Shown here in pieces: positions 1 through 64,000 of a stretch of DNA of 64,000 nt. How positions within the stretch are numbered: position 1 is the stretch's first letter; each line of letters starts with the position of its first letter. The translations under genes and the position numbers were made by a program. Below the pieces are notes generated by a model, which saw nothing but the letters and a program-made list of their open reading frames with translations, had not been told where the DNA came from and searched no databases. Source of the stretch: Cyanophora paradoxa CCMP329 (taxonomy: Eukaryota > Plantae > Glaucophyta); contig QPMI01000289.1 in NCBI GenBank assembly GCA_004431415.1, forward strand, positions 7,119-71,118. Direction: 5' to 3'.

Positions 1-3000
1 GCGCGGGAGGGCGTGGAGGGGCGGGCGGCCTGGCACCCCCAGGCGGGCGCAGAGCTCCTTGAAGAGGGCGGGTAGTCCCGCGCCGGCACCTGCGCCGCCC
101 CGGGGCGCCCGCGTCAGGCGCCGAGGGGGGAGTGGGGGGGGGGGGGGGGGGGGGGGGAGGGCGGGCGGGCCTGCCAGAGGGCGAAGTCGTGGCGGTCGAG
201 GCGGGAGGGTCCCGCATGAACTCCGGCTCCCCGGGCCCTTAGGCGTCCCCTCGAACGACCCCGGCCGCCCCGCCCCCGCCGCCCCGCCCCCGCCCGCCGC
301 GGCCGCCGCCGCCGCGGCCGCCGCGGCCGCCGCGTCGCCCGGGCGCTGCACGCCGAGCAGGATGTACGTGTGCATCTCTGCGGGGCGGAGCGTGGGTGTG
401 TGAAGAGGGATAGAGGCGCGGGGGCGGACCGCCCTTGCCCTTGACGTAGACCTTGCCGCGGTCCTCGAAGGAGAAGCGCCCCCGCAGGCGCTCGTACGCG
501 TCCTTCGACACCTGGCCCCGCCCCGCCCCGCCCCGCCCCCGTCAGAGCGGCGGGGCGGGAGGGAGGGGGGGCGCCGCCCGCGCCCGCCCCGGACCTGCGT
601 GCGGCCGGGCACGCCGCTGCTCTCCATGCGGCTCGCCACGTTGACCGCGTCGCCCCTGCGCCCCGCGGTCTCAGCGAGCGCTCGGTCGCTCGCGCAAGCG
701 CGGGGGGCGGTGCGGGGCGGGCGGGCCAGAGGTCGTAGAGGTACTTCTTCTTGCCGATGACGCCGGCGACGACGGTGCCGACGTGGAGGCCGACGCGGAT
801 GCGGAAGGGGCGCCCGTCGAAGCCCCGGTACTGGCTCACCACCTCGTGCATCCCCAGCGCCATTTTCTGCGTGCGCAGCGCTCCCTTTTTCGCCGGGGCG
901 GGGCGGGGCGGGGCGGGGCGGGGGCGGACGGCCATGCGGTCGAGCGGGGGCTCGACGCCCGGGGGCCGGGGCTCGTCGCCCTGCTCGAGGACGCCGGCGG
1001 CGCACATGAAGGCGTCCCCCAGCGTCTTGATCTTCTCCACCCGGTACTCCTCCGCCAGCGAGTCGAACTGCGAGAAGATCTCTGCCCCCCAGCCCCCGTC
1101 AGCGCCCCGCCCCGGCCCCTCCACAGCGCCGGGGCCGGGGGCGGGGGCGGACCGTTGAGGAGGCGGACGAGGTCGGCGGCGTCCATGGAGCCGGCCAGCG
1201 GCGTGAACTCCACTGCGCCCCGCCCCGAGCTCAGCCCGCCCCGCCGGCCACGAGGAGGCGGCGGGCACCGATGTCGGCGAAGAGGATGGCGACGCCGTCG
1301 CAGCGGTCGGCGATGCACTCCTGGGGCGCCTCCATCAGCCGCCGCGCGATCCTGCCGCGCGGGGCCCCCTTCAGCGCCCCCAGCCCGCCGCGCCCCGGCC
1401 GCGGGGCCGGCCGGAGCGGTGTGGCGCACGACGGGGGCAGCATGTTGGCGAGCAGCTGCTCGGTCCTGGGGGGCGGCTCAGCGGTGCGGCTGGGGCGGGG
1501 CGGGGCGGGGCGGGGCGTGCTTGAGGCGCTGGGCGGCGAGGGCGGCCTCCATCTCCTTGCGGGCGGTGATGTCCCGGATCATCCCCACGAAGAAGTGCTC
1601 CCGCCCGATCACCATCTCCCTGCGCCCCCGCCCCGCCCCGCTCGCCCCGCGCCCCGTGCTCCGCACATCGCGCGGCGCCGGGCGGGGCGGGGCGGACGAC
1701 ATGGAGAGCTCGATGGGGAACTCGGAGCCGTCGGCGCGCTTGCCGACGACCTCGCGGATCGTCCCCACCACCATGCTCTTCTTCGTCTCCAGGTACCGCC
1801 GCAGGTACTCGTCGTGGTTCCGCGCGTACCGCTCCGGCATCAAGATGTCCACCTTGTTCCCTGCCGCGAGGACGGAGCGTCAGGCGGGCGGGGGCGGCGG
1901 GGCGTCCGGGGCGGGGCACCGAGCATGGTGGAGAGGGGGGTGCCGAAGATCTCGCAGAGGCGCTGGTTCCCGCTCAGGATGATCGAGCGCGCGTCGATCA
2001 GGCAGATCCCGTCGTTTGCCTGCGGGCAGGGGGGGGGGGGGGGGGGGGGGGAACGATCAGCGGGGAGGGGGGCGAGAGGGCGGGGCCACGGGGCGCGCCG
2101 TGGCCATGATCTGCTTGGAGCGGTACTCCTCGAGGGCCGCCTTCTGCCGCGAGTCCTCCAGCCGCCGCGTCACCTGCCTCGGCGCTCGGCGCCCGCGCCC
2201 AGCCCCGGCCCCGCCCCGCCCCGCCGGGCCCCGCCCCGCGCACCGTCATGATGCGGTTCGCCATCCGCGAGTAGGAGGCCTCGATGTAGCCTGCCGGGCC
2301 GTCGCGGGGCGGGCGGGGGCGGGGGCGGGGGCGGGCGAGGGGAGCGGGGGCACCGGCCTCGAGGTACTGGCGGATGGGGGCGCCCTCGGGGGGCTCCTCG
2401 AAGGCGGGGAGGGCCCCCAGGCCGCCCTTCCTCGAGCTGTTCTCGTCGAAGAAGCGGTCCATCCGCGCGCACAGCTGCTCCCCGCGTTCACCGCGTTTCA
2501 GCGGGGGGGTGGGGGGCGGGGGCGGGGGCGGACGGCGTGGAGGGGCCGGGAGATGCGGCGGGAGAGGGCGAGGGCGAGGAGGAGGGTGGCGAGGACGTCG
2601 ACCCCCGCGATGGCCGCCGCCGCCGCCACCGCCTGCCCCGCCCCCTCAGCCCGCGGCGCCGGGCGAGGGGCGCGGGGCGCGGGGCGGGCACGGGGCGGGG
2701 GCGTCGGGGGCGGGGAGGGGCGGGGCCGGCGTAGAGGATGCCGGCGACGGCCGCCACGACGGCGACCGTCAGCAGCTTCGGCAGCAGCGCGTGCACCTGC
2801 GGGGGGGGGGGGGGGCCGCTCGGCCGCCCCGTACGAGTCGGGCCGGCGGGGTGCGGGCGGGGCGGACGAGGATGAGGGTGCGGGCGCTGGCCCAGTCGCC
2901 GGAGATGGCGGCCCGGAAGCTGGCGAGGCTCTCCCGCCGCGTCTGCGCCCTCGGCTCGAAGCTCGGCACCTCCGACGACCTGCCCCCCGCCCCCGGTCGC

Positions 3001-3534
3001 CCCCGACGTCGATCCGCTGCCGGCCGCGCGGGGCGGGATGGTGGCGGCGCGCACGACAGGTCGGCCTTGAGGCGCTCCTGCAGCGCCTCGGCGTGCGCCC
3101 CTTGCACCTGCGCCCCCGTCGCAGGCGGTCCGGGGCCGGGCGGGGCGGGGCGGGACGGGCGGGCGGGCCTGGGAGAGGTCCGAGCCGCCGTGGAAGAGCT
3201 TGCCGCCCTGCTCGGGGTCGAGCTCGAAGAGGCCCCGGTTGACGACGACGGCCCGCTCCCCCGCGGGCCCCGTGCTGCTCCCCTTCCGCGAGGCCGCCTC
3301 CTCCCCGTCCAGGAACTTGATGTTCGCATCCGAGCGCGTCCCGTAGCCGCCGCCGGCGCCACTCGCCCTGCGCGCCCCCGCCCGGCGGCCGGCGTGTTCA
3401 GCCGGCGCAGCTGCAGGGCGAGGCAGGGGGCGGCCCCCCCGCGGCCGAGCGCACCTCGCCGCGCCAGGCTTCACACCGTCTGTGGCCGCCGGCTGCGGGT
3501 GCACACGCGCATCTTGGGCGGGGGGAAGCGCCAT
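1..3534 (-). CDS. Multi-exon membrane-anchored PAS-domain class III adenylate cyclase; 3' end probably extends past the window start
   Basis: Spliced exons give cyclase motifs ILFADI(V)EFT, [65 protein letters not shown] and RGKVYVKGKG. K in KIKT and D in YDLW are the adenine-specifying residues. There is a FixL-like PAS segment DILMPERYARNHDEYLRRYL...VVGKRADGSEFPIELSMS (about 1700-1855) and hydrophobic segments at about 2550-2800. ATG at 3534 (MALPPAQD) is a tentative start. Confidence 0.85.
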
Positions 3535-4828
3535 GACGCCCCTCGGAGGGCGCGATGGCCGCGGCTGCTGCTGCGCGCCAGCGGCTGCGCTCGCCCTGCG
3601 CGAGTTCACGGCGCTGTCGTGACCCTCGCGGCCTTCCTCGCCCCGATCCAGCTCAATTAATCAGTCCTCCGAGCTCGAGGGTCGCTCTTGTGCCCGATCG
3701 ACCTCGACGAGTCGCATGCGCATGCCGCGCTGCTCCGAGGCTCCCGCAGTAATACTCGAATAGTGGCGCGCGGCCAGTACGCTTAGGCGCGGCTAGCCTA
3801 GTAGTAGCGCCGGCTACTCTACAGTCACGGTAGCCTGCAGGCTGCAGGGCCAGTGCAGGCTGCACGCGTGCGGTACACTGTGACACGTACGTATACGCGT
3901 GGCGTCGCGTGCACTGCGCGGCCGCCGGGCAGCTTTTCTACTAGGCTAGTCACTGCACTGATCAGAGTACGATATCGCGATCGGCCCAGCGACCCTTCCG
4001 AGAGTCCGAAGTTCCTAACTAAGTAAGTTACGTATACGAATGCGCTGCGCATGCGGCATGCGGCATGCCAGTGATGCCACAGTGGCAGACAGTGCTGCGT
4101 ACTCAGTATAACAGTGCGTATGCAGGGCATTGCAGGCTCTTAGACCTTTGTTCGAGCCTCGGAGTCGACGTCGGTTCCGACTCAACTTCCGAGTACCCTG
4201 GCTGCTGTTGCTGCGGAGGTTGGGAGGGGAAGAAGCGGCGATCTCGACTCTTGAGTCACGGCCGTTGCTCAAAGATCACGTCGTGTACCCTAAAAGCCAA
4301 TTTCCGTGTACCCCGGAGGCCCGGCCGCCCAATTTAATTTCCGGCCAATTTCCAGCTGGTGAACTTCCGCTTGGATCATGATCATGATCAGGTCCGATTC
4401 CGTCTGAAGACTCCGGAACTTGGCAAACGCCGCGCCTGATCCAATCTGGATCGATCATCTTGGATCGATACAGTATCAAGTACTTGGTTACGTATACGCG
4501 GGCCCAACGCGGCGCGTACGGTCAATTTGCAAATTGGATGCTACCGTGTGCTACGCGTACGTGAGCTTCGAAATTCCGCGTCGACCGTCGCCGGTCCGTC
4601 GGTCCGGCGTCGGACGTCAATCGCGAGCTCGAGCCGCACAATCGCAAGTACTACGGTAGTAGCCAGTTTACGGTGCGAGGTGCGAGACCGTGCGACACCG
4701 TGCGAGTCGGTGCGACTAGCAGCAGCTGCAGGCAGCAGTATACGTAGATCTTGATACAAACCGGCGCGAGCCGCGCGGAGCGCGAGCTCTGAAGCACTTG
4801 TGGTCGCAGACTACCGGTAGTACTCGCA

Positions 4829-7800
4829 ATGAAGGTCGACAACGTCCTCGGCGCCATCGGTGCGTTTCCCTTGCCACACCGCCGCCACCCATGGCGCCGG
4901 CCAGGCCTAGGCCTGCGACGTTTATATATTTAGGCACGTCGGCGGCGGTGTCGCCCCGCGGCCGCGGCGCACGCGCTTGAATTTAAAGCGTTTGCACTAT
5001 CATGATTCGCTGACATGTACATATGCATTGCGCGCCGCTGCGGCAGGCAACACGCCGCATGTGCGTATGAGCCGGCTCTACAAGGAGGCCGAGGAGCGCG
5101 ACGTGAGCCACCCCGGCCCGGGGCCAGCCTAGGCCTGCCGGCCGCGGCCTATGAGCCGCCGCGCTCGTCGCGGGCTATAGCTACGCGCGCTCTAGATCTT
5201 GAATAAATCTAATTAAAATTCGAGTGCCTTGCCAACATCGATAACTCACCCTTCGGTTCGGTTTTGCACTCGCGATCGCCAGATCAAAGTGTACTGCAAG
5301 CTTGAGCGCTCGAACCCAGGTGCGGCTTCCCGTGCACCTGTCCCAGCCCAGCGCTAGCCCGGCCCGGCCTCGAGCTCATGATCATGGGGTTGCGCGCGCA
5401 CGCGCAGGCGGGTCGATCAAGGACCGTATCGCCCTCAAGATGTCAGTCCGCCGCCCCTGGGCCTGGGCCTGCCTCCTGCTCGCCGTCCCCGGGGCGCGAT
5501 GCTCAAGCCAGCGGCCGGGCCGGCGCCCGGCGCCCGCAGGCTCGAGGACGCCGAGGAGCGCGGGGTACTCAAGAAGGGCATGGAGGTGCGCTGCACCCGG
5601 CCCGCCCGAGCCTACGGCCTGATGGCGAACCCCCCCGCGCCGCGGCCGCCCCCGCCCGGAACCCCGGGCCCGCCTTCCCCGCCCGCGTGCTGCTCTGAGC
5701 CTGATCATGACGCCTGCCGGATGTCGGCGAATTTAAAGGTCATTGAGCCGACGAGCGGGAACACCGGCATCGGTGCGCGGCGTGCTGCCTAAGCTTATAT
5801 TTATACGCCCCACGTGCACCGGTACCCCGCGAGCCTGATCGATACCGTACGCGTCATGCAGGCCTGGCCATGGTTTGCGCAATCAAGGGGTGCGTCCGCG
5901 CGATCCCTCCCTGCCTGCCTGCTCGATCCCTACGATCGACTTCGAATATTAATTCAAACTCTCGCGGGCACGCGCGCAGATATCCTCTCACGCTCGTGCT
6001 CCCGGAGTGCGCCTACCCCATTCTCGCCCCTGTACCCCCGCGTCGCCCCACCCGACAGGCCCCCCACCCTCCCCTCTCAGGACCGTTTCCCTCGAGCGCC
6101 GCCGCCTTATCGCTGCATACGGGTACGGGCACAGATTTAGCTCCAGAGCGCCGAGGAGCATATATATAGGCATAGACAAGACCAAGCGAAGATTCCGAGG
6201 TTCCGAGGGCGCGCACCCCGCAGGGCCAAGGTGATCCTCACCCCGCGGACGATGAATTTGCAGATGGTCATCAGGTACACCCAGGATCTGGTACCCGGCC
6301 TTCGCCCCCCCCCCCCTTCCCCCCGCCCAGGCCCGGCCCCGGCCCGGGGCCCGGGGGCCGGGGCTCTTCTAAAATGTTAGCCTCAATATATATATTATGA
6401 TCTGTGACCGTTGAACGTCCTCTTCCGCGCCAGGCCGCGGCGAACCCGAACTACTTCATGCCGGCTCAGTTCGAGAACGAGGCCAACATCCGCGCGCGTA
6501 CCCCTGCACCCCAACGATCCCTGTACCCCCTTCGCGATTGACGTTTCGGGGCAGGCGCACGTCGAGACGACTTCCGAGGAGATCGCCGCCGATTTCCCCG
6601 AGGGCAAGTCGTACCCCGCGGCCTAGAAAATGATATTACTTGGAATTTAATGGCCTGAGCCGGGCCGGGGGTCCCGCAGGGATTGACTACATCATTACTG
6701 GCGTTGGCACTGGCGGGTGCGCCGGCGCCCTCGCGATTAATATAGTTTCGGGGCCTCTAGATCTGCCCAGCCCTTTGAATTTAGATCTCATGATCAAGAT
6801 CCGATCCCGGAGAGAGCTTGCCGCCTTCTCCGCGCACCTTATAATTAAGCTTCCTCCCCGTTGACGTTGCCTATCGTGATCGCCGCATGCTCAGGCACCT
6901 CTCCGGATGCGCCATGGCCCTCAAGCAGCGCTGGTCTAAGCTGAAGGGTCCGATCCGCCCCCATCCCATATCCTATCTGATTCGCCGGTTGCAATTGCAA
7001 TTGACGTCTAACGGCCGCTGGCTGCACGATGAATATATTTCGATCGTATACGTATACACGTACTTCGTCTTTCGCTCCTGCTGCGCTCAGTGACTGATCA
7101 TTCCGGCGTGCGCGCCCGCAGTCTTCGGCGTTGAGCCCGCCGACTCTGCCGTCCTCTCCGGCGGTCCGCCCCCGCCCCCGATCGCGAGCGAGGCCTAGGT
7201 TTGAGCCGGGCACTCTGCCCCTCACGCCCCCGCGCCAGGCAAGCCCGGCCCGCACAAGATCCAGGGCATCGGGGGCGGCTTCATCGTCAAAACCTGCCGC
7301 GTCGAGGCGCGCGCGCCGCTCCCCTCTGGCGCAGCCGCTGCGTCCGGCGCCGCGCGGCTGATGCACGAGGCGGCCGGGGGCGCAGCTGATGGACGGCGTC
7401 GTCACCGTCACCAACGAGGAGGCCTACGGCCCGCCCCGCCCCGCCCCCCGCCCCCGCCCCCGCCCCCCGCTGAAGCCGCCCCGCTGATCACGAGCGGGGG
7501 CCGCAGAGTACGCGAAGCGGTCGGCCCGCGAGGAGGGCGTCTTCCTCGGCATCAGGTGCACGTGCCCCGCCCCGGGCCCGTCCCGCCGCGCCCCCGCCGG
7601 GCCCGGGAAGCTAAGCACAAGGCTTGGGGGCCGGGGGCAGCTCGGGGGCCTCGCTGGCGGCGGTCGCCAAGAAGCTCCCCGACATCCCCGCCGGCTCCAC
7701 CGGTGCCCGCGCCTTGCCCCCGCCCCCCGTCGAGCTCCCCTCCCGAGGCCGGGGCTCGCCGGCAGTGCTCACCTTCTGCTACGACACGGGCGAGCGCTAC

Positions 7801-8101
7801 CTCTCCGTCGACGGCCTCTTCGAGGTCCCCGCGCCCCGGCCCTGCTCGCGCGCCTAAATTAAAGCTAGCTCGATCTATATATAGCGAGCTACAGATCGGG
7901 ACCCCTCAGATGAGAGCTGCAGGCTCGGCCCCTTGCAATTGACCAGGACGGGGGGCGCAGGTCCAGCCGGGGCAGTTCACCTTCCTCCCCGGCTGCTCCG
8001 CCGACCCCATGGCCACCGGCGCCCCCGCCCCCCCTCCCGCCCCGGCCCCCGCCCCGGCCCCGGCCCCGGCCCCCGCCGCCGCCCCGGCCCCGGCCCGTTA
8101 A
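4829..8101 (+). CDS. cysK: Cysteine synthase (O-acetylserine thiol-lyase), about 21 exons
   Basis: Exons splice to [38 protein letters not shown] (PLP lysine motif)..[75 protein letters not shown]. The stop near 8099-8101 lies in a GC-repeat stretch and is approximate. Confidence 0.92.
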
Positions 8102-9626
8102 GCCTCCCTTCGGGATCCCCGGCGCCCGGCCGCGCGCGGCCTCCAGCCCGTAGCCCGCTCGCTCGCGATCGTCGCAGCTGCACCGAGCTCGAGGCAGTAT
8201 ACGTATACATATTCAAGCTCTTCAACATTACGAGGCTTGGAGCAGAAATTCTTGTACATGCATACTCCTGAAGAATTTTGAAACGATCAAATGTATCGAT
8301 ATCGATATCGATATCTAGGCCTAGGCCTGCAGCTGCCTGAAAGATATCGATCTGCAGCTGAATTTCGAAAGCACCTGCAGCTGCGTGATCTGAACGCGCC
8401 TGGGCCGGAGAAAATTTGCCTAATTTCTATAGCTACGAAAACATGCATGCAAACGTACATGTACAGCAGCAGCTGCAGGTACGCGATCGGCTGCGCTGCA
8501 GCGGGCGCGGCTGGTCGCGGCCGGCGCATGCACGTGGCCGTGGCCATATGCACGGCCACGGTCAGCTCTTGTCGAACCGCGAGTCCAGCGCGTACGCCCG
8601 CCCGCCCCGCCGCGGCCGCGCCGGGCCTTCGAATCTAGCTGCAGCTGCAGATGCCTCCTCCGGGTCCGCTCCCACCGGCTCCTTGTCGGAGGCGCACTCG
8701 TCCGAATCTGCTGAAGAGCCGCTGCCCGCCCCGCGCCCGCGCCCGCGCCCGCTCCCGCGCGCTCCAGAACTCCCGCGGCCGTCACTCGCAAGTCGCAGGC
8801 CAGCGCGGCCGGCCGCGTTTCCCATGCGGGAGCTGTCCCAGCTACAAGCTTCAAGCCCTAGGCCTGAAGTACTAGTACTAGTACTGATGCTCTCGAATGC
8901 TGCGCGCGCGGGGCGCTGCCGCGGCGTCCTCCTAGCTAATAGGCCTATGCCTCTAGATCCAGACCGCGGCGCGCGTCCACGTCCTCCTTCTAGATCCAGA
9001 TCTGCTGCCGCTGGCAAACTGTACTGCGCGCATGTAGCTGGCAGTTGCGCCAGCAGGGGCGATGAGCATCCGCGCGCGCCGTACGAGGCCTATAGCTAGG
9101 CCGTCATATGCATGATGGCGCGCGCCGGCGCGCGCGCCGGTTCACATTCGAATTCCTGGGGAGTACCGGTCCACTTCCAAGGTCGCCAGGCGAGAAGCTG
9201 CAGCTTGCTGTCGCTGTACTCGCGTCAGCTTACGATGTAGCTATAGGTGCGCCTGGCGACGAGCCGCGCCATTTTGCGGGGGGAGGGTCTGATCCCAGCC
9301 GGGTACGGCGTTTACAATCGCGAGCACCCGCGAGGCCGGCACGCTCCGCCTGCCCGCAAGGTCGTCGCCTCGAGCTCAAGCAGTGGCAGCGCCTCGTCGG
9401 TGCGCCCAACTCCCAGGCTCGCCGTCATCGCGCGCGCCATCAAATCCTGACGTTTCGAATTCGTCGCTTCAATTCTCGGGTGCGCGCCCAGGCTTCACAA
9501 GCATGTTCGTCTTCGATCTTCGAGCGAGCGCGCGGCGTCACTCGCTCGCCTGCTGCTCGTTTTTGGGCCCGGGCCGTGCGTGCTTAACCGGCTTGTCCAG
9601 AGAAAAGCTGCAGCCGAGCGAGAAGC

Positions 9627-12600
9627 ATGGGCGGCGTGTGCTGCAAGAAGAGCCCACAGCCGCTCACCGTGCACCTTGATGGACCCTTCGCGCCGATCAA
9701 GCCGAAGAGCAGCACGCCGGCGTCCAGCGAGGAGGGCGTGCTGACGATCAGCAACGGCGAGAAGAAGGTCGCGAGCGCAGCGCCAGCGGCGCCAGCAGCG
9801 CCCGAGAAGCAGCACCAGGAGCAGCTGCAGAAGCCGGCCCCGATGTGCGATGACGCGCCGCCCGCGAAGGGCGAGAAGCCTCCGGCCGCGGCAGCCGCGC
9901 TGGAGGTCGCGGACGTGTCGCTGGAGCTCGAGTTCGGCGGCGGAGCGTCGGCCGGCGCCGGCGGCATCGACGGCGTATGCGAAGCGGCGGCGCTGCGGGC
10001 GCTGGGCGGGGCGTGGGAGGCGCGGAGCCTGGCGCAGCTGGCCGCGCTGTACCGCCTCGCGCACGAGGCGGACGCGGCGGAGTCGATGCCGCTCGTTCGC
10101 GACGGGTTCGGCGGGGACGCGGCGGCCGCTCGCGCGAGCCTGCGGCGTCTCTGCGAGAAGGGTGCGCACGTCCAATCCCCTGCGCTCGGCCCCGCCCGAC
10201 GCGCGCGGCCGCACGCAGCGCTCTCTGTGTTCGCGAGCGAGGGTGCGCCGACGGAGGAGCAGCTCGCGGACATCTGCGGCCTCGTCGCCTCCGGCGACGC
10301 CGAACTGTGCCGCAGGGCGCGCCCGCCGCCCGCTGCCCGCTCGCGCGCTCGGCTCTGATGCGGGGCCGGCAGCTGGCGGACGCGCTGCTGAAGAAGGCGG
10401 GCGGGTCGCAGCTGGCGGACCCGCGGCTGCTGGGCGCCGTCGCCCGCACGCTGGAGCGCCTCCCGCCGGGCACCTTCTCCTCCTCCGACTGGGGCAGCGT
10501 CACCGGCTTCTGCGCCGCCCAGGTGGCCCCCGCCCGCCCGCCCGCCGAGGCCCGCCGCGCCCCTGATCCCGCCCGCGCAGCTCGACCCCGCGGTCTTCAA
10601 GGCAGGCCCCGCCCGCCCGCGCCGGGGCGCCGGGGCGCCGGGGCTGAGGGGCGCGGGGCAGGGGGCGGCGCCGCAGGACGCGGACTCGCACGCGCGCCTC
10701 GAGCTCGTCGCTGCCGTCCTCGCCGCCCTCGAGGCCGCCGGCGACGGTGCGCCCGCCCCCTGCCCCCGCCGCGGCGCGGGGCTGACGGGGCGGGCAGCGG
10801 GGACGCGCGGGCGCGGGTGGGGCACGAGGACCTGGTGCGGCCGCTGAACGGACGGCTGGACGAGATCGCGCGGCAGGCGCGGGGGGAGGGCTGGTGGCGC
10901 GCCGAGGCGGCGGCGCGGCTCGCGCAGCAGGCGCTCGTCGCCGCGCGCTCCGACTTCGACCGCTTCGGCGACGCCGTGCGCCGCGCGAAGGCCGCCGGTG
11001 CGCCCGCCCCGCCGCGCGCCGGTGCGTGTCGGGGCTGACGGGGCGGGCCAGGGCGGGTGGCGGTGGTGCTCTTCCGCGCCGGCCGCCTCGTGGCCGAGGG
11101 CGTCGCTACCTGCGGCGCCGCCACCGTGCGCCCTTGCCCCCCGCCCCCCTGCCCCCCCCCCCCCCTACCCCCTACCCCCTCCCTCCCCATCCCCTCCTCC
11201 AAACAGCCCCCACCCCTCCCTCCCCTACCCTTCCCTCCCCTCCGCCCCCCTCCGTCCCTCAACCCCCCCCCCCCCTCCCCCTCCTCTCCTCTCCCCGCCC
11301 CCGCCGAAAAGCTCCCCCCTTCCCTCCTCTTCTCCCTCCCAACCCCCTCCCCGCTACACCGCCCGCCCCTCCGCCTTCGCCGGCCGCGCCGCCGCCGATG
11401 CCGGCGCAGGTGATCGACATCGTTCTGCTGTGCGCGGAGCACCGGAACGACGCGGCCGAGCTCCTCCGCGAGGTGCGGCGCGCCCCCGGCGGCCGGCCGG
11501 CCCCGCCAGAGCGGACGCCGCCACAGATCGATTCGTTCACGCTGCCGAACCCCGGCTGCCTTTCGCGCCGCTCATCCGCGGGGGCCGCAGGTGTGGGGCG
11601 CGGCGAGGGTGGTGGCGGGGGCGGACCAGCCTGCGAGCCGGCAGCGCTGGTTCGCGCGGGCGCGGCTGCTGGGGACGCTGGCGGCGCGCGGGCCGGGGAC
11701 GAGCTGGAGGCGCTGCTGGAGGAGGCGGACGGGGCGGCCCTGGCGGAGGCGGCCGCCTGCCGCGAGCTCGCCCTGGCGCTCTGCGCCGCCCTCTTCCGCC
11801 TCGCCGGCGCCGGCTGGCCGCGGGCCGCCGCGCACGTCTACATGCTCGCCCGCCGCGCCGTCGAGGCCGGCGACGCCGGCGCGGGCCGCTGGAGGCGGCG
11901 GCGGGGCCCTCGCCTCGCTCGCCGCCCTCGAGGGGGCGGCCCGGTCGCCGAGGAGGCCCTCACCTGGCTCCGCCGCCTCGCCGCCTCCAAGAGCAGCAGC
12001 GCCGCCGCCGCCGCCGCCCGCGCCGCCGCGAAGCGGACCCTCCGCCTCGACCCCGCCGCCCTCGCGGCCGCCGACTCGTGCAAGGCCCTCCCCTGCCCGC
12101 GCCTCGCGCCGGTGCCGCCGGCCGCCCCCGTCGCTCCCCTCCCTGGTGGCGGCCCGTCGGAGCTGCTGCGGGTGGCGCGCGCGGCGGCGCCGGCGGAGGA
12201 GCGGCTCGCCGAGGCGCTGCAGCAGGCGCGGGCGGCCGCGCTGGCCAAGTACGAGGCGGAGGAGGCCGAGCTGGCGAGGAAAGCACTGGAGGAGGCGGCG
12301 CACCTGCTCGTGTACGTGCCGGCGAAGGCGACGGCGGAGGCGGAGACGCGCGCCGCGCCGGACGCGCCCCGCTTCGACCTCGAGGAGGCGCTCGCGGCGT
12401 TCGCGGAGCGGGGCGAGGGGCCGGCCGGCCGGGGGCCCTACCGCAGCCTCCTCCTCTCCGGCGACTCGGGCTGCAGCAAGACGACCGTCCTGCGCCGCCT
12501 CCACCGCCGCCTGCTCGCCGCGTGGCGCCCCGGGCGGCCCTTCCCCGTCTTCCTCTCCCTCCCCTCGCTCGGGCCCCACCGCCGCCTGGCCGACGCGCTG

Positions 12601-15600
12601 CTGCTGTCGGCCGGCCTCCCCGCGGACCAGTCCTCTCTGATCGCCGAGCTCCCCAAACGGTGCCTCCGTGTCACCCGCCGCCGCCCGCCTCCTCTGATCA
12701 TCCCTCCTGCAGCGGCGGCCTTCTCGTTCTTTTGGACTCATATGACGAATCAGCCGATGGGAGGGAGGGCAAGGCGCCGTACGCGATGGACGCTGATCTG
12801 CCGCGGCTCGCGGCGCGCCTCGTCGTCGCCTGCCGCGCCACCTTCATCCCCTGCCTCGGCGCCCGCTACCGCGTGCGGCCCGGTCGACCCAGGGCCCTTC
12901 TCGAATGGAGCGCTCACGCGCGCCTGCGCCGCAGGAGCGGTTTGCGCTGGACGAGGCGTCGGGCGCCCGCTCCGTGTGCGAGGCGTGGACCTGCCCCTTC
13001 TCTCCCGAGCAGGCTCGCCGCCCCAGCCGCGCCCCGCCGCGCCCCGCCGCTCCCGCCTCGCGCGAGCCCCTTCGCAGATCGAGGAGTACGTCGACCTGTG
13101 GGTCAAGGAGGCCCGGCCCGACGGCGACGCCAAGTGGTGCGCAGCTTGCATTGTTGATCTGTCTGTTCTGAACGTATCGTACTCTGAGCGCGCCGCATGC
13201 ACAGGCACATGGAGACGCTGCGGGAGGTGCACGGTCTGCTGGACGTCATCCGCACGCCCTTCGTGCTCTCCATCGCCCTCCGCGCCCTCCCCAAGATCAA
13301 GGCCAACTCGGCGGGCGGCGCCGGGGGGCGCCTCAGAGAGGGCGACCGCGTGCTCCTGCGCGACGTGTACGACGCGTTCGTGGCGGGCTGGCTCGAGCGG
13401 GAGGAGGACCGGTGGGCCCCGCGGGGCGGCTCGGCGGCCCTGGCCGACGAGTGCCGCCGCCTCTGCATCGAGATCGCGCGGCTGATGGACCGCGCCCGCA
13501 CGACCGCCTTCTCGGTGCCCCTCGCCAAGTCGACTGGTCTCGGGCAACAGCTCGCCCTCGAACCGCTTTCCGAACCCGAGCGCGCAACGCGGCTCGCCTC
13601 CGAGATCCTCAAGAGGCTTCAGGCACGCCGCGGCCCGCCACTGTCTGTACTTGCGACTCCGCCGCTGACCGCGCCCCGCGCAGCGCTCGAAGGAGGCGGT
13701 GCTGGACGCCGCGCCGTTCCACCGCGAGGTCTGCTCCGCCGACGCCGGCGCTCGCGGCCAGGAGATCCTCTACCGCTTCCTTCACGGCGCGTGCCCCGGC
13801 CTCTCGCTCGCGGTCGTGCCGCGGTTCGAATTCTGATCGCGGGTCGCGCAGCGTCGCTGAAGGAGTACTTCATTGCGGACGGCATCCACCGCCTCCGAGG
13901 CGAGGAGGCCATCGCGGAGCTCGGCCGCCGGTGCGAATCGGCAGAGCCTCCCCTGTACTGCAATTGCGAATTGCCTAACAACGTTGCGCACGGCCCGACT
14001 GCAGGTCGTACGTCGATGACTCCGCAATCGTGCGGTTCCTGGCGGAGCGCGCGCGCCGCGAGCCTTCCTTCCGCGAGATGCTTTGGGGCATCGTCCGCCT
14101 CTCGCGCGACGTTCCCTGCAACTCGCCCAAAGCCATCGCCGCGTGCAACGCGCTCACGGTGCTGAACGCCGCCGGCGAGTCGTTCGCGGGGGCCGACCTG
14201 CGCGGCGTGCGCGCCCCGGGGGCCGACCTGTACCGCATGGAGGCCGCCGGCGCCGACCTGCGCGAGGCCGACCTCAGCGGGGCCTGCCTCCAGGAGGCGA
14301 ACCTGTCGGGGGCGGACCTGCGCGGCGCTGTACTCGAGAACGTCCGCACGGGCCTGCAGGTGCTAATGATAATAATTCGAAAGGCATAATCGTATTTGCA
14401 CGCATGTTGCCGACACTCTCCGTGTCGCAGCCGCTGTACAGGCTCAAGAAACCCGATGGCAAGCTCCCTTCCGGGGAAGCCTCAATCGCGAGCAAGCACG
14501 ACAGGCCCGCCATCAACGCCGTCAACGCCGTCGCCTTCTCTCCGCTGAAGGAGAACGGCCTCGTCGCGACGGGCTGGGAGGACGGGACGCTCGCGCTCCT
14601 GCGCGCCGGCACGACAGAGGAGTTTCTGGTGGTCGACACGGGCGTCAGTATTGCTCGCATCATATTTACGCCCGTGCGTCTTGCAGCTGCCATGTCTTTG
14701 TTTGCGCCCCGCGTGACCGGCTGCGTGCGCGAGCAGAGTGGCGGGGCGCTCTACGTGGCAGGGGCCGATGGGTTCGTGCGGCTGCGCTCCTCCATGGACG
14801 GGTCGGTCATTCGCGAGTGGAAGGCGCACGAAGGACCCGCGCTTGCGATGGCCCTCTCCAAAGCGCGTGCACTGCAACCCGCACCGATTGCAGGTTATAT
14901 TACTCTCGTGGGCTGAGCGTTCGTCAGGATGGGGTGTATTTGGCAACGGGCAGCACAGACGGGACGGTGCGGGTCTGGAGGGCGGCGGACGGGCAGCTGC
15001 AGCAGACATATGACGGCCATGCCGGCCGTGTTTTCGCTCTCGCGTTCTCGCCGACGGATGCGGCGCTGGTGGCTTCTGGCGGGGAGGATGGGAGCGTGCG
15101 GCTGTGGCGAGACGGCGAGGAGGTCGGCGTGCTGCGCGGCTTTGCAAAGGCCGTCAAAGCCGTCGCGTTCTCGCCAGTGCGCCCCCTCTGTTAACGTTGC
15201 GACCGTCGGCGGTCTTCCATCCGCCCCCGCTGAGGGCGAGGCTGCGCAGGACGGGACGCTGCTGGCGTCGGGCGGGTTCGACAAGAACGTGCGCCTCTGG
15301 AGCGTCGAGGACGGGAGCCTCGTGCAGGAGTTGGCGGGGCACTTGTTTTGGGTCGAGGGGCTCGTCTTCTCCCACGTGCGTTCGTTCTCCGCCCTGTTCG
15401 ACGCGGCACGTGCACGTGCACGGCCCGATGGATCCCTTGCATGTGCAGGACGGCTCATTCCTTGCTTCGGCCAGCTGGGACAAGACTGTGCGTTTTCGTC
15501 CTTGTGTGTGCAGTTCTCGCTCATCTGCGATTCCTAATCATGACAATTTGGCTCTCTCGCCGCGCGCAGATTCGCGTGTGGGGCCTGCCGGACGGAGCCC

Positions 15601-17405
15601 AGCAGGCGGTCATCAGCGGGCACACGGACAACATCTACGCCCTCGCCCTCTCGCCCGTGCGCACCACGCTTGCATATGCATGCGCATGGAACAGAGTCTC
15701 CCGCGTGCGATGCGATATCGATGGGTGGCGCGCAGGACGGAACGCTCTTCGTGTCGGGATCGCGGGACAGAACGGTGCGGCTGTCGGCTGCGGCGACGGT
15801 GACGGGCGAGCGGCGGGAGCTGGAGCCGAACGGGTCGACGCGGCGCGTGCCCAGCCTGGCGGTCGCGGCAGCGGAGGGGGCGATGCGCTTCGCGGCGGGG
15901 AGCTACGACGGCAGCGTCCGCATCCGCTCCGCGGCCGACGGGGCGCTCCTCCGCCTGATGAAGAACCCGCCCGTGGACGGCTCCGACGCCTTCCCCGCCG
16001 CCGTCGCCGAGTCCTCCGCCGCCGCCGAGGTCAACGCCGTCGCCATCTCCGCCGTCCGTTCTGCCCGTACCTCAATATTAATGGCGCTAGTGCCGAATTC
16101 TTGCTAATCATTATATGCCGGCAGGAGGGGGATTTGGTGGCTTCCGCCGGGACTGACCGCTGGCTGAGCCTGTGGAAAGCGGACGGGTCTCTTCTCAGCC
16201 ACTGGCATGCGCATCACGACGCCATTTGGGGTCTCTCCATGTCGCGGGTACGATGGACCGCGATATTCTAGGCCCCAGGTCGGCGCTCATTATAAACCTT
16301 CCGGGCAGGACGGGAACACACTGGCGTCGTGTTCGGCGGACGGGACAGTGCGGGTGTGGAGGGCGGCGGGCGGTTTCCTGCTGCGGGAGTACAAGGGCCA
16401 CGAGGGTCGCGTCTTCGCCGTCGCGGTCTCGCCGAAGGACGCGGCGCTGGTGGCGTCGGGCGGCGAGGACGGGAGCGTGCGGCTGTGGCAGAACGGCGAG
16501 GAGGTGGCCGCGCTGCGGGCCAGCGCCGAGCCCGTCAAGGCCGTCGCCTTCTCGCCGGTCGGCCCCTCCCCGTGCCATGACCATCCATCCCCCTCCGCTG
16601 ATCGCTGGCTGCGCAGGACGGGGCGCTGGTGGCGGCGGCGGGCTGCGACAACACTGTGCGCCTGTGGGGCGTCGCGGACGGGCGGCTGCGCTGGTCGGCC
16701 TCGGGCCACAGCTGGTGGATCACCTCGCTCGCCTTCTCGCCGGTGCGGGCCGCGTGGCGCGCCCATCCCGCAGCGCCCGCCCTGACGCCGCCCATGGCCA
16801 ACAGGATGGTTCGAAGATCGCGTCGAGCAGCTTCGACCGCAGCGTGCGCACGGCCCCAACCGTGGCGGCGCCTCGCGTCCCGTGCGCTCTGCTGAGCCCG
16901 GCCCGGCCGCAGGTTCGGGTGTGGGGTGCAGAGGACGGCGCGCCGCTGTGGACCCTGCGGGGCCACACGAGCTGGGTCTTCACAGTCGCGTTTACGCCGG
17001 TGCGCCAGCTGCTCGAGCGCGCCCGCGCCTGCGCCGCCTGAAATGCAGCGCAGGACGGCAAGCACGTGCTCTCGAGCGGGGTCGGCGGCAGCATTCGATT
17101 CTGGCGCCTCGGGGAGGGGCCGGGGGCGGACGGGGCCTGCGTCCGCCGCGTGGGGCTCACCCAGCAGCTCGAGGCCGTCGCCACCCACGTCAGTGCTTCT
17201 ACTTGCGCATTACATGGCTTCGCCCCCTCCGATTGCGAGTCCTTCGCTCACGCGCCTTTGGATTCCCGCGCTGCAGGTGGACGAGACGACGAAGGCGGGG
17301 GAGGTGCTGCGGCGGGTCCTGGCGGACCGGGCCGCCCCTCCGCCTGTCGGCTACCCGCGCTCGGATCCCATCGATCCGGCAGCCGGCTTTTTCGTTTCGA
17401 AATGA
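9627..17405 (+). CDS. NLR-like NACHT NTPase + pentapeptide repeat + WD40 repeat protein, copy A (multi-exon)
   Basis: N-terminus MGGVCC; Walker A-like LLLSGDSGCSKTT (about 12448-12486); Walker B LLVLLDSYDE; RTPFVLSI; YRFLH-ASLKEYF; NALTVLNAAGESFAGADLRG..ADLREADLSGACLQEANLSGADL; many GH..V..VAFSP.DG..LASG..D..VRLW repeats; stop at 17403-17405. Confidence 0.85.
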
Positions 17406-17501
17406 GCCATGGCCATGGGCAATCGCGACGGGCCGGGATTGAAATCCGACCACCATCATATGCATGCATATGCTGTACAATTTCTGTATAGCCACTTGAT
17501 C

Positions 17502-17568
17502 GTGATCATGATCATGATATCGATGTTATCGATGATATCGATGATATCGATGATATCGATGACATCGC
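17502..17568. repeat. Short tandem repeat (GATATCGAT)n-like in the inter-paralog spacer
   Basis: tgatcatgatcatgatatcgatgttatcgatgatatcgatgatatcgatgatatcgatgacatcg. Confidence 0.8.
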
Positions 17569-18452
17569 ACGTTTTTCGAATTCGGAACGATATCTGAAAT
17601 CCAGATATCGATATCGATCCGATCCGGCCGCGGATCAGTACGTCGTGCCGGCCTAGCTAGCATCGAAAGTATATATAAGCTCGAGCTTGAGCTCGCCACG
17701 CCGGCAAGCTGAAGGTTTGAGTTCGAGACTCTGAATCAGTGAGATCTGCACATCGCACGGATCCATGAGCCTGCCAGCTGCGACCTTCGAATTCGGAACG
17801 TTCGATAACGGTATCGATATCGATACTACTTCTAACGTGACGCGTACGCCGTTAGCAGGGCTAGCTGTAGCTGTAGATTATTTTTATCGCGAAGAGGTGT
17901 TAAGCTTCGAAACGTTAATGTTGTACAATTACATGCATGAGCCGGGGTATACGTACCGGTACCCTTGACAGTGAGTGTCGAACTCGACTTGCAAATTGAG
18001 TACTAGTGCACGTGCACAGGTGCATGGCATATGCATATGCAGATCATCGGATATCGCTGCACTTTAATGCTTGTCAAGATGGCTTAAGCTTAATGTACAG
18101 CGCAAGCTACAGCGCTAGCGACGTACATGATGCTGGGAACGGAGAATTCGATATGATAATGAAAGATTGCAAATTGCAGCCCCGCGGCGCCTGTCTGTAA
18201 CAGCTGAAGTGCATGAAAACCTTTTCCTCCATAAGCTTACTGTTTAGAAATTTAATTTACTGTGACCTCAACCTACGAGATTTCGAAGTATTGAAAGCCC
18301 AGCTGCAGAGGCTCCTGAATGAGGCCTTTGATCATGACTTCGAAATACAACAACTTCATTTCAAGCGAACTGATTGGATCGAACGAAGACATTCTTACGT
18401 ATACATTCTTCTTAGCAATAGTCTCTTATAACGTTAGCTACAGGAGAGAGGC

Positions 18453-21400
18453 CTAGGCGTCGCGCAGGAACGCGAGGGCCGACTCGAGATGGGGCGGGGG
18501 CGTCATCCCGGCCGCCGGGTCGAGCCGCCCCGAGCGCAGGAAGCCCAGCGGGGGCGGCTCCGCCCGATCCGCCAGGACCCGCCGCAGCACCTCCCCCGCC
18601 TTCGTCGTCTCGTCCACCTGCAGCGCGGGAAGAATTCAAAGGCGCGCGAGCGACCACATTTCAGAAATTAGATATTAATGGGGGCGAAGGGTGGTGTAAA
18701 ACAAGAAGCCGACGCACGCGGGCACCCACGGCCTCGAGCTGTTGCCCGAGCCCCACGCGGCGGACGCAGGCCCCCTCCGCACTCGGCCCCTCCCCGAGGC
18801 GCCAAAAGCGGAAAATGTTGCCGTTTCCGCTCGAGATGACGCGCGTCCCGTCCTGCACTTTACGTCAGAGCCCGGGCAGGCCGATATCGATTAATTCTAA
18901 ATCTAGGCTTCAGGAGAATTCACGCACGGGAGTGAAGCCGACTGCGAAGACCCAGCTGATGTGGCCCCGCAGCGTCCAAAGCGGCGCGCCGTCCTCTGCA
19001 CCCCACACCCGAACCTGCGGCCAGGCCGGGCTCAGCGGGGCGCGCGGGAAGCGAGACGCCGCCACGGTTGGGGCCGCGCGCACGCTGCGGTCGAAGCTGC
19101 TCGACGCGATCTTCGAACCATCCTGTTGGCCATGGGCGGCGTCAGGGCGGGCGCTGCGGGATGGGCGCGCCACGCGGCCCGCACCGGCGAGAAGGCGAGC
19201 GAGGTGATCCACCAGCTGTGGCCCGAGGTCGACCAGCGCAGCCGCCCGTCCGCGACGCCCCACAGGCGCACAGTGTTGTCGCAGCCCGCCGCCGCCACCA
19301 GCGCCCCGTCCTGCGCAGCCAGCGATCAGCGGAGGGGGATGGATGGTCATGGCAAGGGGAGGGGCCGACCGGCGAGAAGGCGACGGCCTTGACGGGCTCG
19401 GCGCTGGCCCGCAGCGCGGCCACCTCCTCGCCGTTCTGCCACAGCCGCACGCTCCCGTCCTCGCCGCCCGACGCCACCAGCGCCGCGTCCTTCGGCGAGA
19501 CCGCGACGGCGAAGACGCGACCCTCGTGGCCCTTGTACTCCCGCAGCAGGAAACCGCCCGCCGCCCTCCACACCCGCACTGTCCCGTCCGCCGAACACGA
19601 CGCCAGTGTGTTCCCGTCCTGCCCGGAAGGTTTATAATCAGCGCCGACCTGGGGCCTAGAATATCGCGCGCGGTTCATCGTACCCGCGACATGGAGAGAC
19701 CCCAAATGGCGTCGCGATGCGCATGCCAGTGGCTGAGAACTGTGCCGTCGCCCTTCCACAGGCAAATCCAGCGGCTTGTGCCGGCGACCGCCACCAAATC
19801 CCCCTCCTGCTCAGTAGTTAGCAATTGCGAGCGCCTCACGAGGTCGCCGGTCAGGCTGAACGAACGGCGGAGATGGCGACTGCGTTGACTTCGAGCGGAG
19901 CGGACGAGGCGCCGACGGCCGCAGGAAGCTTCTCAGCCCCTTCCACGGCCGGGCTCCTCAGCAGACGAAGGGCAGTCCCGTCGATAGCAGAGCGGATGCG
20001 GACGTTGCCGTCGTAGCTCCCCGCCGCGAAGCAGGCACCCTCGGCCGCGACCGCCAGGCAGGTCACGCGGCGCGTCGTACCGTTCGGCTCCAGCTCCCGC
20101 CGCTCGCCGGCACTCGTCGCCGTGCCCCACAGCCGAACTGTCTTGTCGAGGGCCCCTGATACGATATGCGATCCGTCCTGCGCTGTGCATCACCGCGGTT
20201 CACCACGCCCAGAGAAGCGAGGGTGCACGCACGGGCGATACATCAAGTCCCAAAATGTTGGCGGTGTGCCCGCTGAGAACCGCCTGCAGAGCTCCCTCTG
20301 GAAGCCTCCAGACCCGGATCTGTGCGTGGCAAGAGAGCCAGATCATCAGAAATAGCGAACGTGCAAGAGCCAGACACGCGTAAAACAACGAAGGCGTGCA
20401 CCGTCTTGTCCCAGCTGCCGGACGCGAGGAACGAGCCGTCCTGCGCATGCAGTAGCTCCTTAAATTAAAGCCGCATCGCGTCCATCTAAATCAAGAGGCG
20501 CACGGGAGCGAAGGCCAGCGCCTCGATCCAGTAGTGATGCCCCCGCATCTCCCGTACGAGCCTGCCGTCCTGAACGCTCCACAGGCGCACAGTGTTGTCG
20601 CAGCCCGCCGCCGCCACCAGCACCCCGTCCTGCGCAGCCAGCGATCAGCGGAGGGGGGTTGACGGTCATGGCAAGGGGAGGGGCCGACCGGCGAGAAGGC
20701 GACGGCCTTGACGGGCTCGGCGCTGCCGCGCAGCGCGGCCACCTCCTCGCCGTTCTGCCACAGCCGCACGCTCCCGTCCTCGCCGCCCGACGCCACCAGC
20801 GCCGCGTCCTTCGGCGAGACCGCGACGGCGAAGACGCGACCCTCGTGGCCCTTGTACGTCTCCTGCAGCCGCATGTCCGTTGTCATCCACACGCGCACTG
20901 TTCCATTCTCACTGCCCGTCACCAACAGCTTCCCGTCCTGGCGAAAAAGCTAAGGACGAGATTGGTCCGCGCTCCTGACCGAGCGAAAACGCACTTTGGC
21001 CAGCGCAATTGCGAGCACGGGTGCGTTGTGCGCCCTCCACTCACGGACGACGGACCCGTCGGAGGCGGAGCGCAACCGCACGAATCCGTCCGCTCCGGCC
21101 GCGTACAGGGCATCCCCGCTCTGCGCGCACGTGTTCATGATCGTTCTTTGCAAACGCCCACGCGGGCATTGTTCATGCACATGATCGTTCGCGGTGCGAC
21201 GGCAAGCGTGGAGCGACGCACCGGAGTGAAGGCAACGCCTGTGATGCTGACGCCCGTGTCGACCACCAGAAACTCTTCCGCCGTGCCGGCGCGCAGGAGC
21301 GCGAGCGTCCCGTCCTCCCAGCCCGTCGCGACGAGGCCGTTCTCCTTCAGCGGAGAGAAGGCGACGGCGTTGACGGCGTTCGTAGAGGACTTCGAAGCGG

Positions 21401-24400
21401 TTTCGCCGTCGCGTCTCGTGTACAGCGGCTGCGCGCGGGTCGCGTTATTGTCGGCAAATTTGTGGAGATCTAGATTGAAATGCGAACGCGTAGGTTGGGC
21501 AGCTGCGCGCACCAACAAGCCTGTGCGGACGTTCTCGAGTACGGCGCCGCGCAGGTCCGCCCCCGACAGGTTCGCCTCCTGGAGGCAGGCCCCGCTGAGG
21601 TCGGCCTCACGCAGGTCGGCGCCGGCGGCCTCCATGCGGTACAGGTCGGCCCCCGGGGCGCGCACGCCGCGCAGGTCGGCCCCCGCGAACGACTCGCCGG
21701 CAGCGTTCAGCACCGTGAGCGCGTTGCACGCGGCAATGGCATGATGTGAGTCGATGGCGACCCCAACGTCCCGCGACCGGCGGACGACCTCCCACAGCAC
21801 CTCGCGGAACTCGGGCGTGCGGCGCGCGCGCTCCGCCAGGAACCGCACGATCGCCGAGTCGTCCACATACGACCTGCAGTCGAGCCCCCCACGGCGTTAA
21901 CGTGCGATTCGCATTCTAAGGATACGTGATCATGAGGCTCTTCAGGTGTGAAGCGCACCGGCGGCCAAGCTCCGTGATGACCTCGATTCCCTTGAGGCGT
22001 TCGATGCCGTTCGCGATGAAGTACTCCTTGAGCGACGCTGCGCGGCCCGCGATCAGAACCGCGGCACGACCCCGAGCAAGGGGGACTCGCCGTGAAGGAA
22101 GCGGTAGAGGATCTCCTGGCCGCGAGCGCCGGCGTCGGCGGAGCGTTCAGCATCCAACGGCGCGGCTAACAGCGCCGCCTCCTTTGAGCGCTGCGAGGAT
22201 GTGGTTAGGTCGGGGCAGCGGTATATAGCTAGCGGGCCGCGGCGTGCCTGAAGCTTCTTCAGTATCTCGGAGGCGCGCCGCATGGAGCGCTCGGGATCCG
22301 GCAGGGCCTCGATGGCTTCGAGGGAGATAGGCTGCCCGAGACCAGTCGACTTGGCGAGGGGCACCGAGAAGGCAGTGGTGCGAGCGCGGTCCATCAGCCG
22401 CGCGATCTCAATGCAGAGGCGGCGGCACTCGTCGGCCAAGGCCGCCGAACCGCCCTGTGAGGCCCAACGCTTCTCCTCCCGCTCGAGCCAGCCGGCCACG
22501 AACGCGTCGTACACGTCGCGCAGGAGCACGCGGTCGCCCTCCGTGAGGCGCCGCCCGGCGCCGCCCGCCGAGTTGGCCTTGATCTTGGGAAGAGCGCGGA
22601 GGGCGATGGAGAGCACGAAGGGCGTGCGGATGACGTCCAGCAGGCCGTGCACCTCCCGCAGCGTCTCCATGTGCCTGCCGCGCGCTTCGAGTAAGATACG
22701 TTCAGAACAGACAGATCAGCAATGCAAGCTGCGCACCACTTGGCGTCGCCGTCGGGCCGCGCCTCCTTGACCCACAGGTCGACGTACTCCTTGATCTGCA
22801 AAGGGATTCGCGCGAGGCGGGAGCGGCGGGGCGCGGCTGGGGCCGCCGGGCGCGCCTGCTCGGGGGAGAAGGGGCAGGTCCACGCCTCGCACACGGAGCG
22901 GGCGCCCGACGCCTCGTCCAGCGCGAACCGCTCCTGCGGCACCGGCGCGCGTGAGCGCTCCATTCGAGACTCGCCTGGGGTCGACCGGGCCGCACCCGGT
23001 AGCGGGCCCCGAGGCAGGGGACGAAGGTGGCGCGGCAGGCGACGACGAGGCGCGCCGCGAGCCGCGGCAGATCAGCGTCCATCGCGTACGGCGGCTGCCG
23101 TCACATCAGCGCGCCCCGCCGCACGGAAGGAGGAGAGCGACACACCTTGCCCTCCCGCCCATCGGTCCCCTCGTCGTACGCATCCAGAAGAACGAGGAGG
23201 CCGCCGCTGCATGAGTGGTGAGTGGAGCAGGCGGGCAGCGGCGGGTGACACGGAGGCACCGTTTGGGGAGTTCGGCGACCGGAGAGGACTGGTCCGCGGG
23301 GAGGCCGGCCGACAGCAGCAGCGCGTCGGCCAGGCGGCGGTGGGGCCCGATCGAGGGGAGGGAGAGGAAGACGGGGAAGGGCCGCCCGGGCCGCCATGCG
23401 GCGAGCAGGCGGCGGTGGAGGCGGCGGAGGACGGTCGTCTTGCTGCAGCCCGAGTCGCCGGAGAGGAGGAGGCTGCGGTAGGGCCCCCGGCCGGCCGGCC
23501 CCTCGCCCCGCTCCGCGAACGCCGCGAGCGCCTCCTCGAGGTCGAAGCGGGGCGCGTCCGGCGCGGCGCGCGTCTCCGCCTCCGCCGTCGCCTTCGCCGG
23601 CACGTACACGAGCAGGTGCGCCGCCTCCTCCACTGCTTTCCTCGCCAGCTCGGCCTCCTCCGCCTCGTACTTGGCCAGCGCGGCCGCCCGCGCCTGCTGC
23701 AGCGCCTCGGCGAGCCGCTCCTCCGCCGGCGCCGCCGCGCGCGCCATGCGCAGCAGCTCCGACGGGCCGCCGCCCGCGAGGGGCGCGACGGGGGCGGCCG
23801 GCGGCACCGGCGCGAGGCGCGGGCAGGGGAGGGCCTTGCACGAGTCGGCGGCCGCGAGGGCGGCGGGGTCGAGGCGGAGGGTCCGCTTCGCGGCGGCGCG
23901 GGCGGCGGCGGCGGCGGCGCTGCTGCTCTTCGAGGCGGCGAGGCGGCGGAGCCAGGTGAGGGCCTCCTCGGCGACCGGGCCGCCCCCTCGAGGGCGGCGA
24001 GCGAGGCGAGGGCCCCGCCGCCGCCTCCAGCGGCCCCGCGCCGGCGTCGCCGGCCTCGACGGCGCGGCGGGCGAGCATGTAGACGTGCGCCGCGGCCCGC
24101 GGCCAGCCGGCGCCCGCGAGGCGGAAGAGGGCGGCGCAGAGCGCCAGGGCGAGCTCGCGGCAGGCGGCCGCCTCCGCCAGGGCCGCCCCGTCCGCCTCCT
24201 CCAGCAGCGCCTCCAGCTCGTCCCCGGCCCCGCGCGCCGCCAGCGTCCCCAGCAGCCGCGCCCGCGCGAACCAGCGCTGCTTGCTGGGCGGCTGATCCGC
24301 CCCCGCCACCACCCTCGCGGCGCCCCACACCTGCGGACCCGCGGGTGAGCGGCGAGAAAGGCAGCCAGGGTTCGGCAGCGTGAACAAATCGATCCGTGGC

Positions 24401-26149
24401 GGCGAGCGCTCTGGCGGGGCCGGGCGGCCGCCGGGGGCGCGCCGCACCTCGCGGAGGAGCTCGGCCGCGTCGTTCCGGTGCTCCGCGCACAGCAGAACGA
24501 TGTCGATCACCTGCGCCGGCATCGGCGGCGGCGGCGGCGTGGCCGGTGGTGGCAGAGGGGCGGGCGGTGTAGGGCGGAGGGGGGAAGAAGGGGGGGGGGG
24601 GGTAGAAGAGGGGGGCGGGGGGCAAGGGCGCACGGTGGCGGCGCCGCAGGTGGCGACGCCCTCGGCCACGAGGCGGCCGGCGCGGAAGAGCACCACCGCC
24701 ACCCGCCCTGGCCCGCCCCGTCAGCCCCGACACGCACCGCCGCGCGCGGGGCGGGCGCACCGGCGGCCTTCGCGCGGCGCACGGCGTCGCCGAAGCGGTC
24801 GAAGTCGGAGCGCGCGGCGACGAGCGCCTGCTGCGCGAGCCGCGCCGCCGCCTCGGCCCGCCACCAGCCCTCCCCCGCGCCTGCCGCGCGATCTCGTCCA
24901 GCCGCCCGCTCAGCGGCCGCACCAGGTCCTCGTGCCCCACCCGCGCCCGCGCGTCCCCGCTGCCCGCCCCGTCAGCCCCGGGCCGCGGCGGGGGGCGGGG
25001 GCGGGCGCACCGTCGCCGGCGGCCTCGAGGGCGGCGAGGACGGCAGAGACGAGCTCGAGGCGCGCGTGCGAGTCCGCGTCCTGCGGCGCCGCCCCCTGCC
25101 CCCGCGCCCCTCAGCCGCGGCGCCCCGGCGCGGCGGCGCGGGCGGGCGGGGCCTGCCTTGAAGACCGCGGGGTCGAGCTGCGCGGGGGCGGCCTCAGGGG
25201 CGCGGCGGGCCTCGGCGGGCGGGCGGGCGGGGGGCCACCTGGGCGGCGCAGAAGCCGGTGACGCTGCCCCAGTCGGAGGAGGAGAAGGTGCCCGGCGGGA
25301 GGCGCTCCAGCGTCCGGGCGACGGCGCCCAGCAGCCGCGGGTCCGCCAGCTGCGACCCGCCCGCCTTCTTCAGCAGCGCGTCCGCCAGCTGCCGGCCCCG
25401 CATCAGAGCCGAGCGCGGGAGTGGGAAGCGGGCGGCGGGCGCGCCCTGCGGCACAGTTCGGCGTCGCCGGAGGCGACGAGGCCGCAGATGTCCGCGAGCT
25501 GCTCCTCCGTCGGCGCCCCCTCGCTCGCGAACACAGAGAGCGCTGCGCGCGGCCGCGCGCGTCGGGCGGGGCCGAGCGCGGGGGACTGGACGGGCGCACC
25601 CTTCTCGCAGAGACGCCGCAGGCTCGCGCGAGCGGCCGCCGCGTCGCCGCCGAACCCGTCGCGAACGAGCGGCATCGACTCCGCCGCGTCCGCCTCGTGC
25701 GCGAGGCGGTACAGGGCGGCCAGCTGCGCCAGGCTCCGCGCCTCCCACGCCCCGCCCAGCGCCCGCAGCGCCGCCGCTTCGCATACGCCGTCGATGCCGC
25801 CGGCGCCAGCCGACGCTCCGCCGCCGAACTCGAGCTCCAGCGACACGTCCGCGACCTCCAGCGCGGCTGCCGCGGCGGGAGGCTTCTCGCCCTTCGCGGG
25901 CGGCGCGTCATCGCACATCGGGGCCGGCTTCTGCGGCTGCTCCTGGCGCTGCTTCTCGGGCGCTGCTGGCGCCGCTGGCGCTGCGCTCGCGACCTTCTTC
26001 TCGCCGCTGCTGATCGTCAGCACGCCCTCCTCGCTGGACGCCGGCGCGCTGCTCTTCGGCTTGACCGGTGCGCACGCAAATGGCAGCCCATTGCAATCGA
26101 GGTGCACGGTGAGCGGCTGTGGGCTCTTCTTGCAGCACACGCCGCCCAT
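18453..26149 (-). CDS. NLR-like NACHT NTPase + pentapeptide repeat + WD40 repeat protein, copy B (inverted paralog)
   Basis: Same MGGVCCKKSPQPLTVHLD start at 26149 and the same Walker A/B, pentapeptide and WD40 exons on the minus strand. The last exon is VDETTKAGEVLRRVLADRAEPPPLGFLRSG...LRDA*, with the stop at 18453-18455. Confidence 0.85.
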
Positions 26150-27153
26150 GCTTCTCGCTCGGCTGCAGCTGTTCTCTGGATCAGCGGGTTAAGCACGCAC
26201 GGCCCGGGCCCAAAAACGAGCAGCAGGCGAGCGAGTGACGCCGCGCGCTCGCTCGAAGATCGAAGACGAACATGCTTGTGAAGCCTGGGCGCGCACCCGA
26301 GAATTGAAGCGACGAATGCGAAACGTCAGGATTTGATGGCGCGCGCGATGACGGCGGGCCTGGGAGTTGGGCGCACCGACGAGGCGCTGCCACTGCTTGA
26401 GCTCGAGGCGTCAACCTTGCGGGCAGGCGGAGCGTGACTGCCTCACGGGTGCTCGCGATTGGAAACGCTGTACCCGGCTGGGGTCGGACCCTCCCCCCTC
26501 AAAAGTGGATGGCGCGGCTCGTCGCCGGGCGCACCTTTAGCTAAATCGTAAGCTGACGCGAGTACAGCGAGTCAGCGACAGCTTCGCGCCTGGCGACCTT
26601 GGAAGTGGAAGTGGAAGTGGACATTGGACGTTGTACCCGGCGCGAAGAAACCCCCCCTCCAAAAAAGTGGAGCTGTTCAGACAAGCTGAGACAACTCGCG
26701 CTGGACGCGCCTAGATCATGAGCTGACGCGAGCACAGCTGCAGCACGTGCGCAGAACTCGCGGCAGGAGACGTCCAACACGCTTTGACGAACCACGTCGA
26801 CGTCAGCGGGACGTCACGGCGCGTTGCTAACCTCCGGCCAGCAGCCGCAATCGATCGATCTGGCTCTACTCTATGCGTGGAGCGATGTGCGACAGCATGA
26901 GCAGCATCAACGACGAATAGTCGAAGATCGCTCGAGCTCGGAACCTGCGTGCAGCCGACCACGTAGTCTCCGCAAAGTTGGTTTGCTTTCGCGTGCAGGA
27001 TTGCTTTAGCTGCAGTCGGCCGCGGTGAACCACTTTCCGTGCGGCGCAGCGCTAGCTGTAGCGGCCGCGGGCGCCGCGTGCGCCTTCGCTGAATATACGT
27101 ACCTCGAGCTCTGAGGCCTAGCAGGGCTCGAGGTTGGAGGCGGCAGCGGGGGG

Positions 27154-30100
27154 ATGAATACGCAGACGATCGCGACCGCGGCCCCGAGCGCTTTCGAGCG
27201 GCTCCAGGCTCTCGTCGCCAGCTCGCCGTCGCCTTCGCCGTCGACGTCCCCGGGCGCGGAGCGCCCGTCGCAGTCCTGCGCGAGCGCCACGTGCGCGGCC
27301 CCTCGCCTCTCTGTATCTCTTTCACTGTCTGGCGCCTGCTCGCCCCGGCTGTTAACACATCGTGCAGGTGCTTCGGCAGGCTCGCCTCCCGCTCGCCGTC
27401 GCTCGGCCAGCTGCACGAGCCGGCTGCGCTCGCCGTCGCCTGCTTCCACGAGGCGCGCCACGCACACGGCGCGCACCCGCTCGCGCACGCGGCGAGGCCA
27501 CCGGCGAGCTGCTCGCGCCTCGCACCGTGCGCCACAGCGAACCCTCCTCGAGCGCGCCGGCGCCGCGCTTCATGCCGTCTCGAGCTCCGCCCTGACTCCA
27601 TCCACGCGCAGGCCGTCGCCCTTGGGCGCCGACGAGCGAGCGGGCGGGGGGCGTCGCAGCGTCAGCCCCCTGCGCCCGCTCGCGCACCCGCGGTCGTGCT
27701 CGGAGGGCCTCGGCCTGGGGCTCGGCTCCCTCCAAGAGCAGATCGCGGGAGCGCCGTATCGGCCCCTCTCCCCCTTCCGCGACGCCTTTGCCGCGCTCTC
27801 CCCTACCCCCTTGCGCGGCCCGCCCCTCGGGACCCACAGCAGCTCCGTTCCCCCCGGCTCGCTCAGCAGCCCGCGGGGCGGCCGGCGGGGCTCGCGGGAG
27901 GGCGAGGGCGAGGGCCACAGCGGGGGCCGCCTGAGGGAGCGGCTTTCGCCGCTGGAGCTCCCCGGCGACGGCCTCTCGCCCCTCTGCCTCCCGCTGCTCG
28001 AGGCCGACGCCGCCGTGCCGGGCTCCCCCGCCCCCTCCGCCCCCGCCGCCTCCTGCGGCGAGGTGCCCCCCCTCAACCTCGCCGGCTTCGGCGCCGGCGC
28101 CGGCCTCCCCCTGCCTCGCCGCGCTGGCCGGGGTACGCCTCCACGATCTCCACCTCGAGGCCCCGGGGCCCGAGGCCCGGCCCGGGGCGGCGGCGGGGCG
28201 GCGGCGGGCGGGGAGGCGGGGGCGGCGGGGAGGCAGGCGGCAAAGGTGCGGTCGACGCGGGACGAGTGGATGGCGCGGGCGTGGACGGGCGCGATGCAGC
28301 CCGAGCCCGAGCCCGAGCCCGAGCCAGACGCGGAGGCCGAGCCCGAGCCCGAGGCGGGGCCGGAGGAGCGGGAGGGGACCCAGCCCCACGCCGGCCCCGC
28401 CGGCGACGACTTCCACGACGCCCTCGAGAAGTCCCTCGGCGAGATCGGTGCGCCGCCGGGCGCCGGGGCTCCCGTTTAGCTGAGGCCGGGGCGGGCAGAG
28501 CGGCGCTCGGCGTCGGCGGCGGCGGCGGCCGCGCACGCCTCCAAGTTCGCGTCCCTGCACGGCCTCCCCCGCACGAGGCCGACGCCCGCGGGGCCGCCGC
28601 GGCCCCCGGGCCTCCGCGGGGGCGCCCCGGGCCTCGCCGCGCGCCGGGGCGGCCTCGAAGGGCCCGCGGGCCGCCAGGGCGCCACCAGTCCCGGGTCCCG
28701 CCCCGCCCGCTGGCCGCCTGCTCGGCCCTCGTCCGCCGCCGAGCATCTGCGTGCGCGGCCCCAGGGCCCGCCCCGAGGAGGCCCCGGCCCCCGCGGCCGT
28801 GGACTTTGCGCCGGGGCAGCGCGTGCACGTGCAGCTGGGGGAGCGCCCCGCCCTCCTCCGCCTCGCGCTGCCCCGTGCCCCGACCGCGGCCCCGTGCGCG
28901 AGACTGTCGCCCGCCCCGGCCCTCGATGCTCGCCGCCGACCTCGCATGCACCTCTCCGTGCGCCAGGTCGTCGTCTCCGTCTTCCCCGCCGGCGTCGCCG
29001 AGGTCTTCGCCTCCGCGTCCCCCCAGGCCCCGCCCCGGCCCGAGGCCGCCCCCGGCACCCCGGCGCCGCTGGTGCGGAGCCCCCCACCCAGCCCCGCCCC
29101 CACGCGGCCTGACGGGCGGGGGCGGGGGCGCCGCGGCGCGGGGGCAGGGGGAGCGGCTGCGGCTGGAGCAGTTCCGGTCGGAGCAGAGCGGGCTGGGCGT
29201 CTTCGGGGTCTGCCTGGGGCCCTCCGACGCCTCCCCCAAGCCCGCCCCCAGGCACCTCCACCTCGGTGCGCGCCCCCGCAGCAGCCCCGAGCGAGCGGGC
29301 CGGGCGCGTTTGGATCAGCCAATCTGCGCGTGTGACGGGCCCGGCGCTGCAGCGGTCTCCGGGGCGAGCGAGGGGCACTGCACGCTCCAGGCGCACGTGC
29401 ACCCCCTGGAGCGCCTCGCGCTGGGCCGGTGCCGGCTGCCGCCCCTCCCACCCCCCGGCACCGCTGCGCGCGAGCCGACCTCCCGCCGCCGCGCAGGCAG
29501 AGGCAGGGCCTCCTCGTGTTCCGCGGCACCCCGGAGGGCGAGGAGGAGGCCGTGCCCGCCCAGTTCTTCGAGGTGCGGCGCCCCGCTCCCCGCCGCCGGC
29601 GCCCGTCCCGATTGGCCGCGCGCCCCGAGCGCCGAGTGCCAACCGCGAGAGCCGCGGGGTGCAGGTGCACCTGCCGCGCATGCGGGCCGGCCAGAGCCTT
29701 CTCCTCTCTCTCTCCGCCCCCTCCTTCGTCACCGCCTACTCCTCCCTCTCCCACCCGTACCCCGGCGAGGGCGCGCCCCCGGCCCCGGCCTCCGCGCGCC
29801 CTTTACCGGCCCCGGCCCGCCTCACCGCGTCAATTTGCTGCAGACCACTTCGGGGCGCGGGCGAACGCGGACCGGGCGCAGGTCGAGATCCCCTTCTCGC
29901 CGGCGGCGGCCGGCTCGCGCCTCTACGTCGCTGTGACGCCCTCGCCGGGGTTCGACCCCGCGGACCTCGCGTCCTCCCCGGGCCCCGAGTCCAGCCGCTC
30001 GGGGGCGATCCGCGGCGCCGGCGGGGCTGCCGAGGGCGGGAGCCCGGGCCCGGCCGAGGGCGGCGTGCCCCGGGCGGCCTCCGGGGCGGGGCCCCCGTGC

Positions 30101-30517
30101 GCGTCGACGTCCCTCCCCTTCACCGTCTCCGTCAGCGTCGACCGCGGTGCGCGCCTCTCGTGCCCGCCCCCGCGCCCGCCGGCGCTCTCCCCGGCGCTCG
30201 GCCTCAGGCGACCGATGACGAGGGTGCGCGGGGGCAGACCTCGGCCTCTCCTCCGTCTCGGCGCACCTCTCCCGCGGGCAGTTCGCGCACGCCGCGGCCT
30301 GCCTCTCCACCCGCCTCGCCGCCTGCTCCGGCTCCGCGCCCCCGCCCTCCCCTCGCATCTCACCCGCGCCTCCCCCGCGGCGCCGGCGGGGCGCCGCCCC
30401 GCATCGGGGCCACTCTCGCCCTGCGCCGGCGACGGCGGGGGCGGCGGGGGCTGCAGCTCCCTCGACTCCAGCGTCCGCGGCGCCGGCCCGCAGAGCTCTC
30501 CGAGCGCTGCAGCCTGA
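27154..30517 (+). CDS. Hypothetical multi-exon protein: long Ser/Pro-rich disordered N-terminus followed by beta-strand-like C-terminal domains
   Basis: A 441-aa first ORF (MNTQTIATAAPSAFERLQAL..FHDALEKSLGEI), then host-type introns (GTGCGC..CTGAC..GCAG) separating exons such as LSVRQVVVSVFPAGVAEVFASAS, QSLLLSLSAPSFVTAYSSLSHPYP and SRLYVAVTPSPG. TGA at 30515-30517. No family recognised. Confidence 0.6.
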
Positions 30518-30682
30518 CACGAGAAGCTTTAAGCAGCCCGCCATATCGATTTCCAAGCAAACTTGAAAGAGATATCTTGGGCCGGGCCCAGGCCCCAGGC
30601 TGCCCGCCCACTGGCGCCAGCGGCCCGGCAGCGGCAGCGGGGCGCCGGTCCCGGACTCCCGCCCGGGGGCCCGGCGGGGGCG

Positions 30683-30684
<2 letters not shown>

Positions 30685-30739
<55 letters not shown>
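30685..30739. repeat. Poly-G tract (about 55 nt)
   Basis: Uninterrupted G run; the length is unreliable in long-read assemblies. Confidence 0.8.
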
Positions 30740-30745
<6 letters not shown>

Positions 30746-31901
30746 GGCTACTAGGTAGCTGGCTCAGCCTGGCTGATCAACTTGCTGGCAATACCGTAGA
30801 ACACTTGAATATAAGCAGTACTGGTGTCTAGACTCTAAACTCTAGATCTAGACTCTAGAGACTGTGGCCGGTAATTCACCAAAAAACAAAAACTTAGTAA
30901 AGTAATGCGCGCGTGCACTAAATATTTAATAAGGCCCAATTTAAGGGGCGGCCCGGCCCGCCCACGGGCGAGCCACCCCGCCGCCCGCCGCGCCTCCGCC
31001 AGTACTAGTCCCGCGAGCCGCCCCGCGGCCCGTCGCGCCTCCGCCACGTCCCGCGACTCGGGCGCGGCCGCGGCCCGCGAGCCGCCCCGCCGCCCGCCGC
31101 CCGCGGCCGCGGCGCCGCGCCTCCGGCGCCCTCCGCCCGTGGCCTGAGCTGGCGGCCGGGCGGGGCGGGGAATCGCCGCGGCGCCGGGGATTCCCGGCAA
31201 TTTCCCGCCGGGGATCCGGAAGTTGGACCGGAACCAACTTGCTGCCTGGGCCCTCCTCAAATAATAGTCGCGCCTAGGGCAACGTACCGAGGACCCCTGA
31301 GCCGCCACCGGACGCACGGGCTTGCGGATCTTCTCCGTCATCGGAGCGACCTGCGGACGCATGTCATTTAGCAGCCGGGCGGGTACAGCACCCCCGCCGG
31401 CCGGCCATAAGAAAAATTAATTGAAAAATTCGAGATTTTTGCTTTGGAAAATGCACTCCAAAACATGATGGCTGAGAGGAGGGTACAGCAACAGTGGCGA
31501 ACCTTGGGCGTCTGCAGGCTCCACCTCGGAAGCCGGCCTCGTCTGGGGCCTGCACGTGCGTGCCTCCTAGTATGAGCCACGCGTACGCTTGCGCTAGACG
31601 CTGTAGCTAGCTATAGCGATAGCGCTGGCATGGAGCAGGGTAATGGCTTGCAAATTGCTGCCGCACCTAGAGCTCGAGCTCGATACCGCGGCCGGTGCTC
31701 CTGCGCTGGCCGCCGGGCCCGGGGCGCCAGGCCGCCGCATGCGCAGTGTCTCAGGGTCTGTCGCCGGCGAGCGAGCAGCTCCAGCGCTAGCTATATATAG
31801 CTAGCTAGCCTAGCTATAGTAGCCTATAGCTAGTAGTGCCGGCAGCTGCGCATGCAGCGCTAGCTATAGCCTAGTAGCGCTCGCTCTCTAGCTATAGCAC
31901 T

Positions 31902-32183
31902 TGTCGGATGGGAGGATTCCCACCCGATTGGGCACCCGCGCAGTACTGCGCGGGGCCGGCTCCCTGTGCTGGAGCAGCTGTAGATGCAGGCTGGTGTATT
32001 CACTGTGTACCCGGAAGACTACTGACTCTGTACCCCTAAGACAGGTAGAGGCAGGCCAGCGTAGGCTACCGAGAGGTAAGCCTACAGGAAGAGAGACTAT
32101 GCTAAGCCACTCAGGCTACGTCAGGCACCAACTAGCTCTAGTCACTAAGTCACCGCAAGGCCAGGGAATCGAGCCAGGCGACA
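31902..32183 (-). repeat. LTR (3' LTR in element orientation)
   Basis: Identical to 43859-44141 except for one missing T; TG..CA termini. Confidence 0.95.
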
Positions 32184-35100
32184 ACTCCTCTTCCGCTGAC
32201 GTCGCGTCCGCGCGACGTAGCAAGTCAAACCGTGACTCTCGTCGGCATAACCGCAAGAGGGCGTCCCCAACTCCGCCGATGGGTGCACCGCTCGAGGGCA
32301 CCGACAGGCCCCAAGACGAGGAACCTGAGCCACAGCCCGAGGACAGGAATGCAGACAGCTGCAGGCCAGGTAGAAGGCCAGGTAGCTGTAGATCGATCCA
32401 GTCCAGGTCGTACGCTGGGCATGGCTGGTGGGGGGCAAATGCGTGCATGCGGGAAAGCTCGAAAGAGAAAAGCATAAAAACTCGAAAGGTGTAAACGCTG
32501 GCCCAAACTCACTCCAAACGGCGAGGGCCGCTGGAGAGTGGCACGGATGGGAAGTTTCACCGCCTCGGGAAGAAACCAGCGAGGAGGTATTCGGGCCACC
32601 CATCAAGCCCAACGAAAGGACAGGGCACGTCCAGGTGCCCCTACTCGCAAGCGCCCAGTCCCCCCAAGAGACTCGCACGCGCCCAGCAGGCCAACACCTG
32701 GACACTCTCCACGAGCGCCGGGCCCATGTCCCAGAAAAGTGAACGAAAGACCCAGATGGCGCCCGCGAACGGTCCCCCAACCGAATCGCGTCCCACCTCG
32801 CAAGTCAGGGTTGAGGCAAAGCTGGCAAAGAAATCTGCCCTGCGTCCGTCTCTTCTCATCTCTAGCGTCGCCCTCGGCGTCCCACACAGGAACCCTCGGC
32901 GCCGACGTATGGGGCAAGGTATAGATTTGGTTCGGGACGTTTGGTTGGGAGTAGGGTCTGCTGAGGCTCGTAGGAGGTCCGTTTCGCACGTCAAGAAGAC
33001 GGGATTTGCGACTGCACATGCAGGCTTCCGATCCACAGCCAGCTGCAGCGTGCAGCTGCGTCGAGCGGAATATTTGAATCCGAGCTCAGACGGCGTTGGC
33101 GCAGCTGATGTGGATTTATGAAGCGTGCAGTCGACGTCGATGTGAGCGGCGACCTTGTATGCACTTGCACGTGCGTCTCGAGCTCGAGCTCGCGACCAGG
33201 TGCACGCGATAAAGGTACGAGCCCTTGAGCCGCACATCATCGAAGAGTAGAAATGCTTCGACGATCCCGTGACTGCGTTGGCGCTCCTGTCGAGGTCGCG
33301 CAGCTTGCAGTGCAGGGTCCAATCCGCGCGGCTCCCGGTTCTGATCGCTGGGACCACAGGGTGCACAGCTCAGCAGCTGCACCCTCGTGGTTGGATCACG
33401 AGGCCGACGGGCGAGTTGCCGAGCTCAACGCCTCAGCTGATCGCGGGCGAGCAGCCCTTCGCGACTGTCGGTGGGAGCATGCAAGGTTGGAGCTCGTGAA
33501 GCATACGCCAGGCCGTCAAGCACGCGCTACGGCGTGATCATGAGGGCTGCAGTGTACGCGTGTACGTAGAGCCGCGGCGCGGGATTCCCTGGAGGAGGTC
33601 CGGGTCCCTTGGCGGACGTACATCAGTGTACGCTGGTACTGGCGCTGTGTGTGGCCTGGGGCGAGAGATGGGGCGAGGACCCGAGACCGAGCCCTCGCGT
33701 TCGCGACGTGCGTGACATCGCAGCGCTCAGCTGCTGGCGATGAAGCCAGGTGCCGACGCTCCAGCTAGACGCGGCCGTCAATCGAAGGCGCGCGTGCTGG
33801 CCGCGAATCCCATCAGTCGTTCCCTCGGCCTGGTCTTCCTGGGATCCGGCCGCAGCCAGGCTCGTTGGCGAGCTTGGCGGGTCATGATCACGGGAAGGGG
33901 TTCTGCAGCGATCCGCGAGACTGCATATTCGCGGTGCCGAGACCCTCGGATTTGCGACCGATTCGCCAGCCTTCGCCGTGGGCTCGTTTCGATCGCATCC
34001 CAATACCAGGCGATCAGGCGAAGCTGACGAACGGCGAATCCTTCAGAGACTCAGATCTCTTGATCGGGGATCCGAATTCGTGTTCTGTGCGTAGCCAGAC
34101 CGCGACACGGCGTGCAGTCGGCTGCTGAGATCCGATTCCGATCCTTAGGAGGCCGCATCGGTGAGTAGTGCGAGCGAGTGCACTGGCCGTAGCTGGGCTC
34201 TCAAGCTCTGTCGAAACAGCACTTGCCAGTCCGTTCCGGACACGGTCACGGGCTGTGCACGTAACAACAGGGCCTGAGGGCCATCAGCCCCAGTAGCATC
34301 GCCACCGATGGGTTTCCGAGGCGGAATGTGGTTCGCCAACGGCGAGACCTGGATCCCGGCGAGCCGCCGCGTGAGGAGACCTCAAGGCGGTTGGCTAGGT
34401 TCGCTCGCTTGTGCTCGATCAGCCTGCAGACGGCAGCGCGCGCTGGGGCGTACTGCTCCACAGCAGGTCTAGGCGCGACGTCGACTGCATGCTCGAGTCT
34501 GATCATGATCCCGACTCCTCTTCCGCTGAAGAGGGGAAGTCGGGGCGTGGCAGGCATACGCCGATCGGGGCTCAGGCGTCGGGCCAAGAGGCAGCCTTCG
34601 GCTCGAGCGCTTGTGCGCGTACTCCTCTTCCGCTGAAGAGCGGAAGCCGTAGCACGGCAAACTGCCTCCGATGCCACTCCCTCTTCGGTTAAGCACCGTC
34701 CCCGGTGCTCCACCGTACGCGTCTTCCGCGAAAATTTGGGCACGCTGAGGCCGCTGGGCCCGGGGATCCGTGATTGGATCGGGACAGCATGGCCGTGGTG
34801 AAGAAATTCGCGAGTGTGGGTGGAAAGAACGGAGAGGCGTGATCGTACACGACCGTATCCGTCTTTCTTTCGTTGTATTCCATGGCGTCCCGGGCCGCTT
34901 TGCTCTCGATTCGGGCTCAATCGAGCTCGAGGGGCAAGCGTGAGCCGCGGGGCCAGAGCGAGGTTGAATGGATGCTGGCTTCGATTTGAATTGAGTTGTG
35001 GGCAACTGAGCAATTGCGTCGGCCGGCCACGATTGTGCCGGTCGCGAGTCAATCGCACTGCAGTGCTCGCCGTTCGAATTTCGCGATTCGATCGGACGCC

Positions 35101-38100
35101 AGTCGTGTCGGGCACGAGGGCATCGAGCCTCGGAGCTTCGAGTCTCGATCGGTCGTCGATCAGCTCAAGGCCTGGGCCGAGCTTCCGAAACACGATTTTG
35201 CATATATAGCGCTCGGCTGTGTATGCTCGTGTCTGTTGGCCCGTGTTGCCGCTTTTCGCGGTTTTTAGGCCAGGCGCCGGGGCGCCATGCCAGCACCCAG
35301 ATTTATGGGAGCGGCCTCAGTGAATGAAGCTGGTGACGGTGGGTGCGCCACTGCCGGGAATAAGATCCCGGGTCGCCACCGCCCAGCGCGAAACGAATTT
35401 GACAGCTATGTCGAACTCGTTCGCTCGCAGGAGCGCCAGCTGCATGCAGCCGGGCCCGCGTGACTTGGTACGTGCAAACGTCCGATGGTCCGGGTTGCGG
35501 GGCAGAATTTGAGAAAATCCGCGCCGCTGCTCGGGACGAGAGCCCGGCCGGCGGGTCGCCAGAGAAAATCGACGACTTTCGCCATGCTGGGCCCTCGCGA
35601 AATTTCGCGAGCCGAGAGGTACGAAATCGGCCGTGCGTGCGCGGTCCGACGGTCTGGCCTTCTCGAGCGGGCCGCGTACGCGTAGCCTACATCTCGGTTC
35701 CGAGCCGCGCGCGGCGTCGGGGCGGAATCGCGAGATCGAGGTCAACCGTCGGACTCGGGTGAGTCGCGAGAGCCGTGACCGCTTTAGTAAGCGTCAGAAC
35801 CAGGCTCAGCGGCTGGTCTGAGGCTGAGGATGATGCATATGCTTGGCCGAAGGGCCGTGCAATGGCCGGGCCACTTGGCATGGCCACGCACACGTGGGCG
35901 CGAAATTAAATTGCCGCACTCTGGTGCTGCAAACTTTTCGTGGCGTCGCGAAGTGATTCGCATGCACAGATCTAGAGGGCCCGGGAAACGTCCGGCGCGA
36001 AGATTGTGCACGCGGGCGCCCTCACGTCCGCTGGCGTGCGCCGTGACGGCCTCGCCACCGCAGCAGCCGGCCACGGGCGTGCACTGCGGCCGCCGGGCAC
36101 AAGTGCGTGTGCAGGGCGCGGCTGCGCATGCCGTGGTATTGATGGCTGGGCGCCAGCCGCCGTACGTAGTGTAGCAGCACCACAGGGATCGGCAGGTGGG
36201 CGCCGCGGCGTGCAACCGACGCGATTGGTTCCCAGCTGCAGGAGCGGGACCGGTAGCGGCCGGTTGCAGGAGCCGTGCTCGTGCATACGAGCGTCAATAT
36301 CGTGCCGACGATATCATGCACGATCGCAAGCGTTCCCTTAGCGGACCGGGGGCCGGGCCCCGGTGCTCTCGAGAGAACTGACGATAGAGCTCTCGCTCGC
36401 TGTCTCGCAGTGGGCCGTGGCGGCTTTTGAGAGAGCAGACGATGAAGCTCAGCGGCTTTTGCTCGCTGTCTCTCGTTGGCCGTGGCGGGTGTTCCGGAGT
36501 GTGAAGCCGGCAGATTCCACCAGCTAGGCTGGAACGGCTTTCCGAAAATTGGATACCGTACGCGTGGCTTGCGCACTGGCCAGCCACTAGGGCTCGCTGC
36601 CGCGCAGATCGAGAACCGTTGAACGGGCTGGGGATCATCGGATCCGGCGCCGCGCCCACGGTCCCGAATCATTGAATTCCGAATTCGAATTGCGATGCTT
36701 TCGAATTTGGGTGCCGCAGTGCGGTACCGGTCGACAGGTTCGCTTCGCTCGGTAGCGAATTACGATTTCTGCAGCTCATGCAGTCTTCCCTGCCTCATCC
36801 TCTCTCCCACCGCGTTTTAGCGGGAGGTCGAGGCATGAACGTGCCGCAAAGCGGGTTGGGCTGAAGGCCGCGTGCGCAGGCTTGGCGGCGAGCGGCCGTG
36901 CCGAGGCCTGGGCCTGCCGCCGTGCGTTCACGTGTAAATTTCGCGGGCCGGGCTGCGAGCCCTGAAGGCTGCGCTACGGTGCGAAAAATGCCTGCAGCCA
37001 GCACCAGCTGCAGCATCGCCGGGTTTGGCGAAGTGGTGCACAGGTTCCGGCTCAGCTGCAGTGCTCGCGCGAATGTATGCCGCTGCAAATCGCGACCGTA
37101 CATTCGATGGCTGGATCGGCGCTCTGTAGCACGGCGCTCCATTACAGCGCCTCATCAGCGCTCGCCGAGCGGCGTGCCGGCGTTGGCAGAGAGAGCCGGG
37201 CGCTGTTCAGCGCAGCCGATCGTCCGTTCGCGATCGTTTCGCGAGTCGGTCCGGTGCCACGGCCGTAACAGCGAGGAGCCCGAGCCGCGGGGCCGTGTGC
37301 GCAGCCTCTTTGAGAAAGCTACCGCATAAGTGCTCAGGCTTCGAATTTTTCGCGGCGCTCAGCGCGGCTGCTCAGCGGCTGCATCCGATATCCGGTCGCG
37401 ATATCGATGCATACTATGATATGCTGTGGGCCTGGCCGGGGCTGAGACCCGCGCCTGCAACACACACGTGCACGTGCACGCGGTTTATGCAAGGTAGGGC
37501 TAGCCGTTTAGTTTTGTTTAACGGTTGCAGCCTTTATTCCCGCTGGCCATGGTGGCTGCGGCTTGAATATTTGTGGCGCTCGCGATCGGTGTCCGCGTCC
37601 GCGGCCACGCGATTGCACGTGCAAAGAGTCGTGCACGGCTCGACAAGCGGCTCTGGGGCCCGCTGTACGTTGTAGCGCTGGCCCACGCGTGGGAGCCCGA
37701 CAGTCGATTCCAGTCGCTAGCTTGACGCTCGCAATTGGCCTCGGTCTCCCTGGGACTCGGGAGGACGAGTCGAGCCCGTTGCGAGCTTCGATATCGATTC
37801 GCGTTTGGGCCGGGGGCCACAATCCGCGTTCTCGTAGGGGCGAGGCCCTAATTCACAGCTTTGCGACGTCCAGCGATCGAGCGTGATCGTGGATTCGCGA
37901 CGCGGATATTCGCGGGGCCTAGGCTCGCCGCGAATTTCGCTGGGCTCGTGGCCGTGCCGGTTTTCGCAGGGCAGGCCGGTGCGGCCCGGTGGGGCTGGAA
38001 TTCCGATGCGGGTCGCCACAGGCGCTTACGAGGAGGCCCTGGGGCGAGAGGCTCGCGAGGGGACATGCCAGGCGAGGGCTGAGGGCGGCCTGAAATTGCG

Positions 38101-41100
38101 ACTACTCCGATCTCAGGCCTCGCAATTGCGCGGGCTCGAATGTGACGGGCCGTCCGTCAGATACGGGCTGGCCGGGCACTCCGAGGCTCGGAATATTCGA
38201 TCGCGAATCTTTAGTCCGGTCCCGATTATCGGATTTTCGCGATATCGATATCGGACGGGCACGGCTTCCGCAGTGCCGGCCCGGCGGTGGGGACAGTCTG
38301 GCAGGAGAGAGCCGGAGCTGCGAGCCCGGGCAACCTCAGACCTCAAAAGGGCCGAGGGCCGCCTGCGATCGCGGCTGCTCCAAATCCGATCGCGAGGCTC
38401 GCGATAGTCGTTCCTTGCGATCCAAATTCGCAGGCCGGAACCCTGAATCGGGGCAACGATTGCGAATTGACGGATCTCGATTATCAGATTCTCGCGGGTC
38501 ATCGGACCCCATACGCATGGCCAGGCACGTGCACGGCAGCCACGGGCGGGCTGGAGCGCGTGCAGCGGGCTCTGGGTTTAAATCCGAGCGAGCTAGCGTA
38601 ACTTTGATCGTGAGCTCGAGCTCGCCTTGGCCAGAGGCGGCTCGGGACGACTTCGAAGCGCAGTGCCCGAGCTCCGAGGCTCGTTCACTGGCCGGGCTCG
38701 GAATTGGCGTAATTGAACCGTTCAACGGTGGGCAACGAGACCACCGTGGCACGATGTCGGCGATCGCGAGGCGCCAGCGCATCGGGGCGCCAGGCGCATT
38801 GGACGTTTCGGCGCGGGGCGCGGGTGCCGCTGTCAGCTTCGGGCCCTGCCAGGCTGAGGGCAGGGCCTCCGGGACGCAGCCGCCAGCTGTTCGCAGGCAA
38901 TTGCAAGCGCCGATCGCGGGCTAAGCCCGTCCTCTGGATTCGAGGCCAGGGACCGCAGCTACTACTGCGGGTAGCTGCAGAGGACTTCCAGGGCTCAGCG
39001 GCAAGCTGGCCGTGGACTGCGGGGCCTCGGGCCGAGGGGCGAGGGCCGTATACGCATCGGCTTGAATATTTACAGGCGTTCGCATGGCCGTGCGATCACG
39101 ATCTGCGCCCACCAGCCGCCGCGGTGCGGGTGGGGGGCAGAGCCAATATGCCATGATGCCTGGGGCCGGGCCGGGTGCCTCCGCCTCTGAGAGAGGGCGA
39201 GACTCAACGGGCTCAGCGGCTCCGAGGCTCGAGTTCGAGGTCACGAGGCAGGCGGTCGCGACGTCGACGTCGACAGCGGGCCGGCGCCGTGCCGCGTGCA
39301 CGGCGCTGTCGTAAGCGTGTACGTACACGTGACCAGCTTCGATCTCGAGCCGAGGGCGATCCCACGTTCACCGATCGGAGGCCGAGGCCGGGTTGGAACT
39401 TCGGAATTCGAAGTTCGAATTCAAGGCCCGCGATTTTGCGATCGGTCACCCGGGTCGGCGTAGGGCTGTGACCCGGCTTTGCAGCGCTCCTTGCTCGCAG
39501 CGGCGCGAGAGACGCTGTTCTCAGGCCTCTGGAGGCTCGTAGCGGCGCGAGATACAGGGCCGAGGCCTGGGGACCGTCGGACCGGGTACCGCAGGCCGAC
39601 CGTGAGGCACGGCATTTTGCATGCGGGAACTCGACGGATCCCGAAGTCGCAGCACGCGAGATCAGCCATGGGCTCGATCCGTGCGCTGTGATAAGCGCCC
39701 TTGGTCCGGGCGTGCTGCGCAGCTTCGCAATCGCTCCTCTGACCATGGGGCCGGGGCCCGGCCGGCTCGAACGGCAGCTCGGTGATGCGAACGGCAGCTC
39801 GGCGGTCGCGATCCCTGACCGCGAAGGCGAGGGCAACCGCGAGGGCGAGTCGCTGATCGTAATTCGATGGGGCCCGGCGGCCGAGACCGCGACCGACGGG
39901 TGTCGGCGGCCGAGACCGGAACGGCTTCGAATTTGTGCCTGGCGAAGCTCCAGACTCAGTTCATAAATTGAAACCGGGCCTTGGCACTGCCAGTCGCTCG
40001 CAGGCCTAGGGCTCAGCGGCTGTGGAGCCTCGGAGGCCTAGGCTGGGCAGCTCTGAGCCGTGGTGCACGTGCACGTGCTCGTGCACATGACTTCCGGCCC
40101 TCAGCTCGCGGCTGAGCTCGAGCTGTACCCGCTGGCCCATGGCACGTGCACGCAGCGGCAACGTTAACGGCGGGAGCCGAACTCGCAGTGCCAGCAGGTC
40201 CTGATCATGAGAGCCGAAATCGACTCGTAACCGGATCCAGGGCTCGGAAGCGAGCTCGAGCTCGATCGCGAGGCGCCGGGCCGGGCGGGCCGCCGGGCGT
40301 TTGAGCTGGCACAGTGGCGGCTTGCTCCGAGGCTTAGTCAACCGGGGCCCAGAGCGTCGACGTCTCGCTCGAAAAGCAAGCGTGAGCTTCGGGGTCCGGC
40401 CCGGCAGATCCGGGTCTCGGCCTGACAGCTTCCAGTCCGGATCGGAGAGCCTCGGGATCCGGAGTTGAGAGCTTGCATCGAGCAGGCCATGGCCAGGCCA
40501 GGTGCTGGCTCGCAGTGAGAGGTGCGCCGCGCGGCGCCCTCAATCTTGGGCCAGGCCCGACTGCGCATGCGGGGCGTCTTGCGCTTTTTGCGACAGCTGT
40601 AGGCAGAGAGCCTCAGCAACTCGGGTCCCTTTCGAGCCTGGGGCTCGTGACGGCGTGATTACGGTTTGAGCCGCGGGCCGGAGCTCGCCTCTCGAGCTCG
40701 AATCCGCAGTTGATATCGCCGTCGGCGCTAGCGCTAGCGCTAGGCTCGAGCTCGAGCTCTCGAGGACCATGGGGCCCATGCTAGGTAGCCAGGTGAACCT
40801 CGAGCTCGGGGCCGCATGGGCCGGCTGTGCGTGAAACGCGCCACTCTCCGAGGCTCGACGAGCCTCAGAAGTGCAGGCCGGGCCTCTAGCTCCGGGCCTG
40901 GTCGGGTAGCGGCTCGAATTCGAGCATCAAGGCCTCAGGATGCCGACCGGCGCTCCCGAATGCAGCACGCAGTGCTGCGGGAAGACCGTCGGACAGGCCT
41001 AGGGGCCGGTTGCGAGGCCTGGCGGCCCTGATCCGAGCTTGAAGCTCGTGCGGGGTAAATTTCCAATTTCGCAGTCAAGGCCCCGAAGGAGCTTGCTGCG

Positions 41101-43858
41101 AAACCTAAACGCTCAGCCTGGCTCTCGATCGCGACTGCAGTCGAGCAGCCTGGCAGCTTCGAGGCAGGCAGTCGCAATCGCGATGGGGTTCGCCGGTCGT
41201 GCGTGGGCCCGGCATCAGGGCATCAGCTCTGGCCCTCTCGAGCGTCTGGCGCGCACCCTTGAGCTCGAGCTCTGAGCTCGAGGCTAGGGGCTCTAGCCGC
41301 CGGTCGCAAAGCCGGCTGGTAGCTCGATATGCGGTTCAGCACTAGCGGATTCCAAAGCGGCGATAGCGGCCGGATTGGAGCCGGATGCCAGTTGCAATCA
41401 GCCGGGGCCGACATTAGAGCTTAGCTCTGCGGCCCAAATTACAGCTGGAGCCGGAAGCCGGAAGTGGGCCCAAATTACAGCTGGCCGCTGGGCGTTCGAG
41501 GCGGCCGATGCCGCCCGACCCAGAGCTTACTTAGTGGAACTCAGTGTCCGGTGCCATGTGCATGGCGCCGGCCATGGGCTGGCCTGGCACGGCAGACCCC
41601 GGAACTCCGGCTTCGAATTCCACCCGATGCGGATATCGATCGGGAGTCAGCCGGTCCTCGGGATCGGCCGGCGAGCGCCAGTGGCGCGTGTTGTACTCGT
41701 CCCAGGGCTGCCACCTCAGGGCAGGGTCGCGGGGAAAGATCTCGTCAGGGTGCAGGGGCCGCGGCTCGGCGAACCCTCGAGCGCCCCACCGACGAGGTCC
41801 AGTCTCTGAGCGCTTTGGGACTTCCTCGGCAAGCGCGAGGGGAAAGTCGTTGGCGTCACAGGCGTCCGGCGGGGCGGGCCCACCAGGCGGCGACTCGTCG
41901 CCGGCCTTGCCCGGAGCGTCCCCGGCCGGGGTCGTCGGGCATCCCCTCGTCAGAGGGAATTTCGCGCTCCTCAGCGGCGGGGGCCCGGCCGGGCCCGGCT
42001 CTCGTTGCTTCGGAGCTTGAGGCGGCGGGGCTGGCCCAGGCACCGTCGGCGAGAGAAGGTGTCACGGTGTGCCAGGTACCGGCTAGCTGCAGCTGCCGCA
42101 AGCTTGAGCTCGAGGCAGACGGCTAGCGCATAGCTAGTGCACAGCGGAATGCGAAAGATAAAGCGGCTCGAGCCCCTGAGGGCCGCGCTATCGATATCGA
42201 TATCGCTTCGCGGCTCAAGCTCTTGATCATGAAGTGAGCTCGAGACCGCGTCTCATAGCTAGGCCTTCAGCTTATAATTGATCAAGCTTGAGCCTTGCGT
42301 CGACGTTCGATGTGTGTGCCGCTGGCGCCGAGTGCATCACCGTCACCGCGGCGTTGCGTCGGATCCGAGGCCATGGCCAGCGTGCAGGCGCTCATGATCA
42401 TGATCAAGAGTTGAGGCCGAGAGAAGCATCAGCCGAGGGAAGGCTAATGCTCTCAAGCTCGAGATCTTGGCCATGGCGGGGCAAGAGGGCCCTGCCTGCA
42501 GGCAAGGCAGCAGGTGGGTCCGCTCTGCAGTCGGTGCCCTTGAGCTCCAGGTCTTGAGGGCATTCTCAGGTCAAGCGACGGCGTAAAGCCACGCTAGTCC
42601 ATGAGATAATGTGCCTCACTCGAGATCCGAGGCCGTCGTGGTCCACAGCAGCGGCGAGCAAGCTCGGCTGCGGCGATTCTGGAGACAGCTCGGGCGCGCA
42701 CGCCTCAGCCATCGATCCGATCGCTCTTCCTCTCGCCCGGAAGGAACTCGGGCGCGCGGCCTCAGTTCTCAATCCGGTCCACTCGCCGGAAGGAACTCGG
42801 GCGCGCGGCCTCAGTTCTCGATCCGGTCCACTCGAGCTTGTCCAGCACGATCGCAGCAGCCGTAGAGGGCTGGCGTCGCGGCGAGTGACTGGCGACCGAC
42901 CGGGAATAGCACCCTCGGGCTCGCACGGCAGCTCGCGCAGGCGGCGTCGACGAATCCGACCGGGAATAGCACCCTCGGGTATTCGCGCGCGGGCCTGGCT
43001 TCCACAGGACTAAGTTCTGGCCGTCGTAACCGCGCTGAGCCAGAACCTCAGCCCGCGGCCGTGGGCGCCAGGCTAAGCCACGCGGCTGCCCCCATGTCTC
43101 CTCCAGATCCGCTGAAGGATCTGCGGGCGAGCGGCTCGCCTGGCTCTCTATAGCTGGCCAGCGACCGCCCGCGCTTTGTGGGGCGCGCGCGGCGCAGGCG
43201 AGGTCCGAGCCCGTACGCGTCCAGTGCCAGGATCAAATCTGCCGACCCCAGCAGATCAAATCCCAAGGGCGAGGGCCAGGCGCGCACCCCGAGGGCCGTG
43301 CGCGTGCGCTGCGCCAGCACAGGCCGTGAAGAACTCCGGCGCGAAGCGCTGGGCTCGGAGTGCAAGGCTAGCGAGAGCCAGCACAGCCGATCGACCAGAC
43401 TCATGCACGCCTCGGTCCAGGGCGAGGCTCGCCAGTCGCCGGTCGTCGTAAAGGTCTTCTTTTATCTGCTCGAGGCCGTACGCGCGGCGCTGCGCGGCGG
43501 GGCGCGCGTACGGGCATGGGCGTCGAGGTTGTCCCTCGGGGATCTGGACAAGATCTGCGGCGTCCGTCGGCGAGGGCGACGGGAGGGCGCGTCCGACCGC
43601 ATTTATCGGTTCTCCAGAGCTAGTTCTACGTTTCCGGTGCGCTGACGGAGAGCCTGGCGGCTCGCTGAGGCTGATCGCTGTGTGCGTATCGATCGCACGC
43701 CGATCCGGGCCCGCCGGTGCGCGGGGGTCGCCGATCGGCACTGAAACGATGTTTCTAGAGCTACTAGCGATGCGTGCGCATCGCTGATGGTCGCCGAAGA
43801 TGACGGGCTGATGCTGTCGGAGGCTGCCCACGGGCCCAGTTCCGTGAGCAGTGGCGCC

Positions 43859-44141
43859 TGTCGGATGGGAGGTATTCCCACCCGATTGGGCACCCGCGCA
43901 GTACTGCGCGGGGCCGGCTCCCTGTGCTGGAGCAGCTGTAGATGCAGGCTGGTGTATTCACTGTGTACCCGGAAGACTACTGACTCTGTACCCCTAAGAC
44001 AGGTAGAGGCAGGCCAGCGTAGGCTACCGAGAGGTAAGCCTACAGGAAGAGAGACTATGCTAAGCCACTCAGGCTACGTCAGGCACCAACTAGCTCTAGT
44101 CACTAAGTCACCGCAAGGCCAGGGAATCGAGCCAGGCGACA
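43859..44141 (-). repeat. LTR (5' LTR in element orientation)
   Basis: Direct repeat of 31902-32183. Confidence 0.95.
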
Positions 44142-45786
44142 GCGCTAGCTAGATCTAGCGTGCGCTAGCGTTAGCTAGCTGTCTGATCATGAAAGCTTGA
44201 TGCAGCGCTATATATATACATAGCTAGCTAGCACCGTGGCACTATATATATATTGAAGGATCGGAGTAGTGCGCAAGCACCGCTTTATATTCTTTCAATT
44301 AAAAACGCAGCAAAAATGTTTATGCATCCGTTCCCGGTTTTTTGTATGGGCCAGTTCGCAACATTATTGGGCAGCCGCCATAGTAAAAACCGGGAAAATT
44401 CCCGGTTTTTTTGGTAACAGGTTCGATTCCGAGTAAGCCAGTTTGACTTAGCGAATTCGAGCCGTTCTTGAGCTCGATACAGTCATCCTATCCATGGAGT
44501 CTACCTCCCACACCACACATCGATCTAGTCGACGTCTCTACGTCACCTTCGCACTAACCTGCGTACCTCTATCGAACTAGCCTGCCAGCTGAGAGTGCCG
44601 CGGAGCCTGCGCGCGGGGTGATCCTCAGAAAGGGCTGCTGCTGGGCGCAAGGAATTCGAAAGAGAGGGAGGCAGAGGCATCCGAGGGGCGCAGCAGGGCG
44701 CAGGGCGATGAGCTTCGGCTGGCGGCGGTCAGCACGACAAAGAGAAGCGAGGCAGGGGCGTGGTGCCCCCAGCAGCCTCTGCCCCAGGAGGCCCCTGCAC
44801 GGCCTGAGACGCCGGCGTGCCCTGCCAGGAGGAGGTGGGGGTCCGGGGGGGGGGGGGGGGGGTCCGGGGGGGGAGGAGAGGGCGGGGGAAGGGGGAGGGG
44901 GGGGGCGCACGGCGGATCCGAGCACGGCGTAGGGACCAGGGCTGCGGGGCCAGGGCCTGGACCGGAGAAGGGGCGGGCGTTGGGGAGGGCGGAGAGGGAG
45001 GCGGGGCGTGGGGGGCCCGTGGGGCGCCCGCGGTGGCGTGGCGTGCGGGCGTGGGATAGTGAGCGCGCGTCGCGGGGCGGGGCGTGAGCGTGCCGGCTGC
45101 CGTGCCCGGCCGCACCCCCGGCGGAGAAGGCGAGCGGCGCCGGCGCCGGGATCGCGATCGGAACGCCGGGTGGAGGGTAGGGACGGCGGCGGCGCCCAGG
45201 CCGCTGCAGCGGCAGGGGCGGGGTTCGGGGCCGCCGGTGAGGAGGTAGGCGGGGTCGGGGGCGGGGCCCGAGAGAAGCGCAAGGGGTGCACCCGCCGGGG
45301 CAAGCGGGGGCGGGGCGCAGGGCGTACCCCTCGTAGCAGGCACATAGGGGTACCTGCACAACGAGGCTTGACGGGGTACGTGTTCACGATGAGGACCAAC
45401 GGCGTGACGGGTGACGTGCTATGCCCAGCCGCGCCTTGGCTTGAGGACAGCCGATTCGGGCGTTATGCGAGGCTCCTCGCAACCGGGGCCCTTAATTTCC
45501 AATAAAAGACTTGATAAAAGAATTTGATCGCCGAATTCTTTAAGGGTTTTTTGTAAGAGCCTTTCTCATGCTATGCAAGGACCTTAATTCCGCCAGTTAA
45601 GCGGTATTGCTAATATCATAAGCGTTCCGAAATGCAAGTAAAAATTAAGCAAGTCGCAGGGCGCGACTACGTTTTGAGGAGGGCCCAGACGCACTGATTC
45701 ATAGCAAGCAGGCAGAGATAGCGAACCGTTATCTGCGGCTTTCAGTCAGCGTGTTCTACCTCGAGCGTGCAGCCGGCCGGCCAGCC

Positions 45787-48083
45787 TGGGCCCTCCTCAA
45801 ATAATAGTCGCGCCTAGGGCAACGTACCGAGGACCCCTGAGCCGCCACCGGACGCACGGGCTTGCGGATCTTCTCCGTCATCGGAGCGACCTGCGGACGC
45901 ATGTCATTTAGCAGCCGGGCGGGTACAGCACCCCCGCCGGCCGGCCATAAGAAAAATTAATTGAAAAATTCGAGATTTTTGCTTTGGAAAATGCACTCCA
46001 AAACATGATGGCTGAGAGGAGGGTACAGCAACAGTGGCGAACCTTGGGCGTCTGCAGGCTCCACCTCGGAAGCCGGCCTCGTCTGGGGCCTGCACGTGCG
46101 TGCCTCCTAGTATGAGCCACGCGTACGCTTGCGCTAGACGCTGTAGCTAGCTATAGCGATAGCGCTGGCATGGAGCAGGGTAATGGCTTGCAAATTGCTG
46201 CCGCACCTAGAGCTCGAGCTCGATACCGCGGCCGGTGCTCCTGCGCTGGCCGCCGGGCCCGGGGCGCCAGGCCGCCGCATGCGCAGTGTCTCAGGGTCTG
46301 TCGCCGGCGAGCGAGCAGCTCCAGCGCTAGCTATATATAGCTAGCTAGCCTAGCTATAGTAGCCTATAGCTAGTAGTGCCGGCAGCTGCGCATGCAGCGC
46401 TAGCTATAGCCTAGTAGCGCTCGCTCTCTAGCTATAGCGCTAGCTAGATCTAGCGTGCGCTAGCGTTAGCTAGCTGTCTGATCATGAAAGCTTGATGCAG
46501 CGCTATATATATACATAGCTAGCTAGCACCGTGGCACTATATATATATTGAAGGATCGGAGTAGTGCGCAAGCACCGCTTTATATTCTTTCAATTAAAAA
46601 CGCAGCAAAAATGTTTATGCATCCGTTCCCGGTTTTTTGTATGGGCCAGTTCGCAACATTATTGGGCAGCCGCCATAGTAAAAACCGGGAAAATTCCCGG
46701 TTTTTTTGGTAACAGGTTCGATTCCGAGTAAGCCAGTTTGACTTAGCGAATTCGAGCCGTTCTTGAGCTCGATACAGTCATCCTATCCATGGAGTCTACC
46801 TCCCACACCACACATCGATCTAGTCGACGTCTCTACGTCACCTTCGCACTAACCTGCGTACCTCTATCGAACTAGCCTGCCAGCTGAGAGTGCCGCGGAG
46901 CCTGCGCGCGGGGTGATCCTCAGAAAGGGCTGCTGCTGGGCGCAAGGAATTCGAAAGAGAGGGAGGCAGAGGCATCCGAGGGGCGCAGCAGGGCGCAGGG
47001 CGATGAGCTTCGGCTGGCGGCGGTCAGCACGACAAAGAGAAGCGAGGCAGGGGCGTGGTGCCCCCAGCAGCCTCTGCCCCAGGAGGCCCTGCACGGCCTG
47101 AGACGCCGGCGTGCCCTGCCAGGAGGAGGTGGGGGTCCGGGGGGGGGGGGGGGTCCGGGGGGGGAGGGAGAGGGCGGGGGAAGGGGGGAGGGGGGGGGCG
47201 CACGGCGGATCCGAGCACGGCGTAGGGACCAGGGCTGCGGGGGCCAGGGCCTGGACCGGAGAAGGGGCGGGCGTTGGGGAGGGCGGAGAGGGAGGGCGGG
47301 GCGTGGGGGCCCGTGGGGCGCCCGCGGTGGCGTGGCGTGCGGGCGTGGGGATAGTGAGCGCGCGTCGCGGGGCGGGGGCGTGAGCGTGCCGGCTGCCGTG
47401 CCCGGCCGCACCCCCGGCGGAGAAGGCGAGCGGCGCCGGCGCCGGGATCGCGATCGGAACGCCGGGTGGAGGGGTAGGGACGGCGGCGGCGCCCAGGCCG
47501 CTGCAGCGGCAGGGGCGGGGTTCGGGGCCGCCGGTGAGGAGGTAGGCGGGGTCGGGGGCGGGGCCCGAGAGAAGCGCAAGGGGTGCACCCGCCGGGGCAA
47601 GCGGGGGCGGGGCGCAGGGCGTACCCCTCGTAGCAGGCACATAGGGGTACCTGCACAACGAGGTTTGACGGGGTACGTGTTCACGATGAGGACCAACGGC
47701 GTGACGGGTGACGTGCTATGCCCAGCCGCGCCTTGGCTTGAGGACAGCCGATTCGGGCGTTATGCGAGGCTCCTCGCAACCGGGGCCCTTAATTTCCAAT
47801 AAAAGACTTGATAAAAGAATTTGATCGCCGAATTCTTTAAGGGTTTTTTGTAAGAGCCTTTCTCATGCTATGCAAGGACCTTAATTCCGCCAGTTAAGCG
47901 GTATTGCTAATATCATAAGCGTTCCGAAATGCAAGTAAAAATTAAGCAAGTCGCAGGGCGCGACTACGTTTTGAGGAGGGCCCAGACGCACTGATTCATA
48001 GCAAGCAGGCAGAGATAGCGAACCGTTATCTGCGGCTTTCAGTCAGCGTGTTCTACCTCGAGCGTGCAGCCGGCCGGCCAGCC
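45787..48083. mobile_element. Copy 2 (uninterrupted, 2297 bp) of the tandem non-autonomous element
   Basis: Head-to-tail with copies 1 and 3 through the junction GGCCAGCC|TGGGCCC. The right IR is at 47957-47985, followed by a tail of about 98 bp containing the hairpin AGATAGCG-AAC-CGTTATCT. Confidence 0.88.
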
Positions 48084-50752
48084 TGGGCCCTCCTCAAATA
48101 ATAGTCGCGCCTAGGGCAACGTACCGAGGACCCCTGAGCCGCCACCGGACGCACGGGCTTGCGGATCTTCTCCGTCATCGGAGCGACCTGCGGACGCATG
48201 TCATTTAGCAGCCGGGCGGGTACAGCACCCCCGCCGGCCGGCCATAAGAAAAATTAATTGAAAAATTCGAGATTTTTGCTTTGGAAAATGCACTCCAAAA
48301 CATGATGGCTGAGAGGAGGGTACAGCAACAGTGGCGAACCTTGGGCGTCTGCAGGCTCCACCTCGGAAGCCGGCCTCGTCTGGGGCCTGCACGTGCGTGC
48401 CTCCTAGTATGAGCCACGCGTACGCTTACGCTAGACGCTGTAGCTAGCTATAGCGATAGCGCTGGCATGGAGCAGGGTAATGGCTTGCAAATTGCTGCCG
48501 CACCTAGAGCTCGAGCTCGATACCGCGGCCGGTGCTCCTGCGCTGGCCGCCGGGCGCCAGGCCGCCGCAGGTTTAGTTTCTGCCGTCGCCATGAGGGGGC
48601 GAGGCGGGCGCCTCGGGCGTACGGGGACGTGGCGGGGGGGGGGGGGGGGGGGGGGGGGGGGACGGGGGGGGGCGGGGGGGGCGGGGGGGGCGGGGAGGGG
48701 GGGGGGGGCGGGGGCGGCGGCGGGGGTACGGGGACGTACCGTCGTCGGAGTTGGCGGGGGTCCACTCGTACCCCGCTAGAAGCGAGAAATAGGATCGCGG
48801 GGCCCGTCACCCCCACCACCTCAATCCGGCCTGCGAGGCGCGCCCCCCCCCCCCCCCCCGTGAGGGGGCGAGGCGGGCGCCTCGGTTGGGGCGGTGGGGG
48901 GTACGGGGACGTACCATCGCGTCGGAGTCGGCGGTGCTGCCCCCGCTAAGAGGCCGCCGGTCCGGGAGGGGCGGGGGCGGGGGCGGGGCGGGGGCGGACG
49001 GCGAGGTCGCGCTCGAGGCGGTGTGGTCGCGGGTGAGGCCGTCGTGCGACCGCGCCGCCTCCCCAGGGCCCCTTGGCCGCCCGCGCCTCCTTCTCGGCCG
49101 CCCGCAGCCGCCCCTCCAGCTCCTCCTTCTCCCGCCGAGCCCCATCCAGCTTCGTGATCAGCCCGGCCGCCTGCAGCTCCACGTCCCGCACCCGCCCCTC
49201 CGCCTCCCGCAGCTGCCCCTCCAGGCCCCGGTTGCGCGCCTCAACTTGGCAACGCCCTCCAGCGCTCGAGCGCGGGGCGCCGCGGGGGCGGGGCTAGCCG
49301 GGGATCCAGAGCTGGTGGCTGGCAAAGTAGGCCCGCTCCTCCTCCACTGACGGCACGCACACGCACCCGTCCACGTCCACCTGCCCCGCGCTCGCCGCCC
49401 GTGCCCGGGGCGGGTGGGGTGGGCAGGGCGGGGACGTACCGTCGTTGGGGTCGGCGGGGGCCCACTCGTACCGTCGTCAGGGTCGGCGGGGGGCGCCGCG
49501 GCTCCCGGCCCCCCAGCCGCTCCCGCACCGCCGCCACCGCCCGCCCCTGCTTCACCACCACCCCGCTCACCCGTGCCTGGCCAGCGGCGTGCCCGGCTCA
49601 GTTCAGAAAGCGTGCGGCGGGCGGCAGGCGGCGGGCAGGCGGGTGGGCGGGCGGACCGGCTCGGCCTCGAGGCGGGCGATGGCGGCCTCGGAGACGCGGG
49701 CGGCGGCGTCCACGCCCTCCACGCGCCCCGCGAGCGCCTCGAGCCGCGTCCGGTACGCCCCGCAAGATCTGTGGCCACGGATCAGCGAGGATCGCGCGGC
49801 GGCCGGGCAAGCAGGCCTCGGCGAGGATCGCGCGGCGGCAAGCAGCCGTCCGGGAGGAGCTCGTACCTAGTCCTCCGGAATTCATCGAGGATCGCGACCG
49901 TCGGACACCTGGCGCACTCGGCTGCAGGCCTGCAGGCCGGTGCACGCCTCGATGCACGCAAGATCTGTGGCCGCGGATCAGCGAGGATCGCGCGGCGGCC
50001 GGGCAAGCAGGCCTCGGCGAGGATCGCGCGGCGGCAAGCAGCCGTCCGGGAGGAGCTCGTACCTAGACCTCCGGAATCCATCGAGGATCGCGACGCCTGG
50101 CGCACTGCGGCACTCGGCTGCAGCTGCAGGCCTGCAGTTGCGCATGCTCGTCGCTCGGCGAATCGCTCGGTGGTTGCAGTCGCCGAGGCAAGTCGCTCGG
50201 CCTGCAGTTGCACTCGCAGAGGAAGTCGCGGAGGCGAATATACTGATACCCCCGGAGCCCAGCATAGTTAGGAAATCAACTTTTTAAGCGCCGATAGTGG
50301 TGCCGAGATCGGCGCCTAATTCCCGCAAGAAAAAAAGATCTGGCGCGCCTAACGATGAGGACCAACGGCGTGACGGGTGACGTGCTATGCCCAGCCGCGC
50401 CTTGGCTTGAGGACAGCCGATTCGGGCGTTATGCGAGGCTCCTCGCAACCGGGGCCCTTAATTTCCAATAAAAGACTTGATAAAAGAATTTGATCGCCGA
50501 ATTCTTTAAGGGTTTTTTGTAAGAGCCTTTCTCATGCTATGCAAGGACCTTAATTCCGCCAGTTAAGCGGTATTGCTAATATCATAAGCGTTCCGAAATG
50601 CAAGTAAAAATTAAGCAAGTCGCAGGGCGCGACTACGTTTTGAGGAGGGCCCAGACGCACTGATTCATAGCAAGCAGGCAGAGATAGCGAACCGTTATCT
50701 GCGGCTTTCAGTCAGCGTGTTCTACCTCGAGCGTGCAGCCGGCCGGCCAGCC
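48084..50752. mobile_element. Copy 3 (2669 bp) of the tandem element with a different interior
   Basis: Shares the first 485 bp or so and the last 400 bp or so (50352-50752, right IR 50626-50654) with copies 1 and 2. 48570-50350 is unrelated sequence that includes a direct duplication with a period of about 196 bp (49761-49898 / 49957-50094). Confidence 0.85.
48930..49760 (-). pseudogene. Host-like coiled-coil gene fragment(s) inside element copy 3
   Basis: Minus-strand frame ...REAEGRVRDVELQAAGLITKLDGARREKEELEGRLRAAEKEARAAKG... flanked by host-style GC-rich intron-like sequence. No complete gene is evident. Confidence 0.45.
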
Positions 50753-52063
50753 AGGTACCTAGCCTAGTTGCTTCCAGGCTACTAGTAGCGCTCGGACAGT
50801 CCGGACTCCCGGGAGTCCGGATCCGGAGTCCGGACTCCGGATCCGGATTCCGGATCTGGACGACTCCAGGATCCGGATTGGAATTGCGGATCCGGATCCA
50901 GCTGGCATGGATCATCCTGCAGCGCATGTGCATTCGAATTCGGAATTTCGAATTCGGCCCCGGCCCCCGGATCGTACACATGGACCGTATATATACACTG
51001 GTACTAGTACATGGCAGTATGTATTACATGCACATGTTAACGTTGGGGTGGGGCTTGCGCGCATGCGGTCAAGCCCTTAATCCAGTTGCAATTGCAAGGT
51101 AAGGCCTCAAGTCCGCGCCCCGCGCGCGGCTCACTAGCTATAGGTCAATTGCAAGCCCTTGCCCCGCAGGGCTCAAGCCCTTCACCACCCTATGCACATG
51201 CACATGTTTATCGATCATGACTCAGTGATCCCGATCATGATCATGCGCATGCACATGCTTATAAGAAGTTAAGGCTTGCGCAAGGCTTGACGTACGTGCA
51301 CCGTTAATTCGAAATCATTCTTTTTTCACACACGCAATTTACATGTATAGATGTTTTTTCACAAGTAATTAAGACATGAAATTAAGACATGTCAAAAGAT
51401 CATCGAAGAGATCTATATACGGAGCCCCGACTCTCGAAGAGTTTCGCGACCAATGTTTCTGCGTGTACGGTGTACCGTACGCGTGTACGGTACGGTGTAC
51501 GGCGCGGCGGCGTAACGGCGCCAACGGGGCTGCGGATTTCGCATACCCAGGTGACGGAAAAAAGCCCAAGCGACCGAGAGGCTACTCGGGCGAGCGGCGA
51601 GCGCGCGCTAAGCCTAGGAGATCGCCTCGGCGAGCATATCAGCTAGTTATAAGTTATAACTGCAGCCTGCCGCCGCCACGCGTACGGCTCGTCGGCGCCG
51701 GCACCGTACCGTACCGGCCAGCGCCGCGGTCCCCGCGGCGAGAGCAGCTGGCCTTCGCAAACTCGACTCTTCGACTCTTTGCGACCTTGGAGTTTCTAGG
51801 GATAGGCACTGACGCGCCGAGCCGACCTCGCGAAGTCAGCACGGCCTTGAGCTTCTTCGAATTCCCGAAGAATACGCTGGCGACGGGTCTCTCGCCGCCG
51901 AGTCGCCAGATAGTCGGCGGCAGCCGGTTCAGCCCAGCATCAAATTGGCACGTCTGATCGCGCATTAAGCACCGCGCGGGCGCCAGTCGCGCTGTGTCTC
52001 GGTTGCCCGCGGCCAGCGATGGACGCCAGCCTTGCGGCGGCTGCGGGTTTAGGCGACCGTAAC

Positions 52064-53289
52064 ATGCCGATCGAGCAAGGAGACGAGACACACATCGACG
52101 AGCGCGGAGCGCCGGTGCATCGAGCACCGCTGGCGCGTCCGAAGCTGGAGCGCTGCGCCTTCGTACTCCTGGACCGTGGGCGAAACTCCGGTGCGAGCCC
52201 CGTGGGGTCTCTGTGCCTGCAAACTCGCGCGTTTACGAAAACGCCGCGTGCGATGTCCTGTTCGGCAGGCTTCCAGCCGGCGGCGACGGCGGCGGAGGAG
52301 GAGGCGTGCCTGGCGTACCACATTATCTCGTACCGGCAGCTGAAGCTGCAGCCGCGGGACCCCGAGGAGGCGGCGCTCTGGGCCAACCGGAGCATCCGCG
52401 TCTCCCTCGCCTACGCAGGTGCGAGCGCAGCGCCGACCCCCCCCCCCCCCCCCCCCCCCCCGGCCGACGGAAGCCTGCAGACGACGGGAGCCCGGTACTG
52501 CACGGGAGCGGCGTGCAGAGCCGGATGGAGGAAGGGGCGGCGTGCACGGACCTGCCCCTCCGCCACTACTCCGCCCCGCGCCACTTCGAGCGCGCCGCCG
52601 CCGTGCGCGCCTTCGAGCGTCGGGCGCCTGCGTCCTTTTGACAGCGGGGCGCGCGCAGTGCACGATGCCGCTGGACGAGACCGGCACATCGCTCCACAGC
52701 TTCTCCATCATCGCCGCCTCCGTGCGCCCCGCCCCGCCCCGCCCCGCCTCCGTCGCGGGCGGCGCCTGACATGGCCGACGGTGTGCAGCACCGCCACGCG
52801 GGCCGAGTCTTCCAGCTCCACCTCGTCGACGCCGACTCGGGCGCTCCTGTTCCCGGCCGCATCCTCATCCACACGCGCTCGCACGGTGCGCCCGCCGCCC
52901 GCCCGCTTGCCGCCGCCCCCGCCGGGCGGCGAGCGGGCGCGCGGCTGCAGCCTCGTGCTCGCCGGGCATCGTGGAGCTGCTGCACAGGACGTCGATCGCC
53001 TTCGCGGCGGCGCACGGGGCGGCGCCGCGTGCGCGCGGGGAAGCGGCGCTGCGGCAAGGCCGGCCGGCATCGGCGCGTGCGGGCGCACTCCTTCTCCTCG
53101 GACTCCTCCAGCTCCTCCCGCTCGGACACCGACGCCGAGGCCGACGCCGAGGGCGAGGGCGGGGGCGAGGGCGAGGGCGGGGGCGAGGGCGAGGGCGGGG
53201 GCGAGGGCGACTCGGTGCGCGGCCCAGACCGCCGCCGTGGTGGGGGAGGCCTGACGCGGGGGAAGGGTGCAGAGGGGGCGGCGGCGGGG
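52064..53289 (+). CDS. Hypothetical multi-exon host gene truncated at the AT-rich element
   Basis: Exons MPIEQGDETHIDERG.., EEEACLAYHIISYRQLKLQPRDPEEAALWANRSIRVSLAYA, DDGSPVLHGSG.., CTMPLDETGTSLHSFSIIAAS, HRHAGRVFQLHLVDADSG..ILIHTRSH and an acidic S/E/G-rich exon, separated by GTGCG..CTGAC..GCAG introns. No stop was found on this spliced path before the junction. Confidence 0.55.
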
Positions 53290-53575
53290 CACACATAGTA
53301 AAATGCGGAGTTTTAACCCTCGGCTTAATCTTAATTGATTTTGTTGATATATCTCGTATATTCTATTTCAATCAATCGATAATCTGTGTATATCTTATCG
53401 AATATTCATTTATTTCGATTATTTTGTATTCTTTTCGATATTTTATCGTAAATTTCTCTTATTTTCCGATTAGTCTTACTGAGTCTATCGATAATCTGTA
53501 TATATTTCCGAATAATATAACTGAATCTCAATTAGATCTTGCCTCTGGTTAAAACTCCGCATTTTACTATGTGTG
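53290..53575. repeat. Terminal hairpin-like structure: perfect 29-bp inverted repeat enclosing a 228-bp imperfectly self-complementary spacer
   Basis: CACACATAGTAAAATGCGGAGTTTTAACC (53290-53318) and its exact reverse complement at 53547-53575. Confidence 0.92.
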
Positions 53576-53827
53576 ATTGGTCTAAAAGTTAATTGATTTA
53601 ATCGATATTATATTCATGTACTTTCTCGATTAAATTTAATTAAATTTAATTCATTTAATCGGAAATATATCGCTTAACTCGATTAAGATCCATAAATGAT
53701 TCATTTGTTTAATAAAACAAATAGATCTCTTATTGAATCCAATCGTAATTATACATGAAACTTATATGATTTTATCATTGTTTTATTGAGTCTAAGGGGG
53801 GACCCTTAGGATTTTTGAAATAATTGG

Positions 53828-54147
53828 GTGTCACAGGTGTCACAGGTCCATCCCAAACTTTTGAAAATTCACTCTTTATAGGAGAAACTTTGGGATAAAC
53901 CTGTGACACCTGTGACACATACCATATTTAGTAAGGATCTCTTTTATAATGAAAAACTCAGTAATAATCTTATCTATGTATTTCTAATTAAATGAATAAA
54001 TGATTTAATCGAGTGTCACAGGTGTCACAGGTCCATCCCAAACTTTTGAAAATTCACTCTTTATAGGAGAAACTTTGGGATAAACCTGTGACACCTGTGA
54101 CACATACCATATTCAGTAAGGACCTCTTATATTGTGAAAATCTCAGT
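53828..54147. repeat. Two direct copies (185-bp period) of a 91-bp palindromic unit built from GTGTCACAG iterons
   Basis: GTGTCACAGGTGTCACAGG-tcc-ATCCCAAA...TTTGGGAT-aaa-CCTGTGACACCTGTGACAC at 53828-53918 and 54013-54103; similarity continues for about 45 bp downstream. Confidence 0.92.
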
Positions 54148-54543
54148 GTTAGTTGGTGTAGTTGATTCAAAAAATGCATTTTATACTCTGATTCATTGTT
54201 ATTTCCTGTGAAATTTGAGTCAACTCAACCCACTTAGTCAACCCTTGCATTGAATTCGTAACAAAATCCATATACTATCGATTAATATGAGTCAACCTTG
54301 AGTCCACTTTAATATAAATATTATATAATAGGGGGAATCAAGGGGAATGTTGAGTTTTACTGTAATGAAATCGAATAGTATTCCAATTACTTACAATAGA
54401 ATTCTATCGTAAAAAATGTCCGGAATCCGGAAAATAAACATTGTAGAAAGCTACTGTAGGAAAAGGATATATTATATCTTTTTGTAACAGTTGCTATTGT
54501 AAAACAAAAGGTAAATTACCTTGATTATCATTATAGAAACCCA

Positions 54544-54942
54544 TCAAAACGGGAATCTATCATGTTTATGTCTCTCAGTCTTCTCAAATGTGAGGAAATT
54601 CATTGTTTTATCGATCTCATCTGCAACTGCTTGTGTTTTATGCTGAGCTTCTTTACCACAACTGAATATATCAATTGCTAACATGCCTTCATTGGAATAA
54701 CAATGAGCTGTGCAATGGCTTTCATCTAATAGCAGAACCAATGCAAAACCAGGAGGTGATACTTTGCCATCAAATATTTCACAATGTTTATGAACAATCC
54801 TAATACCTTGTCTCAATACTGCTTGTTCAAGGGTTCCCATAATCCAATTACCTAGGAAGCTAACATGCTCATAACCTGTTGCTATAGCTGATTTAGCCTT
54901 GTAATCAAGCATAACATGAAAGCCTCTGTATTTAGTCTCCAT
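54544..54942 (-). CDS. speD: Pyruvoyl-dependent S-adenosylmethionine decarboxylase-family proenzyme (prokaryotic short form)
   Basis: 132 aa; G.H..LD N-terminus, GFALVLLLDESHCTAH (E-S autocleavage site) and LAIDIFSCG match the SpeD/SpeH pattern LxESHxxxH..xxxDxFTCG. Confidence 0.85.
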   Translation of the reverse strand: METKYRGFHVMLDYKAKSAIATGYEHVSFLGNWIMGTLEQAVLRQGIRIVHKHCEIFDGKVSPPGFALVLLLDESHCTAHCYSNEGMLAIDIFSCGKEAQHKTQAVADEIDKTMNFLTFEKTERHKHDRFPF

Positions 54943-54971
54943 TAAGAATACCTTAGAAAAATTAATTACAC

Positions 54972-55244
54972 CTAATCGAACCTAATGCAAACATCCCTAT
55001 ATTCCACAGTGATTGATGAAGTAGCCCTTTTCCTATAAGCCTGAGAATGCTTTTTGTTGCATTCCCTACATCCTGATCCCTTCACATGATTAAATGGATA
55101 TGTAAGGATCACCTTATTACACTGCAAACATCTAACAGATACTTTCTCTTGAGCTTTGATGTAATGTGTCTCACTGTAATCGAATTTATCTTTACCATGG
55201 ACTGTCATAGCAGCATCAATAAACTTTTTTGTTTTACTATCCAT
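54972..55244 (-). CDS. Small Zn-ribbon protein, DUF723 / homing-endonuclease-associated type
   Basis: FIDAAMTVHGKDKFDYSETHY....KVSVRCLQC....TYPFNHVKGSGCREC matches the FI..A..vHG.kyDYS..Y.....V.I.C..h.....P.nHl.G.GC..C repeat of phage and giant-virus proteins. No nuclease domain is attached. Confidence 0.7.
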   Translation of the reverse strand: MDSKTKKFIDAAMTVHGKDKFDYSETHYIKAQEKVSVRCLQCNKVILTYPFNHVKGSGCRECNKKHSQAYRKRATSSITVEYRDVCIRFD

Positions 55245-55266
55245 ACTCTATATATAACCAATATTC

Positions 55267-56100
55267 TTATGGAGCAGTATCCTGCCCAAAAATGGGGAAA
55301 TATCGATTTGTCCCATAGTATTCAGCATAGGTATTCTGCTTTGCAATAAAATCGGTTCTCTCTGCAAACATCACACACTTGTAGATACCAAACTTGGTGG
55401 CTCTCACAAGAAACTGATAGTCTTCCAAACCGAAATTGACTCCATGATAAGCAATTCCGAAATTATCATATGGGGTGATCACAACTGCAAAGTTGGGAGT
55501 TCCACCTTCAACTTGGCAAACAGCATATACATCTGGTGGGATATCAACAACCACCTTGTAGTGATCACCAATCTCAACAAGAGAGTCAACTACTGCTGTT
55601 TGTTCATTCACAACAATGGGGAATATCTTGATTATATAGGGGGCATTCATGCTGGGGACATAGGTTCGAATTCTTGTGTTGGGATCAATAGGATTGGGTT
55701 GATCATTCACAAATAGAGGCGCTCCAACAGCCCCACCAACCCTAAGACCATCACCAATATAAGCTCCCCCCGATTTGCAGTTAATAGCTCCCGACCTAGA
55801 TTCAAAAGAATAAGTAGACAGAGGATCTCCATAGCTATCTGGGTCTCCATAATGAGCAGAAAAGTTTGCATTTGTGACAAGTAGCTTAGTTGTCTTAACT
55901 ATTCCATTATTTTTATCACATCTGAGTTCCTGTAATCTCAGCTTGTGGGTGGAACCAAATGTATTCATTGTAGGTTGGACCTCTGTGGATTGGAGACCTT
56001 CCACATCATCAAAGGTAGCATGCTGTAAAACATGGTTTGCTGGTGCAGCTAATGAAAGCTGAGGTGTAATAATTCGTTCAAGTGGGGGTTGCTCAGCCAT
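55267..56100 (-). CDS. Fibre paralog 1 (277 aa): shared N-terminal module + phage-fibre-type C-terminal domain
   Basis: LAAPANH..H..D..GLQSTE..F....LRLQELRCDKNNGIVKTTKLLVTN..KSGGAYIGDGLRV; C-terminus VDIPPDV..NFAVVITPYDNFG..Y..FLV..CVMFAERTD. Confidence 0.7.
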   Translation of the reverse strand: MAEQPPLERIITPQLSLAAPANHVLQHATFDDVEGLQSTEVQPTMNTFGSTHKLRLQELRCDKNNGIVKTTKLLVTNANFSAHYGDPDSYGDPLSTYSFESRSGAINCKSGGAYIGDGLRVGGAVGAPLFVNDQPNPIDPNTRIRTYVPSMNAPYIIKIFPIVVNEQTAVVDSLVEIGDHYKVVVDIPPDVYAVCQVEGGTPNFAVVITPYDNFGIAYHGVNFGLEDYQFLVRATKFGIYKCVMFAERTDFIAKQNTYAEYYGTNRYFPIFGQDTAP

Positions 56101-56123
56101 TTTACATTAAAGGGATATATCTT

Positions 56124-56978
56124 TTATGGGGTGGGGTCATCGATTATATCTGGTTCCGAATAAAATCCTGTTGTGAATATATCAGCAACATTTACACCAC
56201 GAAGTGCTGATACAGCTGCTATATCTGTTCTCAGTCCCATAATCATAGTATTGTATACTCCCACCTCAGTGACAAACAGATCATAGGTAAATGTCAAATT
56301 GTTATAAACACAATATCCTCTGCCAAAATGGTTCGAAGCTTGAACAAAGAATAAGTAGTTGTGACCTGGTTGATTATTATTGGCTCTACACATGGAAAGC
56401 ATTGAAGTGGGAAGAGGAATATTTCTTCTTACTCGATCAGTTCCTGTAATGGAAACTAATTCCGAATTCTCAAGAGTTACAGAGGATGCAACATAGAAAT
56501 GCAAAAAAGGTTGCTGTGCAACAGGTGTGTAGAAACGAATTCGTTGTGGGTTCTCAGCATTTTGCTCTAGAGTATCTGGGACATCATTATACGAAATTGA
56601 GGATGAAAGTTGACCTGAAACTCTGCAGCCACCACCAATAAAAGCTCCTCCTGATCTCACAGTTACAGCAGCAGTGTTTTTATCATAATCAAGGGCTTTC
56701 AGATCAACACTGTAAGCATCTGGACCCCCATTAGTAGGTTGGAAGAAATTAGCATTAGTTACAAGGAGTCGAGTTGTTTTCACCACACCAGAATTCTTAT
56801 CAGCTCTCAGCTCTTTAACTCGAATAATCGAATTTTTGTCAAATGAGTTACCATTGGAATTGGGTCTCTCTGTGGATTCTAATCCACGAACCTCATCATT
56901 TACTTCATGCTGGCGAAAATGCATTGCAGGGGATCCAAGGGAATATATAGGCAGTTGAACTCGATTATATTCACCCAT
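56124..56978 (-). CDS. Fibre paralog 2 (284 aa from MGEYNRV)
   Basis: Same N-terminal module (IRVKELRADKNSGVVKTTRLLVTN; RSGGAFIGGGCRV). The C-terminus is related to paralog 1 (IPLP..FFVQASNHFGRGY..MIMGLRTD). Start placed at 56978 by alignment with the paralogs. Confidence 0.7.
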   Translation of the reverse strand: MGEYNRVQLPIYSLGSPAMHFRQHEVNDEVRGLESTERPNSNGNSFDKNSIIRVKELRADKNSGVVKTTRLLVTNANFFQPTNGGPDAYSVDLKALDYDKNTAAVTVRSGGAFIGGGCRVSGQLSSSISYNDVPDTLEQNAENPQRIRFYTPVAQQPFLHFYVASSVTLENSELVSITGTDRVRRNIPLPTSMLSMCRANNNQPGHNYLFFVQASNHFGRGYCVYNNLTFTYDLFVTEVGVYNTMIMGLRTDIAAVSALRGVNVADIFTTGFYSEPDIIDDPTP

Positions 56979-57013
56979 TGCTTCTTTTACTAAGAAGGAA
57001 AGAAAAATAATGT

Positions 57014-57280
57014 TCATTGTTCTTCTGTGATAATATTATATTCGATCGCTTTTTTCACAGTCCCCCTTTGGAATGCCTGTAAAACAATAGCTTCCTTTGA
57101 GGTTGGTATTTGGATACCAGCTGAGATGCAAGACTGTATCTCTTTCTGAACAATCTCATCAACAGCAATTCTGGCTCTGTTGTGGGCTGCATTGTCAATC
57201 CAATCCTGAACAGAAGCAGAGCAGTATTCCATTCCTAAATTTTCAGTATCTGTGAGGACTACTTGGTAGATATTCGACAT
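57014..57280 (-). CDS. 88-aa phage-type protein, putative fibre-associated or assembly factor
   Basis: Y.V.LTDTE...MEY......DWI.NAA.NRARIA.DEIV resembles small proteins I recall encoded next to C1q-like fibres in marine tailed phages (recognition from memory, not searched). Confidence 0.55.
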   Translation of the reverse strand: MSNIYQVVLTDTENLGMEYCSASVQDWIDNAAHNRARIAVDEIVQKEIQSCISAGIQIPTSKEAIVLQAFQRGTVKKAIEYNIITEEQ

Positions 57281-57301
57281 TCCTATTGTATGGTGAGAAA
57301 A

Positions 57302-58324
57302 TTAAACTATACTAATTAATTCACCTGAAAATCCTGTTTGGCTTGCATATGTAGCAACTGTATTTGTCACAAGGGTCACATATTCATTCACAGCAAGATT
57401 TAGAATGCAAGAGAAACTTAGAGGTTTATTTGTTAAGGTGCTGTTGTGGATCTGGGATATACTTAGACCCCCAGGATCTGCTCCATTCACTCTCAAAAAT
57501 AATTCGATAGGAGATGCTGTGGTTGAATATGAGAACACAGAAAAACGATAGTGTCCTGTAACAGGTGCTGTAAACCTTCCTGTTGATACACTGAATGAGT
57601 TTGTTGTGTTTATTCTGACTGTTGCCCAATTAATAAGAACAGCAGAGCTTGAGGCTGTGTGATTATATCCAAGTTGAACAGAAAACCTTGGCTGTGATAT
57701 TTGCTTGAGATAGCAGCCTGTGTTGAGTGTCAAACTATTGGATTCAAGTGAAGCAATGGTATAACTGTTGCGTTTTAGAAGTAGATTGACATCAGCCCCT
57801 GTATCAACCTCAGGTGTGATTATTTTGGTTGTAGCTGTGATAATAGACTGTGAAGCATTGGGTATTGAAACTCCTGCATTTGCAGTCACTAATCCAGTGA
57901 AAGTACTTGCTCCTGTTATACTTACCTGAGTTGCTGTAAGAGTTCCATCAACCCTTGCCCCATCTCCAATGTAAGCCCCTCCACTCTTGACAACAAGAGC
58001 TGAATTATTGCTTGTGTTGTCAAAATTTACTAGCTTTTGTGTGGTGAAACCACCCACATCATCATATATTGCGGAATCAGAAACAATCTGACCTGATTGG
58101 ACTTGGTTTTTATTCGAAACAATAAGACCTGTGGTTCTTACCCTACCTCCATTTCTATCACATCTTATTTCTTTGCATCTAATGACTGAGTTCTGAGAGA
58201 ATGAATCTGCCCCTGTAGTTTCTGTGCAAATAAACCCTGGTGTGGCATCTGACACAGCATGGTTCAATTGATGTAATTTGGGTGCAGCATAACAGAAAAC
58301 AGGAACTGCTATTTGAGTGGTCAT
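57302..58324 (-). CDS. Fibre paralog 3 (340 aa) with C-terminal C1q/TNF-like domain
   Basis: N-module IRCKEIRCDRNGGRVRTTGLIVSN, NSALVVKSGGAYIGDGARV; C1q signature PRFSV..INW..V.IN..NSFSVSTGRFTAPVTGHYRFS...LNLAVNEYVTL...FSGELI. Confidence 0.8.
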   Translation of the reverse strand: MTTQIAVPVFCYAAPKLHQLNHAVSDATPGFICTETTGADSFSQNSVIRCKEIRCDRNGGRVRTTGLIVSNKNQVQSGQIVSDSAIYDDVGGFTTQKLVNFDNTSNNSALVVKSGGAYIGDGARVDGTLTATQVSITGASTFTGLVTANAGVSIPNASQSIITATTKIITPEVDTGADVNLLLKRNSYTIASLESNSLTLNTGCYLKQISQPRFSVQLGYNHTASSSAVLINWATVRINTTNSFSVSTGRFTAPVTGHYRFSVFSYSTTASPIELFLRVNGADPGGLSISQIHNSTLTNKPLSFSCILNLAVNEYVTLVTNTVATYASQTGFSGELISIV

Positions 58325-58346
58325 TCTTTACATTATACTGACAAAA

Positions 58347-59420
58347 TTATGAGGAATCAATGAGCATGCATCCAAAAAAGAACCTGACATTCAAACCAGT
58401 TGCTCCAGTTACTGGGTTAGCATAGAGTTTGATGGAGTCATTAGCTATAAGGTTTACAACAGTTTCGAAACCGCTATTCGAATAAGATGATATATTTTGG
58501 GTAAAAGAATCAATTGTGGTGATTGTTCCATTTATTTGCAGAGATACTCTGCATGGATTGGTTTTACCTGTATTGGTTGCCCCATGATATAACACATGAT
58601 AGTTTCCTGATACAGGGGCTGTAAAACTTCCTGTTTCAGGGGCAAAATTGTTTCCATGATTGACTGTGACCCCAGTTGATAAGAATGTAACAACACCTGG
58701 CAGCATGGTAAAGTATGCATTAATATCTCCATTTGGTGCTTGCTTAGTTACAAAGAAACGAGGATGGCTATCTACTTTAAGATATTTACCTGTCAGAAAT
58801 GATATAGATCTTATTATGGTATTATTTGTTTGGGTTGTTTCTTCAAGACTAAACATATTACTACCATTTCTTTTATAGTTCATGTTTGCATTAGTCCCAT
58901 TGTCTATTTCAAGTGTTTGACCTCTTACAGTTGCTGTGAGAATTCCATACTGAATAGCTCCTGAAAGCCCACCATTGAGTGTCATCAAACCTGTAAATGA
59001 ACTTGTCCCACTCACATTTAATTGATTTGCTGTGACAGTGCCAACAACATTTGCCCCATCACCAATGTAGGCTCCTCCACTCTTGACAAGAAGAGCTGAA
59101 TTATTACTTGTGTTATTGAAAGTAACTATCTGTGCTGTGGTAAATCCACCTACATTATCATATACTGCTGAATCTGGGACAACTTGACCTGCTTGAACCT
59201 GATTTTTGTTCGAGATAATAATCCCTGTGGTTCTTATCTTGCCTCCATTTCGATCACATCGAATTTCTTTGACTCTGAGAATATTATTCTCTGTGAAAGA
59301 GGTATTACTTGAAGTTTCAGTGCAAATATTTCCGGGTGTTGAATCGAAGACTTCATGGGAGGTGCTATGCAGTGATTTGGCTGCAAGTTCATAGTTTGGG
59401 ATCTCTAAAAGAGAGGTCAT
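58347..59420 (-). CDS. Fibre paralog 4 (357 aa from MTSLLEIP) with C-terminal C1q/TNF-like domain
   Basis: N-module LRVKEIRCDRNGGKIRTTGIIISN, NSALLVKSGGAYIGDGANV; C1q signature NHGNNFAPETGSFTAPVSGNYHV..VNLIANDSIKL..FFGCMLI. Start set at 59420 because the upstream in-frame ATG overlaps the previous gene. Confidence 0.8.
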   Translation of the reverse strand: MTSLLEIPNYELAAKSLHSTSHEVFDSTPGNICTETSSNTSFTENNILRVKEIRCDRNGGKIRTTGIIISNKNQVQAGQVVPDSAVYDNVGGFTTAQIVTFNNTSNNSALLVKSGGAYIGDGANVVGTVTANQLNVSGTSSFTGLMTLNGGLSGAIQYGILTATVRGQTLEIDNGTNANMNYKRNGSNMFSLEETTQTNNTIIRSISFLTGKYLKVDSHPRFFVTKQAPNGDINAYFTMLPGVVTFLSTGVTVNHGNNFAPETGSFTAPVSGNYHVLYHGATNTGKTNPCRVSLQINGTITTIDSFTQNISSYSNSGFETVVNLIANDSIKLYANPVTGATGLNVRFFFGCMLIDSS

Positions 59421-59439
59421 CTTTATAATAAAGAAATAG

Positions 59440-62400
59440 TTAAATTGCGACAGCAGTGTAATGAATTGTAACTGGAAATCCTGGTCTGTCAAAAGAACTT
59501 AATGGAACTATGTCAAGCTCACAAGTGAAATAGCTACTGTAAACTTGTTTAAGCCTAACATACATTCGGTAGTAGTAGGCTGTCTCATTGTGTTGTATAC
59601 CGGTTGTTACAATAGGAGGGTTAGCAAAGCTGCTGTTGAAATTAATAGTGAGGTTAAACCTATGGTCAGGGTTTGCCCAAAGATAAGGAGTAGTGTAAAC
59701 ATACGTTCCTGCTTGAATTTTCCCATTAAAGTATGCATTTAGTTGACTGGATAGATCGGCTTCTGTAATACATCTACTGATAGTCTGATTATTGGAAGGG
59801 TTCATAGCATAGAAATTTCTTGCATAAGCATTTCCACGAACAAGTAAAGTTTGATCAAAGTAATTCTGCGAATTGTGGAAAAACCATGTTTCATCAAACA
59901 TAGGTCCTGCTGGTTCTACTATCTGACCCGATCCTACATACATTGTGTTGTTGGCTCTTATGGTGGTAGCTGTGAATGGATCCAGAGTAGGTCGATCTGT
60001 TATATCTCCCCAAAGGTGGGTGTGTGCGAAATCTGTAATTTGGGATTTTGTATGAGTATGAGCAAAGTCTGTAATTTCACCTTTGGTGTGAGTGTGAGCA
60101 AAATCTGTAATCTCACTCTTGACATGAGTGTGTGCAAAATCTGTAATCTCACTCTTGACATGAGTGTGTGCAAAATCTGTAATCTGTGACTTTGTGTGAG
60201 TGTGTGCGAAATCTGTGATTTCAGATTTAAAATGAGTGTGAGCGAAATTCGTAATATCTGCTCTTGTGTGGGTGTGTGCAAAATCTGTTATCTGGGATTT
60301 TGTGTGAGTGTGTGCGAAATCTGTGATCTCTGCTCTTGTGTGGGTGTGTGATCTATTATTAAGATCAAGGAAGCTTCCCGAAAAGGCAACAGGATGCAGA
60401 TTTGCAGCAGTAGGTTTATTTATGAGATCATTATAGTCTCCTGTAAATGAAATGGTTTTCAGTTCACCCCTTCCTACATAATCAGAAGGGAGATCGATTT
60501 TAATTGGCATAATAGCTGGATCATCAGGTATCTCATACTCACCTCCTGGATGTACAACTGGGAATGTTTGATTGCTTTCAGTATGAACAAAGAAGTTGCA
60601 TGCTGTTACTGTTCCATCAATTATCCCACCTGTGAGAGGGAGGTAATTGCCTGTGACTCCTATACCTGCAATGATTGTATTTAGTTCTGTTTCATCTATA
60701 TAGTTCTGGGCTTGAAGGTAATCCTCTGTCACCACTCTTGATATGGTCTCATTGTGAATATTCTTTGCTGCTGCCCTCTGATTAATTTCTAAAACTCCCT
60801 CACCCACTCCACCATTATAATTCGTTTTTATCCATGCCATCTCACATCTCTTGTAGTCATCTCGATGTCCTAAAAGAGCATCAGGTAACAGTCTCTCCCT
60901 GCTGAATATTAATTTTGGTCTTGAACCATCCAAATCACTCACATCAGTAACATTAATTTGGATTGCTGCATCTTTGTCATCATAGTTGACTGGATCAGAT
61001 GGTAGAGATATTAATCCTCCTGTCATTGGGATGTCATCAGCATAGTAACTGGTTAAATAGATACCTGGTTTGGTGTCCAATGCTCCGAAATTTCCACCTG
61101 CTGCAATCATCTGCATTCTTGTAGGGGGTCTAATGTATAATTCACCTTCCATAGTAGTGCCTGCATCAATACCCTTTCGATTGACATAATAATCATTTAG
61201 TTGTAGCCTCTCAGGTATGGTATTACTCTGGTAAAGACTCACACCATGTGGGAAGTCTGTTAGCAGGTTGCCTGCAGATGCAAATTTGGGTTGCTGGTCA
61301 ATTTCACTCCAAGGGTGTCTGTGATTACAGTTGGTGATCTGGGTATAATCATGAGTGTGAGTATCAGGAGGGAAGGTGATAGGTTTGTCCACAATATTCG
61401 ACCAGGCATGTGTGTGATCATCTGGGGGGAAAGTCAATGGTCTGTCCACAATATTTGACCAGGCATGTGTGTGATCAAAGTCTACAATTTGGTCTTTGGT
61501 GTGTGTATGGTTTTCAATCCACCCTATCACAACATTTGAAGTTGGATGATGTGGAAGGTTTGCATTAGATGTAACAGTAAGATAATCAACAGTTATATTA
61601 CTTGCATGAAGGTTACTTGTGTAAAGGTTACTGGTGACAGTTAGGTCCCCTGTGATTGTTCCACCAGTTTTAAGAAGATACTTTGATAATTCAAGAGCAA
61701 GTTCATTTTTCGTTACATAATTTGCAAGCATAGCAAGGGTGACTATATTCACAAGAACAACAGCAGTAAGGTAATCCTCTGTGACCACTCTCGAAATATT
61801 TTCGTTGTGTATGTTTTTTGCAGCCATCCTCTGATTGGATTCCAGAACCCCACCATAATCTGTTTTAATCCATGCAAGCTCTGCCCTCCCATAGTTATCA
61901 TTTGCAGTTCCCACTATGGGAATATACGAATATTTATCTCTGCTGAATACTATCATTGGTCTTGAGCCATCTAAACTGCTTACATCTGCTACATGAACCT
62001 GTATAGCAGAGTTGTAATTTTGGTAGGTTGCTGGGTCTGTTGGGACTCTGAATGTATCTGTGGGAATGTCAGCCTCCATGTAGCTTGACACAAAGATATT
62101 TGGTATGGTTGCTCCTGGTGGTGGTGGGGTTTCAAAAGAGCCTGGTAATGTCCTAATATGAAGTGGTCCTCTCATAGCTGAATTTGCAAGTGTCCCATTC
62201 ACATGTACATAGTGTTCATTCAAAAAAATCCTTTCAGGGACATTGCAAGTCTGGTAAAGAGAAACCCCCAAGTTATCAAGAGGCTCTACCTTTGCAAATT
62301 CTGGTTGGTTATTGATCTCATCCCAAGTGTGTTCATGGTTGCTTGCTGCAAACTTATCTGGAATCCCATCAATTTCTCCCCAATCATGCCTGTGATCCTC

Positions 62401-63222
62401 TGGTGGATACTTTTGAGGTTTGCCTAAGATCTCATCCCAATCATGATTGTGATCCTCTGGGGGATACTTTGCAGGTTTATTATTAATTTGTTCATAATCA
62501 GGAAAGAACTCCCACATCTCAGGTCGAAATCCATCTGGTAATAGTTCCTCATGGGGTTCATAAGGTTGCTCATAATCAACAGCTGGTGGATCATGCCCAT
62601 CTGGCAAATACTCCTCATCAGGTTCATAGTTCTGCTCATACTCAAACTCTTGTGGATCTAAGCCATCTGGTAGTATCTCCTCCTCATTGGGATCAAACTG
62701 ATCATATTCATATTCTTGTGGGTCAAAACCATCTGGTAAATACTCTTCCTCATCTGGAACGAATTGATATTCATCAAGCTCTAATATATCGACTTCAGGA
62801 GGTAAATACTGCTCATCTATTTGCTTTCTGGGTTCAATTATAGGTTTATTGCGAACTTGCTCCCAACTCACAATATGCTGCCCAAAGGCTACATCTTCAG
62901 TTGCTGTGTACTCTCTGCCTGGTTGCTTTTTCGGTGTTAAATCCGGTGGATCCCATGGAAGAGGGAAGGGAACTGGGACAGGTCCATAATACTCAAAGAT
63001 CTCTCTTATGGTCTTCTCACTTACAAGCTTCTCACCATTTGCATACACATTGCTGCCATGGATATTTCGCCATTGCCTGGTTCGAATTCCAAGGTCTTTC
63101 ACATTGCTATACAAAGGCAAAAGGTGCCTATCCATTTCGACTAAATCAGGATGTAAATGGATTGCTACTGGTTGACTGGGGCTACTGTTGATTTGTAATT
63201 GATGGCTTTTTTTGATGGACAT
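59440..63222 (-). CDS. Large fibre/adhesin-like protein (at least 1260 aa) with acidic repeats, a duplicated internal domain, His-x-His repeats and an H-type-lectin-like tip
   Basis: Repeats of about 21 aa (EEYLPDGxDP); H.H.W.EI..KP repeats; two copies of GVSLYQ..PER..DVSxLDGSRP..AWIKT..AAKNIHNE.ISRVVTEDYL; YLxxTGG.I.G motifs; 10 x HTHTKSQITDFA-like; C-terminal INFNSSFANPPIVTTGI. The true start may be upstream at 63751 (frameshifted). Confidence 0.8.
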   Translation of the reverse strand: MSIKKSHQLQINSSPSQPVAIHLHPDLVEMDRHLLPLYSNVKDLGIRTRQWRNIHGSNVYANGEKLVSEKTIREIFEYYGPVPVPFPLPWDPPDLTPKKQPGREYTATEDVAFGQHIVSWEQVRNKPIIEPRKQIDEQYLPPEVDILELDEYQFVPDEEEYLPDGFDPQEYEYDQFDPNEEEILPDGLDPQEFEYEQNYEPDEEYLPDGHDPPAVDYEQPYEPHEELLPDGFRPEMWEFFPDYEQINNKPAKYPPEDHNHDWDEILGKPQKYPPEDHRHDWGEIDGIPDKFAASNHEHTWDEINNQPEFAKVEPLDNLGVSLYQTCNVPERIFLNEHYVHVNGTLANSAMRGPLHIRTLPGSFETPPPPGATIPNIFVSSYMEADIPTDTFRVPTDPATYQNYNSAIQVHVADVSSLDGSRPMIVFSRDKYSYIPIVGTANDNYGRAELAWIKTDYGGVLESNQRMAAKNIHNENISRVVTEDYLTAVVLVNIVTLAMLANYVTKNELALELSKYLLKTGGTITGDLTVTSNLYTSNLHASNITVDYLTVTSNANLPHHPTSNVVIGWIENHTHTKDQIVDFDHTHAWSNIVDRPLTFPPDDHTHAWSNIVDKPITFPPDTHTHDYTQITNCNHRHPWSEIDQQPKFASAGNLLTDFPHGVSLYQSNTIPERLQLNDYYVNRKGIDAGTTMEGELYIRPPTRMQMIAAGGNFGALDTKPGIYLTSYYADDIPMTGGLISLPSDPVNYDDKDAAIQINVTDVSDLDGSRPKLIFSRERLLPDALLGHRDDYKRCEMAWIKTNYNGGVGEGVLEINQRAAAKNIHNETISRVVTEDYLQAQNYIDETELNTIIAGIGVTGNYLPLTGGIIDGTVTACNFFVHTESNQTFPVVHPGGEYEIPDDPAIMPIKIDLPSDYVGRGELKTISFTGDYNDLINKPTAANLHPVAFSGSFLDLNNRSHTHTRAEITDFAHTHTKSQITDFAHTHTRADITNFAHTHFKSEITDFAHTHTKSQITDFAHTHVKSEITDFAHTHVKSEITDFAHTHTKGEITDFAHTHTKSQITDFAHTHLWGDITDRPTLDPFTATTIRANNTMYVGSGQIVEPAGPMFDETWFFHNSQNYFDQTLLVRGNAYARNFYAMNPSNNQTISRCITEADLSSQLNAYFNGKIQAGTYVYTTPYLWANPDHRFNLTINFNSSFANPPIVTTGIQHNETAYYYRMYVRLKQVYSSYFTCELDIVPLSSFDRPGFPVTIHYTAVAI
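59992..60348 (-). repeat. 36-bp coding tandem repeat (about 10 copies, HTHxKSxITDFA)
   Basis: Visible in both DNA and protein. Confidence 0.9.
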
Positions 63223-63751
63223 CTTTGGAGTAAAGAACCCAAAAGGCTCATTCCTTGCAAAGTCATAATGTAATATCCTTGGGTAGACATCATTTGTGTA
63301 GGAGACCTGATTTGTGTTGGCAATGGACCCACTTGCAATACTTGGGGGACCTCAGCTTTTGCAGTGCTGCCCTCATTGTAAATTCGCAAAGCTTGTTCTG
63401 TTTGCCTGCTCATCTGAAATTGAAAATCAATCGACACTATCGAACCTGGAAGGTATATCTGGGTGAGTGCCACTGGTTTTCAGTTTCCTAGGTCTCCTTC
63501 TGGGGCTTTGATCTCTGCCACTTGGTTTGCTTTCACATACTCAAACTAAAAGCAACACTGATCCTCTTTATCTGGATCGGTTTGATTCACAGATAAACAT
63601 GCTGCCCTTGATTGAGTCTTGGATGAATTAATCGGAACTGTGGTCAATTGAACTGAACCTTTACTTTAATATATCAAAAGTTCACATGCTTGGTGCTGCT
63701 TGCATTATCATCTTGAATGGTTTCTAGATTTGGTGGGTAATTGAAGCTCAT
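63223..63751 (-). pseudogene. Frameshifted reading frame, probably the real N-terminus of the large fibre gene
   Basis: ATG at 63751 (MSFNYPPNLETIQDDNASSTKHVNF) is preceded by the same TAGTAAAAG motif as other genes of the element. Coding-like frames continue toward 63222 with several 1-nt shifts. Confidence 0.45.
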
Positions 63752-63795
63752 GGCTTTTACTATATGGATTTATATAAATTCCTGATAAGTAAAAG

Positions 63796-64000
63796 ATGCC
63801 TCAGAAATCGTTTTAGCATTGTCAGGGGGAGGTGCAAGGGGCATTATCATAACCAGGCTGCTAAAAGAAATCGAAAATCGAACTGGCAGAGAATAATCGA
63901 TCTTGTGGATCTTGTAAGTGGAACTTTCCACTGGTGGGATCATTGCAATAGGTTTGAATTAGCATCTCTGATAAACCAGGTGAACCTAAACTGACAGCAA
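63796..64000 (+). pseudogene. Patatin-like phospholipase, 5' part, frameshifted as assembled
   Basis: Joining frames gives MPQK-IVLALSGGGARGIIITRLLKEIENRTG-IIDLVDLVSGT-STGGIIAIGL, which contains the GGGxRG oxyanion loop and the GTSTG nucleophile motif. At least three 1-nt indels are needed. Confidence 0.75.

Follow-up and report, generated by a model that had tools for sequence, protein, structure and literature searches.

The left end of an AT-rich, multicopy element, likely an endogenous Polinton-like virus, in the genome of Cyanophora paradoxa

The window is a 64,000-nucleotide stretch of Cyanophora paradoxa contig QPMI01000289.1. The final 10.7 kb of this window consist of AT-rich DNA with a structured, noncoding end, followed by an array of compact genes that includes several predicted fibers. 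The features are as follows.

53181..53316 (no strand): host-element junction, covered by one spanning contig with 0 differences in runs X1 and X9
53291..54543 (no strand): noncoding terminal region of 1,253 nt with no convincing ORF
53290..53575 (no strand): outermost 286-nt palindrome with perfect 29-nt arms and weaker pairing inward
53816..54147 (no strand): pair of 147-nt direct repeats (93% identity), both with a 91-nt hairpin
54544..54942 (minus): S-adenosylmethionine decarboxylase (AdoMetDC) homolog, 132 aa (Pfam PF02675, 44 bits; cut-off, 25)
54972..55244 (minus): 90-aa four-cysteine domain (PHROGs 4605/681/559; E about 1e-8 to 2e-9)
55267..56100 (minus): 277-aa protein with the shared N-terminal domain and another C-terminal domain (by alignment)
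56124..57017 (minus): 297-aa paralog of the 277-aa protein (by alignment; 284 aa if the start is at 56978)
57014..57280 (minus): phage-type partner gene (88 aa) that immediately follows a C1q fiber gene
57302..58324 (minus): 340-aa fiber with the shared N-terminal domain and a C1q tip (37 bits)
58347..59420 (minus): 357-aa fiber with the shared N-terminal domain and a C1q tip (30 bits)
59440..63222 (minus): 1,260-aa modular fiber with acidic repeats, a duplicated domain, phage tail repeats (PTR), and a C-terminal H-lectin domain
63192..63925 (no strand): stretch dense in single-base differences from high-depth contigs
63789..64000 (plus): N-terminal fragment of a likely patatin-like phospholipase, with a frameshift and truncated where the window stops

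A composition scan placed the best likelihood change point at 53290, where the GC content drops from 0.688 on the left to 0.384 on the right, in agreement with the base-sharp switch described in the sequence-only reading. The host-side value of 68.8% compares with a published 67.6% for C. paradoxa. The junction at 53290/53291 is crossed by a mismatch-free 136-nt contig composed of 110 host bases and 26 element bases (the formal-bridge rule is 31 bases, and the contigs derive from short reads). This contig was present in both of the DNA runs compared, at depths of 106.5 (X1) and 57 (X9) against 90.1 and 63.7 for the flank, which is the single-copy level. The terminus also occurs next to other flanks, with two X15 contigs at 53291 and one at 53290, and one X17 contig begins at 53291 (runs X15, X16, and X17 are RNA by guess only). 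No empty allele was seen among the contig joints examined; three joints near 53291 or 53272 had sides of 21 to 23 letters and were discarded as repeat matches. The recovery of the junction in short-read contigs from two of two DNA runs argues against a chimeric contig. The junction is real, and the element end is joined to a GC-rich eukaryotic chromosome. Together with the recurrence of the terminus beside other flanks, the junction contigs uphold the earlier proposal of an integrated virus-type element whose left end lies here. A marked GC contrast at a site of chromosomal integration, as seen here, is among the criteria for an endogenous Polinton-like virus (PLV).

The terminal region was the second feature claimed from the letters alone, and its structure withstood randomization: folding z-scores were -9.1 and -8.6, and 0 of 200 shuffles were equally stable. 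The perfect 29-nt inverted repeat lies at 53290-53318 and 53547-53575, and the self-pairing score of the inner 202 nt of the outer palindrome was reached in 2 of 1,000 shuffles. Within each 147-nt repeat, the hairpin has 34-nt arms with two 9-nt repeats per arm, making these units candidate origin or protein-binding sites. Their number varies, as an X16 contig carries a single unit and skips 53816-54005, while a three-repeat variant is found in X1/X9. Matches of the hairpins to Rfam microRNAs scored 25 to 39 bits against gathering thresholds of 75 to 86 and reflect hairpin shape only. The contig joints lend no support to the idea that the 286-nt palindrome inverts or is mobile by itself as a MITE; the matches listed include neither a strand-change joint nor a loose end at 53575. 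Other contigs diverge at loose ends between 54141 and 54346, a pattern that fits the inner border of a terminal repeat of about 1 kb, or subfamilies. The region is probably such a terminal inverted repeat, with only one end of the element within the window. In endogenous PLVs, the terminal inverted repeats range from 100 bp to several kilobases and the whole elements from 14 to 40 kb, and those of the rve type are flanked by a target-site duplication. Mavericks/Polintons in the strict sense carry pPolB and an rve integrase, and their ends start with 5'-AG, which the ACAC terminus found here does not fit. AT-rich, imperfectly paired terminal hairpins resemble poxvirus-type ends, a likeness that would favor a far longer insertion, that of an endogenous giant virus (Nucleocytoviricota), with its end at this site. 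A pattern scan of viral_contigs with the terminal motif returned 0 matches.

Eight minus-strand ORFs, with spacers of 19 to 35 nt, fill 8,508 of the 8,679 nt from 54544 to 63222. The 132-aa product appears from its sequence to be an AdoMetDC homolog, with S-adenosylmethionine as its putative substrate. It is of the small prokaryote type (class 1b-like), contains the self-cleavage ESH motif and a downstream Cys, aligns with solved AdoMetDC proenzymes, and had 10 homologs at 42 to 60% identity in a protein search. Its Pfam score bears out the earlier claim of an AdoMetDC gene. The four-cysteine domain of the 90-aa ORF is of the kind seen in phage endonucleases (46 phage records), and no nuclease domain was detected in this ORF. 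Endogenous PLVs are characterized by a double-jelly-roll major capsid protein, an A32-type packaging ATPase with a minor capsid protein, and an integrase (rve or tyrosine recombinase) with a replication gene. None of the genes for capsid, ATPase, polymerase, or integrase lies in the 10.7 kb of element within the window, and therefore PLV membership rests on accessory genes. Among the nine ORFs scanned, no Pfam or PHROGs match to an A32-type packaging ATPase or a minor capsid protein was found, nor did Pfam detect S74 or SLATT domains in this part of the element. For two small ORFs, protein collections held nothing above 60% identity; AT-rich copies of the element seem to be missing from these collections. 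The loss of CpGs in the element is context specific. A proposed retention of the surviving CpGs only in Arg codons was rejected, as their counts at the three codon positions are 26, 26, and 27.

The block of fiber-type genes comprises six ORFs, three with a recognized fiber domain, two with the shared N-terminal domain, and one small partner gene. It extends over about 8.0 kb (55267-63222) rather than the 8.5 kb first estimated, so that the earlier description stands for the domains of three ORFs and not for the length. Both C1q tips exceed the Pfam cut-off of 23.7 bits. In the 1,260-aa fiber, a domain of about 175 aa is present in two copies that are 47% identical, and the phage tail repeats consist of about ten 12-aa units at 59998-60357; the true start of this gene may lie upstream, behind frameshifts. 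The duplicated domain matched no recognized family and was modeled with a mean pLDDT of 28, while an Atlas search gave leads of at most 0.90 with low recognition. A search with shorter proteins matched 7 to 13% of the 1,260-aa fiber, and those hits that were mapped fell on the tail repeats. The 277-aa protein has a 62%-identical homolog on an ENA contig (P0013); its model had a mean pLDDT of 41, and fold searches returned no Z score of 5 or above and low TM-scores only. Its 297-aa paralog had no Pfam or PHROG match. Phage-like modular fibers (PTR, H-lectin, C1q), which are typical but not defining of PLVs, are thus present.

A profile of the shared N-terminal domain retrieved 7 proteins among 1.84 billion. 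Three of these, whose clusters have 1, 5, and 10 members, are gene models of C. paradoxa, and they are the only named homologs of the domain. They are about 30 to 39% identical to the element's proteins over this domain, and one bears a weak C1q tip. We interpret them, from these alignments, as a sister family and not as this element. The 88-aa protein had 8 homologs at 48 to 56% identity in a protein search. In both distinct phages matched, Synechococcus phage S-SRM01 and Limnohabitans phage DC33, the homolog (42 to 48% identical) lies directly behind a C1q-tipped gene. The gene order is the same as that seen here, whereas the C1q fiber of the element has another N-terminal domain and resides in a eukaryotic chromosome. 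By analogy, the 88-aa protein is likely a fiber assembly or cap protein.

Read depth separated shared from copy-specific parts of the element. A contig at 63324 had depths of 10210, 11243, and 5488 in three DNA runs (one contig each), compared with 110.6, 110, and 60.6 for a single-copy flank contig in the same runs. The ratios of 92, 102, and 91 place the shared parts at about 90 to 100 times single-copy depth, with the qualifications that depth is a rough measure of copies and that the runs may represent one strain and one campaign. The element exists in roughly a hundred diverged copies, answering the earlier call to look for others, and the constant ratio across runs fits chromosomal copies. 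Many copies with a precise common terminus at different sites are a further PLV criterion. Positions 57258-57940, in contrast to these shared parts, form one contig that is at single-copy depth and shows 0 differences in each of X1, X7, and X14, and 58295 to 59019/59030 likewise form one such contig with 0 differences in three runs. The C1q tip of the 340-aa fiber is confined to this copy or to a small number of copies, and that of the 357-aa fiber is copy specific. These data show conserved anchor parts with copy-specific tips among the copies.

The same data bear on a contaminating tailed phage, for which the phage homologs of the fiber repeats, the 88-aa gene, and the four-cysteine domain might be cited. 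Such a contaminant should be unlinked to eukaryotic DNA, and its depth should not track that of the host; instead, the element is joined to host DNA, and its copy-specific parts are at host-level depth with 0 differences in three of three runs. In bacterial and archaeal genomes, the shared domain gave 153 matches in a pattern scan that detects close relatives only, none of which was confirmed, and a search of 50,697 phage records returned no match to the whole C1q fiber gene. Both a contig chimera and phage contamination are largely refuted and retain only a minimal probability.

At the right edge, the patatin gene named in the sequence-only reading is weakly supported. The fragment has an intact glycine-rich motif and a serine motif interrupted by an indel, and its PF01734 score is 13.5 to 14.2 bits (E, 0.085 to 0.05) against a cut-off of 27.7. 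It is likely, on this weak match, a fragment of a patatin-like phospholipase. The 12 best-supported of 69 indels all fall within 63192..63925. Single-base indels of the same kind also occur at 53015 and 53036, in single-copy host DNA, and therefore those of the right edge are likely consensus errors of the assembly. Such artifacts are described in PMC10120064 (section 7).

These frameshifts, along with 10.7 kb free of core genes, could indicate a nonautonomous or capsid-less derivative that kept its ends and accessory genes and is mobilized in trans, and the standard Polinton capsid model is matched by only 2 of 156 glaucophyte elements. Yet eight ORFs remain open across 8.7 kb, the indels resemble the assembly artifacts described above, glaucophyte elements were detected via divergent capsid genes, and fibers are meaningful only with a capsid. 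We regard such a derivative as improbable.

The sequence-only reading could not match the combination of features to any element type it could name, and published tables do not support the view that this gene set is without precedent. Among 156 glaucophyte endogenous viruses in the available part of PMC12220804 (Table S6), 139 have an A32 ATPase, 89 lipases, 85 rve, 66 AdoMet_dc, 49 pPolB, and 0 a tyrosine recombinase. The available sections also assign the only PTR-H-lectin fiber to a C. paradoxa PLV and report that rhizarian and glaucophyte PLVs encode discoidin, either by itself or as a fusion with patatin. The element thus has AdoMetDC, lipase/patatin, a PTR and H-lectin fiber, and many copies in common with glaucophyte PLVs. 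Placement in a known PLV family, named earlier as grounds for rejecting novelty, is largely borne out, by gene content and sister homologs rather than by a capsid gene.

C. paradoxa has 366 capsid genes in clusters of 272 and 94, numbered 20 and 28 (PMC10120064, Table S4), and their best HHpred matches are giant-virus capsids. This match, the small AdoMetDCs of Algavirales (PMC9992855, in the part available), and the hairpin-like end are compatible with a giant virus insertion. Nevertheless, about a hundred dispersed copies of 100 kb or more, with one precise terminus, would hardly fit into 93 to 124 million contig letters per run, and the gene set matches that of PLV-type elements tabulated for glaucophytes. 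A giant virus insertion is accordingly very improbable. We conclude that the locus is, with high probability, the left 10.7 kb of an endogenous PLV of C. paradoxa or a close relative. It is likely of a known kind, already counted in tables without description; no dedicated description of the glaucophyte elements was found in the literature searched. The claim of an undescribed lineage is weakened by the PLV gene content and survives in a milder form, in that the glaucophyte capsid clusters are closest to giant-virus ones.

Cryptophyte PLVs (Rhodomonas lacustris and Cryptomonas) and PLVs of the Gezel-14T type resemble this element in mass expansion within host genomes, GC contrast, and phage-like modular fibers. 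AdoMet_dc, present here, is found in a minority of cryptophyte elements (45/706, 10/177, and 17/57 in the available part of PMC12220804) and therefore does not single out glaucophytes. Unlike these groups, with their standard Polinton-type capsids, SLATT genes, and S74 chaperones, glaucophyte elements have these in 2/156, 0/156, and 37/156 cases, respectively. Mriyaviruses, Zora, VC218, and Zephyr are PLV sized, with NCLDV-like capsids and, in some, an rve integrase or lipase, according to the available text of bioRxiv 10.64898/2026.06.19.733378. That text lists Mriya48, HUH endonuclease, and VLTF2/3 as markers and, as far as available, does not mention Cyanophora or glaucophytes. The capsids of C. 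paradoxa, like those of the Mriyavirus/Zora type, best match NCLDV capsids. In viral_contigs and metagenome_contigs, no relative was confirmed by pattern scans, which detect close relatives only. The available accounts of glaucophyte PLVs in PMC12220804 include no terminal hairpins and no tip variation, unlike this element, and C1q has 0 mentions in its text and supplements. The present analysis adds putatively swappable tips, the phage-type C1q-fiber gene pair, and nested terminal hairpins. It is conceivable, though doubtful, that the element represents a still-active glaucophyte lineage that is PLV sized, with a giant-virus-like capsid, hairpin-nested ends, and a polyamine enzyme, and whose hundred or so chromosomal copies act as a library of exchangeable C1q tips, phage derived and receptor binding, on a lineage-specific anchor.

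A possible life cycle can be outlined. The linear genome would be integrated through its ends by an rve-type integrase, presumed to be encoded beyond the right edge of the window, with the terminal hairpins and 9-nt repeats serving as integrase or replication-origin sites. Upon reactivation, the packed minus-strand array would supply the virion fibers. Four fibers may dock on the capsid via the shared N-terminal domain, the 88-aa protein may aid C1q fiber assembly, and the exchangeable tips would bind the cell surface. Patatin could aid membrane entry, and the AdoMetDC homolog could raise the polyamine supply.

Protist genomes commonly harbor small integrated DNA viruses, and the existence of this one is unsurprising. 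Its likely parent family accounts for 7% of the C. paradoxa assembly by the estimate in PMC10120064 (Table S4) and is known, in the literature searched, only from supplementary tables and single sentences. The conserved anchors and copy-specific tips make tip exchange testable across about a hundred copies, and the gene pair shared with freshwater phages points to a fiber module moving jointly between phages and a eukaryotic virus. If the lineage is active and inducible, it would provide a glaucophyte virus that can be cultured and, with it, a tractable system connecting PLVs to Nucleocytoviricota.

The composition of the window changes abruptly at the element boundary, with a GC fraction of 0.688 at positions 1 to 53290 versus 0.384 at 53291 to 64000 and a likelihood change point at 53290, which confirms the sharp switch described from sequence alone. 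Short-read contigs from 7 of the 24 sequencing runs listed were compared with the window. In runs X1 and X9, one 136-nt contig covered 53181 to 53316 at flank-level depth with 0 differences. This contig contains 110 host and 26 element bases and fell under the tool's 31-base rule because its element side is just 26 bases; a stop this close to the junction would be the expected effect of a repeat boundary. Three contigs from run X15 carry other flanks, their match beginning at 53290 or 53291, and a contig from run X17 begins at 53291, so the element terminus is most likely 53291. The junction contig in X1 and X9 and the other flanks in X15 show that the feature is genuine: it forms one end of an integrated virus-type element, as had been proposed. 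Among 20 runs having part of the region 51500 to 61400, 14 contained 61 to 64% of its words; all 14 are labeled organism A and dated 2024 and may represent one strain and one campaign.

The same terminus also occurs at low depth in X17, a 2017 run labeled organism B, together with a 184-nt piece that matches without differences (53291 to 54250); this run may come from a close relative or from the same species listed under a different label. At 52771 to 53290, an open GC-rich reading frame encoding Ser/Asp and Gly-Glu repeats extends to the junction and ends three codons inside the element; a host exon may be interrupted here by the insertion. The host DNA further upstream includes catalytic exons of an adenylate/guanylate cyclase, whose introns are short and GC-rich (114 to 1334, minus strand; Pfam PF00211, 77.5 bits). 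It also includes a large inverted duplication (9170 to 17386 and 18508 to 26609; 82% identity over 6.2 kb and 95% over 2.1 kb; spacer, ~1.1 kb) containing a WD40-type gene fragment. Two tandem, 99% identical copies of a ~2.3-kb unit lie at 44141 to 48569, and nearly identical partial copies occur 13 kb before and 2 kb after them (31244 to 32183, 43859 to 44141, and 50352 to 50755). This unit may be an LTR-like or satellite repeat that flanks 32 to 44 kb.

The element is present in many copies. At 63324, the depth of a single contig exceeded that of the single-copy flank contig by factors of 92 (X1), 102 (X7), and 91 (X14), ratios that give an order-of-magnitude copy figure. Their constancy across the three runs fits chromosomal copies and not free replication. 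The copies have diverged, since many contigs matching the element are just 88 to 99% alike. Other copies were found, both as shared parts at ~91 to 102 times single-copy depth and as other flanks at a common terminus. In X1, X7, and X14, a single contig of single-copy depth matched each of the two C1q tip stretches (57258 to 57940 and 58295 to ~59020) without any difference, showing that this exact copy is present in these genomes and that the tips are private to it or common to a few copies. In X1, depth was 82 in the bin over the second tip versus ~9,750 in the adjacent bin, over the N-terminal domain of the same gene. Relative to the contigs, 63192 to 63925 contains dense indels. These are probably consensus errors, since single-base differences from a contig also occur in single-copy host DNA (53015 and 53036); contigs drop rare variants, and the indels may alternatively reflect decay of this copy.

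The first 1,253 nt of the element are noncoding and, as first described, structured. A 286-nt palindrome (z, -9.1; 0 of 200 shuffles) is closed by a perfect 29-nt inverted repeat, and its inner 202 nt are also weakly self-complementary (2 of 1,000 shuffles). Beyond it lie two 147-nt direct repeats, both of which form a hairpin whose 34-nt arms bear paired 9-nt repeats. One X16 contig has one hairpin unit, not two.

Eight open minus-strand ORFs cover 98% of 54544 to 63222.

Genes of the element
Within 54544-63222, minus strand: AdoMetDC homologue, one of the eight ORFs
Within 54544-63222, minus strand: four-cysteine domain protein, one of the eight ORFs
Within 54544-63222, minus strand: four paralogues sharing an N-terminal domain of ~125 aa, two of the four ending in C1q
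Within 54544-63222, minus strand: 88-aa gene, one of the eight ORFs
Within 54544-63222, minus strand: 1,260-aa protein with tail repeats, a duplicated domain, and H-lectin
Starting near 63790, plus strand: patatin fragment, score under the Pfam cut-off

The AdoMetDC and fibre-type domains of the gene set first read were found, and the patatin match is weak. The duplicated domain of the large fibre (~175 aa; 60703 to 61260 and 61783 to 62295; 47% identical) returned no Pfam family and no homologue in family and homologue searches. CpG observed/expected is 0.24 in the coding part (54544 to 63222), 0.91 in the terminal region, and 1.12 in host DNA. Of 79 surviving CpG sites, 70 have T before or A after; they are mostly TCG/CGA, at all codon positions (TCG, 17, versus CCG, 3, ACG, 4, and GCG, 2). 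This sequence pattern may reflect host methylation by a candidate context-specific methyltransferase.

When the shared N-terminal domain was searched as a profile, seven proteins matched among 1.84 billion. Cyanophora paradoxa gene models account for three of them, whose clusters have 1, 5, and 10 members and whose identity over the domain is ~30 to 39%. C1q tips occur in three of the seven, one of which is below the cut-off. The 88-aa gene has homologues in phages, lying directly behind a C1q-tipped gene in both distinct phages matched, the same order as in the element. Pattern scans for close relatives in viral contigs, metagenome contigs, and bacterial/archaeal genomes yielded no related contig of greater length. 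Many C. paradoxa gene models annotated as host genes belong to a second, divergent family (P0017 to P0032) that shares the fibre N-terminal domain.

The sequence-only reading could assign the gene combination to no element type it could name; the set is already recorded in a supplementary table (PMC12220804). In the available part of that source, the 156 glaucophyte elements of Table S6 include A32 ATPase in 139, lipases in 89, rve in 85, AdoMet_dc in 66, pPolB in 49, D5 in 40, a standard Polinton capsid in 2, and a tyrosine recombinase in 0. Beyond glaucophytes, AdoMet_dc appears there in three cryptophyte rows only, among 21 rows, and it is absent from the main text. The sole PTR-PTR-H-lectin fibre (PTR, phage tail repeats) reported there is from a C. 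paradoxa Polinton-like virus (PLV). A viral AdoMetDC homologue can be a true AdoMetDC or instead a decarboxylase of arginine or ornithine (PMC9992855). C. paradoxa has 366 capsid genes in two clusters labeled new (numbers 20 and 28 by column count), and the best matches of the listed members of both are giant-virus capsids, among them those of ascovirus and iridovirus (PMC10120064). The divergent P0017 to P0032 family may represent the other of these two clusters. Adintovirus-like proteins have been noted in C. paradoxa contigs (PMC8502044). The genome paper describes about 100 Mb at 67.6% GC with many short introns, and its available text does not use the word "virus" (PMC6704402). The available text of two 2026 preprints (including bioRxiv 10.64898/2026.06.19.733378) does not mention Cyanophora, and no paper devoted to these elements was found in the freely accessible literature searched.

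Taken with these records, the element is very probably an endogenous PLV of a family already counted in C. paradoxa. Since the defining genes lie beyond the window, PLV membership is suggested by accessory genes and sister homologues. Because glaucophyte elements carry rve and no tyrosine recombinase, insertion would depend on an rve integrase that recognizes the element ends, with the terminal hairpins and repeats as putative integrase or origin sites. The putative late-gene array would supply fibres that dock via the common domain and bind the surface through tips of the C1q or H-lectin type, and the 88-aa protein would be their assembly partner. Patatin may have a role in entry, as suggested in PMC12220804, and the decarboxylase would feed polyamine synthesis.
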